A stretch of DNA of 64,000 nt from Amphiscolops sp. MND2022. Lineage: Eukaryota. Made by a program: the position numbers and the translations under genes. Where the stretch lies: positions 67,086,001-67,150,000 of the forward strand of contig OZ076409.1 of NCBI GenBank assembly GCA_964187785.1, given 5' to 3'. Positions within the stretch are counted from its first letter, which is position 1. Every line of letters begins with the position of its first letter. The notes beneath the pieces were generated by a model. It had not been told where the DNA came from. It saw only the letters and a list, made by a program, of their open reading frames with translations, and searched no databases. Below, in pieces: positions 1 through 64,000 of this stretch.

Positions 1-3000
1 ATGAAATTGGATCTAGCAGAGAAATTGACATTTTCGTGAAATTAGATCCGAAAAAGTGACACCAAGAGTACATGATAGTTTTTTTAGCTCGGATTGCCAG
101 ATAATGACCTGAGCACTCCAGTAATATGTGTTTTGGGGTTACTTGGACATCGCACACGTTCGCTTACAAAATTTCTAGTAGCTAGGACGCCTAGAAGGCG
201 AGTTTGACGAACCGATTTTTTTGATACTACTGTCAAGTGACCGCAATTCGCATAGAATCAATTTTGGCGCAATCGGAGGTCAATTCCCCATGATTCAGCC
301 AATATAGTACACGGCGTGAAAGGTCGCTAGTACTACTAGAAAAGATTTTCATTTTCCTCGAACGTGCAATTCTTCAAAAAAAGCTGACTTTGACGAATTT
401 TGCAGAAAATTGTTCATTTTTCCCAAACACAGCCTCAAGCCAACAACGCAACGATATCATTTTCACCCTAGACACCCGTGTTACGGTTTGCTGAAACGTT
501 TAATACAGCGTTTGGACCATTCCAATTTTCATGGTCTGTAGAAAAACGGCCCATGAGACTAAGCAGTGAAAATCGCGAAAACTGATTTTTCCTCTTAACT
601 GCAAGCAAAGTCATCTTAGTGTACATTTTTCATTGGGACAACACATAATTAGCAACCAATGTGTTGTGCAAAAAACAAGCATGCGTTGTTTGACACTTCA
701 GAAGTTTAGACTTTGTACGCAGTGCGTCTCAATGTAGAACATCGTTGTTTTGGCGAAAATACGTTGTTTTTGAAAAACTACGCTTCTGCTGATCGTACTA
801 CGATCATAACTGAAGAAATCACTTTGAGCTCAGTGTTTTCTTTTGTACTCACCCGCAAGGTCTGCCCTTAACCCTGATTTGCCCATTTGTCCCATTTTAT
901 GGTCACAAAGAATGGGCAGCACGAGTAACATTTAGCACAATCAAGGCGCAGAACTTGGTGATTCCTTTACCAATCACGGCAAAACTTGTGTACAGACCCA
1001 AAATTGTTTTGTTCATACCATTAGCCTAGCCTACCGCTGTATAAAAAATATAGATTAGTGCAGTGTAAACCTTAGTTACTTTCCAAAGTATCTTTTCAAA
1101 AACAAACTCGAAAAACTTTCTCCAACACTAGTGGAGAAAACATTTTGTTCTAGATAGTAGTGCTTAGCACCAATTCATTTACCTTAGAGACTGTAGCTCG
1201 CAGGCCAACATTTCTCCAGTTAGAACCTAAAACGCCGTCCCAAGCTGTAAGCTCATAATCTTATTTATAATTTGTCTTACATTGGGAATTTCAGAGGCTT
1301 TAAGTTCAAGAATGCTGCTCCATTAGCCTGTGGCTAAATTTTTCACAGTGGAAGGAATGAGTGAGACCGCAAGCAATTCAAAAACAAAAGTTTATTACGT
1401 TTTCAAAAAACTGTCAATGTGAAAACGCCGGACAAGATATTCGCCCGGGGAGTACTTGCACCCTCCCCGTTCAACAGTTGTGTTTTCAAACTTCAAATGA
1501 TTGCTGCTCTAAAACGTTTTATTTCCAAACATTTTTCATGATCTACTCCAAAGTTTCGTTTTTAACTTCTGTTGGTCTTGTCTATCATCCATATTGACTT
1601 AATCATTTCTTTGAAAAGCAGTTTACTGCCATCATTTACCTATACACTGGTGCTTACGCTACCTAGACAATAGATTCAACTGAGCGTATACTGCCAACAC
1701 AAAAGACTGAATGGATCTTCTCTTCTGATGATAATTTTGATGATTTGAGATTTGCGTCACCAGTGGTGCTATTTATAGCGCAGTTTCCGTTGGACATCCA
1801 CTACGACACTTTTGCAAGATCATAGCTGTTACATTCAGTTTCACTTTTCAAGTGCTATCGTGCAATTTGTAACCTAACTTATCAAGTGGGCCCCAGCTTC
1901 GTGCCAAACTTGATGTGATGTGATGAGATCATTTTGTACAGATGCCATAACAAAAAGCGCTGGAAACTTTGGTACGAAATTAAAACTTTGAAAACATTTT
2001 CAACATGATGCTAGTTGTCTAGAGTTGCTAATACTTTAGCGATGCTACAACCCATGGTTGATGTGGATACTAAGAAAGCCTGCTACGTATGGAACAAAAC
2101 TCGACTTCCTTTTGGGCAGCATTTTTTATTCGGGATCCTGAAATGGTATGTTGATGAAACAGTATCACTGGATGATGACAACCAAGACGTGAACGTCCAC
2201 TTTCGTTTATCGAGGACGACAAACTTAGGCTCGGAAAACTTTTGAAAAATTTGTTGAAATATTCGGAATGTGCGATATCACCAACTGTACAGAATCAAAA
2301 TGGCCGACCTGGCCGAGCAAGCAGGAAGACAAAAAAAGGCAGAGACCACGCCCCGCCCAGCCCGAGAGAAAACACCTTGCCATAAAAGTATCCCCGAAAT
2401 TCCGTGCAGTGCCGTCTCCCTCGGAAGACGTCCCAGCCAACAGCAGAACCCGAAGAATGGCCCAAGAGATGAAGAGACTCATTCGGTTGCATAATTTGCA
2501 TGTGCCACCTCGCAAGTCCAAGACTCGCTGACACTGACGTCTGATGTTTCTTCAGTCTGTTGTACCGTCTTTGTGGTTTTTCAGTTATTTGGTGATGGGT
2601 GATCTACTAGAACCGTATTTTAGAATTTAATCCCCCAATAAATTGTATTTCGTTTGAATCCCTGTTTTTGGACCTCAGGAGCATGTAGGAAGTCGCAGGA
2701 ACTCTAGGATTCGTTTTTAAAGTCTTGTGGGGCGTTTCCGGACTTTGAGAGTGCCTGCACGTCGCCTCAGTGCTCTAATTTGAGGAGCATACTTCGACGT
2801 ATGGAAAGTCCCTCGAGGAGACCTTTTTGGGAAATTAGTGTCTAGGGCTGCAGTAAGAAAACGGTCTTCTGTTTATGCACCCTAGGCTTTATCCCACTTA
2901 TAGTATGTACCTTGCTAGCTGGACGTTACATTGACATTTTGTTGGGAAACGATAACTGCGATGATGTTCGCCAGGATTCTTGATCTTCGGCTGATTTGGC

Positions 3001-3694
3001 GAAAAATTGCAACCAAACGTTTCCTAGAGACCCCTCGGTTGCTGCAGCCAACGATAACACAACAAACCTTGAAGAAGAAAGACTTCTAAAACAACCAAGT
3101 CTTTCCGAAAACATTCAGAATTTTCAAATTTTATTTTAGGCAAAAGACGTTGAACACCACATATGTGAGGGGTAAGAAGGCTTATGAGGTGAGGATGACC
3201 TTGAAACTTGGTCGAGGTGTTCGTGTTTGGTACCTGCATACGTGTGCTATCTTTTTGTCTCTATAATAAACAGTCTTCGGGAAAACCCATTGGGGGGTTG
3301 AAGATTGTCGATGCTTGGTTTTTTTTCAAAAATTCGAAAGATTTCTGAGTTGTTAATTTCAACCATCATGTTTGAACTCGAGTCTTTTCACTTGGGGCTG
3401 ACTGACACCAACGCAGCAGAAAAAACTTGAGGAATATTCCGCCTGCCAATAACAGCCCTGAGGCTTGCCTACAAGTTCTTCAAACCAAACTTTTACAAAC
3501 AAGCGTAGACTACCAAAAGTAACGGAATTACTAGGAACGCCGCAAAAAACACCGAACTTTTGCAGGTTTCCAGAAACGTTTCGGAAGAAGGAGGGGTTTT
3601 CCAAAAAATGTCGCCCAGGGTCTTGCAGAACATTCTACCAAATAACAGAAGCGCTCTCGGAGATAAGTTCGCTAAAATATGCCTTGGAAGTTGA

Positions 3695-3766
3695 CGCTTT
3701 GTGTTTTTTTACATCATGACATGTGGCCTAATGGCCACATGTCATGATGTAAAAAAACACAAAGCG
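3695..3766. repeat. Perfect 34-bp inverted repeat (fold-back) with 4-nt loop
   Basis: CGCTTTGTGTTTTTTTACATCATGACATGTGGCC (3695-3728), loop TAAT, then the exact reverse complement (3733-3766). Confidence 0.95.
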
Positions 3767-3799
3767 CAACATTAAGCCATCTAATTCTTCTGGCTCGAG

Positions 3800-6461
3800 C
3801 CAAAACAATCTGCGACGAAAGGACTTACAAGTCAAGAAAATGATATCGACAGAGAAAAATACTTCCACTTCAATGTGAAGGCTTTAATTTTAGTAGGATC
3901 AGTGTTGTGTGAACTGCACGTGGGCGACAAATACATTAGAAAGGCACACGTTCTGATTGTAAAAAGGGCAAGCAGTCGATCAAAGGAAGAAAATAGCTTC
4001 CGACTCTGAAGAGTGAAAAACATGAGAGGAACAACACTGTTACATATTTCCATTACTACTTTCCAAAAAACGGTAAGATAAAGAACCATTAAACAAAGTT
4101 TCGGAAGGAAGACGTTTTAAAATTACCGCAGCAGAAAGTTAAAAGGATCCCATTTTGAATGTAACAGGCCGTGAATGAAAAACGGGAAAGATACTGGAAG
4201 AAGGGCATATTGAAAGAAGTAAATCAGATAAACGTCGGGTGTTAATGCATTTCACGATAAAAATCGTGAAGGAAGACCGTTCACTGAAAATTGTTTCAGA
4301 CTCAAGGCCAATAAACAAAGCTAATGATAAAGATGATAACCAATGGCTAAGTCATGAAACACTTTTGATTTGCTTGCTGACTGACTCGACCATAAACAAG
4401 GCGAGGTTTGGTGATTGTCAAAGAATTTAACGTATGCATATCGAGGAAAGTTTTAACGTTTTCTGACGTCAAAACATTTTGAAGTTTTCAAATGATTGGC
4501 AAGAAGTCAATATGAAGGTACATAGTCGCGACAATCTTTTTTGATCTGACGATTGTGTCGGCAGGAATACTAAAAGTAATGGACAATTTATTAACTGTTT
4601 TTAGGGTAGTATTTGCTTTTCTTGGTGTCAGTTTAAATGTAACCAAAGAAGCAGATCAATATCATATGACAGAAAACCAAAAATTCTCAAGACGTTCGGT
4701 GAGACAAACCTGCTACCGAAAGCAGAGGTGTGCTAAATTGCGGTAGATCAATTTGCGTTGCTTGGTTTCAAATTAACAAAGTCCGAGTTTTGCCATTCAA
4801 TGATAATCTGCAAAGCTTTCCAGAACACCTAAGTCCGGGGAATTTAAAAGAATTAGGGACGTATTTATGAGCAGTTGACTGTTTAAGCGATTTCATTCCG
4901 ACTTACCAGCTGAATGCTTCCGTTTCGTGACTTTTTGAAAAAAGAAGCAAATTGCGAATGTAGACAGAGAAGTGAAAAAAGTAGAATGTTGTAGACAAAG
5001 AAGTGGAAAAAGTAGCTGAATAAGGCAGCTCGGAAAAAACAGACTGTTAAGAATAATATGCGAGACTAGCGAGCAAGGGCTAATGACAGTGTTACAGCAA
5101 GAAGAAAAATTTTGCTGGAAATCGATTGCGTTTGCATCCAGATTTTCAACGGAATCCAAAGTTATTTGAAGTACTCAAAATGACTGGCAGTATTGTAGTC
5201 GATAGATTATTTTTTAAATTCTGTGTTGAAAAGTGTGTTAAAAACACGTTCCGTACTGGAAGAGTATTATCTCGTTATCTCGGAAGTTGAGCAAGAAAAC
5301 ATAAAACATGCTGACAGCTTTCGACTTCGTGCATGCTGCCAGCGGCTGAATTGAAACGCTCAGAGAGGCAGCGGACGTGTGGTGGCAAATAATTCAATTG
5401 GGAATTGTTGAATTAGCGAACAGATGCTCGTCAAGCAGGTGAGAAAATGAAATGTATAAAAATGCCACAAGATTTTGCGAAAATACCGTTGGGAGACGAA
5501 CCACGTGATGAACTTTTTTTTCAAAATAACAGGATGGTATCAAATTGTTCTCACAAGAAGCGTTTTTGACAAAACCGAATAAAGATAAAAGATTAAAAAC
5601 TGTAAAACAGTACTTAACCCAATACGGTGTTCAATGAATATTGACGACAGATCCGGGAACGTAATCAATCTCAAAACGTTTTACACTTTCGTAATTGTAA
5701 GCTCATATTTTTTTCTGTGCACTGTGAGCAATCATCGGAGAAACGGGAAAGTGGAGCGCATGATGAGAACATTGAATGAACGCCTCCATACGGGTAAAAG
5801 AGTGGTTTTACAAAAATGAAACAACATCTATCGAGACTTTTACTTAACTTATGGACAGAGAATGAGAAGGGTTTGAGATATAAACTTGAAACAAAGAACA
5901 CCACGGACTACGATATAAATTGAATTTGTTTCTGAAAACGACACAGAGATCGAAGGGAATATTTCAGCACTCATGTGGGATCTAAAATCTCGGACTCTGG
6001 AAAAAAAAAACAGACGCTTGGCTCAAAAACAGGAGGTACTTTCACCAACAAAAGTGACGAAGATTACTAGTCAGTAAAAAATACCATAACATTCCTCCTG
6101 AGTCGAGGGTAGCGGCGGTTGTCTCGAAAAGAGTTGTGGCGCGAATTATGGATGATGCAGGACCACGTGGCGAAAGAGGTGGAAGAGCCAAAGGTGTTTG
6201 AATTGTCTGTGGAACCAAGAATGCTGGTGACCAAGAAACTAGTACGCCTTGAGCAGCGCCACTAGTACGCCACTAGCAAAAAGATGATATACCCTGTAGC
6301 GGAAAAAAACGATGGAAAAATTTGTAATAGTGAAGAAGGGAAGGGCTCCGAAAGTGACGAGGTAGAGGACATTGAGGTAACAAAGTCAGACGATGATCAG
6401 AAGTCGAGTGCATAATCAAGCGAGGAGTAAAGGTGAAGAGGGAGACGATGCGAATTCAAGG
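3800..6461 (+). mobile_element. Highly decayed Ty3/Gypsy pol remnant (RT and integrase fragments), interrupted at 6462 by a solo LTR and resuming at ~8067-8365
   Basis: RT-like fragment IVKEDRSLKIVSDSRPINKA (~4260-4325). Integrase-like fragment NGKVERMMRTLNERL (~5740-5790). Purine tract AAGAAGAGGGAATGGGG at ~8348-8364. Boundaries approximate. Confidence 0.55.
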
Positions 6462-8066
6462 TGTCGCAGGCTGCCGCCTGCGATGGCAATTTTTATCAAA
6501 TTACGTTGGAAGGAGATAACTCTAACCCTCCGCCAGGAGTTCTTCCTATATAAACACCGACAAAGACCAAAAAGTGATTTAAACTACATGTATTTTATTG
6601 CTATGTACACTATTTTGAATTTTACCATGAAAGACCTGTGGTCCTTGCGGCCTCAGTGCAATTGATTATTTTAGTCAGTGAGGATGTGTTTTACTATTTA
6701 GTAAATTATTTTGTGCCTGTTTTGTAATTTGAATGTTGATGTAATTAATAGAAAACGTGTAAATCAATGAATTAATATGATGTAATAGCATGTAGAAGAG
6801 GAAACGCGTTCAAATGAACGCCTCTTCTAATTCACTGTACTCGCTGTACCAGTATTTTGCACCAATCAAAATGCAGTATATTAGTGACGCTCCGTGGACA
6901 GAATGTCTGCCACGGTGAAATTAACGCACAAGTGCTGCTAGTGCTGTAATTGACTGTGGCTACGTGGACTTAACGTCCGCTATGGTGAAATGCTGTAATG
7001 ACATGAAATCATGTATTTTGAAAGCATGTAATGTTGTAGATTAACTCTGAATGTACTTACAGGCCAATATAAACGTTTTCTCTTTGTCGGCTTAGCCGTC
7101 AAAATCCCCCCATTTGGCTCTTTGATGTATTGACGTCATGCTGACGTAACCATATTTGACGCTATTTTTAGTTTATCATAACTATATTTAGTAACATGAC
7201 GCCTGTAAATTTGCTTGTCATGCAGATCAGGGTATATATAGCACGGCCCGAGAGACCGTAGGGACCAATCTTTTGGAAGCTCAACTCGAAGTCACAATTC
7301 AACTCGAACTGTATTCAATTACAATTGAAACTTTACTTTCAGTACCACCTGTACACTTCACGCATTGACCATATAAACTTTAGTCTGTATTGCCAATTCA
7401 TTGTTGTTGTGTTAATTTTCTTCAATGCCTTCAACGAGAAAGCAAAAGCTAAAGAGAGACGCTCTAGACAGTTAGACATGCTGTCAGATGTAGAAAACGT
7501 TGACATAATGTTAGGTAGTTACTCTAGAGATGATGAAGAGAATAATATTAGTGAAAATGAAGTGAATTTAGACTCAGGGTCTAGCAGGCCACAGCAAAGT
7601 TCAAACGTCTTAGGAGAGGATTTTAGGTCATTACCAAACACAAATAGTAGAGAAAATAGTGAATTCACGATTGAGACTACAAGACTAATTAACGAAGAAA
7701 TTTCCAATCAAATGTCAAGAAAACTGATTGAGATTAAAACTAGTTTGAATTCCCAAATCCAAGAAGCAATTACTGACGCAATAACAAGTACAGTGCTTCC
7801 TTCTATTCAAAATGCACTAGAAATGCAGGGGAGACCTAATTTCACCATGGTGGACCGAAGGTCTGACGGGCTACATCTTAGCCCAAGGTCGACCGAATTC
7901 ACCATAACAGACCAAAGGTCCAGTGGGCTACAACGGAACGCCGAAGTAGGAAATTCACAGAAAACGAAGGAAAATCGCCACAAAACGTGTTTCACTCAAG
8001 AAAATAGTAGACTGAGGTCTAGAGAGAGTTCAACAGACTCAAATAACAGCGAACAAATTCGCGACA
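6462..8066 (+). mobile_element. Long solo LTR (1605 bp), probably of a Gypsy-type family
   Basis: Termini TGTCGC...GCGACA (inverted), flanked by perfect 5-bp TSD CAAGG (6457-6461, 8067-8071). TATA-like TATATATA at ~7233. No internal pol. Confidence 0.85.
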
Positions 8067-8128
8067 CAAGGAGAGTTTTGTTTTGCGGGAAAAAATTGCG
8101 TATGAGATCAGGGAGAACGGTGGAATAA
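7425..8128 (+). pseudogene. LTR-encoded Gag N-terminal segment (MPSTRKQK-AKERRSRQLDMLSD...), with a 1-nt frameshift near the start; runs off the LTR end into flanking DNA
   Basis: ATG at 7425 gives MPSTRKQK. A one-base loss in an A-run joins it to the 7325-8128 frame, which has coiled-coil character and stays open to the LTR end at 8066. The Gag assignment is inferred from position. Confidence 0.6.
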
Positions 8129-9499
8129 TCAGAGTGATTGAGAGATAATGTAATGGTCAGTGCAATAGATAGGAGTGTGCACCTATTGTTGGTAAAAAAG
8201 CCTGAAAGGTAAAGTCTAGTTCTTGTTTTCTATATAGAACAATTATAGAACGTATTGCCCTTGAAAAAACTCTGGCAAAGTTTATGTTGTCGTTATATTG
8301 TACTAACTGCAATTGGTTTGGTATTGATTTAATTTTTCCCACAATTCAAGAAGAGGGAATGGGGTACAGTTGTAATATAATATTACCATATATTAGTAGA
8401 CATTACAACATAGTCTGCAAGATTCCTGCTATTCCTGCTACGGCAAAAGTGTGAAAAAAGTCAGCTCACACAAAAGATACAGGTAGTCGTGTTATCAAGT
8501 GTTAATCAAGTGGTTTCGCCAAACGTCTTTCAATTGCCATTTTGAGCTCGTCTTTAACACATGTTCACAACAAAAAAGTACTGATACAGTATTTGAGGGT
8601 TTTTATTTGTGAACGTTTCACGTGTTTATGTTTTTTCTTTCACCTGGAAAAGGTTGCACACAAAGGATGATAACCTGTTTTGCGCAATTTTGGTCTATCT
8701 TCTTCTGTATCACTTATCGGTGAAGCATGTTTTCAGTGCAGTTTCGTGGTGTGTCTGGTATGCTCCAGGGAGGAAAAAGTCCATTTAGTCAGCTGGCGTA
8801 TTGGTTAACTTGCAGATTATCATTCAATACAGACCCGAAAGTGTGTATTAGATACAATTTTATGCAATTGACATTGTCGTTGTGCACTTAAGGTCATCGA
8901 TGCTTTTGAATCAGGTTTCAGGTCATTGCTGCTTTTGAATCAGCGTTAACTGCCGTTCAAGCATAAAAATTATTGAACAAGATGAACAAAAGCCTGGCTG
9001 AAGTCGATATCTTTTTTGGTCGATTCGACCATAGCACTCTCCGTTGTTTTTAACTGAACAATTGCTCAAGAATATTTTTGTTGCTCAAGTTGTTTTGTTT
9101 ATTATTCGATCTTATTTAATGGATAATAGGTTGAGCACCCCGTATATAAACACTGCAAACATGGTAATTCACATAGAAAAGACTATTTGCGCCAGATTCC
9201 TTGAAACTAAAATAAATTCAAGGAAGTTAAAAACGTGAGTCGTACCATAAATGGTGATGATATAACGTCATTCTATGAAACGTTGCATCTTTCTGTGAAA
9301 ATGACAGCAGTTCTGCTAAACGACCAAAAAGACGGAGTTCAGTTCACGTCAATCAATTGTCAATCTTCACTTTCACTACTGTTCTCGAATTATTTACACT
9401 GTTCCGCAGCTTGAGTCAGGCTAGTTCAATTTTTCTGTGTATGCATTTCCTTTCAAACACTTGAAAGAATCTCGCTCGATATTTCTAACACCCCCACTC

Positions 9500-12110
9500 A
9501 GTCTGACCTTCTCCTGAAGTTTCAGAATGCCTCCGCCAAGATGTTGATCCCAGTGTTTCTCAAGTTTTGGCTTAGCCAGAGCATTGGTTATTAGGTCTGC
9601 ACACATCTCTTCCGTTGCACAGTACTGGAGTTCGACGATTCCGTCCTTTACCCTCTCCCTGACGAAATGATGTTTGATATCTATATGTTGAGTCTGCTCA
9701 GCTATGTACATTATACATCCCACTATTGCTCGATAATCACAGCCTTTCATTTCTGCTGCATCAGTTGAACCACTATATGGACAATCAGTGTTGATACAGG
9801 CTTGCAGTTATCTGGAACAAACTGTCTGAGGCACTCATCAATGCACTGCGTTTGACAGACAGTCACAGCACCAGATTGTTGTTTAATTGCCATGCCCATA
9901 AACTAAGAAACCATGAAAATGGCCCACGATCGTCGGTTGAAACGTTGGTTGAAATCTTCACACAGTTTTTCATGTGAACTTTCCTCTTGCAGCCAATGAT
10001 GATGTTGTCTACCCACACCAGAACGTAAAACAGTTGGTCTTCCACCTTGCTTGTGAATAAACAATAGTCATTCATGCTTCTATTGAACCCCCGTTACTTC
10101 CAGAAACGAACTAAGCGTTTGATACCCCTCTACCTTGCTTCAAACCATAAACACACTTTGAAGTAAACACACATTGTCCTCACCTCTCTATGAACCCTCA
10201 TAGTTCCTCCATGTAGACCGTCTCTGTCAAAGTTGACTTCAAATAGGCCGTTTTCACGTCCATCTGATGAAGGTGTAGACCCCACTGAGCAGCTAACGCC
10301 AACAAAGTTCTCATCGTCTCTGGTATGCACGTTGGAGTATACGTCTCATGGAAATTCAGTCCAGCGACTTGCATGAAACCAATCGCGACATAGCGAGCCT
10401 TGAACTTATCGAAGTGCTTTTGCTCACCTGTATTGATCTTGTAGACCCAGCGCCCAGTGATCACCTTTCGATCTTTTGGCCTGTCAACTAGCGTCCAAGT
10501 TGAGTTATCGTTGAGCGAATTTACTTTGTCTTGCATTGCATTTCGCCACTTGTCTTTTCTTGGAGATGCCATTGCTTCCCAATAGCTGCCGGGTTCCTTT
10601 GGATAGGTTGCTTCAGCAGCACGCGAGCATGCTAGACCATAACTCGTGGGGACACTTATTTCCCTTCTGGGCCGCGTGCTGACTGGTTCAACTCAACTGA
10701 TTGACCACTGTCTTCGTCATGACCTCTGCAACAGCTTGAACCTCTGTGTTTTCCTTAGTGTTGTCACCCACTCTACTGTCTCCTCGTTAGCCCATGGAAG
10801 GAAACTCAGTGTAATGAAGATTTCAGTTTCCTCCTTGGATGTACCTCCACCCATTAGTGGAATGTTGCTCTCGTCCAAAATCACACTCCTCGCTTTGATC
10901 ACCTTCTGTGTCACTGGACCCATCATGAGGTATGCCTTGCTGTTGTCGTCGTAACCAGTTAACTTGCCCTTTTTTGCCTTGTTGTCCAGCTTGGATTTCT
11001 TTGCAGACCTGTTGAGGACATAACCTAAATAGCCAAAAACCCTAACATGATCTAATTTAGGATTGTTGCTGAAATAGACCTCATATGTCGATCGTCCATC
11101 ATTGCTGCTTGTAGGACATCGGTTTCGAAGGTAGAAAGCAGTTGACATAGTCCTGACCCAGAATTGTTTGTCGAGTTTTCCTTGAGCAGCAAAGATCTTG
11201 TCATTTCAACACTGACTCTGTTGAAACTCTCGGCCACTCCATTTTGTTGTGGGGTGCCCGGCACTGTCAGCTTTCGATGTATGCCCACCAATTTACAGTA
11301 GTTCTTGAATGCTGTTCAAATGTATTTTCCACTATTGTCAATCCGAAGTGGTGTTGGTGCCCCGTAACGAACCACGTACTGTTTGAAGCACTCAAATATG
11401 CCGCGTTTGCGCACCACAAAATTGACCACTGCGTACGGTTGAAGTCGTCAATGAACGTGAGCGCATACCGTGCCCTTGCAAACTGGGTACATCGAATGGT
11501 CCTTGAATGTTGCTGAAGACCCGCTCTCCTTCAGTTGGGCCCTGAGGCAGAGTTTGCTTGTGCCCGGCCACTGAATCTGCATCGCAGATAGTAGAGTTAT
11601 ATCTGAGAAGACAGATCGGCAAGGATTCGTCTTGACCACATTGAATGACATTCCGTGAATTGCCCTTCCTCAGTCCATGCATCGCCACATGGTTGCTAGG
11701 CTGCTGCTCCTCTTGCCCGACCCGTTTCGCGTCTTCGAAGTTTCGTAGTCCACGAAAGAGCCCCATCTCCAAGTCCAGTCACTGCGAAGACACATCAGAG
11801 TGGTGTTGTCCAGTACCGGAACAAAATTGAACCAGACGTCATCGTTGCGATTTTTGATGCCCTTCATGAAACTCTCCCACTCGGGGCCGCTTTAGTTTTG
11901 TATTTCTTACCTCTGCTCTGCAGTTGCCTCACAAACAGTGGCTCCAATTCATCTGGAGTATCGTTTTGATCCATCACAGCACTGAACAGTCCTTTCGTCT
12001 GCATGAGTGCCACAAACTTCGTGCTTCAAGCGGGGAAATCCTCTGCCTTTCTACTGAATTGGGCCAGCTTGAAACCCATCTTGAGAGCCAGTTTGTCTTG
12101 ATTGAGCCAG
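9500..12110 (-). pseudogene. Copia gag-pol, frameshifted and internally deleted
   Basis: Integrase HRKLTVPGTPQQNGVAESFNR. SH3-like VRVFG...KLDNKAKKGKLTGYD. RT WVYKI...KARYVAIGFMQ...LHQMDVKTAYL and LVWVDNIII. RNase H HIDIKHHFVRE...MCADLITNAL. Confidence 0.9.
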
Positions 12111-12152
12111 GCACGTCGACCACAAGTTGTGCACGTCTGAGAGTTGTTAGAA

Positions 12153-12165
12153 TGGGCCCATAACC
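12153..12165 (-). promoter_or_regulatory. Copia primer-binding site, internal tRNA(iMet)-fragment type
   Basis: Minus strand reads GGTTATGGGCCCA, the motif used by Drosophila copia-like (Hemivirus) elements. Confidence 0.75.
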
Positions 12166-12859
12166 TCTAGGACTATGAGCAGTATTGCGATTGAAAATGA
12201 CTGGAGAGGTCAAGATTGTTTTGATTATTATTTGATCTGATTTGATTGATAATTGGTTCAGCACCCCGTATATAAACTCTGCAAACAAGATAATTCACAT
12301 GGAAAAGACTATTTGCGCCAGGTTCCCTGAAACTTAATCAAATTCCAGGAAGTCAACAACGTGAGTCGTATCATAAATGGTGATCGCGTAACGTCATTCT
12401 TTGAAACGTTGCATCTTTCTGTGAAAATGACGACAGTTCTGCGAAATGACCAAAAGGCGCATTGTGCTTTGAGTTCACGTCAATCGATTGTCAAAGTTCA
12501 CTTTCACTATTGTTTTCGGTTCATATACACTGTTACGCGGCTCAAGTCAGGTTAGTTTACTTTTTCATTGTATGCATTTACTTTCTAACACTTGAAAGAA
12601 TATCGCTCGATACTTCTAACATACTGGATGTTCCCACTTACGAAACTGTTCAAAAACTGTACAAATGTTGCCATCAATTTCTCAAAAATTGGAAAAGGTC
12701 AATAAAGGGATTTTCGAACTACAAGTTTGGGTTTCGAACCTAAAGATAATGCTAAGTAAATACTTTTTTTGTAGTCTCTATCGTTTATATCAACCAAACG
12801 ATCCAAAAATTTTATCAAAAGTTATTGTATTGTAAACGGTTGGCACCCGGCTCAATGGT

Positions 12860-13303
12860 AAACAAGCCGGGAACGGCATAAGTTGGCGCCATATCCAAGG
12901 CCCAAAAGTAGCAAGAGGACTTCCAAGTGTCACGTGTTCTCTTTTACACTACTCAAAAAACCAAAAAATGGACCGAATGGCGTGCCGGGGCCCGCTAAAA
13001 TGCGGGACCTTTTCGAAATTGTCATAACTTTGTCGTAGTGGAGGGGGGACCCTTTGGAGAAAGAAAGTTTTTTGAAAAAAAGTCTCACAATGTCGAAACA
13101 AAATCCAAAAGGGTCCCTTTAGTCTCGCCCGGTATTGTTTGTTACGCGGGAAAATACGAAAAACGTTTTTGGTTCAGTTCGCTAGGCCAATTGGTTCAAG
13201 TTGACATCATAAAACTTCGTAGAACTTCTGAGAACTTTTTTGGACAATTCGTGTGGATTGAAAAATAGAAATCACTATAATTGTCACGAAGCGCCGAATA
13301 AAA
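12860..13303 (+). mobile_element. Non-autonomous Helentron/DINE-like interspersed repeat
   Basis: Starts AAACAAGCCGGGAACGGCATAAGTTGGCGCC and ends GAAGCGCCGAATAAAA (asymmetric subterminal inverted repeat). Homologous along its length to 58356-58783. Confidence 0.55.
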
Positions 13304-16300
13304 TCCAAGAGTTCGAAACATCTAAAGAATCGCCATTGTAAAAATTTTATCAAACGTTCATTAGTTCCGGAAGGTAGCCGAAATGATAAAACTCAAAGAC
13401 CGCTTCATCCTCGAATGGATGAGGAAAAACATTCGAAAATGTTTTTCTCTTCTGAAGAAAGTCCAAGATTTCCGAAAAAGATGCTCTGAGCGCTCAAAAC
13501 AACTTTTTTCAAAATTACAGTTAGAACTCGGAAAAAAAGATTTCTTAACAGGGATTTTCAAAAAGCAAAAACTGTAGACAACTCTTTCCGGTTAGTCGCA
13601 TTGTGCTGAAAAACCTAAGGTGGCCCTCGATGCTCGCAAGACGTGAGAGGAAAAGCGGCCAGTCCACTTGGAGAAACGTCAAAATACACGTATAGTGTTG
13701 AAAACAAAAACAAAAAGGAAGGACAGTTTGGTTTCCGCTCTATGTTCTCAAGCGCAAAAAAAATTTTGGTTTGGAGCGAGACTTGAAGCCGCAAACTCCT
13801 GCTTCTGAGACTTAATAAAACTTGGGTTCCGCTCTCGGCCAAGTGGCAGCTAGAAGTTACAACTTTTGAGAAATGCTAATTGAAAATTGTCATTTTGTTG
13901 GTGTTTAGAAAAGCCACTGTTTTAGTAGGTTCATCTTTTACGAACGGCGCTGACTGAAAATGACTTTGCTTTTCCCGAATATGAAAGCTTTTTCAAGATA
14001 TTTGGAGATATTCTTGTTGTTTCTGTAGGATTCTTTGTTTTTTAGTGCAAAAACATGGAGTGTTTATTCTGAAACGTCGGTTGCACATGTTTTTGTTCCG
14101 ATACGAAACGCTCTAGGTAAGCAAATCCATGATAATTTTTTCAAAAACGTTCAAAAGCGCCATTTTATGATCAAGAGTGGAAAATTTGTCTTTTAAGTGC
14201 CATTTACTGGCTTTTAAAATCATGAACTCCAGATTGCTTGTCGGAAGAGTTGTTTGTTCCGTAAAGGAACTTTTTTCAAACAGCCAAAAAAATAGACAAT
14301 TTGCGTGAAGTAATCAAAATAAGGACTTTCTAGTATTCGTATGGTAGCTTGGGGAGCATTTTTCACGAAAATTATCGGATTACTTTTTTTGTTACAGCGT
14401 ACGGCATAGCTGGTTTGTTTTTGTTGAACTTTCTGGATCTTCGAATCTTTTAAATAGTTTATGACGTTGGAACCCACGAAAACATTTGAAAACTGCACAA
14501 AAATTAAAAAAAAATTTAAAAATGAAATTTGGGATTTGTTTTATTATTTTGGTGTTGCCCTAACCGAGAAACCCAAAAAGCTCTACAAATAGATATTGCA
14601 CGAAACTGAGTTTTTGTCAGTTGAATTCTACGGGAAACCCTTTTCAATTTGGGTATGAAATTGGAACATGACAAACTTTGGGGTAAAACACGGCTGTGTT
14701 GTTAATTTTTTCACATTTCGGAAATAAGGGCGGAAAAAAATCACCACCCTCCGTTTGTTGTTTTGAAACGATTATCTAGACAATTTTATTTGCTTTGGCG
14801 GAATTGTTTCGAAAGACAAAAAAACTTCCAAGAATTTTACGTGACCTTAGCAAGGACAAACACCAAATATTTGTTCTGGTAATGAAAAAATAAACAATAA
14901 CCATAGCTTGCTGATGAAATTGAAAACGGGTAAAGTACTCTTTTTTTACGATAGAAGGGATATATAGGGAATAAAACACGACCTGTGGTACTACACGAAA
15001 AGTTAATATAATTAAAAATGATACCCTGTGCTAATTTTTGTACCAACGTTAAATTGTTGATCTACCAGTAAGCCAGAAAGCAAAGAAGTGCGATATAGTG
15101 TACTTGGGTTGTTTTGCGCAATAAATCAGTATTTAAATTGGGTCATTTTTTCATCTACTCCTAATTTTGTTCTCATTCAACTTGAATAACTATGGTTGCA
15201 TTAAATCCACGAAAACCTTCGTTGTCACTGCAACGTAAAGCTTTTTACGGCTCCTTGTGATTTGCGGTGCATTTATGATCATGAAAATTTTTCCGAAACG
15301 TGGCAGAAATCAGGCTTTGACTTGTTATCATGATTATAAAAGAGCTGTAAAATTCGATTCATGCGTGAAGTATTTCAGCTTTGCTTATAATCTTCAAGGA
15401 GACAAAGTTATTTTGCGATATTCAAAATCAGGCCAAAATCACGGCGACCCACTTTCGAAAGTTTGTTCAGGAGTCGAGTTTTAAAATGGAGTGACCTGAA
15501 TATATAAAGACTTATTTCGTAAAATGTTTTTTATTCAATGTAAAAGCAAAGCGCTTACAAAGTGAAGGAGTGTTGACTCCACGGGGCCATTCATGACTAC
15601 TATTGCTCTCAAAAGCAGTAATAATCAAAGTTTGGGTTTGAAATTGACGAATGGAACAGACTTCACTAATGTCCGAATATTTTGAAATAATAATTTTCAA
15701 AAAACTTTCCATTTTTGGAATTTTATGATTTTGGTTAATGATAGAGGTTCAGGAGTAAGCAAGTTTCTATATAATAGTATTGTAGCTATAAGTTACTCGA
15801 AGGAACTATAGACATGGAATCAAATGGAGTTTTCGAGCATTTCCAGAAGATGTAACACCACTAACGGCACATTTTCGCGCTTTTTCATTCAAAAGTCACA
15901 TCAGTCAGAAAATTTTCAACTTTAATTTCAGGAACATTTTTGGTCGAATATCTTTCGAATCCAGCAAATGCTCACCTCAGAGCCGGATGAAACTGCGTTG
16001 TACTGTATATTGATCACAAAATTGGATCGCATTTAACCTGTTAAGTATTCGCATTGACCTCCAGTTTACTCAATCAATTACCTTTGCGAGGTTATCAAAC
16101 GTCGAAAATGGGTCAATCTAATCAAGGCTTATCAACTCCAAAAGGACATTCTTAGTAATATAGAAGTATTCTGGGCGCCCATTCATTGTAATGGACAAGA
16201 AGTTTGGCGACAGAGATGTTATTTGGTTCTGACCTCTTTAGGACGATGAAGCAGTGTTTCGTTTAACCTTGATTTTTCACTTGAAAATCAAACAAGTTCC

Positions 16301-16872
16301 TACCTTGAGCTTACAGAATTCCAAATACACTTTTAGGAATGTTTCACTTCGCTAGCTGACGTTGTCTTTTTCTGAGTTATAATACAAGAGTTTTAAAACT
16401 GTTTTCGAAATACCTTTTAACAACCGGTTTGAAAAGTACGCAACTCTGAGACCCTTCAGATTTGAACTGCCACCTTCTTTCTGGGAAAACGTAACATAAA
16501 TAGGATATAACGTCAATAGTTCGAGAACAGCGTAATTTTTTTGTTGATGCGTTGTATCAAAAATAGCTCGATTTGAAATTTGAAAAACCTGGTCCGGAGC
16601 GGGATTCGAATCCATGGACTACTGCCTCCTATCCAACCCATGCTCTCTATTCACTGGGTCGAAAAGGGTCAATTTGATCATTGAATTGGTATTACAGCAG
16701 TTCAGAGCTCAATAGTTTAGTAGTTTCTAAAAACAATCCCTTTGAAACTAAGGTCTTCAACCTTCTCGGAGAAACAAAAAAACCTGTTTTTTCCACCAAA
16801 AATCAAGCGCTTGAACCAAATTACATCATTTCGAAAATTTTCTGTGTGGATTTTCACACTTACGACAGTCTG

Positions 16873-17535
16873 CCCAGGTTAACCATCATGGCTAATTCAT
16901 GGATATTCATCCATGATTCATGGATCGCCATGTCATGAATCATTCCATGATCTTGGAAAGATATCCATGATTCATGGATGATTCATTAATGGAAACCCAT
17001 GATTCATGGATGGAAACCCATGATTCATGAATTAAATCCCCGACGCCGAGGATGATCATCGATGCAAATTAATGCGAAGGCCCAGTTTTTGAACTGGCCG
17101 TTGAACTGGATACACCAGATTCGATGAATAATGAAAAGAATAGTACCATAAAATCTAGTTTTGGATTGATGAACTTCGAAAAGACCCTCAAAAATGATGA
17201 AAATACCGAAAAAGAGCACAAATTAAGCGGATATAATGGGATTGGACATCTATCGAAACAAACAAGTCAAATAAACCTCAGTTTTATGAGAACCCATACG
17301 CACAGAAATATTTGTCTAGGCTAAATTAGCTAAATTAGCTAATTCGAACATTTGAACGAATTTTTCAACATTGCAAATCATGGATGAATCATGGATGACA
17401 ATCATGGATGAAAATCCATGAAGCGTCACTCTGCCATGGGCCATCGATGTTTTTCCATGAATAAGTATGTAATGTGTTGAAAAATCCATGATCATAGATG
17501 AATATCCATGAATTAGCCATGATGGTCAACATGGG
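16873..17535. mobile_element. MITE with ~45-bp TIRs and CATGA/CATGG subterminal repeats (CMC/EnSpm-like)
   Basis: Left CCCAGGTTAACCATCATGGCTAATTCATGGATATTCATC. Right end is its near reverse complement (...GAATATCCATGAATTAGCCATGATGGTCAACATGGG). CCC...GGG termini, flanked by TG on both sides. Confidence 0.8.
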
Positions 17536-17635
17536 TGCTCGTATACCTCGAGGTTTTTGATAACCTTGATCGCTCCAGATCGAATCATTCTGACAAAAAA
17601 GTCTGACAAACAGGTACTAGAAAAATCGGCTCTAC

Positions 17636-18036
17636 TGAGCTGTTAAAAAGTTGTATGGTGGTTTCTTTTAGAAGTGTTAGTACTGACATAAGAAGTCTAA
17701 GATTTTAACAGCGGAGTCGTCTTATCTTTTATCTTGTAGCTAGCTAGTTCTGAGTGCAATCTATTTCTGAGATCTCAGTTCTTGAAGTATGGGAGGAAGA
17801 CCGATTGCTAGAATGAATTCTCAATTTCTCCGAGTAGATATATTCTATTAACTAGGGTAGGTTACATCAATTAACAATGTGACAGCAACAGGATGAATCA
17901 GGGGAGTTTGATACAGGATCTATTAAATGAAGTTTCTTAGTTTCTAAATTAGATTACATTTACTAATTGCTTTGGTTAAGAGTTCAGAGTATTTCAGATT
18001 TATAGAATCTTTGAGGACATGCATCATGGCATCACA
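17636..18036 (-). repeat. 3' LTR of giant element
   Basis: 401 bp, 4 mismatches to 34955-35355 by manual comparison. Confidence 0.97.
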
Positions 18037-19034
18037 ATCAACCGGGAATTTAAAATAAATTACATATATGCACTTTGGGTTTGAGGAGTTCTAGAAGTTT
18101 TTGTTATATGCATGGGTTTGTTTCATTTGTGTTGTACTAGAGTTGCATGAGTTTCGTTTTGTAGAGTACCATACTTAAGGAGTGAGAACAACCTAAGACG
18201 ATTTGACTTCTTACGTCATAGACGATTCAATTGGTGCAAAAAGGTTCAAGCAAGATTCAAGTTCTTTCAGTTTCTTTGACTGACAAGTTCTTTGAAGTTA
18301 TTGTTGACAACTATTTATCATTTCATGTTTCTTTTTCGTATCAGCCATCGGCTTGTTTGAAAAAATTCTTTCTTCAACATGAGTTAGTCAGCATTGAAAA
18401 TTTTTCAAGTTGAAGAATTAAAGCGTGAAGTCGTCAATGAGTTGTGAACCAACATTGGCGGGTATGTGAACCAAAAGTGAAGAAGTTTCGAAAAGTCAAG
18501 GTTCAAGTGAGAGTTCATTTTCAACAAAAGTGAAGAGTAGAGCAGAAGCAATAGTTGAAAAAAAAACTTTGGCTAGTTCAAGTTTCAAACATTGGAAAAC
18601 TAGAAGTGACATTTTTTAAGAGTTCTAAAGAAAAATTTGGAAAACTTTTTTCGAATGCTTTTGGGGATTAAAACAAAATTGTAGAACATGTTTTGTTAAA
18701 GAAAAAAATTTTTGTCCAAAAATCTTAGAAAATTTCTTGTACTGTAGGTAGGACTTGTGTTCTGTAAAAGATGGGGATTAGAGATTTATTTTTGGAGTGT
18801 ATAATTAGGTAAGATAATGTCAATGTACTATACACAATACAATGGAAGTAGATAATATTGTGGTTACAAGGATAATTATAGGTAGAATTTGGAAAGGATT
18901 ATTTTTAATGGAGGGGTAACTATACTACGATTAGAGGAGATTAAGATTAAATAAGAGTAGATAGCACTAAAGATTATATAAGAGTATATAGCACTATACT
19001 ATATGAAAGTTAGAATTTGATAGGTTACAAGAAG

Positions 19035-19343
19035 TTACAAGGTATATTTGTTAAATTTGATTATACAGTTCAGTTTGAAATTTGTATTGGCCATTGGAGT
19101 ATGAAGACCAGTCAAGAAGTCAGCAGTTGAGGTGTGAAGACCAGTCAAGAAGTCAGCATTTGAAGTGTGAAGACCACTCAAGAAGTATCGTGGAGTGTGA
19201 AGACCAGTGACGAGGACAACGTTTGGCAACGTCGATGAACCCAAAGTGGAGATGGATGTTGTTGACCATCGTGTGTGGGTGGAGTGAAGAGTTTCAGCAT
19301 GTGTAGGAGTTCTTTGAAGGAGTGATCGACAGCTACATCTCAA
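19035..19343 (-). CDS. Possible short accessory ORF with (L)TGLHT repeats
   Basis: Open frame of 102 codons with a non-ATG start. Contains four copies of (A/G)GT(G/A)TGAAGACCA (plus strand) at 33/33/30-bp spacing. May be a non-coding repeat. Confidence 0.3.
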   Translation of the reverse strand: MRCSCRSLLQRTPTHAETLHSTHTRWSTTSISTLGSSTLPNVVLVTGLHTPRYFLSGLHTSNADFLTGLHTSTADFLTGLHTPMANTNFKLNCIIKFNKYTL

Positions 19344-19417
19344 ACATCATTGAAGAAGAATGATGGATTCAAGAAGAGATGGAGGTGAAGAGTGATAAAA
19401 GTAAGTAGAATATTGGT

Positions 19418-19870
19418 TTAGTTGTAGAGAGGATGTTGGTGAGGTGGGTGTGCCTGATGTTGATGAGGATCATAGTGTTTCAGTTTCTGGGTATATCCAA
19501 AACTATGAAGCATCTCGTTGAATGCGTTGGTGGCTTCGTGGAGGGCAGCTTGAAAATATTGGTCTTTAGACGTGAACGCTGAGTTTAACACAAAAACGAC
19601 GTTAGAAGCCGTATCACAAATGGCAATTTTTGGTCCGGCGACATGAATCGTTGAATATTGTTCAAATGTAATGTGTTTCTTTTTGATTTGGGTGACATTA
19701 TATAAGACTTTCAGAAAGGCGATAAGAGATTTTGGCGTTATTTTATTGTTGTTTATCTCCAGGGAAAGTTTGTAGGCCATTGTGTGAAAAATAGCTGCTT
19801 TTAGGCTATGAACTTTTGAGTGGCTGGAAGTCATTGTAATTATATCTTGTATTTCAGCGTTGGTGGCCAT
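19418..19870 (-). CDS. Accessory ORF Z (150 aa, unknown function) of giant element
   Basis: Intact ATG-started ORF (GTCATGG context), globular-looking composition, His/Pro/Gln-rich C-terminal tail. Sense to the element. Confidence 0.7.
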   Translation of the reverse strand: MATNAEIQDIITMTSSHSKVHSLKAAIFHTMAYKLSLEINNNKITPKSLIAFLKVLYNVTQIKKKHITFEQYSTIHVAGPKIAICDTASNVVFVLNSAFTSKDQYFQAALHEATNAFNEMLHSFGYTQKLKHYDPHQHQAHPPHQHPLYN

Positions 19871-20288
19871 GACGAGAGAGTCCTGTAGAAGACGAAAAAG
19901 GAGAAGTGGAGATGTTCTGAAAGAGAATGGAAGGAGGAGGAAGAAGAATGGATGTTTCTAAAACAAAGGAAGTGTAAGAAGAATGACAATATCAAGTCAA
20001 AGATGTACAACAAAATTGGGTGCTTTAATGTATCATATGTAGTGTTGTGCTATATTGTCTTGTGTGTCTTATATTGTAGTGTTTTTAATAGAAATAGTTA
20101 GTTTTTTGACATGTACTGTAGGAAAAATTAGTGTACCTGAAAAATAGTCCTGAGATTTCATTCAAAAGCAAAAATTTACTTTAAATAAGTAGGTAAAAAT
20201 GAAAATACCTTGAAGGATGTGTCACAGATGTATCATAGAGTGTACCATAGAAGAAAAATTAAGAACTTTATATTACCTGTAGAAGATT

Positions 20289-21677
20289 TTAATGAAGATT
20301 AGTTGAGTTAAAAAGAGTAGTTATAGTTTCTAAAGCAGGTTGGATTGCTTGGGATGATTGAGTGATGCGTTGAGAGTCTAAATCGAGTGTCTGAAGGAGT
20401 TTGTGTGTTCTGTCGTAGCAGTGTAGTATATGTGTGAGTGTTGTGATAGGTGTTTCAGAGGAGTTTCGTTTATAGGGTTCAAGTAAATTTGTTATGTCGC
20501 GAAGTGTTCGGTTGTTTAATACAGAAAAAAGTTTGTCAGGAGCGTTTTTTATAGGTGAAGCGTTTGATTTTGGTTTATGTTCAGTTTTTTGTTCAGCTTG
20601 TACCATGAAAGAGATAGTTTTGGCAGAGATAAAGAGGAGTTCATTGTAGGAATACGTTTGCTTGTAGAGTGCTGTATAGTACGTTCTATCTTTATCGTCA
20701 AGTGGAGAAGAAACGAGGTGTTTAATAACAGTAAGATGTTTTGCAATTTGAGTAGGAATGTTGCAGGGCAACAAAAAATCATCGTAATGTATGAGATATT
20801 CTAGAGGTACAATAAGTGGACGTGAAGTATTGTTATATGGAAGCAAACAGAAGTATTGTTTTATAGGGTCATAGTTCCGAAGGTAGCCTGTTATACAGGA
20901 GTGGTCCAGAGTGTACATATTTGTCATTGTGAACGGTGATGTATATTTGTAATTGACAAAAATGTGATTTTGTGGTTTCGTGTATTGCAGGAATTTAGTA
21001 TTTGTCTGATGATGAGTAGCTTTTTGTGCTATAGAGAGAAAGGATGGATCAGATTCATCTGTTTTGAGATCGTATATAGAAGGTCGAAGAAAATTGAATT
21101 GGAGAGAGAAAATTTTAACTCCATTTTCGAGCCAATATTGGTATGTACCCATTCTTTTGGAAGCAATGGATGTGAAGAAGTCTTGATTTTTGTCATATAA
21201 GCGAAATGAATAGTCAGTAGGGTGCATATATAGAGTAGTTAGCTGTGCTTTGAAGACGAAATCGTCAGTAGAAAGAATTGAGATCAAATGATCATCGCGA
21301 TTCGTGCAAAGTGAAATTTTTGAAGGTATTGAAGGAGGATATATTGGTGATGAAAGAAAGATTGGATCTTTCATTATTTCATATCGTTTTTTTGGAGGAG
21401 GTGGTGTCGATTGTGTATGATCAGTATCATCTTGTGGAGGAGTAGGTTTTGGATTTTCATTTTCAACTTTTGTGTGTTCCATTGGTTCAAGAAAAATTGG
21501 AGGTGTTTGTTCTGAAGTCTCAATATAGAGAACAGGAGAATCATTTGAAAGAGGTCTAGTTGTTAGATCTGTTGGGGTTGCTTGTTCAAGCTGTGTTTGT
21601 AGGTCAATTTGTGCTTGTGTCATTGTTTTAAAAACATCAACAATCACAGTGTTATCTATTCCAAGAGGCCTTAGCAC
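20289..21677 (-). CDS. Accessory ORF Y (462 aa or more, unknown function) downstream of env
   Basis: Long uninterrupted frame. Contains PPPPKKR basic motif and a ~300-aa complex-composition region. 5' end probably damaged, originally extending to ~21830. Confidence 0.75.
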   Translation of the reverse strand: MLRPLGIDNTVIVDVFKTMTQAQIDLQTQLEQATPTDLTTRPLSNDSPVLYIETSEQTPPIFLEPMEHTKVENENPKPTPPQDDTDHTQSTPPPPKKRYEIMKDPIFLSSPIYPPSIPSKISLCTNRDDHLISILSTDDFVFKAQLTTLYMHPTDYSFRLYDKNQDFFTSIASKRMGTYQYWLENGVKIFSLQFNFLRPSIYDLKTDESDPSFLSIAQKATHHQTNTKFLQYTKPQNHIFVNYKYTSPFTMTNMYTLDHSCITGYLRNYDPIKQYFCLLPYNNTSRPLIVPLEYLIHYDDFLLPCNIPTQIAKHLTVIKHLVSSPLDDKDRTYYTALYKQTYSYNELLFISAKTISFMVQAEQKTEHKPKSNASPIKNAPDKLFSVLNNRTLRDITNLLEPYKRNSSETPITTLTHILHCYDRTHKLLQTLDLDSQRITQSSQAIQPALETITTLFNSTNLH

Positions 21678-21886
21678 TTTAAAGTTAAAGTACTATAAAT
21701 TTCACTAACGAGTGGATTTGTCAACTTTAGTTGAAGAGTTTTTGAAGACGGTTATTATTAGAGAAGTATTATTGGGCTGAGGAAGATGAACTTCTGCAAG
21801 AGTTTCGAGTGGTGGAGGAGTAGCAATTGTGAAGAAATAGTAGGCAAGTGTACTGAAAGAGAGTTAGAGAAAAACTGAGAGAGTGT

Positions 21887-24414
21887 TCAAGAAGATGGAG
21901 GAGGAAAAGGATAGTTTATCCGCGAATAAATTTTAATTGGTGTATCCGTAGTAGAAGTGACAGGATTGTTAATTAAAGTGTCATGTTGAGTAGTTAGATT
22001 GTCATTCGAGTGAAAGTTTTTATGAGTATAATTAGGAAGTGTAGGATGTTGAACAGGAGAGAAAAGAAGTGGAGTCGTTTTATGGTGAGAATTGTGGTGT
22101 CGTTTCGGAAAGAAGGTAAATTTAGGAAATTGAATTTTGTTAGATCGTTTAGTATAGAAACGTGGAGGGGAAGTAACATCGGTAGAATGGTTAATTAAAT
22201 TTGGAGAAGTGTCGATAAAATTATCTAAGGATTTGGATTTTAAAAGTGTACTTTTGGGTTTTTTGTTTTGAGTCTCATGGAGGTCACTGACCATTCGTGC
22301 TGTAAGAACATTAAAAAAACCATGTGCTATAGAACTAAGTAAAGTAATATTATTTTTGAGATTATATTTAATAGATTTTGTTTTGTACAGTTTTACAATG
22401 AGTGTAAGAGTAGCTTGTACGAAAAGAAATGTAGAAAAGTATATACCACATTGTGTGAGAATGTAACAAGGGTATCCAAAAAGTGCAATAAAAGCATCTG
22501 AAAACCATGTAGGTTTAAAAAGAGGAGTTAAATTCAAGAGTTTATCATGGAGTCCTATGCGTAATGTATTGTAAGGATTACCAGAATCTTGAGGGGAATC
22601 TGCATCGTAATTTGGAGTATTAGATGAAATGAAGGAATAACTAAAAGCTTTGCCTAGTAATTGGAGTGTAGAATCAGAATGTTTAGAAAATAAAATACGG
22701 TTCCAAAACTGATCAAGTTCTGCATTTGAATATATACCAGCATCTTGGGCTGTAAAAGTATTAGGGCGTATTGTAGTTTTGATTTGTGAGGGTGTAAACA
22801 TTAGTGGAGGTTTGCGTTTGATAGGTTCAGGTCCAAGAATGTAAAAGTCTTGATCGTCTGAATCAGGATCTAGTTCAATAATGTTACGTGGATTATTATC
22901 ACATTTAATTGGTGTAGCATAATCATAAGTTTGTCTTGTAATAGGATCAACGTACATTAAGGTATCTTTAAAGTGTATGGGTATATGGTCAAAGCATCTA
23001 TCTGCTTTGTATAAAGGAGATAAAAAATGAGGACAGTCATAAAGCCAGGCGGTTGAGCCTTCAACGTATAAGAAGTTACTTCTATTACCGGTTAAAAGGA
23101 AACCAGCAAGTTGAGGGTTTTGTACTGACATTGCGAGTATTGTAAGGAGTTGATTTCGTTCTAGTTCACATATTGTATGAAGAGTATTTAGTTCTTGTAC
23201 TGTCATTGATCGGAAGACATGATTAATAGTATAATCGATTTTGGTGTTTATATGTGCATCATAATTAATGGTAGCAAAATTGTTGAATACATTTAATGCA
23301 GGAAACACAAATTTGTTATTTGAAGTGTCCCATACTATTTTACCGGAAATATATTCATCAATCATGGAATGAGGATTGGGTTGTCCTGTATGCATATTGA
23401 AACCATCAGTGTATGTAACAAAAAGGTCTGAATATTGTGTAGAATAAAGAGGGTCTGGTTTACCACAAAAGGTTTGTGCTGTAGGGAAAACTTCAAATCT
23501 TGAAAGACTTGGATTATTTGGGTGTTGTGTATGAGGAGCATAAACATAGGGGAGTTTTTGTAGTGGGTTTACAGAAGCCATCTGCAAAGTAGCAGGGTAA
23601 TGTATGTCCATCAATTATCATGTCATTTGATGTGTCATCATATGTAAGTTCTACTTTAGAAACTTCTAGTCGCCAACTAACTAAGTTGACTTCGAATTGA
23701 TGATGAGCAGGACAGTTATGATAAGGGTTTTTTGTAGGGTCATATATCCAGTTTTTATCAGCAGGCATAAATGTAAATGTACCTGTATACATTTTGTTCA
23801 GTTGATATACAGTGAAAGGAGTTTGATATTGTTCTAAACGTTCTTGAAAATAATGGTCTTCTAAGAGTGTAAAGGTTTTGTTGTATTGAAGGTTATTCAG
23901 TATTTTATCATTTGTACCATTTAAATGTCGTATAATGTTTTTACATTCTGCTGGTTCAAGAGTAACAGGGAGCGGTAATGTATTATGATTCCATACGGTT
24001 CTATCAACACGGCGGTATTTTACGGAACCTTGAAAGCATATTTTTCTTTCTTTTTTTGCATAAGCAACACATTTAAAAGCTTTGATGCGTTTAGCTTTTG
24101 CTCGGACATATACACGGGCTTTAACACTTGCATGTTTAATGTCGGAAGGAGCATTGTTTTACATTGAGTAAATTAAATTGTCTCAGATTGTGTTGTTTTG
24201 CACAGTCATAATGAGAAACCATGAGATTTGTAATATTCGGGTCATCCGATGGAAGATAGTTGTCAGTGTCAGAGAGTGTTATGGGTATGGAAAAGGTAGA
24301 GTTAAATAAATGTAAATAAAGAATTAGAGTTGTTATGTAAAAGGTTGTATAGGGTTTAAAAAGATGTTGTATATTTAAGACCGGAGTATGGGTTACAGAA
24401 GAAAATATTGCCAT
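21887..24414 (-). pseudogene. env: env: class III fusion glycoprotein resembling chuvirus G / herpesvirus gB (two frame disruptions)
   Basis: Signal-like TTFYITTLILYLHLFNSTFS. N-terminal SHYDC...LLNVKQC. Core INTKIDY...ICELERNQL...GSTAWLYDC...DRCFDHIPI...PITRQTY...IKC. C-terminal TM segment YILTQCGIYFSTFLFVQATLTLIV and long tail. Several N-x-S/T sequons. Frameshifts at ~24160 and ~23545. Confidence 0.82.
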
Positions 24415-25597
24415 ATGTGATAGTGGGTATATTAAGATCGCGTTCAAATTCAATATGTACTACTTCGAAAGGAGCAGGAGAGGTTTTATGTTCTAACTTA
24501 GAAACGTGAAATATTGGGTGTGGATTTAATCCTTGAAATTTAACTTTGACTTCAAATTTAAGTTCTAGATTTGATGTCTGAAGGCGTTTTAGTTCTGTTT
24601 CTTTGCGTTTGTGAGATAAGAGGTCGTTATTGTTAATAAAACGTTCTGCAAGAATTGGAAGTCGGGGATCGTTTTGTGGGTCGTAGATGGTTATACCATA
24701 GACTCTAAGTGGATAGTCAGCAAAATTTGGAGTTGGAGGTCTAGAGTGTTCTGCAGTATAGTATTCGGGCAGTCTAATATGTGCAGGAACAGGAGTAGGG
24801 ATTACTACTTGTGAAAAGAGATCTCCTGATAGAAATGCAGTCTGTGGGTTAGATGAGAGTAATGGAGCGGTTTCAAAACCAGAAGTAAAATAAGGAGATT
24901 GAAAGAGCTCTGAAGATGGTGTGTCAGAGGACAATGGTTGAGCGTGTTGTCGTACAAGTCGTAATGCAGAATTGCTAGAAAGAGTCGAAAAATTGAGTGT
25001 TGAAGTGTCTGTACTAAGTCTACGTGAAGGAAGGTCACGTAGATTATATCTATGTTTAGGTACAAAAAGTGAGCTTGTGTCTTGTGATGGAGCGTAGTCT
25101 GAAGTATTATTGTCTAAGAGATTCGAGAGTGATGTAAAGGGTTTTCGAAGAGGTTTTAATGGTGGATAAAGTTTTGAAGGAGTAGTGCTAAGTTCTGAAG
25201 GTAATTTTAGTGGAGGTAGCTTTGTATATTCAGTATCAGGGATTTGTACAAGATTAAGTTGAGGTTGGAGTCTAACAGTTTTGATAGCTGTAGGATGTTT
25301 GTATGTTACGTATTGTTCAACACTTTCGGGGTTTGGTATGTGTATAATAGGAGTGTTAATAGGAGTTTGTTGAGGACGAGTGTTTATAGGAATTTCAGTT
25401 ATAGGTGGTCTGTGAAGAAGTGAGGAAGAGGTGGTTTCAGAGATGTATGATCTTGGTCTTTTAGAAGGAGTAGTAGGAGTTACATTACTAGAGTTTGTAG
25501 TGCTAGATACTGAAGATTCAGGTGGAGAAGGAATACTTGGAGCTGATGGAGATATATCAGAGGGAGGATCCAGGGTTGTTGAAGTGTTTTCAACAGG
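24356..25597 (-). CDS. ORF X: 414-codon Pro/Ser/Thr-rich open frame between integrase and env, no ATG
   Basis: Manual translation is stop-free from 25597 to the TAA at 24356-24358. The ORF track shows only its last 192 aa. Contains RYNLR. Confidence 0.7.
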   Translation of the reverse strand, partial: PVENTSTTLDPPSDISPSAPSIPSPPESSVSSTTNSSNVTPTTPSKRPRSYISETTSSSLLHRPPITEIPINTRPQQTPINTPIIHIPNPESVEQYVTYKHPTAIKTVRLQPQLNLVQIPDTEYTKLPPLKLPSELSTTPSKLYPPLKPLRKPFTSLSNLLDNNTSDYAPSQDTSSLFVPKHRYNLRDLPSRRLSTDTSTLNFSTLSSNSALRLVRQHAQPLSSDTPSSELFQSPYFTSGFETAPLLSSNPQTAFLSGDLFSQVVIPTPVPAHIRLPEYYTAEHSRPPTPNFADYPLRVYGITIYDPQNDPRLPILAERFINNNDLLSHKRKETELKRLQTSNLELKFEVKVKFQGLNPHPIFHVSKLEHKTSPAPFEVVHIEFERDLNIPTITYGNIFFCNPYSGLKYTTSF

Positions 25598-25683
25598 TTA
25601 TCTTTGAGATAACTTGTTATGGGTTATATTTCATTCAACCAGAGTGACTAGGTTTGAGTGAGCCAACGGATAGAATGACTAGA

Positions 25684-28600
25684 TTACAGTTGTGAAGGTG
25701 TAATAAAAAGTCTATAATCTAATTTGGGTTGTTGTCGTAGTTTATAGGGAGTTTTTGTGGTTCCGTCAATTTGAGGAGGAAGTGAAGTGGCTTGGTTCTT
25801 AGATGAGTGTCTTGATCTGTCACTAGAGATAATAGTATTAGGGGTATTAATTATATGTCTATATAAGGAGTTGTCATTGGTTGAGGAAGTCAAAGAATTG
25901 TCATTGGATGTTATAGATGGTGTATTCTGATTGGGTGTACTAAATGATGATGGTGTTACAAATGTTTGGGAATCTTCTTCAGACAACGATTCGTCTGAGT
26001 TAACAGGAGAAGAATCACTGTTTGCATATTTGGTAGGTTGTGGAATTTGAAATTGAGTTGTGTCTGAAAAGCGCATAAAACTACGCAGGTGTGGATATAA
26101 GAGTGGTTCTTTTGGATAATATGGAATTAAATGATTTCTGTTGACGTGTACTGTAGAGCCATCTTGTGCAAGTAGTGCATATGTGACGTCTGATAATCTA
26201 TCAAGAATTTTATATGGTCCAATCCGAAGGGGTTTTAGTTTGTCAGAAAAGTGAACGTGGGTAAAATTGCGTTTTAAAACAAAGGTACCAATAGGAAGGG
26301 GTTTACCTTCATGGTAAGTTTTTGTAATATATGCGTGTGAAATGATTTTTCTTAGAGTGTTTTCGTATACTGTAGAATAAATTTGTAACATAGCAGTTTC
26401 TACAGCGAGAAACCAATGTGGAATGGGTTTTGAAAGTGTTTTATAGAAAAATGGGTTTATATCGGATTTATCATAATGGCAGTGTGCTGGAAGTTGAGAG
26501 CAATATCGTGAAATACATGTTTTAGAGGTGTCTCGGTTAAGGTTCAAATCAAATGTAAGGGGTATTCTGGGTCGGGTGTGGAAAACAATTTCGTGAGGTG
26601 AAATGTTGAGTTCTGAAAGTGGTTGTGAATTATGTGCATAAGCGTACATATGGACTTGGAATGCCCAATCTTTAGGTGTGTCATGTAAGAACATCCGTAA
26701 ATGGGTACCAAGATTTCTATTTTGTACTTCAACAAGGCCGTTTGTCCAAGGAGAATAAGCTGTTCGAGGAGAATGACGAATTCCCATAAGTGTGCAAAGG
26801 TGTGCCATTTCTTTATTAACATATTCTGATCCACGATCAGTGACAAGATATATGGGTGGTCCAAATTTAATAATCCAATGGTGTAGGAGAGTTTTGATAG
26901 CAGTATTTGCGTTGTTTGATTTGATGGGTACTGTAACAACAAAGTGACTAAAAGCGTCAATTATCACGTGTATATAGGATTTGTTGTGAGAAGGAGGATT
27001 AATAGGTCCTTTAGTGTCCATTGAAATTCGATAGTTGAAAGATGGAGCATGTTCTGAAAAAGATTGTGTGGGAGCAGTTTAAATTTTCATATTAAAGTGT
27101 TTGTTTCGTTGACATTCAATACAATCATGTATAAAAATGGAAAGCCAATTTTCAAGGAATGGGATATAGTAATATTGTTTGAAGGTATTGTAGGTGATTT
27201 TCATACTAGTATGAGAGTGTTCATGGAGTTTGTCAAAAACAGTTTTAAACAGTCGGAAAGGTAGGCATATACGAATAGTGTCTTGTACAAAATTTGGAGT
27301 AGTGGATTGGTTAATAACAGTGGGGTTTGTAATATATAGACTAATAAGATTTGTGGATTCGTCAATGAAAAGTTGTGAAAATCTTTTGTAATATACATTT
27401 AGAAATGGAGTACCAGTGATAACAGGTGTTATAAATTCGGGTTTTTCATTATTTAATAACCAAGAATAAACAGTTCTAAGAACCGGATCTTGAGATTGTT
27501 GTTGTTGAAGAGTTTTTATGTCTAATGAGTAATCATCTGGAAGGAAGAAACCTTGAAAATAGTTTTTGTACTTAAAGAATGATCTATCATAAAAAGGTAC
27601 GATTTGTTGACAGTGTGTGAGAGATGGTAAATTTGGTTGTACATTTATTGCAGAAATTGATTTTTGTGAGGTATTGTGAGTTGGTTGTTTAAGAGTAGAA
27701 TAATTTTCTGTTTGTAATGTTGTGTCTTGTAAGAAGGAAGAGTCAGATTTTGGAATTCTGGTGTAAATATGATCTTCGTCATCACTTGTAACGTCAATAT
27801 CATTAAGTAAGAGAGATTGTTGATGAAGGGTTTTGTTGTTCTTTTTGGTAGGTGTCTTGAACTTAGTTTGAAAAGGAGTTATGGATTTGAATGAGAAGGA
27901 TTGTAACGGTTTGACAACAATTTCATTTCCTTTATCTTTGATACGAATAGAGAATTGATCTGTACCATAATCAGCAAGAATTGGATGAGAGTCATGTTTT
28001 TGATGAGGTAAAATTTCTTCATGTTTTATTAAGTAATGTACAGGTTTAAGAGTGTTATCTTGTAAAAGTGCAAAATCGATTTGTGGTGGGAGGTGTTTAT
28101 GTTTTAATTGGTTTAGTTGTAATTCAGCTTTTGTAAAGGTGCGACTCAACATATCGGCAACAGAGAGATTTTTTCCAGGAGTGTGAATTCTTTTGAGTTT
28201 TGAAAATTTTGTCAGTTGCGTTTGAGCTCTATAGAAACGAGGACTGAGATTACCTTTCTTGGTAAAATAATGTAATAAAGGTTTGTGGTCAGTAAAAATG
28301 TGTATTGGATGTGGAGAACCTATGATGAGAAATTCATAGATTTGAAGTGCGTGTACTATACCAAGAAGTTCTCTATCAAGTGTGGAGAGTTTTTGTTCTT
28401 GTGGATTAAGTATACGAGAGTTGTACGATATGACTTTCATTTTGTTTTGTTCATTCAATTGAAATAAGACAGCGCCTAATCCTAAGGGAAGCGTCAACTG
28501 TAATGAAAAATGTATGTTTTGTATTTGGTATTGTTTATTCTGTTTCAGAAGTGAAAGACATTTTAAGTTTTTGGAATAGACTTTCGTGTTCGTCTGTCCA

Positions 28601-30135
28601 TTTCCAAGGAGTGTTCTCATGTAAAAGATCGTAAAATGGTTTGAGGTTAATATGTAGTTTTTCAATAAATTTGGTGTAAAAATTGAGTGCGCCAATGAAA
28701 CTCATTAGGGCAACTTTGCCAGTTGGAGAAGGGATCTTATGAATAGCTGCAATTTTTGGATGGATTGGTTTAATTGTATTGTAACCAATTTCATGTCCAA
28801 GGAATTTGACTTTAAGAAGCATGAAAAAGGATTTTTCAGGGGCTAGTTTAAGATTGTTTTATGTACTAATAATGTGCAATTGTTCTATGAGTTGAAACAT
28901 GTGTTCTTTAGAATCAGATAAAAGTAATATATCGTCAATGTAGACAAGAGCGAAACCTTGTTCTATAAGAGTTTTAAAGAAAGTAGACATTTGTTTTGTA
29001 AAGAAGTTTGGTAGTCCTTTGAGACCATAAAAGCCTCTGATAAAAGCGAAAAGTTTGTCTCCGGAGGAGAAACTAGTAAGTTTTATAGTATCTTCGTCAA
29101 GAGGTGTATGTGCATAGGCATACATAAGGTCAATAGCGGATTTGTAGTTTTTGTTTGCGCGTGCTAATTGTGGAGCAAGAGGTTCAATAGGCCAAGATTC
29201 ATCAGATTGTTCTGTATTGGAGTTAAGATGTCGAGCGTCTAAAACACATTTTATTGTATCTCCCTTGGGGATTATAATAAGAGGATTTAAATAAGTTGTG
29301 CCATAAACGGGTTTGTCTTGAGGAGAAGAACCAATTTGTTTGATAATGTTATATTTTTCGAGTTCTTTGAGAAGTACGTTAAGTTTGTCTCAGTAGTGAA
29401 TAGGGACTTTGGAAGGACGTTGTGTCATAAGTTGAGCATTTGGTTTAAGTCTTACACGAAAGGGTGTTGAAATTTTTCCAACATCGTTTTTATGAGTTGC
29501 ATAACATGTTTTATATTTGAGTAACATATTGCAAAGAGTAATGTATTCTGTATCTGTGAGGTCAGAAAATTGGAAGTTAAATTTATTAATGAATTTTAAA
29601 TTTTCAGAAGTGTATGGTAGGGAAGGAAAAATGCGTTTTTCAGAAGTGTGAGAAGTAGGTTGAACGTTATATAAAGGAGAAGTTTGATTTGGAATGTCAT
29701 CATTTGTCATATAACTTTGATGTAGAGAGAATTGAGGAGGAGGGGTTGAAGGATCATCATATTGTACAATATAGTTGGTCTGTGGAAGTGGTTCAGTAAT
29801 ATCAGGATGATAAGTATGGGTAACGTTATGTATTAAAGTATTAATGTCGTTAACTTGGAAGAATTTAGGTTTTTCATTAGTAATTGGAACTTCAATGTAT
29901 CCAATATGTCCTGTAGGTAGAGTTGCAACATGTTTTGAAGTGTTCTGAATAATAGTTGCACAAATATCTGGTTTGTCATCGGTAAATACTTCAATAAAAT
30001 TGAAATTTGTACGGAATTTGGTTGCAAAATAGGTATGAGGTACTGAAGGAAAGAAGTGGTTTTGTGGTGTGGTTGTAAAATGAAGATTATGATAATTTTT
30101 GATCGGAAAGTGTGCAATTTTGGAAGATTTGGGTT
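25684..30135 (-). pseudogene. pol: pol: RT, RNase H and integrase, with several stops/frameshifts
   Basis: RT LDARHLN, IDLMYAY, YIDD, VKFLGH. RNase H VDAS...RELLGIV...FTDHKPL...ADMLSR. Integrase HEHSH...CIEC zinc finger, MDTKGP/TDRGSEY/NGLVE catalytic D-D-E, GPY motif RIGPYKI. Confidence 0.95.
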
Positions 30136-33100
30136 TTAGACGTATCTGAGATTTTGAGTTAATTCTATAAATGTAAGAGAAGTATGGATAATCTTTAGAT
30201 GGAGTGTTGTGAATTTTGTATAATTTGGGTGTGTTTTTGATTGGTATTTAAATTCGAGTGTAAAGTCTTGTATGTTTATGTTTTGTATATTGTCTTCAAA
30301 GAATGGTGTGCCAAGGATGTTGTATTTGATATCAGCTACTGCGAAGGGTACTGAAAAGTAACGAGAGTTTTCATCAATAGTGGTGTTCAAGATTATATCT
30401 GCATAGTGTAAAATAGGAACTTCAGTTTGGTTTGCAACGGTTAATGTTTTGGAATTTCGAGTTGGTCCAACATCAGAGGTGTGATTTGATCTAATATCTA
30501 GGAGTTTTGTAAGAGTTATGTATGTTGGGTAATTGAGTACAGAAATGGAAGCACCGCTATCTAGGAGGAATGCAATTTCTAATCTAGATGGGTTGTCTCT
30601 TTGTACTATACTTGATGGGGTGTGTACATATAGAGTATAAAACCAACTTGTAGGTGTGACAGCATTTGCCATTGCTGTTGGGTGATACATGTGTACTTCA
30701 AATTTGATAGGGTCAGTTTGATCTTGTTGTTGTATCATATTGATTTTATTTCTGGAATTTGAGTGTGAGCGAGATCCAGAAAATCTAGAGTCTCTTGGTC
30801 TTGATGGTGGTCTATATGAATTTGTGTACTTTGTGAATTTGTTATCTCTTGAATAGGAGCGTGATCTGTATCTAGGACGAGAGTTTTGTCTATATGGGGA
30901 TCTATAAGAAGATCTGTAAGGAGAACGGTAAGATCGAGAATCACGTTTGTATGTATCATATCTTGATCTGGAGTAGTGTGGAGGAGTAGTACTTTTGTCA
31001 TAACGAAATCTGTCTCTATCTCGAGATGTAGAACGGTATCGGTTTTGTGAATATTTTTGGTTATAAGAGTTTTCTCGTGAAGTACTTCGACTTCGGTATC
31101 GATTATCATAGTGTTTTGTTCTGTCATTGGAAGGAGAACGAAAGTACTGAACGAATGATTTTTGTGGAGATTTTGATCGAGCATATGCTTCTCGTTTATC
31201 TTCTTCATCTCGTTGTTTTTTGAAACAAGCAGAAATGGAGTGATTTGTTCTATGACAGTATGAGCAATATTTTTTATATGCAGGTTTATTTTTGTTATTT
31301 GGGTCTTTGGGTTGTGTATACATAAGTTGTTCTTGAGATGGGTGATCTAGAGTTTGAGTTTTCAATTGTTTTGTAATATTATTGATTTCAAGTGCAAGAT
31401 CGTGTGTTCTGATTTTGTCGTTTGCAATATCTTCAGCGTCAACAAGTTTTACTAAGGTATGAAAAGGAATTGAAGGTTCTAAGACAGTGGAGGTGTGTTT
31501 TACTTGTCTTTTATTTGCAAAATCTTTAAGGTTTTTTGGAAGTCCTTTTGTAAAGATTTCAAAACAATTAAGGTTTATAGTAGATGCATTCTCATTACAC
31601 CAGCCTTTTTCAACCAGTTGTTGAACTTTGAGTGCAAAATGACGTACTGTTTCATTGTCTTTCTTTGTTAAATTAGAGGCTTCAACTTGAGCATAGTAAG
31701 CGTTCTTTTGTGAGGAAAATTGTTTTTTGAAAGCTTGTACAAAAGCGTGCCAATCATGTTTATAAGTGTCGTTTAAACGGATGTACCAGCTTAGTGCTGT
31801 GCCTGTTAGAGAGCATTGTATAAAAGCCATGCGACGGGCGTGCCAAAATTTATATTCATGTTCCGATGTAGGTTGTAAACCTAAGGAAAATGTAACACGT
31901 GCCTCATTATGTTGTAAATATTCTTCAGGTGTATAGTTGTGATCAAGTCCATCAAAAGGTTTATTGGGTTCTGATATAGAAGTAGAAGAATTAATATATG
32001 TTGGGTGTGACATAGTGTTATGAGACATAGTAGATGGAGGTGTTGTATTGTATGTGGGGTTATTGGAAATATTAGGTAAAGAAGTAGTTGAAGTACCATG
32101 AAAGTGAGGGTTAGTTCTAATTGTTGTCGAAGGAGGATTTGGTATATGAAATTGAGAAGTTTGTAATGTAGGAGTGATTGTATTGGATGTATGTTGAGAA
32201 AAAAGAGTATTTAATTGGTTGGATGTATTGTAATTTATCTGAGATTGTTGTGTATGACTTGGATTAGTACTGGTGAGACTGTATGATAATGGATTAGTTA
32301 ATATAGGTTGTAATGGAGGTCGAGAAAGCTGTCTTGCAGTAGTATAATCTGTAGATGGGTTAGAATGGATGGTGTTAATGTTTAAGGTAGTTTGTGTAGT
32401 TTGTACTGAATTGGTTTGAGCTGGAGTATAATTCGAAGTTTGTATTTCAGAGGATAATGGTGGAGTTGGTGTTTGAAAATGTACTATATTATTGTTTTGT
32501 GCAATGTAGGGTGTATTTGATGAGCTTTGTTGAGGAGTGTCATGGGTGTTTATCTGAGTTGAGAATTGGGGTGGAACAGAAGGTGGATTGTAATTTCGAG
32601 GAAATATTATTTGTGTCTGAGAGGGTTGTGTAATGTTAGTGTTAGATGTAGATAAAATAGAGGTATTGTCTGGATTTGTATTTGAAGTGTTGTCTTGATT
32701 TTGGTTTGTAAATTCATTTTGTGTGATATTGTGGGTAGGAACTAGTAGAAGATTTGAATCATCGGTTATTGTAAAACTTCGTGTATTTTGTACTGTTTCT
32801 TCAGAAAGTTCTGATGTATTGTGAATTGTATTTGTTTCAGAAGGATTTGGTTGTTGCATATCTGAGATTTGTGATAATGGTGGGTATGATAGTTGTTCTT
32901 GAGGAAGATCAGGATTTTGAAAAAGATTAGTAAGGGCTTCTTGTTCTGGGGATTCTTGTTCTGATTGGTCTGATTGTTGTCTTGTATATGAAGGTTCAAC
33001 ACTAGAGGTTTGTTCTTCAGGAGTTGTTTCATGAGAAGTATCAGGTGTAGTAAAAGGTCTGTTGTCTGATGTTTCAGAATGTTCAAGTACAAAGTTGTGA

Positions 33101-33879
33101 TCTAAGGTTATTTGTTCAAAATGTGTAACATTTAGTGAAATAAGATCTCGGTAATGTAAATAATTGTTTTCATTTTTTATGATGTATGGTAAGAGTTCTA
33201 TATGTGGTAATATTTGAGGGAAGTTAATATAGGCTTGTTGATCTTTTTGTTCCCATATTAGTTGATAGTTAAATCTAAGAAACTTTAATAAGAATTGTGT
33301 AAAAATTTTGACTTGAGGTATAGTGTCATCTGTAAGAATAATGTTGGTAAAGAATCTGTACTGAAAATGTTTTATTTGTAAGATATCTCGTTGTAACCAA
33401 TAATGAGCATTATCATGTCGTTGGACTTTTGTGTCAAGATCTGGGACCTCGAAATCTTCAGATCTATGTTTTAGTTCATGTAAATCAGAAGGACAATAAG
33501 GTGGTGTATCTTGGTTTTCCTTGAATTCAATGAGTTTTGGCATGTAAGTGTGAAAAACATCTTGTATAGAAAGTGTAATATTTTTTGGGTGTATAGTTCT
33601 ATAAAATGTTCCAGAGTTTATTCCTTTAACAGGGTTAAAAATAACTTGAAAAGGGATTTTTGATGGTGTAATGTCAAGTGTTTTATAGCGGATATAATAT
33701 AGATAAGAATCACAATGTTCTCGTACTAATGGAATAGTATGTAATATATGGGGTTCTGTTTCAAATGGAAGTGGGTTAGTGTACTGAAAGATAATGTTTT
33801 GTAGAAAAGGTGTTACATCTTGTATAAGAGATCGATTTTGTCTTTTGTCAGTAGTGACTGTAAATGGAGTGGGGAGCAT
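30136..33879 (-). CDS. gag: gag-protease polyprotein (1247 aa to first frameshift)
   Basis: Capsid-like PFDG...LTGTALSWY...ETVRHFALKVQQL. CCHC knuckle CSYCHRTNHSISAC. RS-rich block. Aspartic protease FLLDSGASISVL...ILGTPFF. Confidence 0.95.
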   Translation of the reverse strand: MLPTPFTVTTDKRQNRSLIQDVTPFLQNIIFQYTNPLPFETEPHILHTIPLVREHCDSYLYYIRYKTLDITPSKIPFQVIFNPVKGINSGTFYRTIHPKNITLSIQDVFHTYMPKLIEFKENQDTPPYCPSDLHELKHRSEDFEVPDLDTKVQRHDNAHYWLQRDILQIKHFQYRFFTNIILTDDTIPQVKIFTQFLLKFLRFNYQLIWEQKDQQAYINFPQILPHIELLPYIIKNENNYLHYRDLISLNVTHFEQITLDHNFVLEHSETSDNRPFTTPDTSHETTPEEQTSSVEPSYTRQQSDQSEQESPEQEALTNLFQNPDLPQEQLSYPPLSQISDMQQPNPSETNTIHNTSELSEETVQNTRSFTITDDSNLLLVPTHNITQNEFTNQNQDNTSNTNPDNTSILSTSNTNITQPSQTQIIFPRNYNPPSVPPQFSTQINTHDTPQQSSSNTPYIAQNNNIVHFQTPTPPLSSEIQTSNYTPAQTNSVQTTQTTLNINTIHSNPSTDYTTARQLSRPPLQPILTNPLSYSLTSTNPSHTQQSQINYNTSNQLNTLFSQHTSNTITPTLQTSQFHIPNPPSTTIRTNPHFHGTSTTSLPNISNNPTYNTTPPSTMSHNTMSHPTYINSSTSISEPNKPFDGLDHNYTPEEYLQHNEARVTFSLGLQPTSEHEYKFWHARRMAFIQCSLTGTALSWYIRLNDTYKHDWHAFVQAFKKQFSSQKNAYYAQVEASNLTKKDNETVRHFALKVQQLVEKGWCNENASTINLNCFEIFTKGLPKNLKDFANKRQVKHTSTVLEPSIPFHTLVKLVDAEDIANDKIRTHDLALEINNITKQLKTQTLDHPSQEQLMYTQPKDPNNKNKPAYKKYCSYCHRTNHSISACFKKQRDEEDKREAYARSKSPQKSFVQYFRSPSNDRTKHYDNRYRSRSTSRENSYNQKYSQNRYRSTSRDRDRFRYDKSTTPPHYSRSRYDTYKRDSRSYRSPYRSSYRSPYRQNSRPRYRSRSYSRDNKFTKYTNSYRPPSRPRDSRFSGSRSHSNSRNKINMIQQQDQTDPIKFEVHMYHPTAMANAVTPTSWFYTLYVHTPSSIVQRDNPSRLEIAFLLDSGASISVLNYPTYITLTKLLDIRSNHTSDVGPTRNSKTLTVANQTEVPILHYADIILNTTIDENSRYFSVPFAVADIKYNILGTPFFEDNIQNINIQDFTLEFKYQSKTHPNYTKFTTLHLKIIHTSLTFIELTQNLRYV

Positions 33880-33894
33880 TATATGATATTAAGT

Positions 33895-34128
33895 TTAATT
33901 AGTATAATAAGATTGCCATAAAGGATAGATGTATCGGAAAAGAAGATATTTTGTATTGAATTGTGAGTTATATGGTAAAAAGTGATCTATGAAAACCACT
34001 TGTAAGAAAATAGTAAGTACAATACTTATGAAAAGAAGGAATGGGTTTTGTATATATTGAATAAGTATATGGAAGGTGTGGTAGATACTAAGTAGTCCAA
34101 AAAGAGGTAGTACTATACTTGTTAACAT
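33895..34128 (-). CDS. Small hydrophobic ORF (77 aa, 1-2 predicted TM segments) immediately upstream of gag
   Basis: ATG-started; hydrophobic segments IVLPLFGLLSIY and PFLLFISIVLTIFLQVVFI. Ends 15 nt before the gag ATG. Confidence 0.55.
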   Translation of the reverse strand: MLTSIVLPLFGLLSIYHTFHILIQYIQNPFLLFISIVLTIFLQVVFIDHFLPYNSQFNTKYLLFRYIYPLWQSYYTN

Positions 34129-34147
34129 AGAAGAAAAAGGTTGTGCT

Positions 34148-34270
34148 TCAAAGTTTTGGTATGAATGAAATTAAGAATTTGTCCAGAAAAAGTGCAAGAC
34201 CAGCAATGATAGCAACAAAGAACCAAAAGCAGACAATGAGTTTAACTATAGTGTCTACTGAAGGCGGCAT
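34148..34270 (-). CDS. Small single-TM ORF (40 aa) upstream of gag
   Basis: Manual translation MPPSVDTIVKLIVCFWFFVAIIAGLALFLDKFLISFIPKL*. Ends 19 nt before the 77-aa ORF. Not in the ORF track. Confidence 0.5.
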   Translation of the reverse strand: MPPSVDTIVKLIVCFWFFVAIIAGLALFLDKFLISFIPKL

Positions 34271-34585
34271 GTACAATGAAGAATGTGTCCAAGAGGTTGT
34301 ATTAAAATTTGTTTTATATCGGTGTATGAAAAATGAAAGTTATATAAAGAAATATGTGAGGTATGTGTTATATATTTTAATTGTTATGTATTTGGATCCG
34401 TAAACTAGTTTTAAAAGAGTTTTGTATGTTGTTTGTACTGTAAAAGAGGGAATAAGAAAGGTATTATAAATATGTTATGTAGAAAATATGTGTTAAATAT
34501 GTGTGCCAACTTTAAAGTTGATCCAAGCGGCTAGAACCAAAGAGATTTCTACTAGCAGGTATCGCTGGATAGCAGTGTAGAAGGG

Positions 34586-34757
34586 CCAACACGTATCGCA
34601 GGTCTGCGGTTGGAACGGAAGAAAGAGAAAAAGCCAACACGAATTCACTCAGTGGTGGTTGGAACGAAAAATTTACTGACAGGAATTACGTCAAGAAACG
34701 TAGTCAGAACCAAGAAATATGACTGACAGGAATTACGTTGAAAAACGCAGTCAGAAC
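34586..34757 (-). promoter_or_regulatory. Array of four bulged stem-loops in the 5' leader (candidate packaging/dimerisation signal)
   Basis: Plus-strand units CCAAC..GTTGG (x2) and CTGAC..GTCAG (x2). Each has an A(C/G)G(A/T)AT bulge, an upper stem and a trailing AAC. Confidence 0.55.
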
Positions 34758-34934
34758 CATAGCAACACGGATCAATTTCAGATAGAAATTGGTTGCAACG
34801 TTGAAGTTAGTAACGATAGGCGATGTTGAGAGGTGGAGAAACTGTGTGTCGAACAAAGAGATAGCGTATGAGAAAGTCGAGGAAAGAGGTACAACAAATG
34901 TAGATGTGTGAAATAAATGGGAGAGAAAAAAAGA

Positions 34935-34952
34935 ATTTTCTTGGTCGCACCA
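34935..34952 (-). promoter_or_regulatory. tRNA primer-binding site of giant element
   Basis: TGGTGCGACCAAG... begins 2 nt after the 5' LTR. Cognate tRNA not identified. Confidence 0.8.
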
Positions 34953-34954
34953 AT

Positions 34955-35355
34955 TGAGCTGTTAAAAAGTTGTGTGGTGGTTTCTTTTAGAAGTGTTAGT
35001 ACTGACATAAGAAGTCTAAGATTTTAACAGCGGAGTCGTCTTATCTTTTATCTTGTAGCTACCTAGTTCTGAGTACAATCTATTTCTGAGATCTCAGTTC
35101 TTGAAGTATGGGAGGAAGACCGATTGCTAGAATGAATTCTCAATTTCTCCGAGTAGATATATTCTATTAACTAGGGTAGGTTACATCAATTAACAATGTG
35201 ACAGCAACAGGATGAATCAGGGGAGTTTGATACAGGATCTATTAAATGAAGTTTCTTAGCTTCTAAATTAGATTACATTTACTAATTGCTTTGGTTAAGA
35301 GTTCAGAGTATTTCAGATTTATAGAATCTTTGAGGACATGCATCATGGCATCACA
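34955..35355 (-). repeat. 5' LTR of giant element
   Basis: TGTGATG...GCTCA in sense orientation, followed by the PBS. Confidence 0.97.
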
Positions 35356-37323
35356 CTACGCTTCAAATGTGATTAAAACTAAACTAAAACATTTGAAACG
35401 ACTAAAACATTTGAAACGAGTGAGGAAAGTTCATGATTAAGCTCAATACGGAAAAAGACTCAAATATGACGTAAAACAAGGGGCTCCATGGCTTTGCGCT
35501 ATTTCCGAGGTAAAGCAACATTACAGTGCATAGGCAAGCTATTTTGCTGCTTGTCGTAGAATCCGGGACACGAAAATTCCGCTGCTTGTCCGTGGAATGC
35601 TTGTTTGTGGAATCCGGGACTTATGACGTAATTTGCCAATTTTGCACGGTTAAAGGTATGGTCGTGGAATCCGAGATATTGAAAGCACAAAGTTGCGCTT
35701 TGAGCAATAAGGCTTGCCTGTGCACTCTAATGAAAAAAGAACTTTTAACAACCATAAACACCTCATTTGACCGAGGAAAATTCCAGAGAAAATTGAGCCA
35801 GAAATTTGACCCAATGAACTGAAAGAAACTAAAAGCTGAAACCAAGACTGCGCGTCCTCGCAACATTCGTTAGTAGATGGGTTGATTTCAAAGTGTAAGA
35901 TTTGAATGTCTTGAACTACCTGCTTCTTAGCGAAGCCGAAGTGAAAGCAAAAGAAAATTATTAAAAACCATTCAGTCATTTTTATTTTAGCAGTCGTATT
36001 TTAGCACTCCAGAACTTAAAATACCAATATAATGTTTGGTTTTCTGCGATTATATTCACATCTCCAGCAAGACGGTGGAATCCAAAGTTCCGGAAAAATG
36101 GTGTTGTTGCATTCAAAACAAGTGTAAGTACTACGACAAGTATTCAGCAGAAAAAAATAGAAAATTAAGTTTAGACTTTCGACCATCTCTTTTTATGACC
36201 AGCTCATTTTGCTTTGTGTTTTCTAATTGAACGAGTTGAATATGATTCAGGAAGGTAATAGTATATTTCCTGTTTTATATTTATCCAATTGTTTCAATTT
36301 TGACGGAACGTATTCATGTTACCAAGTATATCAAATTCTAAGATCGTGTCAGATGGCGTTAAAGTGTTTATGCAGCTATACTCCCTCTTCATCAAACGCA
36401 ACTAATAGGTTCAATAAAACTGCAACTGCTAATCAACAAAAGAAGGAGGGTCTGAGTGAGACCCGTATTACCTGGTCTGAGTGAACACTTTTCAACATTT
36501 AGTCTTAGAGAATACTTTTGAGTAAATGGATATAATTAACACCAGGATTTAATCGAAACTAAGCGTCCTCTGATTCGTCAGCTTTTCGGACTTAGGCCGG
36601 ATACGACGCATTGCCTTACTTGGCCGTACAATTATGTTAAAACAGCACCTTCAATTATATTAATACAGCATTTCGATTGGTCGAATATTTGTTTGGAACG
36701 TTTACTTCAACACGCCGAGCGAGCGGGCACTTGAACTCGTTTCCTACTCGCTGTGCATTATGTGTTGAATGTCAATGTTGAGTATTACATGCAACAAAAT
36801 AACAGCTCAATTTTTCATAATGTCTCATAAGACTTTAATGTAAAAAAAATAGTTTTTTGAGCCCTCTGATAATTTTACTTTCATGAAATTGTTTCTGGTA
36901 GTTCCCTTTGGTAGTTGGACCAACTGAAAAGATAAATTTTTGGTCCACACGCGGGTTGACGTTACATGCAATTTAAACAAAAGTTCCCATATAATGAGAA
37001 CCGCCACCTTCAGAGGCTGGAAGCAATAGAGCCACATTCGTAATTTGTATCTGCGAACGATACATTGCATGTCAGAACTCCGTTGAAATGAAAATATAGT
37101 CACTCAGATTGCTCCCAGCCACTCTTTAGTTATTAACTAACTCTTTCGATATATTGATGATTGGGAATTTTTTCCGGTTTTGTGATAGTTTCGGCGTTTT
37201 GATTGAGAAATTTCAAGTAATTTCATCAGTGTATGCGTTGAATGGCTACATTATCGTAAGTTTCTATCATAGCTCCAGGCTGACCACACTCTTGGGCTTA
37301 AGTTTACGGTTCCAGTTTGACCA

Positions 37324-40300
37324 TGTTATTCGGTTCATTCGTTGTGTGATCTTCACCGAGCTTCAGTTATTTTCTACTGTCTAGAGAACCTAAAATGTTG
37401 GTTACTAACAAACTAAAATTAGTTTACATTTTCATTTTGTAAATATTTGCGATACTGACAAAGTAAAAAAAACACGAGAAAAGAAAAATTTATTTTAACA
37501 CTCTTCTCATCCTATCTTAGTTTAGTCATAGACTAGAACATGGCGCAATCAGCCATTTTTTAAACAAACTGAACCTCTTACTACAGAAAAAAATGGCTGA
37601 GAGAAGTATAGTCCCAAGCATCGAAGCAATAGCCACAGATGGAGATTCGGTATTTACACCGAGAAAATGGCTTGAAAAATTCCGACAGTTTCGAAAACGG
37701 GAACACAAAATTAATATCGCACCTTTGCTGAAAGGAGAAAATATTGCAGACACCAATTGGAACGGGAAAGAGCAGTCCGTACAAGAAGATTGTATGTGAG
37801 GGTGGAACCAGAAGAACTTCAACAAATAACCAAGGTTGAGTACAAAACGGAACCCGGCAGTATATAAGTGAAAGATCTGATCCGGTTATTGACCGAATTC
37901 TATATGCCGAAAAAAACACTTACCACAACTCAACCGAGGAGATTTCTTCTGGGCGAAACAAACCGAAAATGAAACACCGGAGTACCTCTGGAGACGACTG
38001 ATAGCAATCGAAAAAGAGTGTATGATCTGATATCAATATATATGACCGCAATTACCGATAAAAACTACGGAATAAGTTAATGAAAAGGAAAACAATGGAA
38101 ATTGAGGAGATAATCGAACTAATAAAACAAAACTCGTTCGAGAAACAGAGAAAAGAACACAATACCGGAAACTTTGATATCAACAAAAGAAAAAAACGTA
38201 ATAAAAGAAGAACCGATGCAGAGAATGGAACAATTTGAAACAAAATCGAATATAAAAATTCGGAAACCCAACATGTTGATTCTGCAATGCTCCAAATTAC
38301 ACACCAATACATAAACGCCCCAGAAGAGAATCAACAGCAACAAATGCGGAAAGAACGGACATTACCTTAAAGCATGCAGACAGAAGTTCAACAACAACCG
38401 AACAGTGAAATGACTGACCTCAGAAACAGAAGATCGACTTGAAACATCAAGCCAATCAGATGAAAGCGTACAGCACAATAAAGAAATTCGAACGACTGAA
38501 GAAAAGAACAAACGTTACACCGCAACAGTAAAAATCAACAGCGTCAAAAATGATTTTTATAATAGATACCGGACAACCAATAACGATAATACCATCGGAC
38601 GAGAAAATAATTAAATCAACCGAAATACAGAAAACAAAAAAAAAGATATCAGGATGTGAACAAAAACGAAAAAAAATGCCGGGGAAAATACCGGTGAACA
38701 TAGAAGACGAAAACAACAAACAGAAAACGGAAATTTTAATTACGAAAGAACAGACATAACACCACTACTTGGAATGAAAACGTTCAAGTTGACAATCGGA
38801 AGAATACAATTGGTTGAAAACAACCAATCAGAACGCGAGAAAGTATCCAACATGTTTCCGGACCTTTTAGAGAACAATGGAACAATAAAAAGTATCAAAA
38901 GAAAAATTCAACTTAAGCCAGGACCCTACCCGGTAAAACAAAATGCTAGACCTGTACAATAGCATCTACAAGAAGATGTTCAACAAGAACTGGAGAGAAT
39001 ATCAAAATCCAGGCTTCTGGAAAATGTAAACGATGTGGTTGAGGATTTTTCTGTTTCTCCGGTAGTAATATCCGTAAAAAGCGATAAAATGGTAAAGATA
39101 ACACCCGACTCACGGAAATTGAATGACAGTTGTGATAAAATGAGACCACACATGCCTAATATGGAAGAAATACTAAACCATTTGTCGGTTGAAATAACCC
39201 GGGGCCGAACAGTAGAACTATTCATTTCAAAACTAGATTTAGACTACGCATACGGACAAATGAAATTATCTGACGACACTATGCCCACAAGGGAAATTCG
39301 CATTAAAAAGGGGAAACTTCAGGGGCTATTGCCGATTAAAAAAAAACATTTTACGGTCTTGCCTATTTCCCTATGATGTTCCAGAAAAGATTGACCGAAC
39401 ACTTGAATATTGCACACCGGATTGGCTAGACGATAACATCGTGATAACCGGTGGAAAAAAACAGAACCACGCTAGAAAAAGTCGGATACCGCGCAAGCAA
39501 TTTTTCATGACCGAAACAAAGTGGCTGGGACACGAATTAGATAAAAACGGAAATAAACCGATTGAAGAGAAAGTCGAAGCCAAACGGAATTTAAAACCAC
39601 CGGAGAATACAAAAGAGGTAAAATCATTTCCCGGAGCAAAACAGGAGGACCTTGTCTGGCACATTAGTCGAAAATAAAAGACTGCACGGCATGCTCGATT
39701 TTAGGTAAAAACCCTAAATATCAATTACCCAGTAATCACTACGGAAAGTTAGAAAACTAACTGAACCAGGGACGAAATGCAAATCGTTATTACCAGAAAA
39801 TTACCTAACAAAAATGTACATGGAGATGTTCAAATAATCATCGTTGTAGATTGCTTCACCGTAAAAATTTGCAAAAGAGCGGAAACAAAAGTTGTAAAAA
39901 CTTTTCTAACAAGCAACTTTAATCTATAAGGAAAACCAGAAAAGATCAAATCCGATAAAGGGGCGCCTTTATCTCAAAAGAGTACCAAGACTTTCGTAGA
40001 AAGCGAAATATAGAAAATAAAGACTGTACACACCGAGTACATACAGGAAACGGAGTGGCCGAACGAGCCATGCAACTTTGAAAAACCTATAAGTAGCAAA
40101 TATGGAAGACGGTCAAAACCTTACGCGAAGTGTAAACCGGGCATTACGAGTAATGCAATTTACCGTGCATACGGGACTCAAGAAAACTCCATTGGAACTA
40201 CCTCACGGAAAAAAAACGAGAACCGAATTAACAAATATTGTTAAGACCGGAAAACTTTCTTAACTGATTGGTCAGAATTATCCATTTCAGCACCAATCAG

Positions 40301-41419
40301 GCCTAAGATCCCAACTTATGTGGGCCGCGTGATGCGGCAGGCGAGATCACAAACCACATTGTGATGGCCAGAAACAAAACAGAGAAGAGACGCCTGGCAG
40401 AAGGACCGAAATCCCCGAAGAAAAAAATTCGCTTAGCTATCCTTTTAAATCTATGGAAAAAATCACAACAAAAAATCACTAGAAGGAAAGTTTCAAAATC
40501 AAACACAAAACCGCTGTAAGCGGAACCGGAACCACTGTTAAAACAGATACCGGAAAAATCAAAAGCCGGAAATTTATTTCGGGTACACTTTTTCAGGTGA
40601 GACGGGAGCCAGCACCAATTACCAGCAGAGAAAGACAACCGAAGAACATTCACTGCCTCCGAGGGCCGCACGGAAAGTACGGCCGCTGAGATGAGATCCT
40701 CCGAGATATACTCGGAGGAAAACTTACAATCGTACAAAATCGAAAAAAAATCCGACGGCGAGACGGAAGATGATGAAAACGATGATGGATGAAGAGAAGC
40801 CGGACGCGACCGGAACCTTAACATACAACACATCCGAACGAAACGGGAAATACGTTCCGATCCAAACGAGTTCGGAAGAAGTTGTGATACACACCGATGG
40901 AGGTAAATCTGGTGAGAATTTCGAATCTAATATTCGGCGTTGAAAACCGAAAAAGAAATAAACGAAATTGATACGGTAGCATACCCTATGCTGGCAACTT
41001 TGGGGATAAAAAGAAAATCAGTTTTTGTCGATTGCAGGTACCACGTGGAACAGAAGGAAGGGAATGCCGCAACCGGAAATGATCCAAAACCTGATAGTCT
41101 TTCTTTCAGGCGAACTGGAATTGACGCCAACGCGACAAACAATTTCTGCATCGAAGACCCTCTTCAACTAAACCAAGAAACCGAGAAAAAGAGAGAGAAG
41201 GAAATGTTATATGGTTCATCCGTTTTATGACCTTCACCGAGCTTCGGTTATATTCTACTGTCTAGAGAACCTTTACTAACAAGGTAACAATATAATTCAC
41301 ATTTAGCTATGTTCATTTTGTTTACATTCGTGATACTGATATAGTACAAAAAAACGACAATAGAAACATTTTTAACACTCTTTTTTTATATTCACTTAGG
41401 TTAGTTATAGAATCGAACA
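37324..41419 (+). mobile_element. Decayed Ty3/Gypsy element with short (~215 bp) LTRs
   Basis: LTRs 37324-37540 and 41205-41419. TSD GACCA on both sides. PBS TGGCGC at 37541; PPT AAAAAGAGAGAGAAGGAAA before 41205. Fragments of gag, protease (FIIDTG), RT (SKLDLDYAYGQ, WLDD) and integrase. Closely related to the element at 61684-64000. Confidence 0.92.
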
Positions 41420-41446
41420 GACCATACTCAAGACCAATTATGGTCC

Positions 41447-43789
41447 TGTCACAGTCCGCGCCTGGACTGGCTTGTGGCTGTCTGAGAGTTGGCTTTGATC
41501 GGTGCCACGGATACACCGCAAGGTTCGCGAAAACCTTTTTCAATTTTAAGAATATCTAACAAAAAAATTGTGACTGAAAACAAGAAAACGAATCTAACTT
41601 GCGTTAATTCTCGAATGATAACGAATACTGAAAACTAGTCAAACTATGATGACTTCACACATTTCCGCCAAGACGTTTATTCCACGACGGAAATGAGACC
41701 ATCACTTCACTTGAAATTTACATTGAACAAAAAAAATTATTCAATCGAATAATTAGGAGATTACAATAGCTAAATCTAAACAAGATGGAAATCATATGCA
41801 AATCGAAAATAGAAAAACACTAGTAAATTAAGGTTCAGAACGACTGTGCCTCGTCAAAAAAGGCTAGTTATTTGTTTTTGAAAAGCAATTAGTGTGATTT
41901 AGAACAACGATATTGAGCTAAGTAAAAAAAGATGGCGGTGAGAACGAACACCGAAGAGAATGTGACGTCACAGAGACGTAGCCAACTTTGGAAGAATGCT
42001 TGATGACATCACGGTCCCGTCTAGGCTGACGAAAAAATCATTCCAAAAATCAGCCAACACTGCGTCACCGCCTTAGCAACTAGTTACGAAATCATTCCAA
42101 ATATCCGCCAGCAATACGTCACTGCCTTGGCAGTTGGCTATGAAACCATTCTAAATACTCGTCAGCACTACGTCAAACTAGTCAGATTACTGTATTTGCC
42201 ATAAAAACTCGTCAACATGACGTTGACAAGTTTATGAAAATGATTGAATCAGGTGATATTAAGTTTAAAACTGTCTATAATTTTGAAAGCGATGATGAAT
42301 ACTTCTTGGCTCTAATCATGTATAAATGCCAGTTTCAGAGTAATAACTCAGTATACTTCAAGTCCGAAAAGTACTACTTGTGTAAGAAAAGTTAGCTAGC
42401 TTCAGGCCTGATTTTGCGTCACATCTTCGTCGACACTTGTATACTTGTATAGACAATGATTTTTCAACGAAAACCTCAAGTAAATGAAAATAAAGTAACA
42501 GCTTATTGTCTGATCTGAGATATGTGCAGGTGTTCGTAATGCTTACGACGAAATTGTTTGAATGCTAATTAACGTTGCCGGTATTAATGAACAATAAATC
42601 CAGATATTATGTTTGTACTTTTGTAATATTCGTTAATCCTATTTTTTAACCAGATTCGTATTTCAGTACCACATTTGTTTTCTTGTGAAGCTTGTTGCTA
42701 TCAAATTATACTTGTTGCCATTTTATTATTTAGTACTCCTATTTGCAGACTTTGTTGTGTCATTAATTTGCAATTTGGTCCCACAAACCAAGTACAAATT
42801 CGTGGATATTAACTGAAACCAATTATTTAAGCTCTTATTGAATTGTCGTGAATTTCTCTCCTAGCATCATTCCAAAATTGTCATTTTCGAGATTAGTCAT
42901 ATTTTCCTTCAAACTAAAATTCAAAATCAAGTATTAGTTGTTCACGTCAACGTCATGCTAGCGTCAATTTCCCCGCGAACCAAAGCAGTAAAACAGGGAA
43001 TCATTTCCGGTTCAATTGACTGAAGTAAAATCTACTCCCTGCTTGGGAGGAAACAAAAGGACGCCGAAATGAAGTGATATGTCTGATGACTAATACTATA
43101 TCAGAGGTGTCTTAAATGTGGCCGAAATGTCGACGTAAATTAAGGATCAAAATGTTTTTCTCACTAAAAATACAGGAAATGACTAATTATCAGAGGAAAA
43201 TTTCGAGACGCATTCGTGATTAAATGATGCTAGGAGGGCATAAAAATTATGCAACACGAAGTTTGTTGGACTCAGTCTTTTTGCCTTTGGTAAAACCAGT
43301 TGAATTGCTTTCGCCAATTTCGATATTATCTTCTGTTAAAAAACTTGTCGAAATTCAATTCAATATTGAAACAAAACTTTCTTTAAAGATGTCTACAACT
43401 AGAAGCCAGAAAATTAGAACCTGTTCAGCAGGAGAGCACCGATAACGTAAGTGAAGGTTTGATTTCACCAGTTTTTGAAGAAATTAAAGTTGAAGTAGAC
43501 CAGGACGTATTGTTCGCGGGCCCTTCAAGCGCAAAATTACCCATAGTCGAGAACAGTATCTTAGAGAGTTTGAGAGCTTCTTTGAAAGACGAAATACCCT
43601 CGGAAATTAAGACCTCTCTTGCAGAATTCCAAAGCGAAATTTTGAAGTTATTAAAACCTAAAACAAGTCAGGACGTTAGAGAGGAGCCTGACAATAAACC
43701 CGAAAACGAAACAAGAAACTTCTATACCCCTACCAAGTCAGTTTGGATAAATTCTACCGAAAACGATGACTCGTGTGTCAATCGTAACA
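41447..43789 (+). mobile_element. Long solo LTR (~2.3 kb) with internal ~54-bp tandem repeats
   Basis: TGTCAC...GTAACA termini. Near-TSD GGTCC/AGTCC. Three diverged ~54-bp repeats at ~42035-42180. Gag-like ORF at the 3' end. Confidence 0.7.
43389..43789 (+). pseudogene. LTR-encoded Gag N-terminal segment (MSTTRSQK...), frameshifted
   Basis: ATG at 43389. After a frameshift it continues as ...ISPVFEE...ILESLRASLKDEIPSEIKTSLAEFQSEILKLLKP (coiled coil) to the LTR end. The Gag assignment is inferred from position. Confidence 0.55.
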
Positions 43790-44414
43790 AGTCCACAGCA
43801 TGGTCAGCCTTGAACCATAAACCTTTATGGTTCAGAGCACGATCAGCCTCGAATAAACCTTTCTTTATTGTGGCAGAGCATGATCAATCTGTTTCTGTAT
43901 GGAAGATGCCTTTCAATCCTTCAACTTTTCGTATAAGACAATAAGTTGAATTAGCCATCTTGACTAGCGTACCAGTAGCTGACAACTTTGGTCAATCTTA
44001 ACTGTAGATCTAGAGCACGTTAAAAGAACTTATATGATGTTACCTTCAGGGTCTCTAGTGGATATCATCAATCCTTCAAACCACAAACAGCTCAGAATCA
44101 GCTTATACAGTGCTGGAAAAACTCAAAAACTGGTTCCCTCCAGATTTGCAAACCTGAGAAAATTTTTGAACCCACATCCTTTAGAAGTATATTCAGAAAG
44201 TCGTTCATACAGTGTTAGTTTTGTGATTTGACAAAAAGATGAAAAAATGCTAGTGGAAAAAAGTCGGGCATGTTTTTTTGCAAAACGTGTGTTCTAAAAA
44301 CGCTTCTTAGTATATTCAAAAGACGTGTCACGTTGTGAACCTTAAGCGGGGCACCGACTTGATTTGTTCCCTTAGTGTTCCGTTCAACTGAAGAGAGTGC
44401 AGCCAAGTTGCACT

Positions 44415-45730
44415 TAAGTATCAAATCGTCGAATTTTTGAACAAAAATAATCTTTCAAGTTACAGTCAGTTCGGTTTTCGCTCTCATTTTTCATCAGCAG
44501 ATGCGCTGCTTTTCGCAACAGAGACCATTCGAAAACAAATTGAAGAAAAAACATTGTAGCGGCCGCTTTCCTTGATTTACCAAAGCCGTTCGATTCAATA
44601 TCACACTGCATCCTTTTTGAAAAATTAAAGGAACTCAATTTCGAGGACAAAGCAATTTCAGTTAAAAGAACTATATCACGGGAAGAATTCAGAAAGTCAC
44701 CCTGGAATCATGTAATTCTGATTGGATCGAATTATATCAAGGTGTTCCTCAAGGCACCGCATTAGGGCCACTACTTTTCAATATTTATGTAAATAGTATG
44801 AAACAGACCATCTCCAATCAATGTAAATTGGTACAATATGCAGACGATACCATGATATTATGTTCTGATAACGATGAAAATCATGCTCTCAACAAGTTGG
44901 AAAAAGATATTGAACAACTTATACATTTTTTTGAAAACCATCGGCTGACAATCAATGCAGACAAAACAAAATTTATACTTTTTGGTAAACCATCAAAAAG
45001 CAACGATGTCAAAAGTTACAAATTGCACGTGAAAGATCAAATAATTAAACATTCGAACTCAGTCAAATATCTGGGAGTTTTCCTTGATCAGAATATCACA
45101 ATTCAAGATGAAGTAAAAAGTATTTTGCAGAAAATGAGTTGTGGTATCAAATGTCTATACTCAATACGAGATCGAGATCTTTTTCCTGAAAAAAACACGA
45201 TTGATGCTGTTAAATGCATTGGTAGTTAGTCATCTACAGTACTCGGCTATTCTTTCGACCGGAATTACCGAGAATCTTATGACCACGTTAGAGAAACAAC
45301 TTAACTGGGCTGTTAAGGCATGTTTTTTTTCGCACTAAATACGATCATTCCTCAGATCTGAAATTACAGTATAAAATCTTACCGGTACGATATTTGCTCA
45401 ACATGAACGGTACTTTGTTTTTGGAAATGGAAAAATAAAATGATCCCGGCTCTTATTGGTGAAAATGAACCATCAACCGCTCAGCTCAGATTTCTTGAAA
45501 GAACAGATATACTTGTTTATACTGGGCGCTGTGAGAGTACTTTCATGAGAAATAGCTTTTTTCAAGAAAACCGTCCCTCTATGGAACACCTTGCCGAAAA
45601 ACTTGAATACTAAATCGTACTCATATGCAACTATAAAGAACAAGACCAACCTTGTTTCCTCAAACAACTTGAACGAGAAGTGGATACACCCGAGTACGGT
45701 AAAAAAGTTGGAGGGATTATCAATTTAGAT
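44415..45730 (+). pseudogene. 5'-truncated non-LTR (LINE; CR1/L2/Jockey-group) reverse transcriptase
   Basis: QFGFR, AFLDLPKPFDSI, GVPQGTALGPLLFNIYVN, VQYADDT and VKYLGVFLD motifs across frameshifts. AATAAA at ~45962. Confidence 0.88.
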
Positions 45731-48700
45731 GAATGTTCTTTTTAAATTCGACCTCAATATTTTTAAATTGTATTTGTACACTACTTTTTTTACTGAATCT
45801 TTCATGATTTTAGTAACAAAGATCAATACAGTGTTTTTTTGCTGTGGTTGATTCAATTGTTATGCTTGTTTTTTAGCATTTAATGAAGCCTTGTTACGTT
45901 GCGTACAGGTCTACATTTTTGAGGTTCACTGTTAGAGGGCCCCAAGGCTTCAATTTTTGAAAATAAAGGTGCATGGCGTGCATTTGCTTTCCAAACTAGT
46001 ATTGTGGCCGGGGGGGGGCGGTATAATAGAAAAGACCTCTAAACTATGCCATACCTCTAAACTATGCAACATTTAAAATGGTTTATAAAAAAGGAAACTT
46101 TTTGATATTTTAAATAATGATTTAAATAACTTCAAGGATGAGTAAATATATTATGCCTCGGAAATGTTCAATTTAATAGCAAAATTTTTTCCTATTAGTT
46201 TGAGAAAAGTTCTCTCACCTTCAAAGTTTTCAAACAAATTTATCTGAAATAGAACAAAACCTCTTTTCAAATATTCAAAATTCAGTTTTTCAATGCTTGA
46301 ATGAATAGTGAGATAGTGAGATGGCAGAAATGGAATTCGTTATGTTGTGATTTTTTGGAATATTTCGCGGCTAATTTTCATTTGCCCCAAGACCACTTAA
46401 TATGTCCCAAAATATTTTATCAATATGGGATTGTTAATTTGGTGTTAACTCGTGTTAGAATAAATTTTCAGCTTTCGCCCCCTTTTCTGCATCTCCCCAA
46501 AACTTTTGTTGAGTACGAACTATTTGAAATCTCGCAGTTTGTACATTTTATAAATGACCTCCAAGAAACAACGAAGATAAAAGTTTGCTATGAAAGGGAA
46601 AAGTCTTCCAAAACTGTAACTTCCATTGTTTTTGCTAATCACAACCCATGAAAGATGTGCCTTTACGTGACCTCTAGTGACCTTAAGGTCGGGAATGAGA
46701 TTTGTTCACTTTCGATCTGGTTTTACTGGTAACCTCTGGTGTCAGTGATGATTGATTCTTCCCAGATTGGCCCTTGAGCTAAAACTCGATTCATTTGTTT
46801 ATACATTTGTTTGTAAGCCAAAATCGAATTCGTCATTTTATTGGATGGGCGATACTTCAGATTTATGACCAAAAACACAAAATTTTGGTCGAAAAGCAAA
46901 CTTTGATTCTCCAAAAAGCCTTAAGAAATCGATGACAATTCTGATTACAATTGAAGCTTTTATCCTCTTATCTTTTTCCCAAACTAATCAACAAAGTGTA
47001 TTTCCTCCTATCTGAACTTATAGATAGGAAAGAATGGCAATCTCCAACTGAAAGTCTGGTGATAAAATGACTCAATATTTGCCGTTTTTTGTAGTATTGT
47101 GATGGGGAATTAGTTGTGCCACTTGAAAGTTTTGTTTCTGAGTATTTTTCCGCGATTTGGCTCCTAACGTGAGTGACAGACATTAATAAATTGAGGCTCT
47201 TTATCTTTCGAAACTGGACAGATCAATTATAGTATTAAACACGGCCTTTGATGATGATTACAATTAATAAACAAACTTCGGAGTGGACTGAAGTTTTAAT
47301 CTCCAATTGACAGACTTCGACAATCTGGACATCTAGAGACGTTGACTCCGAGTGGTCGGTCCATCAAAGATAAAACAAGTTCTTCCGGACTATCGTCCCA
47401 ATTTCATTATAATTACATCGCTGCCTTCGATCGGTTTCTTTTGCAAGTAAGTAAGGCCCAATTCAAAATATTTTAAAATGAAAATCTCAGGTTTTATCTG
47501 TTGTTGCCCATACAAAAATTAGCCTGTATGCTACGACAGTATGCGTCTTTTGCAAAAACTGCCGATCTGACGAAAGCTTTTGCGGACACGAAATAGAGTT
47601 GAACAGTTAGGGGATATCCAAAGAATGTCGTTCAGGGAAACAATTTTTAAAGTAAAGCCCGTTTGAAGAATTTGTGGTAGGCTCGGTCATCCATCTTCCG
47701 GGGCGCTCTGCAAAATCACATTTTCGAAGAAATTTTAGTCCCGAGAAAGTCCGTTGGCATTTCAGTTCAACAATTTTCAGTTTCAAAAAAATCATTGATT
47801 CCGTCCGGTCTTGCACTAATCCGGTAGTCATGATAGCCAATTATGTCAATTAGAAAAATTTGGCACATCATTTGCTGCCAACATTATCTGAGTTAACAAT
47901 TTTTGGAATTCAACCAAAAAGCAGCTTTAACGTTCAATAAACTTCGTCTGAAAAGTTAGAAACGTTTCAACAGGTATATAAAATTGAGAGCTGAAATGTC
48001 TAAAACTAAAAAATCCTGACAAAGTCATTTAAAGAAAAAAATTTCTTTTTGCGACCAGAAATTCAATCAAAGGAGGAATTCCAAACAATGGGGCAACTTT
48101 ATTTGAATTGATAACAGGGGCTTAAAACTACGTGAAACGCTATTGAATTCCATCAAATCCAAAGTTAAAATATCGAAAACTGGGATTTTTGATGAATTTA
48201 GAAATTTGAGCATTTTAATTGTCTATTGCTACAATGTTAGGGTCAATGGAAGTTGTATTCTACGAAAATATCGTTAATTGAACAAAATTTGGTACTAGTT
48301 TGTCAAAAAACCAGCTTTTTGTCATTTTTGGGTGCTTCTGAGTCCGATGCTAACAAGAAATTGAGATTAAACACTTCGAAACACCTACTCGATATCGATA
48401 TTAGTCCTTGTTGAGTTTTTGAACGATTGCTCGCTGCGAAATTGATCAACAATTTAATTGAACAGCTGCAAAAAATATCGAAAACTTTTAAATTTTGGGT
48501 TTTTTGATTCTTTAGGGTCAATCTGAGATCTTTTTCTACCAAAACAATTGCAATTTTTCCTTGCAAAAGCATGCTGCGGACCTGGTTGTATCGTCTGGAT
48601 CTATTTGAAGCTTTCAACATATTAACGTTTTCAAATTTTAAATGAAAATCAAAAAGATCGATTGAATTTGAAAATTCATACAATTTCGATAACATTGGGG

Positions 48701-49870
48701 CACTCTTTACAAGAAACTGCCAATTTTTACTAGAATTTTACTTGATACTACATTTATACGTTGTTGAAAGTTTTTTATTCTACCAGAAGAAACCTCTCGT
48801 GATTTTTACCAAGTTTGCAAACAAGAAACGTCAACATTTGAAGTTTTTGGATTTTCGACTGTTTTGGGTCAATCTGTGGTATTGTTCCACCTGAAAAATT
48901 GCCAATTTCGCTATGAAAGGCGTACTGTCTGGTTGGATTTTCATCTGGAGCTTTTAATGCCTTCTAAGTTACGAAATATTACCCAAAACGCATTGAAAAT
49001 GTATAAAAGTGTCAATTGTGATATTCTCGAAGTTATTGACATCATAATCAGGGATTATGTCATGAATCTGCGGATATCTTTTTAAAAAGCCTACTGTATA
49101 ACAATTTCAATAATTGTTGAACGTTTTCAACATTCTAACCACGAAACGTTTTATAAAATTCACAAGAACTGAAACCTTGAATTTTTTTCGAGTTTTTGTC
49201 TCATTTGGAATGACTCTGAAGCAAAATACTGCAAATTTCTTGTCAAAAAAGCGTACTACATAGCTAGTTCTTTCCTCTTCGAAGGTTTTGAACCCATGAA
49301 TTCACTCGGAAATTGTACACAAATTGAATGAAAAGCGAGGAATACTGAAAAATTTCAGATTTTCTGTTATTTTGGTGTTGTTTTGAGGCAGTGTTGCATC
49401 GACAAAAGTATTCATCATTTCACAACAGCCTAGTGCACAACGACGTCGTTTCTTGTTGAACTGTTTTATCATTCTAATCCACGAAGTCGATCGAAAAATT
49501 GACAGAAATTGCATAAAATTGTGAAAATGTAACTTTTGGAATTTTTGCTTTGTTAGGTGAACTCTATATGTGAAACACTTCAACTTGGATATAGATTTAC
49601 CACATGGCAAAGTTTAGAAAAACCGCGGCTGATTTGAATATTTTTCTTTCGCATATGAACTATGGGCGGAAAATAAAATCATTAAAAACTCTTTCATGTG
49701 TTTCATATTTTTCTCACGCATTTCAGTATCTCAGTCGAAGTTAAAAGGGGTACGCCGAAAACTCATAAGAAAGTTATAAGTCTCAATATTTCTTGGTTCT
49801 TCCGAGCTGACTGTCGGCAGTGCTTCTAGAACTTTTCAAATTCCAATTTTTTACAGGTCTACATACAAAT

Positions 49871-50105
49871 ATGGTAGCTGACAATTACTGGTTATTGGCC
49901 ATGGCGTCTTTGCTGTTCATGGGGGAAGGCATGAATTCTTCCCTGTTGGCGCCTTTCTTCCCAAACGAGGCCATCGCAAAAGGACACTTCAGTCTACAGA
50001 TGGTGTCTGCAATTATGGTATCTTTCGAGATCAGTAAACTCATCGCAATGATGTCTCTATCCTTCTTCATCACTCCAGCTAATCAGACCATCTTCTTTTA
50101 CGCAG
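49871..50105 (+). CDS. SLC18B1: MFS transporter, SLC18B1-like, first visible coding exon
   Basis: MVADNYWLLAMASLLFMGEGMNSSLLAPFFPNEAIAKG; the SLLAPFFP.EA..KG motif is typical of SLC18B1. Preceded by acceptor TTTTTACAG at 49856. Confidence 0.75.
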
Positions 50106-50862
50106 GCAATGGTGTTCAATGAAAACTTATGACTAGTAATTTAAAAACAATAAGGACTTATGAACAACAACAGGTTCCCCTAGCATACTTGGGGGGTCTG
50201 TTCTTTAGGAGGTCCAACTTGCGGGGTCTATGCTTCATAATGGTATGGTAGGGGACTGTCATTCATTAGATCCAACAATAATTCAATTTATCCATTCTAT
50301 TCTAACGAAAGAGTTCAACTTTCTTGAAGTATTTCAAAGGTTCCCATTTAAGCAAATTTTAATTCAAAATTTTCAAAATGCTCACATCAAAACCTTGTTT
50401 TTGGAATAGTTCATGTAGTACCGAAAGTAGAATCCCCAGATGTGATTACCTTCAATCTGAAGTAACAAACAACTCCTTATTTTTTTTTAGGTTGAATCTT
50501 TGTTAAGACTCTTTGTTCCTAAAAATCTACAGAGGACTAAGATTATCTAGCTAGTTGTTTATTGCCAAAAAAACTGAAAAACTATGGGAACTTGTTGGTG
50601 CAATAAAAAATCTTTCAAAGCCCACAAAACAAAGGCAAGAAATTCTATAAACATAGACGAAAAGATGAGGTTTGGCAAACGGTATAAGGTAATGGGAATT
50701 ATATTTTGGCATGTTTTATGTGGGCACGTTTTTGTGTTTGGTATAAAAATTTTTTTCAGTTTCGAGAAAATTAGGAAAAATATTTCCAATTATAATATCT
50801 TGCTCAACGAGTAATTCGAAAATTACTAGGTACTATATTCCATTGAACACCGTTGCTCATAG

Positions 50863-51995
50863 GCGCTCTGATTTCTTCCACTTTTTGCGTTCTGTTTGGA
50901 TACATACCGGAATTATTCACTGGGAAAATTTTAATCTTCGCGTTTTTATTGGTCCAATTCATTCAAGGGTTCGGGGCCTCCATGACTTTCATGACCGGTA
51001 ATCCAATTTTCGTTGCTTTCTTCGAAGGCAAGGAAGCTAGGGTTACAAGTATCCTGGAATCTGCCTTAGGAATAGGGATCCTAATCGGACCCGCATTGGG
51101 TTCTCTTCTTTATTCCCTCGGGGGGTACAGACTACCCTTTACAGCAGTAGGCACTGCCGAGTTTTTCTTTTCCATAGCATGCATCGCGTTGATGATACAT
51201 TATTATCACAGGAAACGGTATATATCACTCGATATCAGTGATCTCGATGCTGAAGAGGGTCAAAAAATTGCACCTGCTAAAAAAATTGACCAGGAAGATT
51301 TGAATGGAATGAGAGTTGTGTCTAGCAACTGTTCGTTGAAAGCTTTCGTCATGAATTTCTCTGTAGTCTGTGCTTTTCTCCCAACTTTAATGATGGCCGT
51401 TGGGTCCGGGTGTATCACTGTCACCCTAGCACCCTTCTTACTCGACCAGTTCGGCATTGGCAGCAGCGAGTGTGGGTTCTACTTCCTCTGTTTTGGGGCA
51501 ACATACAGCGGGGGTGCCTTCCTAATAGGGTACCTCGGAGACAAGGGCTACTCTTTTCACATGCCCCTTTTCTTTTTACCTATCGCTTTCATAGGATACC
51601 TCGCTTTTGCTTGCATGCTTTTTGTACCTGCGATTCAAAGTCGATACACAGTTCTTGCAATACTGGCCCTGGAAGGATTTTGTCACGTCGGAGGCGCGTT
51701 TGTTCCCGCTTTCCGAAACATCGAAAAAATTGCGCTTTTGGAAGGTTTCAGAGATGTGGCCAATGTTCGACTGACAACCACCAATTTGCTCATGTTTATG
51801 TACATTCTTGGCAGGGTTATTGGGGTTTACGTGGCTGGTGGACTTTTCTCTGGCTATTTTGGCTTTTCCGCGGGAATGCTGATGGTAGCAATTGTGATAA
51901 GTTTGTCATGGCTGTTTTACTGCTACCCAATTTACAAGTTTGACTTGCTCAATAATTCGTCAGAAAGACAACCTTTAGTTTCAGACTCAGAATAA
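50863..51995 (+). CDS. SLC18B1: MFS transporter, SLC18B1-like, terminal coding exon
   Basis: About 10 hydrophobic helices. Motif ESALGIGILIGPALGSLLYSLGGYRLPF. C-terminal dileucine-like ERQPLV. AATAAA at 52095. Acceptor CATAG at 50862 in matching phase. Confidence 0.85.
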
Positions 51996-54059
51996 CTTTT
52001 TGCACAGTCATTTTATTTTTGCAGAATTTATTGATCTCCGAGGCAATATATTTGATATTCCTCAAAATATCAAATCTTGATTTCTTCAATTCTTAATAAA
52101 ACTTTTATTTGAACTATTCTTTGATTGAGTCATTAAGCCAGTGTACTAAAACGGAAGTTTTCGACTACCAAATTCCAACATACTATGAAGTGATACAAAA
52201 AGCTACTGAGGTCCATCAGCGGTACGCGGAAGTGTTTAACCGCTCAATAGAGATGCTCAAAAGATTCTAACAGCCCCAAATACAGAAAAATAGCAGCTTT
52301 TTAAGATCCGGACAACTGAAAAATAAAGTGAATCAAATCAGTTCATGACAAAGGGTGGTGGCATCATGAAAAATACTTGTATTACCATTAAGTCAGGAAA
52401 CGGCTCTAGTCGGCACCCCGTTTAAGTCTCAAAAATACAGTCACCGAGAACTCTGATGTCCAAAACAAACGGGCCGTTTGGGCTCAAATAAGTTTTGTAT
52501 CACCTGGAAACATAAAAAAAACATTTTATTGAAGAAAACAACGAAGAAATTGAAGAAGTTAGGCTTTGTGACTGTTGCGTACTTTTTGTTAAAAATGCAA
52601 AAACAAAAAATATAAACTGCTTTCGATGCTCAAAAGACGTTCAATTTGTCGTTTTTGTAAAAAAAATCTTTGGAAAATTTGATTCATCTGTGGCAATAAC
52701 CCTATATTAGAGACAGGAATCGCTGTTAACCGGGTGTTTTATTTGGCCAGTTAGAGCAAATGAAATCGATTTTTTTTTAAAAAAAATTAAAACACTGGAA
52801 AAAAAGGTCGTTGCCAAAATTTTCTGAAAGGGATATTTTTTTGGATATGATTATTCTAAATTTGATTATTTAATAGTAAAGAATTAAGTAGTTTTGCTAC
52901 AAATCGAGGCTTTTAGATTTTGAAAAAAAATGAATACTTTCATGAGCAACAAAAATTATCCAATATTCTTCGAGATGAATCACGCTGAGAAACTCAATTT
53001 GGTCTTTTCCACTTTACGCGGGCGCACAGAACAAAGCTAAAACATTTATCTATTCCTTAATAACTGGGATTGTGAATGACTGGATACCTTAAATTTGAAG
53101 AACTTACTATTTTCCTTCGACGTTTAATTACGATTTTATGAACCTAGTAATCGTATTTGTTCGCTAGTTACGAACTTAGTGTTTTCTTGATGTCGTCGAG
53201 AAAAGAAGATTCAGCACATCAACCATAATGACCTATTCACTCGATAGATGAAAGTTTCAGCAGCAAAAGCTACAAGCCACAAGAGACTTTTATCAAGACA
53301 ATCTTACAAAACATCGTGGTCAATTTTGGGCATTATCAACAGTCCTATTCCTCAGTACGTTATGCTTAGAAGCATGACTGTTACCATGCCAGATTAGGGC
53401 TAAGGATGCTATGGTTGTTTAGTTGGCGCTTTATGAAACGAAACACGCGAATTATAATGGCTTTTCGGATATAATGAACGACAGGCCCATCCCCAATTAT
53501 GCTTATAGAATTGAATTGAGTAGATTTCGATGTTCTGCGCTGACACTAAGAGGTCAGTGAAAATATACAGACGTAAAGGAAACGCATTATCCATTCTAAT
53601 AATCAGGTGAACGCTGATGAGTACCACTTTTTACTGGTCTGCGCTGAGTTACAATACTTATGTACAAAATACCTAAGCAAGCCCCTGACAAGCACCTAAG
53701 ATTAACGCACCGCGATATTCACTTCTTGTTCAGTCCCCAAGTATGCTGGAGTGCTTTCTCCAGATGCAACCTGGTAGGCACGTACTTCATAAGGGTGCAA
53801 AAATATCAAAAGCTCTACACAGAGGCAAAGCCGTGTTTCGCAAACTCTTGCGAAGAAAGCTATGAACTTTTCAAGAGAAAACCAAATAAGCAGTATCATA
53901 TGGACAACCAAGAGTAACAAGACAATATTGTTAAAATTTCATCAATTTTACAGCCGCAAAAATACCCGAAGGGATACGTACAAGTCTCGAAAACCATTTC
54001 CTCAACTTGAAACAGCAAAAAACTTATCTTCCTGAATAATAAAAACGAATTTTTTCCGG

Positions 54060-54963
54060 AATTTTTCGAAATTTTTTGATGAAGGTCTCCGGTAACATCC
54101 ATTCTGCTGCAAAATATCAAAACACTGAAGGGAGAACCTTTGGAGACTTCAAAAAAAGTTTTTTTTTGAAAATGGGAATTTCGAACAGTCTCATAGTGCC
54201 GAAAAATCTGAATGAAGGGACCCTTTGGGATGTTTTAACACTCGTTCTGTTGTAAAATATCAAAAATTGAAAGGAGGCCCCTTTGGCGACATTAAATTTT
54301 TGAAAAAAAGTCTGACAAAGCCGAAAAGAGGGGGTCTCATAGTGCCGAAAAAAGTAGAAACTTTCTGCTTCGGGATGCTTGTGAAATTAGCGCTTACGCA
54401 CCGGTTCGAACACGAACCCTCTGGCTTAAAAAGCAAGCATCTTACCACTAGACCAAGAACGCCTGAACTGTGCGAGTTACGGGCTGAAACGAGAGGTGTG
54501 GCGCGGAAAATAGTGCCCACACTTCCCATAACACTTGCTTATCGCAAGTGTAAAGAAAAGCTCAAGTACTAAAGAGGGCCACGTGGGTTGAGGGTCCCCT
54601 TCCTTTTTTGACATTCAAATTACAAAGCTGTACGTAGATTTTTTGGCACTCTGCGACTTTTCATTTTTGTTCCATCTTCAAAGGCCAGTCTTTGGGTTTT
54701 TGATATCTTCAGCTGGGGAATTGGCTTTTTGGGTGCGAAAGGTCCCCCTTTTGTTTTTACGGCAGTGCAACGTCGAAATTTTTGACTCTACAAGAAGGTT
54801 CGCATTTTTTCTTCATATTTATTCAAGTAGAAAAAGCCTTTCGTTCCATCGATTTTTTGGCAGAGATTTTGAGAACCTTCAAAAACAGTTCCTTAACGAT
54901 TTGAAGTATTTTGCGCTTTTCGAGTTTTAGGCGGGCGCCGACGTATGCCGTTTCCGACTAGTT
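54060..54963 (-). mobile_element. Helentron/DINE-like repeat carrying a tRNA-derived segment
   Basis: End GGCGCCGACGTATGCCGTTTCCGACTAGTT is the reverse complement of the family terminus. Shares GGGACCCTTTGG and GTGCCGAAAA motifs. Left boundary approximate. Confidence 0.5.
54389..54462 (-). pseudogene. tRNA-derived segment with Pol III A and B boxes
   Basis: Minus strand TGGTCTAGTGGT (A box) ... GTTCGAACC (B box). Acceptor stem imperfect; embedded in a repeat. Confidence 0.6.
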
Positions 54964-55843
54964 GAGTTTTTAGGATTAAATTAAAAATCCATTTGGATTA
55001 TACTTTGTAAGGAAGTTTTTTGTCGATTAGCCATAATTGCATCTCTTCTCATCAGAAAACATCGAATGCAGAGAACTTTGTTGAAAATTTGAATTCCCGA
55101 TTACTTAGAAATCTAAATGCAAAATTCTATTATATACAAATATTTTACTCGTTTTGCAATGAAGCAACAGAACATTGCTATTGAGGTCTCGGCAAAACTT
55201 TCAAGTTAAGAAAATATCCTTATACTTTCGAAGTGTAATATGAACTGCACATTAAGCTAAGGCAAAAGGGGCTACATTTCCGACAAACTGAAATTTAAAT
55301 TTAATCATCCCCATAATAAGAGCAAATACATGGCGAATATAATTAAAATTGACTTACAGAAATGTAGCTGAATGAATTTTGAATTATCGCGAAACTTAGC
55401 AAGGCGTTCCAGTTGCTTTTATATACAAATTGATTATACAAAATTAAAATTTCATAGCTTAAAACTACTATAATTTTACCAATAAAAATTAAGTATACCA
55501 TAGTTAATCTCCAAAAATTTGAGACAGCCAGTCTAGTGAAAGCGCTCTTCGAGTATTAAATATTCATCATTCTATCTTTTCTACATTGGTTCCAATTTTA
55601 ATAAATAGCACCCGGAGAATAATCGTTGAAATTCTGGAAGCAGCATAGAATGAATTGTTTGTGAACAAGACAACTGTTTAATTGATCATGCATCTACAGC
55701 ACAGGGCAAGCTAGCAACGAGCAAAGAGATGCAAGTGCAACCAATGACGCCATCATCTCAGTGACGTCATCGACAGATCACGTGACATTTCGACTACAGC
55801 CAACCTGCATGCGCAAACACGATTCGCTTTTGAACTGCTAACG

Positions 55844-55961
55844 TCAGACCTTTTTGGTCGCTCCTGTTTTCCACAAATGGTTGGGAATGGTGAACCCATC
55901 CACCGAAACCGACATGGTCTTGGATGGAATTAAGGAAAACGTTTTGGAGCCTGAATTGTAC
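55844..55961 (-). CDS. CAMSAP: CAMSAP/Patronin terminal exon (end of CKK domain)
   Basis: Manual translation (K)YNSGSKTFSLIPSKTMSVSVDGFTIPNHLWKTGATKKV*. Acceptor TTTCAG; phase matches the upstream exon. Confidence 0.93.
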
Positions 55962-55980
55962 CTGAAATAATCAACTTGCA

Positions 55981-56648
55981 CAGTCCTGTGATAAAAGAAT
56001 GGAACCCCTTTGGTTTTTAATTTTGGAGCGTCTAATGATTTTGCGAATTTCCCAAAAAAAGGTCAATTTTTCAAAAAATGATGGAAACGAAAGTTTCTTG
56101 GATTTTTGTCTAGTTTACATTCCATTTCTAGAGAAGTTTTAACACTAACTTAATAGAGAAGAATGAAACAACTTGCAAATAATTTTTACATGTAAAATAT
56201 TGGAAATTTAGTTGCATAGTCTAAATAAGGAGCAGAAGCAGGTCATTATTTACTTTTTAATATAGTTCAAGGTGCCCAGTATTGACTGATTACACTCGAA
56301 AATTTTGAGCAACCTAAAGTGCGCATGTAAAAAAATAATCACATATCCGTAGTCTTAAATGAATCGGAAAATGAATGAAAACTAATCAAACTTGTTGCTA
56401 AATCAGGAAAAAATCAAAATTGGTTTGCAAAACCAAATATTACAGATAGGTATTGAAATAGAATTGCCGCACTATTTGCCATAAAAGGTTGAAACAACCA
56501 CGAATGTAAATTACATGAAACTTCAAGAAATTTTTGATTATCAATTATTCAAGGTTTTTTTTATTATCAATAAATAGAGATTTGGGCAGAAAAATGAGTT
56601 CTAAACATTAAAATCAATTAGGGGTTCCATTCTTCTATCACAGGATTG
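55981..56648. mobile_element. Tc1/mariner-type MITE in the last CAMSAP intron
   Basis: 29-bp TIR CAGTCCTGTGATAAAAGAATGGAACCCCT with 2 mismatches to the right end. Flanks CA and TA (degenerate TA TSD). Confidence 0.8.
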
Positions 56649-57766
56649 TATTGCCAATGAAACAACAGATAGCGGATGTTTGCCCATAACTCCCCCAAAC
56701 CTCGGCGCCTGGGGTTTGGTCAAATTTGATGACGATGTAAGGTTTTGAAATTAATATAATGCAATCAACTGATGGAACCTTTCGAGATGTCCGGAACTGA
56801 AAATGTTTCTCTTTGTATTTTCACACACGATATAATCTGGGCAAACTACATAAGTGTACACATGTGATACAAATGTTGATATATAAATATTATGAGACAT
56901 CAGAACCCCAACTTAGGGTGATTACAACTTGACGTGAAAAGAACTTTGAACAAGAACATTAATGACAAGCAAGGCCAGGGTTAAACTTCAGCAGTATCAA
57001 GCCTAATACACTAAAATGATGATGAAAAACATGCTCATGTGGTGCAAATGACGGGAATATTTTCAGATATATTTATGCCGATCGAGAACACAAGTTACGT
57101 GGCATTTTGCAGACCATAAGAACTCACTCAACATATGATATGTCATCTAAGGCGCTACTTGTCAAATGTTCATAACTTCATTCGCAACGGCAAGAAAATT
57201 TTTGGAGAATATTTCTGATACCCCCAATTGAACCAAACAAGACGCCCATTGAGCACCCGAATATTTTCTACCATATTAGCGAGACCATATTTGCAAAGCG
57301 TGGACGTAGCCGACACTCTATCAAACTTGCACAAAAAGTTCAAAAAACGAATTCTTTTGGGTTTGTTTGGTTCAATTGACACTTAAGTCGAAAAAACTTG
57401 TTCAGTTGTTGAACTCCGTGGATATTCATACGCACCAACTCATTCAAAAACTGTATTGCAAAATTGTATGAAACGGTGAAGAATTGAAATTTTTGGTTTT
57501 AAAAACTCTTTCTGGGGCATTATTTTAGGTCATCCTTTCAAAAAACATATCCCACGAAACTATATTTTTAGTCAGCGCATTTTAGCAGAAAATGAGCGCG
57601 ACTGCTACAGTGGCAAGTTTTTTCCGTCAGATAACAGATGTATGTGTAGTGGACACTTATTACAGAAAGTACTAAACAACTGGACCGGCCAAGTCCGGCC
57701 AGCGCAAACATCTAAGTTAGTGCAGATGGTCCCATTCATTTATTCTATATTTAACGTAACATACAA

Positions 57767-58314
57767 AATCGGACGAGACTAAATGGTCCCCTTTTTCAAA
57801 TTTTTGGCACTGAGATTTTTTTTTCGAAATTTTTTAATGTCTCCAAAGGTTCTCCCCTTCTATTTTTTTCGATATTTTGGAACAGAATGGATGTTTAAAA
57901 AGCGCAAAGTGTCACCCTTTTAGATATTTCGGCACTATGAAACTGTCAAAATTCTCAATTTCTCAATATATATCCACCAGTAATTTTTTCCAATAATATC
58001 TGAATTTTTGATGTTATATCCGACGTAAGCTGCGTTCCACTAAAAAGGAGGTTGAGGTTCTGAAATATTGCGCTATATCCGAATTTTGACGTTATACCCG
58101 AATTAAATTGCGCTTTACTAAGGAAGAGTTCGAAAAAAGCTCTCCCATGTGGCCCATCACACTATATCCGTACTTTTGAAGTTTTCCGTGCACGAAAAGC
58201 ACCCTTTGGATGTTTCGACACTTTTTTGTTAGTTTTTCATAAAAAAGTCCTGAGGATATTTTGCGCTTTTTCAGTCTTAAGTGTAGCGCCGACTTGAGAC
58301 GTTCCCGTCCTGTT
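57767..58314 (-). mobile_element. Helentron/DINE-like repeat (related subfamily)
   Basis: End TAGCGCCGACTTGAGACGTTCCCGTCCTGTT is the reverse complement of the family terminus. Internal TATATCCGAATTTT repeats. Left boundary approximate. Confidence 0.5.
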
Positions 58315-58355
58315 CAACGTTGAAACTTGTAAGAAAACATCTATTTTCAGAGTAT

Positions 58356-58783
58356 AACAAGACGGGAACGGCATAAGACGTCGCCATATCTAAATCTCAA
58401 AAATAGCACAGGGACTTCAAAGTGTCAAGTATTTTCTTCTACAGTACACGTGAAACCCAAAAGTCGAATCGAACTAGCGCCCTTTCTGATTTTTTAACAT
58501 CCATTCTGTTGCAAAATATCAAAAAAATCGAAGGGGGTACCCTTTGGAGAAAAAATTCAAAAAAGTCAGACAATGCCGAAGAAAACTGAAAGGGGGACCC
58601 TTTAGTCACGTCCGGTATTGTACGCTACGCTGAAAAAAGGAAAAATTTTTATAGTTCAGTTCCTTGGGCCAAATGGTCCAATTTGACACCTTAAAATTTC
58701 GTAGAACTTTGTAGAACTATATATAGTCGCGTATATAGTCACGAATATAGTCGCGTTTCACTTCATGAAGCGCCGACTAAAAA
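58356..58783 (+). mobile_element. Helentron/DINE-like repeat
   Basis: AACAAGACGGGAACGGCATAAG ... GAAGCGCCGACTAAAAA; homologous to 12860-13303. Confidence 0.6.
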
Positions 58784-58848
58784 TGACCACAGCAAAATTC
58801 TGCTTTCCTATATATGGAATATGGGCGGAAATTGAAAGTTTTTCTAAC

Positions 58849-59140
58849 TTGTACAAATCCAAAATCATGTCCTCCTTGATCACATTGGGCCCAGTGCCGA
58901 CCACTTTTGAGATGAAAGCGGTGTCGGGGTCGAAAGAGTACAGGGCTCGGTACTTCATGTTGTTGTCTCTGAACAAGAGGAGGAAGTTCCTGCCGTCCTC
59001 TTCACCTCGGCTGTTCATCTCTCGCAGCACCTTTTTCTTCTGCTCCAAATTGACAGCACCAGGTAGAACACACTGGTTGATTGCGTTGATGATTATCTGC
59101 TTGTTGCCTCTCGATTGAGGCTTCACGTACAGTTTCAATG
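58849..59140 (-). CDS. CAMSAP: CAMSAP/Patronin exon encoding most of the CKK domain
   Basis: LKLYVKPQSRGNKQIIINAINQCVLPGAVN...FLLLFRDNNMKYRALY...GTGPNVI...LYK; AG/GT boundaries. Confidence 0.95.
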
Positions 59141-59277
59141 CTAAACATTAACTGTATGTTAGTCCTGGATTTAAAAATTCAGATAAAGTGATCAATTCCG
59201 CACATTTGACGTTTCACAGCCAACATGAAACCGGCACTAAATCAAGAAAAACAGAATAGGTCTCTAGATAGACTAAC

Positions 59278-59388
59278 GAGTTCCTTGTTGACCACCAGTT
59301 GACGACAGATTAGAAGTTCTTTCCGATCGTATCTCTTCACGCTCAGTTCTAGGACCTCTAGCGGGTAAATGCTGAGCTTGACCAAGTT
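59278..59388 (-). CDS. CAMSAP: CAMSAP/Patronin linker exon
   Basis: 111 nt, phase 1-1, LGQAQHLPARGPRTEREEIRSERTSNLSSTGGQQGT(P); canonical splice sites. Confidence 0.8.
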
Positions 59389-59464
59389 CTGAAAGGAGAG
59401 ATATCTCAATCATGCTTTTCTTTGAATAAAAAACCCAACTGATTTCAATATATTACCCCCTTAC

Positions 59465-59667
59465 CGTTATTGGAGGTTGAACTTTTGACCCTCGGGGCCA
59501 CTTTGGCTTTTGGTCTGAGAGCAGAGTTTGTATGATTCGGAGACTCTTCTTTGTCTTCCAATGGGTAGTTAGAGCCTCCGTCGAAATTCTTTCTGCCTTG
59601 GTCTGACTCTTTTTGCATCTTCAACTGTTCCTGTCGACGATGGTTATCTATCTCAATTTGCAACTTC
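59465..59667 (-). CDS. CAMSAP: CAMSAP/Patronin exon (end of coiled coil and linker)
   Basis: KLQIEIDNHRRQEQLKMQKE...; GTAAGG donor; phases consistent with neighbours. Confidence 0.8.
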
Positions 59668-59807
59668 CTTAAACAGTGTGTCTCATGTTGTCACTCATTC
59701 ATACCATACAGAAAATGAAAATAAAAGCATCTGATTGGCAAGATCCTGGTGCCATTAAAAAAGCATGATTTTTCAAACCATAAAACCTTGTGAAAATGTC
59801 AATTCAC

Positions 59808-59932
59808 CTTTTCTCTTCCTTCAGACGTTCCTTTTCCATGGTGAGTGCCTGTTTTCGCATTTTGTGATCAGCTTCTAGTTTTTCAGCCCGCTTCTTTAAC
59901 AGCTGCTTCCGTTTTTCTTCGTAGTCGATCAT
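59808..59932 (-). CDS. CAMSAP: CAMSAP/Patronin coiled-coil exon
   Basis: MIDYEEKRKQLLKKRAEKLEADHKMRKQALTMEKERLKEEK; TTTAG acceptor, GTGAAT donor. Confidence 0.82.
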
Positions 59933-60194
59933 CTAAAAATGAGTAACATGGATAATTGCAAATAATATTGGGTATCACAAATCAAAAACAAAAATTATAA
60001 AAAACACTCTAGTTTTTAAAATCACAATATGCGGTTGTTCACATTTTCCGGTTGAAATGTTTTAGCGACGGAAAATTCGCGAACTGCGTTGTTGAGACAA
60101 GGAAGTCATCATTTTTGAAGTCATTTCTCAATTTTTGGACGTTTCTCGGGAGCTCAAGTAAGTTTGCAGAAGCAATCATTTTTTTCATGCCGAC

Positions 60195-60493
60195 CTTAAG
60201 TTCGTTAGTCTCCTCGCCAATAATAAGGGCAACCCCGTTAGGGGCAACTCTAGCACTGATGCAGCCCTTGTCCCCATTCAGAGTGAGATCTTCACTCGGA
60301 AGCCTCGTTCTGCTCTTACTGTTGGACCGAATATCGTTCTGACTGTCGCCCCATGTTTTGCGACCTGTCCGACTACTCATTGAGCCCCTGGGCACAGGAG
60401 TGGCTGTGAACGGTGACCTGATGTCGTTAGCGTAGTCCACCAAAGGGTTCACCACTTCCGGTGTGTCGTACGGTGCTTCCAAAGTGTCCACAT
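60195..60493 (-). CDS. CAMSAP: CAMSAP/Patronin exon (disordered region)
   Basis: 299 nt, phase 1-0, containing RKTWGD; canonical splice sites. Confidence 0.75.
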
Positions 60494-60681
60494 CTAAAAA
60501 AAGTTTCAGTCTGGAGAATACGCACTTCTCAAAAAGATTAAAAGATTAAAAATCAAAAACTTCTGAAAATTCGATGACTGCCAGCAAGTTGTAGCATAAA
60601 CAGACACGACTTCTGTAGTTACAAAAATGCAAAATAGGTTTCGAAGAAAAGAAAGGTTTCAAAGATCAATCATGGACTAAC

Positions 60682-61100
60682 CATCATTTCTGATATCGTC
60701 AACTCCAAAACTATCGTTGGATTGGTAGCGCCGTTCTAAAGCAAAGATGTCATCATCCAAAAACATTTGAATCCACGATCCACCACCGTCAATACAATTA
60801 AATTTAAATATGGACAAACCCGAAGCATTATTATTGGATAGACTGCGTCTGAAGACATTAGTGGCTTCCATTCCCCCCAAAGACCGGGAAAGGGGGTCGT
60901 TGTTAGAGCGAGGGGCCGACACGAAAGAGGAGCTGTTCAGGGTGAGGTTCTCGTTCGAGGATGGAAGACTAAGAGGAGGCGAATTCGCGCCGGCACCCCC
61001 ATTCTCCAAATCATGCACGGATGAAGCCGGTTGGCCACTGAAACACGCCTTTTTCACATGTTTCCCCCATTGAGACGAGTTGTTTGTACAATTATTAGGT
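60682..61100 (-). CDS. CAMSAP: CAMSAP/Patronin upstream exon(s); 5' boundary uncertain
   Basis: Ser-rich open frame ending at a GTTAGT donor. Probable in-frame 84-nt intron at 60736-60819. The N-terminal CH domain was not seen in the window. Confidence 0.55.
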
Positions 61101-61683
61101 GTACCAGTGCAAACCACCGGGGAAAATAAGTCTTCGAACACAGAATGACGCAGCGTTTCTCTGACTACATTGAACGTCATTGCTACCAGTTAAAGTTTCG
61201 AGAAACTGTTCATGACACAAGTGGAAGAAAACCGCAATAATTCGAATCATATGTCATTATCGACTCGTATGTTATTAACAATCAACAAAAGAACTTTTGT
61301 ATACATTGGAAAACATAAGAACAATGTCAGCGAAACAAAATTTAGTAAAGAGGCCCATTGAGCACCGGGATATTTTACGACTTGAATTATTTTAGTGATA
61401 TTTTTAGGGCTCGAACGTAGTCACTGCACTACGGAACTTGCACAAAAAGTTCAAAAAAGTATGTTTGCTTTTTGTTCATTCTGCCTTTCAAAAACTTCAA
61501 GATTTGTTTATTAAAAACGCATGTTTAGTAGCTAATTGTTTTCGTTGAATTCTGTGGATATTCACACTCACGAAAACATTTTGTAGAAAACAAAATTGTA
61601 GAAAAATTGCATAGAACAGTCAACAATTTGACATTTGGGAGCACGCTTCTCAGAAAAGTTCGAATATCTCCAAATACATTTGC

Positions 61684-64000
61684 TGTTGTATTCTCTAGAT
61701 CTAAGTTAAGATGGAAAAGAATAAAAGTTATATCTCTAGTTTCGACTGTTCTATATCAAATCAAATTGTACATATGTATCAAATGTAATTTAATGTAGAT
61801 TGAGTTTGTTAGTAAACAACTCTAGTATCTAGACTAGATAGTTTGTAGACCGAATCTCGGTAGAAGTTAAATGGTAGTCTGAACCGGTTTGAACCGAATA
61901 TAACATTTCTCCCCTATTCTTTTCACATCTTCAATTCCGGTTTGAGGGGCCTGGGGTTGTGGATTCTTCTGGGAGAAAATCCGCTGGCTTTTTTGCTGTC
62001 TCGGGTTTCGGTATTCCCTTGTGTCTGGTCCACACGGTACCTGTAATATAAATTAAACATTTATTTTCTATCCCCAAAAGTTTCCGGTATATGTTATACT
62101 ACCGTATCTATTCGGTATTTTGCTTTCTCGGTTAGTTCGTCTTATTTGTGTTTTTGGTTTCTCACCCGTTATTTCGCTGTCGGTATGTAATTGTAACGTG
62201 TCTTCTTCTTCCGGATTCGTCCGTATTGGCACGTATCTCCCGTCTTTCTCGGATGTACCGTACACTATTGGTGTTCCGGCTTCCGGCATTTCTTCGTCGT
62301 CATCGTCTTCTTCGGTATCGCTATCTGCCCGCTTTTTGTTCGGGACGATTTTCAGTTTGCCGTTCAGGATGTCCTTGAGAATTTCATCCCACCGGCTGTA
62401 CTTCCCGTCCAGTCCGCGTATGCAGTGTCGGTTTTTTGGGTTTATTTCGCCGGTTGTGTGCAAGGCCGGCTCTTTTCTGATTTTTCTCTGGGTCTGAAAT
62501 AATGGGTCCGAAATAAATTTTCGGTTATTTATTTTTCCGGTATCGGTTTTTATGGTACTCTCGGTTCCGCTTATGGCGGTTTGGATTTTATTTTGGAATT
62601 TTCCTTTTAATGATTTTTTGTTGTAGTTTTTTTCAACAAAATGAAAGGGGTATCTAACCGAATTTTTCTTTTTCGGTGACTTTGGTCCGCCGGCGAGGTG
62701 TTTTTCCTCTGTCTTCGTCCTCGCCATCACAATGTGATTTGTGATGTCTCCATCCGCATCACGGCCCACGTAGATTGGGATTTTTGGTTTGTTTGATGCT
62801 GAAACAGATAGTTCTGACCAATCTGACAGGTATGATTTTCCGTCTTTAACAATATTTGTTAATTCGGTTCTCGGTTTTCTACCGTGATGTAGTTCGAATG
62901 GTGTTAATTTTAGTCCGGTATGTATTGTAAATCGCATTACATGTAATGCTCGATTTACACTTTCGGTTAGGCTTGTGTTGTCTTCCATATTTGCTATAAT
63001 TAGATTCTTCAGTGTTTGTATTGCTCTTTCTACTGTTCCGTTTCCTGTATGTATTCGGGGGGTACAGTATTCGATTTCAATATTTCGGTTTTTGCAAAAT
63101 TCTCGGTATTCTTTGGAAACAAATGCTCCTCCTTTATCGGATTTAATTTTTTCGGGTATTCCGTATAAATTAAAGTTACTCGATAAAAAGTTTATGACTT
63201 CTTTTGGTTCCGCTGACTTGCAGATTTTTACGGTTGGCCATTTACTAAGTCTGTCTATCGCTATTAGTATTTGTACATCCCCGTTTATCTTTTTATTGTG
63301 TAATTTTCCGGTAAAATCGATTTGTATTTCTTGGCCGGGTTCGGTTAATTTTTCTAATTTTCCGTAGTGTTTTTTCGGTAATTGATAATTAAGGTTTTTA
63401 CCTGATGCGAGGCAAGCAGTGCAGTCTTTCACTTTATTCCTGATGTCCTGCTTCATTCCTGGCCACCAGAGTATTTTGCCTTCTGCGTTCATTTTTGTTA
63501 TTCCGGAGTGACCGAAGTGGATGATATCTAGTTTTCGTCTAAGGTCGATTGGCACGACAATTTGGTCGTCTACGAAGACCAGTCCCCATCTTATTGACAG
63601 TTTGTCGAATACTGTCCGGTAGCCATCCGGAATTGTTTCCCGGTCTTCCCTCCTCATGCTGTTTCTGACGCGGGTTAGTTCCGGGTCGATGGCTGTTTTG
63701 GCGATGAGTGTCTTCAAGTCCATCATGAACTCGAATTCCGCCTTCTTTATATGTTCTTCCGTGATTTTCTTGTTGCCGGTCAGTTTCCCCACAATGTGGT
63801 TAATTTGGATGTATTTCGCTTCCTTTCTATCCGTGTTGTATTTGCTGAGGTCTACTATAGGTAGATTGTCGCCCCGCATTATGATACTGTCTTCTTCGGT
63901 CTCGGCGTTTTCAATTTCCAGTTCACCTTCTTCCCGTAATTCTTCCGGTTCGTCTTGTTTTTCGGTCATGGGTTGGTACCCGCCTCCCAGTCGGTTCGCT
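61684..64000 (-). mobile_element. 3' end of a well-preserved Ty3/Gypsy element (continues beyond the window)
   Basis: 3' LTR ~61684-61905 (TGTTATATTCGG...AACA in sense). PPT GAAAAGAATAGGGGAGAAA at 61906-61924. Integrase ORF upstream. Confidence 0.92.
62068..63999 (-). CDS. pol: Gypsy integrase (C-terminal part of pol; frame open to the window edge)
   Basis: HFGHSG...CTAC zinc finger; QIDFTG, SDKGGAF and GNGTVERAIQTLK catalytic D-D-E. Confidence 0.95.
   Translation of the reverse strand, partial: ANRLGGGYQPMTEKQDEPEELREEGELEIENAETEEDSIIMRGDNLPIVDLSKYNTDRKEAKYIQINHIVGKLTGNKKITEEHIKKAEFEFMMDLKTLIAKTAIDPELTRVRNSMRREDRETIPDGYRTVFDKLSIRWGLVFVDDQIVVPIDLRRKLDIIHFGHSGITKMNAEGKILWWPGMKQDIRNKVKDCTACLASGKNLNYQLPKKHYGKLEKLTEPGQEIQIDFTGKLHNKKINGDVQILIAIDRLSKWPTVKICKSAEPKEVINFLSSNFNLYGIPEKIKSDKGGAFVSKEYREFCKNRNIEIEYCTPRIHTGNGTVERAIQTLKNLIIANMEDNTSLTESVNRALHVMRFTIHTGLKLTPFELHHGRKPRTELTNIVKDGKSYLSDWSELSVSASNKPKIPIYVGRDADGDITNHIVMARTKTEEKHLAGGPKSPKKKNSVRYPFHFVEKNYNKKSLKGKFQNKIQTAISGTESTIKTDTGKINNRKFISDPLFQTQRKIRKEPALHTTGEINPKNRHCIRGLDGKYSRWDEILKDILNGKLKIVPNKKRADSDTEEDDDDEEMPEAGTPIVYGTSEKDGRYVPIRTNPEEEDTLQLHTDSEITGEKPKTQIRRTNRESKIPNRYGSITYTGNFWG

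Follow-up and report, generated by a model that had tools for sequence, protein, structure and literature searches.

A Ty3/Gypsy element with a gB-type envelope gene and a conserved accessory gene set in the genome of Amphiscolops sp.

Introduction

Multi-gene accessory programmes around env are a textbook trait of vertebrate complex retroviruses. A 64,000-nt stretch of the Amphiscolops sp. MND2022 genome (contig OZ076409.1; hereafter the window) carries on its minus strand a 17,720-bp element with the gene order sORF1-sORF2-gag/pol-X-env-Y-Z, which a sequence-only reading had taken for an invertebrate lineage that independently reached complex-retrovirus organisation. The locus raises the question of whether the additional reading frames are genes of the element, to which lineage the element belongs, and how far the likeness to complex retroviruses extends.

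Results

The element is bounded by two LTRs of 401 bp each, a 5' LTR (34955..35355, minus strand) with TG...CA ends and a 3' LTR (17636..18036, minus strand), and the target-site duplication CTAC is found on both its 5' side (35356..35359) and its 3' side (17632..17635). Ungapped alignment gives 397 of 401 identical LTR positions, and with the flanks at both ends this bears out the termini reported earlier. Strand skew is strong and uniform over 18-35 kb, and ends at the LTRs. The region between the integrase stop (25684) and the 3' LTR (18036), previously put at about 7.6 kb and mostly filled by sense ORFs, measures 7.65 kb, and by coordinate arithmetic approximately 72% of it is occupied by X, env, Y and Z. 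In the 3' untranslated region (18037..19417, minus strand), a 33-nt unit is repeated in tandem at 19094-19222, and a block (~18037-18520) is conserved between families, with 67% over 544 nt and extending slightly into the LTR. There is no purine-rich tract directly before the 3' LTR, and no Rfam match in the window.

The same gene order is present in four families of this genome (A, B, C and D), down to about 35% protein identity. The description of the window copy as a complete, recent provirus holds for its structure and its LTR divergence of 1%, which indicates a young insertion, but not for its coding capacity. In gag-pol, the reading frame shifts at about 30.2 kb and again at about 28.5 kb, and in-frame stop codons interrupt it at 29390, 28859 and 27079. 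Env is split into three parts: its frame changes at about 24.15 kb, and compared with a sister locus and a public contig it has lost ~170 nt at 23551. The copy is thus a defective, dead family A insertion without an intact pol or env; decay of about 0.5% per lineage after integration would suffice to introduce a handful of stops into 12 kb of AT-rich coding sequence. Families B and D are apparently younger, with ORF Y copies 98-99% identical and LTR starts 99.3-99.7% identical.

Gag-pol (25684..33879, minus strand) matches Pfam Retrotrans_gag, RVT_1, RT_RNaseH, Integrase_H2C2 and rve, and in sister loci gag continues into pol in a single frame. Gag, which lacks Gly2, comprises an N-terminal domain, a low-complexity spacer, the capsid, one CCHC knuckle and an RS-rich segment. 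Pol follows the order PR-RT-RNase H-IN according to Pfam, except that the protease was read from its LDSG motif and has no Pfam match; a bridge of ~300 residues precedes IN, which ends in a C-terminal YxLR. A conserved block of ~100 residues follows RNase H, at the place where gB-type env errantiviruses have a "mini" or "pseudo" domain in the bridge, and has no PDB match by sequence profile. Sequence searches with Pfam and PDB profiles detected no tether domain followed by another RNase H, as retroviruses have.

The primer-binding site (34942..34952, minus strand) is an 11-nt complement of the tRNA-Met 3' end, with a 10-nt core identical in all four families. Loci L039 and L042 carry a reverse-copied 3' part of tRNA-Met, including CCA, fused to the LTR end, and the primer of the element is tRNA-Met. 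Ty3-like targeting to tRNA genes, an idea prompted by another locus (L038), was rejected since none of ten further family-D LTR flanks contains a tRNA. The leader (34480..34780, minus strand) holds repeated hairpins that are conserved in A and B, a candidate packaging or dimerisation signal, although a compensatory change in just 1 of 69 predicted pairs leaves the structure unproven.

Two small hydrophobic ORFs precede gag, as noted before. The first, sORF1 (34148..34270, minus strand), has a weak start context and encodes a predicted single-pass membrane micro-protein of 40 residues that is found in all four families at 31-54% identity between families. The 77-residue sORF2 (33895..34128, minus strand) has one or two hydrophobic segments, and stops a few codons 5' of the gag ATG; in families C and D, which have three hydrophobic sORFs before gag, its stop codon and the gag start codon share bases in TAATG. 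The MDG1/412 group likewise has sORF1 and sORF2 between LTR and gag, a transmembrane micro-protein among them (PMC11952523), but those elements lack env, and their sORF2 combines a single TM with a polybasic patch and, in most cases, a Gly2 motif for myristoylation. Every sORF examined here has a TM but neither Gly2 nor a polybasic patch, for which reason a role as FAST-like fusogens is unsupported.

ORF X (24356..25573, minus strand) encodes 405 residues counted from a conserved CTG, and its last 59 nt overlap the start of env. In the window copy the frame contains no ATG, and an in-frame Met is absent from X in all five loci compared; among 120 X homologues, Met accounts for 70 of 37,708 residues, as against 746 of 44,266 in 120 Y homologues. 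The CTG stands in an AnnCTGG context in 5/5 loci, where CTG makes up only 1-5% of Leu codons. Genome-wide, 1,705 sites have A-3 with CTG, 13 have CTA, CTT or CTC instead, and 13 lack A-3. The bases A-3, CTG and G+4 are invariant while -2 and -1 vary, and protein conservation begins at the CTG codon. From this pattern, X is very probably initiated at a CUG in optimal context just upstream of env. In A, B and C, some out-of-frame AUGs are still found in the interval from the CUG to env; a significant shortage of them is seen in D alone (P 0.001, compared with 0.05-0.06 in A, 0.09 in B and 0.29 in C), so that leaky scanning as the sole route to env falls short of being established. The N-terminal part of X is Ser/Pro/Thr-rich and carries an RYNLR motif; Y[NK]LR occurs in 74 of the 120 homologues and YxLR in 4/4 IN tails, but a four-letter motif of this kind may be due to chance or serve another purpose. 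The C-terminal helix-plus-beta domain is conserved. The X model has a pLDDT of 65 and no clear fold match; for the C-terminal domain, the best Z among 48,161 chains was 3.9 and no viral match reached E 0.001 or better, which does not decide whether the fold is new or known.

The env gene (21887..24414, minus strand) encodes a predicted class III fusion glycoprotein of gB/Monjiviricetes type (PF24664, E 7e-20; Atlas features 0.96), located 3' of pol. The gB-like ectodomain lies between a signal peptide and a moderately hydrophobic membrane anchor (best 19-residue hydrophobicity mean 1.4-1.8), and is followed by a long cytoplasmic tail. In sister loci env is a single frame of ~910-920 residues, and a PPxY motif is present in the tail of 4/4, but missing from the window copy. 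The furin site R-x-K/R-R is absent from the four ectodomain-bearing sequences scanned, and env has no sequence match in the PDB.

ORF Y (20289..21623, minus strand; 444 residues, predicted soluble) has no match in Pfam, PHROG, PDB or Atlas, and its AlphaFold model has a pLDDT of 40. ORF Z (19418..19870, minus strand; 150 residues) has 150 scored copies at 93-100%. In families C and D its slot is taken by a 305-residue ORF, Z', without significant match to Z, and this last slot is the only exchangeable one. Neither a signal peptide nor a membrane segment was found in X, Y or Z. A donor-like CAG/GTAA occurs 3' of the Y stop in 24 of 29 family-A loci and an acceptor-like site 5' of Z in 10 of 29, both as strict-pattern candidates. 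One set of public contigs, of unrecorded kind and possibly from the source sample, contains no splice joint, a result that speaks neither for nor against expression.

The accessory ORFs have dN/dS values of 0.06-0.39, compared with 0.80-1.33 for shadow-frame controls, each comparison being a single pair of loci. For A/B and C/D, respectively, the values are 0.39 (pN/pS interval up to 0.99) and 0.08 for sORF1, 0.33 and 0.18 for sORF2, 0.16 and 0.09 for X, and 0.11 and 0.06 for Y; Z' has 0.27, and Z a pN/pS of 0.31 in A/B, where dS is saturated. The env ectodomain (0.05-0.07) is constrained as strongly as IN. Identity between A and C is 34% for X and 35% for Y. IN, X, env and Y show similar synonymous divergence between A and B (dS 1.3-1.7), implying that these genes travelled together. 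Judged from these rates, sORF1, sORF2, X, env, Y and the 3' ORF are under purifying selection and co-inherited with pol in all four families, which signifies function for the element but is not proof of infectivity. The copy number is well over a thousand; A/B-type families alone account for at least 1,705 sites and, if full length, for up to ~3% of the 1.07-Gb genome. No relatives were confirmed in viral and metagenome contigs. The MFS gene that also lies in the window has no named relative.

Discussion

The data are best accounted for by a Ty3/Gypsy endogenous retrovirus-like lineage that has a gB-type envelope and, in the manner of complex retroviruses, a stable complement of accessory genes acting in trans; we assign this reading a probability of roughly 70%. 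The G-poor element strand does yield several long shadow frames, and the 3' region might be a nested insertion, named earlier as a finding that would overturn such a reading, or neutral cargo, its ORFs held open by base composition alone. This is refuted by the constant order in four families, by codon-position bias and dN/dS far from that of the controls, and by the absence of an internal LTR and a second duplication; nor do sister copies lack the extra ORFs or show them evolving neutrally. Assignment to Ty3/Gypsy (Metaviridae), as proposed earlier, is based on profile similarity. The best RT/RNase H match is Ty3 (E 2e-38, 135 bits), ahead of a caulimoviral-type entry (108) and foamy virus (84), in a ranking that reflects similarity to few solved structures only; the Ty3 match is continuous through RT and RNase H, whereas the foamy match excludes RNase H. 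The Ty3-type RT_RNaseH and Retrotrans_gag domains agree with this, as do the TG...CA LTRs, the target-site duplication and the tRNA primer site. That the element is instead a true retrovirus, foamy-like or of a sister lineage, is very improbable: accessory ORFs 3' of env, a size of ~17 kb like that of fish foamy-like ERVs (PMC6431247) and an IN profile that places deltaretroviral integrases slightly above Ty3 (E 5e-15 vs 4e-13) would fit, but the envelope is class III, and neither a class I Env nor a retroviral RT was found.

Two further alternatives concern the accessory genes. X could instead extend Pol, or receive its start by splicing from an AUG exon further upstream, such as one in gag or in a sORF, with CTGGAT acting as an RNA or promoter signal. 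AG-ending pyrimidine tracts, seen by eye in C and D in the stretch that separates X from the IN stop, the YxLR motif common to X and the IN tail, and the spliced accessory ORFs and internal promoters of Cer1 and Tor (PMC10309623, PMC4402516) are in line with this. We consider it quite unlikely, since the invariant bases are exactly A-3, CTG and G+4, protein conservation begins at the CTG, and loss of Met would be needless in a spliced exon. The IN/X frame offset moreover differs between A and B, contradicting a fixed frameshift, and an IN-X frameshift fusion was rejected. The element might also be an ordinary errantivirus-type element with a gB env, non-infectious or using env in the gonad only, whose extra ORFs aid intracellular replication through RNA export, chromatin tethering or anti-silencing. 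X, Y and Z lack signal peptides and membrane segments, a high copy number does not require infection, and Cer1 employs an accessory export protein, CERV (PMC10309623). Constraint on the env ectodomain equal to that on IN, and the retained PPxY tail, argue for a working envelope stage, and make this explanation rather unlikely.

For the endogenous retrovirus-like lineage, we lean slightly towards a scheme in which X and env share a subgenomic mRNA, inefficient CUG initiation letting ribosomes reach the env AUG, as in the comparable arrangement of the HIV vpu/env message. Additional RNAs, either spliced or started internally, would supply Y and Z, and leaky scanning or reinitiation would allow the weak-context sORFs to be translated from the genomic RNA before gag. 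There is an even chance that enveloped particles, with a Gag lacking the Gly2 for myristoylation, bud with help from the PPxY in the Env tail and pass from cell to cell within the host. It is speculative, and rather doubtful, that X uses its foamy-Gag-like RYNLR motif to bind nucleosomes and to regulate or tether, and that Y or Z exports RNA or counters host silencing; the PFV peptide GGYNLRPR binds the acidic patch (PMC12125541), and the exchangeable last slot fits a host-conflict gene. We advance only tentatively, at somewhat less than even odds, the full picture of an independently evolved and still spreading Ty3/Gypsy "complex retrovirus" with a class III fusogen, Env-tail budding and five to six regulated accessory proteins. 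X would then be a CUG-initiated chromatin-binding regulator co-translated with env, accompanied by membrane micro-proteins, two or three in number, and by an anti-host gene that can be exchanged, in a lineage that also occurs in one or more other hosts (P0136) and is old enough to have radiated into families between which synonymous sites are saturated.

The earlier claim of an independent complex-retrovirus organisation stands in that several selected accessory ORFs surround env, but each ingredient has a precedent and the copy at hand is defective. Besides the two pre-gag sORFs of MDG1 (PMC11952523), a Rev-like accessory protein is known from Cer1 (PMC10309623), and accessory ORFs occur in giant gypsy elements (PMC6431247). 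Insect errantiviruses of the Drosophila gypsy/ZAM type have a baculovirus F-type env with a furin site, instead of the class III PF24664 protein seen here. Env of gB type is known on Ty3/Gypsy elements across metazoans (PMC13524379), and these "ancient errantiviruses" (Chary and Hayashi) share with the present element the Ty3/Gypsy pol, the order gag-pol-env, a gB-like env with signal peptide and anchor, and multicopy occurrence. Accessory ORFs are unreported for them (the main text has no match to "accessory" or "extra ORF"), whereas five extra genes are present here. The prefilter of that study set upper limits of 1,000 nt for the interval from pol to env and 10 kb in total, with manual steps that looked 3-5 kb downstream in some groups; here, X fills a pol-env gap of ~1.3-1.7 kb.

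Cer1 of C. elegans is also an invertebrate Ty3/Gypsy element with an accessory protein, CERV, from a separate mRNA (PMC10309623); it has one such protein, with proven export function, compared with several predicted ones here. Planarian Burro, plant Ogre and rotifer Vesta/Juno-type elements are likewise large gypsy elements with extra coding capacity (PMC6431247, PMC5408684). Burro exists in thousands of copies and its env region is mononegavirus-like; it is described (PMC6431247) as encoding its domains and env in one ~5,000-residue polyprotein within more than 30 kb, in contrast to the separate env and 17,720 bp of the present element. Ogre has one or two extra ORFs compared with five here, and each rotifer ORF3 is a single recognisable enzyme or env rather than several orphan ORFs. 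As in foamy viruses and HIV-1, accessory genes lie 3' of env and an ORF overlaps the env start, and foamy viruses also share a Gag without Gly2 and the YNLR motif, there in Gag and here in X. Complex retroviruses belong to another RT lineage and have a class I envelope, and no sequence homology to them was found; the likeness is one of layout only. No description of the architecture was found in the literature searched, though Repbase, Dfam, GyDB, subscription papers or the sequence repository of PMC13524379 may hold one. What appears new is the joint, deeply conserved use of known ingredients, together with the putatively CUG-started ORF X.

If the proposed reading is true, complex-retrovirus organisation evolves convergently, also with a Ty3/Gypsy backbone and a class III envelope, and screens for compact gag-pol-env elements overlook such cases. 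The element supplies five or six orphan protein families that appear to be under strong selection, and the X start would be a natural signature, on the scale of a whole genome, of a retrotransposon that uses non-AUG initiation, in families whose abundance suits study by RNA-seq and proteomics.

Organization and state of the window copy

The element occupies window positions 17636–35355 on the minus strand, bounded by LTRs with TG...CA ends (34955–35355 and 17636–18036) that align without gaps and are identical at 397 of 401 positions. CTAC is present on either side, and a strand skew that is uniform across the element stops at its borders. The sense frames, all on the minus strand, are sORF1 (34270–34148), sORF2 (34128–33895), gag-pol (33879–25684), ORF X (25597–24356, a frame without ATG), env (24414–21887), ORF Y (21623–20289) and ORF Z (19870–19418), and the two membrane micro-ORFs that the sequence-only reading had placed ahead of gag are confirmed. 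The same reading took the copy for a complete recent provirus. The LTR pair, the flanking CTAC and all ORF slots are indeed in place, but the gag-pol frame changes twice and is interrupted by three in-frame stops. Env is split into three pieces and, measured against a public contig and a sister locus, lacks about 170 nt at 23551. The window copy is defective and dead. A polypurine tract ahead of the 3′ LTR was not found at 18037–18070; a short motif common to families A and B, CCCGGT-GAT, stands in the expected place.

Elsewhere, the window holds a degenerate Ty1/Copia-type element (9090–12621; direct repeats 85–88% identical, RVT_2 and SH3_retrovirus remnants), a small element (16873–17535) that lies 100 bp from the 3′ LTR and has tandem repeats between inverted ends of 45 nt, an RVT_1 fragment (44666–45229), and a long inverted repeat pair, 71–80% complementary, in strongly A/T-skewed DNA (39858–40596 and 62494–63234). 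An open frame of 382 aa at 50847–51995 encodes an MFS transporter domain, and the sole homologues found are five unnamed proteins.

Gag-pol and primer site

The Pfam domains Retrotrans_gag, RVT_1, RT_RNaseH, Integrase_H2C2 and rve follow the Ty3/Gypsy order. A profile built from four RT-RNase H regions gives a continuous match of 135 bits to Ty3; an entry that we take to be a caulimoviral-type polyprotein and foamy Pol reach 108 and 84 bits, respectively. The IN profile is less clear-cut: Ty3 scores E 4e-13, behind deltaretroviral-type integrases at E 5e-15. At sister loci a single frame runs from gag into pol. Gag, which lacks Gly2, carries one CCHC knuckle and an RS-rich segment.

The primer site core, TGGTGCGACC, is identical across all four families (A–D; the window copy belongs to A). 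At two loci, L039 (G000:C3:85600620–85600780) and L042 (C13:52354100–52354260), the LTR end is fused to a reverse-copied tRNA-Met 3′ part with CCA, matching tRNA-Met genes present in locus L038; these junctions are primer tRNA copied past the primer site. An identical 20-mer recurs at several loci. A family-D element (L038:118–2163) lies 7 nt from a tRNA-Met gene within a tandem tRNA-Met array, and none of ten other family-D LTR flanks holds a tRNA.

Families and selection

The genome search covered 1.07 Gb in 1,929 contigs. For ORF Y, 95 copies were scored among 8,568 candidates, with identities of 95–100%, and a stop was present in 10 of these 95, in a ranking that favours open frames. Family B is 68% identical, with 90 scored copies at 98–99%, and families C and D, which are more distant, were reached via a 39%-identical homologue. 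The public protein P0136 is probably from another host, because it is merely 44–50% identical to the best scored genome copies.

One 3′ and one 5′ stretch were read per family, each from a different copy, and the orders sORFs–gag/pol and IN–X–env–Y are kept in all four. Between A and C, protein identity is 34% for X and 35% for Y; sORF1 is recognizable in every family, and sORF2 shows a weak resemblance between A/B and C/D. In C/D, the ORF Z slot holds an unrelated 305-aa frame, Z′, which occurs in 129 scored copies, and a third membrane micro-ORF is added (L037:3125–3238, L038:3106–3219). This 37-aa frame looks like a duplicate of sORF1, and Z′ (L035:8602–9519, L036:8624–9520; about 300 aa) has a Cys cluster besides its Ser/Thr-rich N-part and a middle that is basic and helical. 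C/D-type copies are spaced 17–19 kb apart at G000:C2:91.72–91.74 Mb, on C487 and at C9:59.48–59.50 Mb, which suggests tandem arrays of elements about 18 kb long. Two C/D-type LTRs (L037:1–2100 and L048) adjoin long (TAGTA)n microsatellites, possibly through target preference or repeat seeding.

Pairwise Nei–Gojobori dN/dS values, each from one pair of loci, are for A versus B 0.02 (RT), 0.05 (IN), 0.05–0.07 (env ectodomain), 0.21 (env tail), 0.16 (X), 0.11 (Y), 0.33 (sORF2) and 0.39 (sORF1, where the pN/pS interval extends to 0.99); for Z, with saturated dS, pN/pS is 0.31. For C versus D they are 0.03 (IN), 0.09 (X), 0.07 (env), 0.06 (Y), 0.27 (Z′), 0.08 (sORF1) and 0.18 (sORF2), with pN/pS 0.07 for the third sORF. 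Three shadow-frame controls gave 1.33, 1.10 and 0.80. With values below these controls and an order kept in four families, the extra ORFs hold up as real genes. A nested insertion or late capture of the 3′ region is argued against by the similar dS of IN, X, env and Y, and the repeat search of the window found no LTR-like repeat inside the element.

Envelope and accessory proteins

PF24664 matches Env with E 7e-20 in the window and E 3e-21 in a sister frame, and among the Atlas clusters Env resembles those of Monjiviricetes, herpes gB and rhabdovirus G proteins (0.93–0.96; the accompanying recognition score is rated weak by the tool). It has a hydrophobic N-terminal segment, an anchor of moderate hydrophobicity and a tail of 150–200 aa with PPxY in four of four sister loci, absent from the window copy. 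The public 715-aa protein P0035, the N-half of env fused to ORF Y, probably derives from an internally deleted copy.

Family, structure and Atlas searches gave no match for X, Y, Z or Z′, and their roles are speculative. X combines a low-complexity N-part with a conserved C-domain, whose model shows two helices plus a beta part of five strands (pLDDT 65). RYNLR is present in X of all four families, Y[NK]LR in 74 of 120 X homologues, and YxLR in the IN tail of all four. In the foamy Gag chromatin-binding peptide GGYNLRPR, Tyr and Arg contact the nucleosome acidic patch (PMC12125541); by analogy, chromatin binding by X is a lead rather than a finding. The sORFs are predicted membrane micro-proteins that, unlike FAST-like sORF2, lack both myristoylation and polybasic marks.

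Putative start of ORF X and a possible mechanism

At five of five loci, conservation of X begins at an in-frame CTG flanked by A−3 and G+4, although CTG accounts for 1–5% of the Leu codons of these loci. None of the five frames contains an in-frame Met, and Met accounts for 70 of 37,708 residues in 120 X homologues versus 746 of 44,266 in 120 Y homologues. A degenerate pattern of 29 nt, written for A/B-type families and itself fixing G+4, found A−3 with CTG at 1,705 sites, CTA, CTT or CTC at 13 and no A−3 at 13; the reversed pattern found none. The two bases between A−3 and CTG vary (ATC, ACC, AAT, AAC) among 100 sites listed. Because the copies are related, the 1,705 sites are not independent events, and it is cross-family conservation, rather than site counts, that carries weight for the putative CTG start. 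In A and B the env AUG lies 59 nt upstream of the X end; in C and D it follows the X stop by 1 or 8 nt. Env might be reached by simple leaky scanning, but other AUGs remain between CTG and env AUG in A (2), B (3) and C (1; none in D), and their depletion is significant in D only, which speaks against it.

In the most probable scheme, genomic RNA would yield the sORFs and Gag-Pol via weak start contexts and short stop-start spacing (C/D have the overlap TAATG), and a subgenomic RNA would give X from CUG, with env downstream, for which the HIV vpu/env message is an analogue. Further RNAs would be required for Y and Z; donor- and acceptor-like sequences are present as candidates. The PPxY-tailed Env would drive budding of enveloped particles that pass between host cells.

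Relation to known elements

Env genes of gB type occur on Ty3/Gypsy elements throughout metazoans (PMC13524379). Unlike the present element, those elements are given no accessory ORFs in the accessible part of that report, whose prefilter, as outlined there, would tend to skip a pol–env gap of 1.3–1.7 kb. Partial precedents are the sORF1/sORF2 of env-less MDG1 (PMC11952523), the accessory protein CERV of Cer1 (PMC10309623), Burro, Ogre, extra ORFs near env and 17-kb fish foamy-like ERVs (PMC6431247), rotifer ORF3s (PMC5408684) and the internal env promoter of Tor (PMC4402516). No element with the present layout was found in the open literature (Repbase, Dfam, GyDB and closed papers lay outside the scope). 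The complex-retrovirus-like organization proposed from sequence alone is borne out, as regards gene layout, by accessory ORFs before and after env that are under selection in four families. This env-carrying Ty3/Gypsy lineage is real, ancient and highly successful.

Follow-up and report, generated by a model that had tools for sequence, protein, structure and literature searches.

A predicted class III envelope gene and a putative CUG-started reading frame upstream of it in large Ty3/gypsy elements of Amphiscolops sp.

The nematode LTR element Tas (Malik et al. 2000) reportedly carries a fusogen of the same type as the envelope gene described here. In mosquitoes, BEL/Pao elements with a Chuviridae-like glycoprotein were described (Dezordi et al. 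2020, as cited in PMC13524379). Among Ty3/gypsy elements, Chary & Hayashi (eLife 2026, PMC13524379) identified 1,512 that carry env, "HSV/gB-type errantiviruses" included. In that survey, gB-type env equals F-type env in frequency and is found in Ty3/gypsy across animals, including chuvirus-like env beside gypsy pol, and 114 elements were found by chuvirus-like baits. Its prefilter retained elements with a pol-env distance of at most 1,000 nt and a total length of at most 10 kb. The first-pass annotation of the present locus had doubted whether a gB-type env in Ty3/gypsy would be new, and rightly so, as such genes were already published there (PMC13524379).

Downstream genes of retroelements and retroviruses can be reached in several ways. 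Rice tungro bacilliform virus (RTBV) begins an upstream ORF at an AUU codon, and because its ORFs are free of AUG, ribosomes can travel some 900 nt to a downstream gene, short uORFs being tolerated; in SIV and HIV, Env is produced from dicistronic messages (PMC5902531). The Oikopleura elements Tor3b and Tor4b are of Gypsy type, and an internal promoter can drive transcription of their env (PMC4402516). Large multi-ORF Gypsy elements and, in flies, small membrane ORFs upstream of gag are already known as well, as is gB-type env in Gypsy.

The window analysed here, a whole stretch of 64,000 nucleotides from Amphiscolops sp. MND2022, contains an LTR element of 17,720 bp on the minus strand, from position 17,636 to 35,355, with the gene order small ORFs, gag-pol, X, env, ORF4, ORF5. 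Its backbone is as follows:

34955..35355, minus strand: 5' LTR, TG...CA, 401 bp, with 4 mismatches to the 3' LTR (99.0% identity)
34943..34952, minus strand: primer-binding site (PBS) TGGTGCGACC, after the 5' LTR
25684..33879, minus strand: gag-pol (gag, protease, RT, RNase H, integrase), broken in the window copy
17636..18036, minus strand: 3' LTR, 401 bp
17632..17635, no strand: 4-bp target-site duplication (TSD), with its partner copy at 35,356-35,359

Duplications of 4 bp likewise flank all seven of the remaining full copies checked. The window gag-pol is damaged by 9 frameshifting indels and 4 stops, and some of the 1-nt indels of this copy may be assembly errors; in open natural copies gag-pol is one frame of 2,734 codons. 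Pfam and motifs place gag, protease, RT, RNase H and integrase in this order at positions 688, 1108, 1649, 1763 and 2212-2380 of Gag-Pol. Among solved structures, the RT is closest to that of Ty3 (E 1e-37), followed by an entry at 1e-26, foamy at 6e-19 and the remaining entries at 2e-7 or weaker, with BEL/Pao RT absent among the matches listed. The LTRs, TSD, PBS, domain order and RT all fit Ty3/gypsy (Metaviridae), and by these sequence features the element belongs there, as its earlier assignment to Gypsy had it. The window copy is dead, and under an overall explanation that we regard as likely it would be a recent insertion of an 18-kb Ty3/gypsy LTR element.

The envelope gene lies in the 3' part of this element:

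21887..24414, minus strand: env of predicted class III (gB / chuvirus-G type), disrupted in the window copy; open natural copies encode 901 aa

The first-pass annotation had read this gene as a class III fusogen of chuvirus-G/gB type within a Gypsy element, and most of its description was borne out. The motifs that it named are all in place on the minus strand, behind the ATG at 24,414 (YDCAKQ at 24,210, NTKIDY at 23,248, CELERNQL at 23,170, LYDC at 23,044 and CFDHIPI at 22,996), and the Pfam profile PF24664 (Monjiviricetes_fusion) matches a 575-codon piece of the window beyond chance, with 70.9 bits against a cut-off of 27 (E 7e-20), and a natural open copy with 82 bits. The cytoplasmic tail, put at ~165 aa, counts 168 residues between the TM segment, which starts at 22,450, and the stop at 21,887-21,889. 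The claimed signal peptide coincides with a hydropathy peak at residues 23-45 and the predicted membrane anchor with one at 715-733, both predictions being made from hydropathy only. Two frameshifts had also been proposed. Both breaks are present. The first, near 24,150, is indeed a small indel that shifts the frame, whereas at the second, near 23,550, the window copy lacks about 170 nt that an open natural copy has.

The fold was predicted with AlphaFold from residues 51-760 of a natural open copy (710 residues), together with 34 relatives. In the resulting model (pLDDT 71, pTM 0.47) the N-terminal half is rich in beta structure, and one helix spans 46 residues. Foldseek comparison of this open sister copy, which the earlier annotation had proposed as a check, points the same way: all 32 PDB matches listed are herpesvirus gB (best E 4e-12), and the best BFVD matches listed are glycoproteins of xinmoviruses, chuviruses and related viruses (E 2e-26 to 8e-24), at 12-15% identity. 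In VIA, the model aligned with gB over about 400 residues (Z 11.3, rmsd 16), with gB domain IV alone at Z 8.3 and rmsd 3.8, and with lyssavirus G at Z 8.3 and rmsd 4.5. Structural matches cover residues 11-557. Globally, the model fits poorly (pTM 0.47, TM-score about 0.25-0.44, rmsd 16-30), which is expected if the domain placement differs from post-fusion forms; hence the class of the protein is trusted above domain placement and domain-level identity. By sequence only, nothing was found in the PDB, and condensin (E 0.15) was rejected as a relative. Fourteen of the 16 cysteines are each retained by 93% or more of the aligned sequences, 7 sequons are present, and the candidate fusion loop (model residues 82-96) has a pLDDT below 50. 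The profile, the fold with its long central helix and the gB domain order thus predict a class III fusogen, fusion activity being itself predicted, and it is almost certain that a class III env is carried by this Gypsy element. Class III proteins are known to fuse membranes without furin cleavage. No R-X-K/R-R site was found in the Env ectodomain, whereas the Env of Tor is furin-cleaved (PMC4402516).

To place the window copy among its relatives, the host's own genome (1.07 Gb) was searched with 300 env residues. This gave 8,448 first-look candidates, the best-scoring 131 of which were scored, and among these about 92 (by hand count) have open frames of 913-927 codons. The copies studied were drawn from the best-scoring matches, with a bias towards intact ones. 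The two LTRs are 99-100% identical in all eight full copies measured. Beside the Gag-Pol frame, natural open copies hold a Met-less X of 418 codons, an env of 901 aa from Met, an ORF4 of 447 aa and an ORF5 of 150 aa. A PF24664 search revealed additional env families in the genome, and the searches across its env families gave 5,800-8,600 first-look candidates each. Relative to the family of the window copy (A), env identity is 54% in family B, 61% in family C and about 26% in families D-G. A Gypsy-type gag-pol lies upstream of env in nine of the nine other mapped elements. X and ORF4 are common to families A, B and C; families D-G bear other extra ORFs, and a MATH domain is present in sister families of this genome.

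The PBS is common to all six mapped elements in which one is visible. The PBS of the window element recurs in families B, E, F, G and D929, and differs by one base in family C. A search for the priming tRNA gave 4 pattern matches, 0 of them inside a tRNA gene. The identical PBS is also found on the metagenome contig L146, which carries gag-pol-env and two further ORFs, indicating that the lineage extends beyond this genome. As to the host of the window copy, its COX1 has AGA/AGG in Ser positions, ATA in Met positions and TGA in Trp positions. This corresponds to mitochondrial code 5 of invertebrates and speaks against cnidarians, ctenophores, sponges, tunicates, echinoderms and rhabditophoran flatworms.

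By the operational definition of an "HSV/gB-type errantivirus" (intact, multi-copy), the family counts as one, the window copy itself being broken. It shares with the published gB-type errantiviruses a Ty3/gypsy pol, the order gag-pol-env, a gB-like env and many near-identical intact copies, and the Env proteins have in common a signal peptide, conserved cysteines and a TM anchor, here predicted (PMC13524379). In contrast to the published elements, those of this genome are 18-19 kb long, with a Met-less ORF in a 1.3-1.7-kb gap between pol and env and with ORFs after env and before gag (PMC13524379). Because this gap measures 1,299-1,739 nt, elements of this kind could be missed under the prefilter limits of the survey (PMC13524379). 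Moreover, the PBS of the present element is not in the element table of that work, so that the clade is probably outside its elements, and acoel names appear in neither its text nor its supplements (PMC13524379).

The first-pass annotation had further suggested capture of the glycoprotein gene. A recent acquisition from an RNA virus akin to chuviruses, which has been suggested for BEL/Pao elements of mosquitoes, would agree with the Monjiviricetes glycoproteins that are the top structural matches and with the Monjiviricetes name of PF24664. However, the identity to the top viral matches is merely 12-15%, which itself speaks for an old association, and a search of viral contigs for env relatives gave 26 pattern matches with 0 confirmed. 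In addition, the env genes of this genome diverge to 26% identity and yet sit on Gypsy elements with a common PBS, and L146 has a matching layout. In unrooted trees of eight sampled elements, RT and Env both separate A-B-C from D-E-F-G with support of 100/100, so that env tracks pol at this split; the trees are small and their other nodes are poorly resolved. The association of env with pol is hence likely to be old, and a recent capture is very improbable. A BEL/Pao element with a recently captured chuvirus G was rejected, since the pol is not BEL/Pao and the similarity to viral G is not close. Mosquito BEL/Pao elements and Tas thus resemble the present element in their type of fusogen, the host element being Ty3/gypsy here instead.

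Besides gag-pol and env, the element holds five further ORFs, the first two of which lie upstream of gag and the last two downstream of env:

34148..34270, minus strand: small ORF 1, 40 aa, before gag; predicted to be a membrane peptide with a single pass
33895..34128, minus strand: small ORF 2, a 77-aa hydrophobic ORF, upstream of gag
24356..25573, minus strand: ORF X, Met-less, 405 codons when counted from the CTG at 25,573; overlaps the env start
20289..21623, minus strand: ORF4, 444 aa; 35-44% identity across families A, B and C
19418..19870, minus strand: ORF5, 150 aa; no known family

The extra conserved ORFs and the Met-less ORF before env were absent from the first-pass annotation. The leaders of B and C hold look-alikes of small ORF 1, recognized by eye (37-48 aa, hydrophobic, then L/I-D/E-K), and small ORF 2 has 79 aa in three other copies of family A. 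For ORF4, searches of Pfam, PDB profiles and the ESM Atlas found nothing above the cut-off, and the same is true of X; the best ESM Atlas score for the two, 0.81, is at chance level, and cofilin (E 0.2 in the PDB profile searches) was rejected. The fold prediction of ORF4 has a pLDDT of 39, and its central strands give no more than an impression of a Tudor/SH3-like look. At the site of ORF5, families B and C have unrelated ORFs.

Burro, the plant element Ogre and the bdelloid ORF3 elements are, like those described here, large Gypsy elements with extra ORFs, and the MATH domain of the planarian Burro recalls the one in the sister families of this genome (PMC6431247, PMC5408684). Unlike the present env, that of Burro is F-like and forms an in-frame part of the polyprotein, and that of the bdelloid elements is paramyxovirus F-like (PMC6431247, PMC5408684). 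The small membrane ORF before gag resembles the FAST-like sORF2 of Drosophila MDG1, a resemblance only (10.1101/2025.03.14.642691). sORF2 has 63-107 aa, is usually N-myristoylated and belongs to env-less elements, whereas the peptides here have 37-48 aa, lack MG and come from an env-bearing element (10.1101/2025.03.14.642691).

ORF X lies directly before env and has 405-456 codons across copies. Its first half is S/T/P-rich, which may be a partial cause of the absence of Met, and its C-terminal ~200 aa form a conserved, basic domain that is 38-49% identical between families. Between the window copy and an open copy, dN/dS of X is 0.088. Within families, dN/dS is 0.05-0.15 for X, 0.06-0.11 for env and 0.06-0.11 for ORF4, pointing to purifying selection in 6/6 pairs; the values between families (0.2-0.5) were set aside because they are saturated (dS 1.2-2.5). 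By this measure of purifying selection, ORF X is a real gene. No Met-less partner ORF was found in the description of Tor3b and Tor4b (PMC4402516).

The start of X was studied in 51 copies picked from the best matches (20 of 131 in family A, 16 of 150 in B and 15 of 131 in C). The motif AT(C/A)-CTG-GA is present near the start of the frame in 50 of the 51, in all three families, and the single copy without the CTG is broken farther downstream. From the CTG, at least 400 codons are open in 45 of the 50 motif copies, 44 of these 45 being Met-free. A scan made independently of the motif returned the same CTG as the first in-frame near-cognate codon of X in A, B and C, in the rows listed. In the window the context reads ACC-CTG-G at 25,573, and the CTG of X has A at -3 and G at +4. 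In these G-poor elements, Leu is rarely encoded by CTG. This codon accounts for 6/232, 1/258 and 2/185 of the gag-pol Leu codons, and the conserved CTG is the sole CTG of X in families A and B.

Substitutions around this codon were compared within families. In two subfamilies of B (dS about 1), the conserved CTG is the only one of five CTG-bearing Leu pairs to be retained in both; in family C (dS 0.35), four of seven are retained, which says little. The first 10 codons from the CTG of family B have 6 synonymous and 0 replacement changes, and the 30 codons upstream are unalignable. The ratio of synonymous to nonsynonymous changes in family A is 1:6 upstream and 3:0 downstream; in family C it is 2:2 upstream and 5:3 downstream, leaving the boundary unclear. 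These patterns indicate that coding constraint begins at the CTG in families A and B. No stable hairpin was found in the 70 nt after the CTG (-1.6 to -6.9 kcal/mol). From sequence, ORF X probably starts at CUG.

The region from this CTG to the env ATG is poor in ATG. Three reference copies of A, B and C hold 2, 0 and 1 ATGs there, against medians of 20.5, 18.5 and 25 and minima of 6, 8 and 10 in windows of the same length in other ORFs. Copy by copy, the count is 2 in 16/16 copies of A, 0 in 11/13 and 1 in 2/13 of B, and 1-3 in 12 copies of C, four further copies having been left out since their env start is not open. The two ATGs of family A open uORFs of 1 and 2 codons, and two B copies have an ACC-ATG uORF of 13 codons. 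ATGs beyond the commonest count of the family occur in 4 of 41 copies, in C, one of them in frame. GAT and CAT show no depletion where ATG does. Under null models that preserve the X protein, the deficit of out-of-frame ATGs has P 0.018-0.058 in A (by codon table), 0.002 in B and 0.008-0.018 in C; it is weakest in family A, and the statistics of the three families are not independent because they share ancestry. In B (1,665 nt) and C (1,183 nt), the env ATG itself terminates the longest stretch of the element that is free of ATG, and it does so too in family E, which is without X. In D731, D929, F and G, env is of gB type and no ATG-free zone is present, families D, F and G being also without X. 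An ATG cluster lies directly behind the pol stop, and the env ATG of family A has C at -3.

The resemblance to RTBV and badnaviruses lies in the non-AUG start of an upstream ORF and the AUG-free run to the downstream gene (PMC5902531). As in RTBV, a conserved near-cognate codon in strong context stands at the head of an ORF under selection, and the run is nearly AUG-free, most weakly so in family A. The two systems also differ: RTBV is a plant pararetrovirus using its pregenomic RNA and an AUU codon, established by experiment, while here an animal LTR element would use CUG before env, as read from the sequence (PMC5902531).

The best reading of these data, and one that we consider likely as a whole, is a two-gene message on which X starts at CUG and env is reached by leaky scanning; taken by itself, leaky scanning on a shared X-env message is fairly probable. 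A subgenomic RNA, made from an internal promoter or by splicing, would begin past the ATG cluster behind the pol stop. A minority of ribosomes would start X at the weak CUG and most would scan 1.2-1.4 kb onward to the env AUG, so that X would be made alongside Env in a fixed ratio. X could have a role in assembly or RNA handling, a guess, its C-terminal domain being basic. Env is predicted to be glycosylated, anchored and trimeric and to join particle and target membranes without furin cleavage, which would likely permit particle entry into neighbouring or germ cells. ORF4 and ORF5 would need separate messages because env is full of ATGs.

Alternatively, X could represent a 3' exon that is spliced onto upstream sequence, in the manner of CERV-, rev- or tat-like products, with env on its own spliced or internally promoted message and the CTG merely a conserved Leu codon. 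Family B has a pyrimidine-rich stretch ahead of the CTG, family C has AG dinucleotides 7-28 nt before it, and the Tor elements have both spliced and internally promoted env messages (PMC4402516). Against this reading, both copies of A and 2/4 of the B copies listed lack any AG in the stretch from the last stop to the CTG. Furthermore, change is synonymous-only from codon 2 on, ahead of the first downstream AG, which is 29-137 nt off in A and B, and splicing would leave unexplained both the loss of out-of-frame ATGs and the retention of a rare codon at a dS of about 1. In one sequencing run (contigs, kind unspecified), 27/30 bins are thinly covered and no usable splice joint was found, a result that speaks neither for nor against expression. 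We regard the splicing explanation as improbable, if less so than the two that follow.

With a CUG start of X retained, env could instead be made by reinitiation after the X stop, for which the env ATG is well placed in several B and C copies, 4-6 nt past the last X codon. This spacing varies, however: the ATG is 56 nt inside X in family A and at +11, +32 and +54/55 in other copies of B and C. Reinitiation would also have no need for the loss of out-of-frame ATGs within X, and a weak CUG would limit the output of env, which makes this mode of translation quite unlikely. The idea that X is a C-terminal extension of Pol, produced by readthrough or frameshift, draws on the absence of Met and on the position of X, a mere 101-365 nt past the pol stop. 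It conflicts with the X-frame stops between the end of pol and X in A and B, by which readthrough or frameshift from pol is ruled out, with a frame offset that varies among families, and with the indels that are tolerated upstream of the CTG; we give it practically no weight.

Full-text literature searches, whose coverage of subscription journals is small, found no LTR retrotransposon in which a conserved CUG-started ORF and a stretch free of ATG lead up to env. The main text of the errantivirus survey has no passage on CUG, non-AUG starts, splicing or accessory genes (PMC13524379). On balance, we favour the view that these elements form a spreading, complex Ty3/gypsy clade of 18-19 kb, with a gB-type fusogen, at least five accessory genes and an env that is reached on a bicistronic message by leaky scanning, the conserved protein bypassed in this way starting at CUG and belonging to a new family.

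The class of env alone adds one further member to those already described, and the added value lies in the route of env expression and the accompanying genes. If the reading holds, it would provide a concrete expression route for the env of gB-type errantiviruses and reveal a conserved protein family overlooked by AUG-based gene callers. It would also mean that an animal LTR element translates its genes in the style of pararetroviruses, a strategy that AUG-based annotation and the published errantivirus screen would both miss. Since the families are abundant and have many open copies, their transcripts and proteins should be readily detectable in the host. Should X indeed start at CUG and env be reached by leaky scanning, invertebrate Gypsy elements would be able to match complex retroviruses in gene content.

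Family A comprises the 17.7-kb Ty3/gypsy element and its genomic copies. Between the window copy and an open copy, in which the reading frames are uninterrupted, synonymous sites are saturated in ORF5 (window 19,418-19,870), in contrast to a dS of 0.16-0.27 in env, in the preceding Met-less ORF X and in the following ORF4. Because of this difference, ORF5 is likely to be a recombined 3′ module. Its position is taken by unrelated ORFs in the related families B and C. No polypurine tract was found before the 3′ LTR in family A (window 18,037-18,060), and no clear one was seen at that position in family B either. The 3′ non-coding region of the family-A element also contains two tandem repeats:

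window 18,943-18,996: tandem repeat, 27-nt unit
window 19,094-19,222: tandem repeat, 33-nt unit

At another locus (L021-L024, G000:C9:7.87-7.91 Mb), at least three near-identical family-A elements form a head-to-tail array with a period of 18.2 kb, in which paired LTRs lie about 540 bp apart. Other features of the window are as follows:

window 9,090-12,621: LTR-like element, small (about 3.5 kb), with 85-88% identity between its repeats
window 16,873-17,535: MITE-like element, 45-nt inverted ends (93%), adjoining the 3′ LTR of the family-A element
window 38,963-41,272 and 62,071-63,999: a pair of decayed, oppositely oriented copies belonging to a different Gypsy-like family
window 50,847-51,992, plus strand: uninterrupted MFS transporter frame, 382 codons (PF07690)

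The small LTR-like element retains pol remnants on the minus strand, which we take from their motifs to be copia-like, and the two Gypsy-like copies are 71-80% alike. Only four relatives of the MFS frame were found, with identities of 49-72%.

The more distant families D, E and F, which also carry a gB-type env, encode a MATH/TRAF domain in the second ORF 3′ of env (Pfam E 7e-22):

L066:4657-5406 (family D): MATH/TRAF ORF by Pfam, homologues in L068, L070, L076 and L077

The planarian Burro elements likewise have a MATH domain. Families D and E (L065-L070, L077-L078) have pol-env spacers of 4-5 kb, in which paralogous ORFs follow one another in tandem rows of two or three. These ORFs are 105-160 aa long and share 23-35% identity, and no match to a known family was found for them; the family D spacer also includes a tandem coding-like repeat.

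On the metagenome contig L150, a gB-type env relative of 746 aa is preceded by an ATG-poor region and flanked by unrelated ORFs, with no pol found within 6 kb. In family E (L067-L068), a 1,047-nt stretch without ATG runs right up to the env start codon, even though these elements have no homologue of X. A long scanned leader may be a general feature of this clade of Gypsy elements with a gB-type env.
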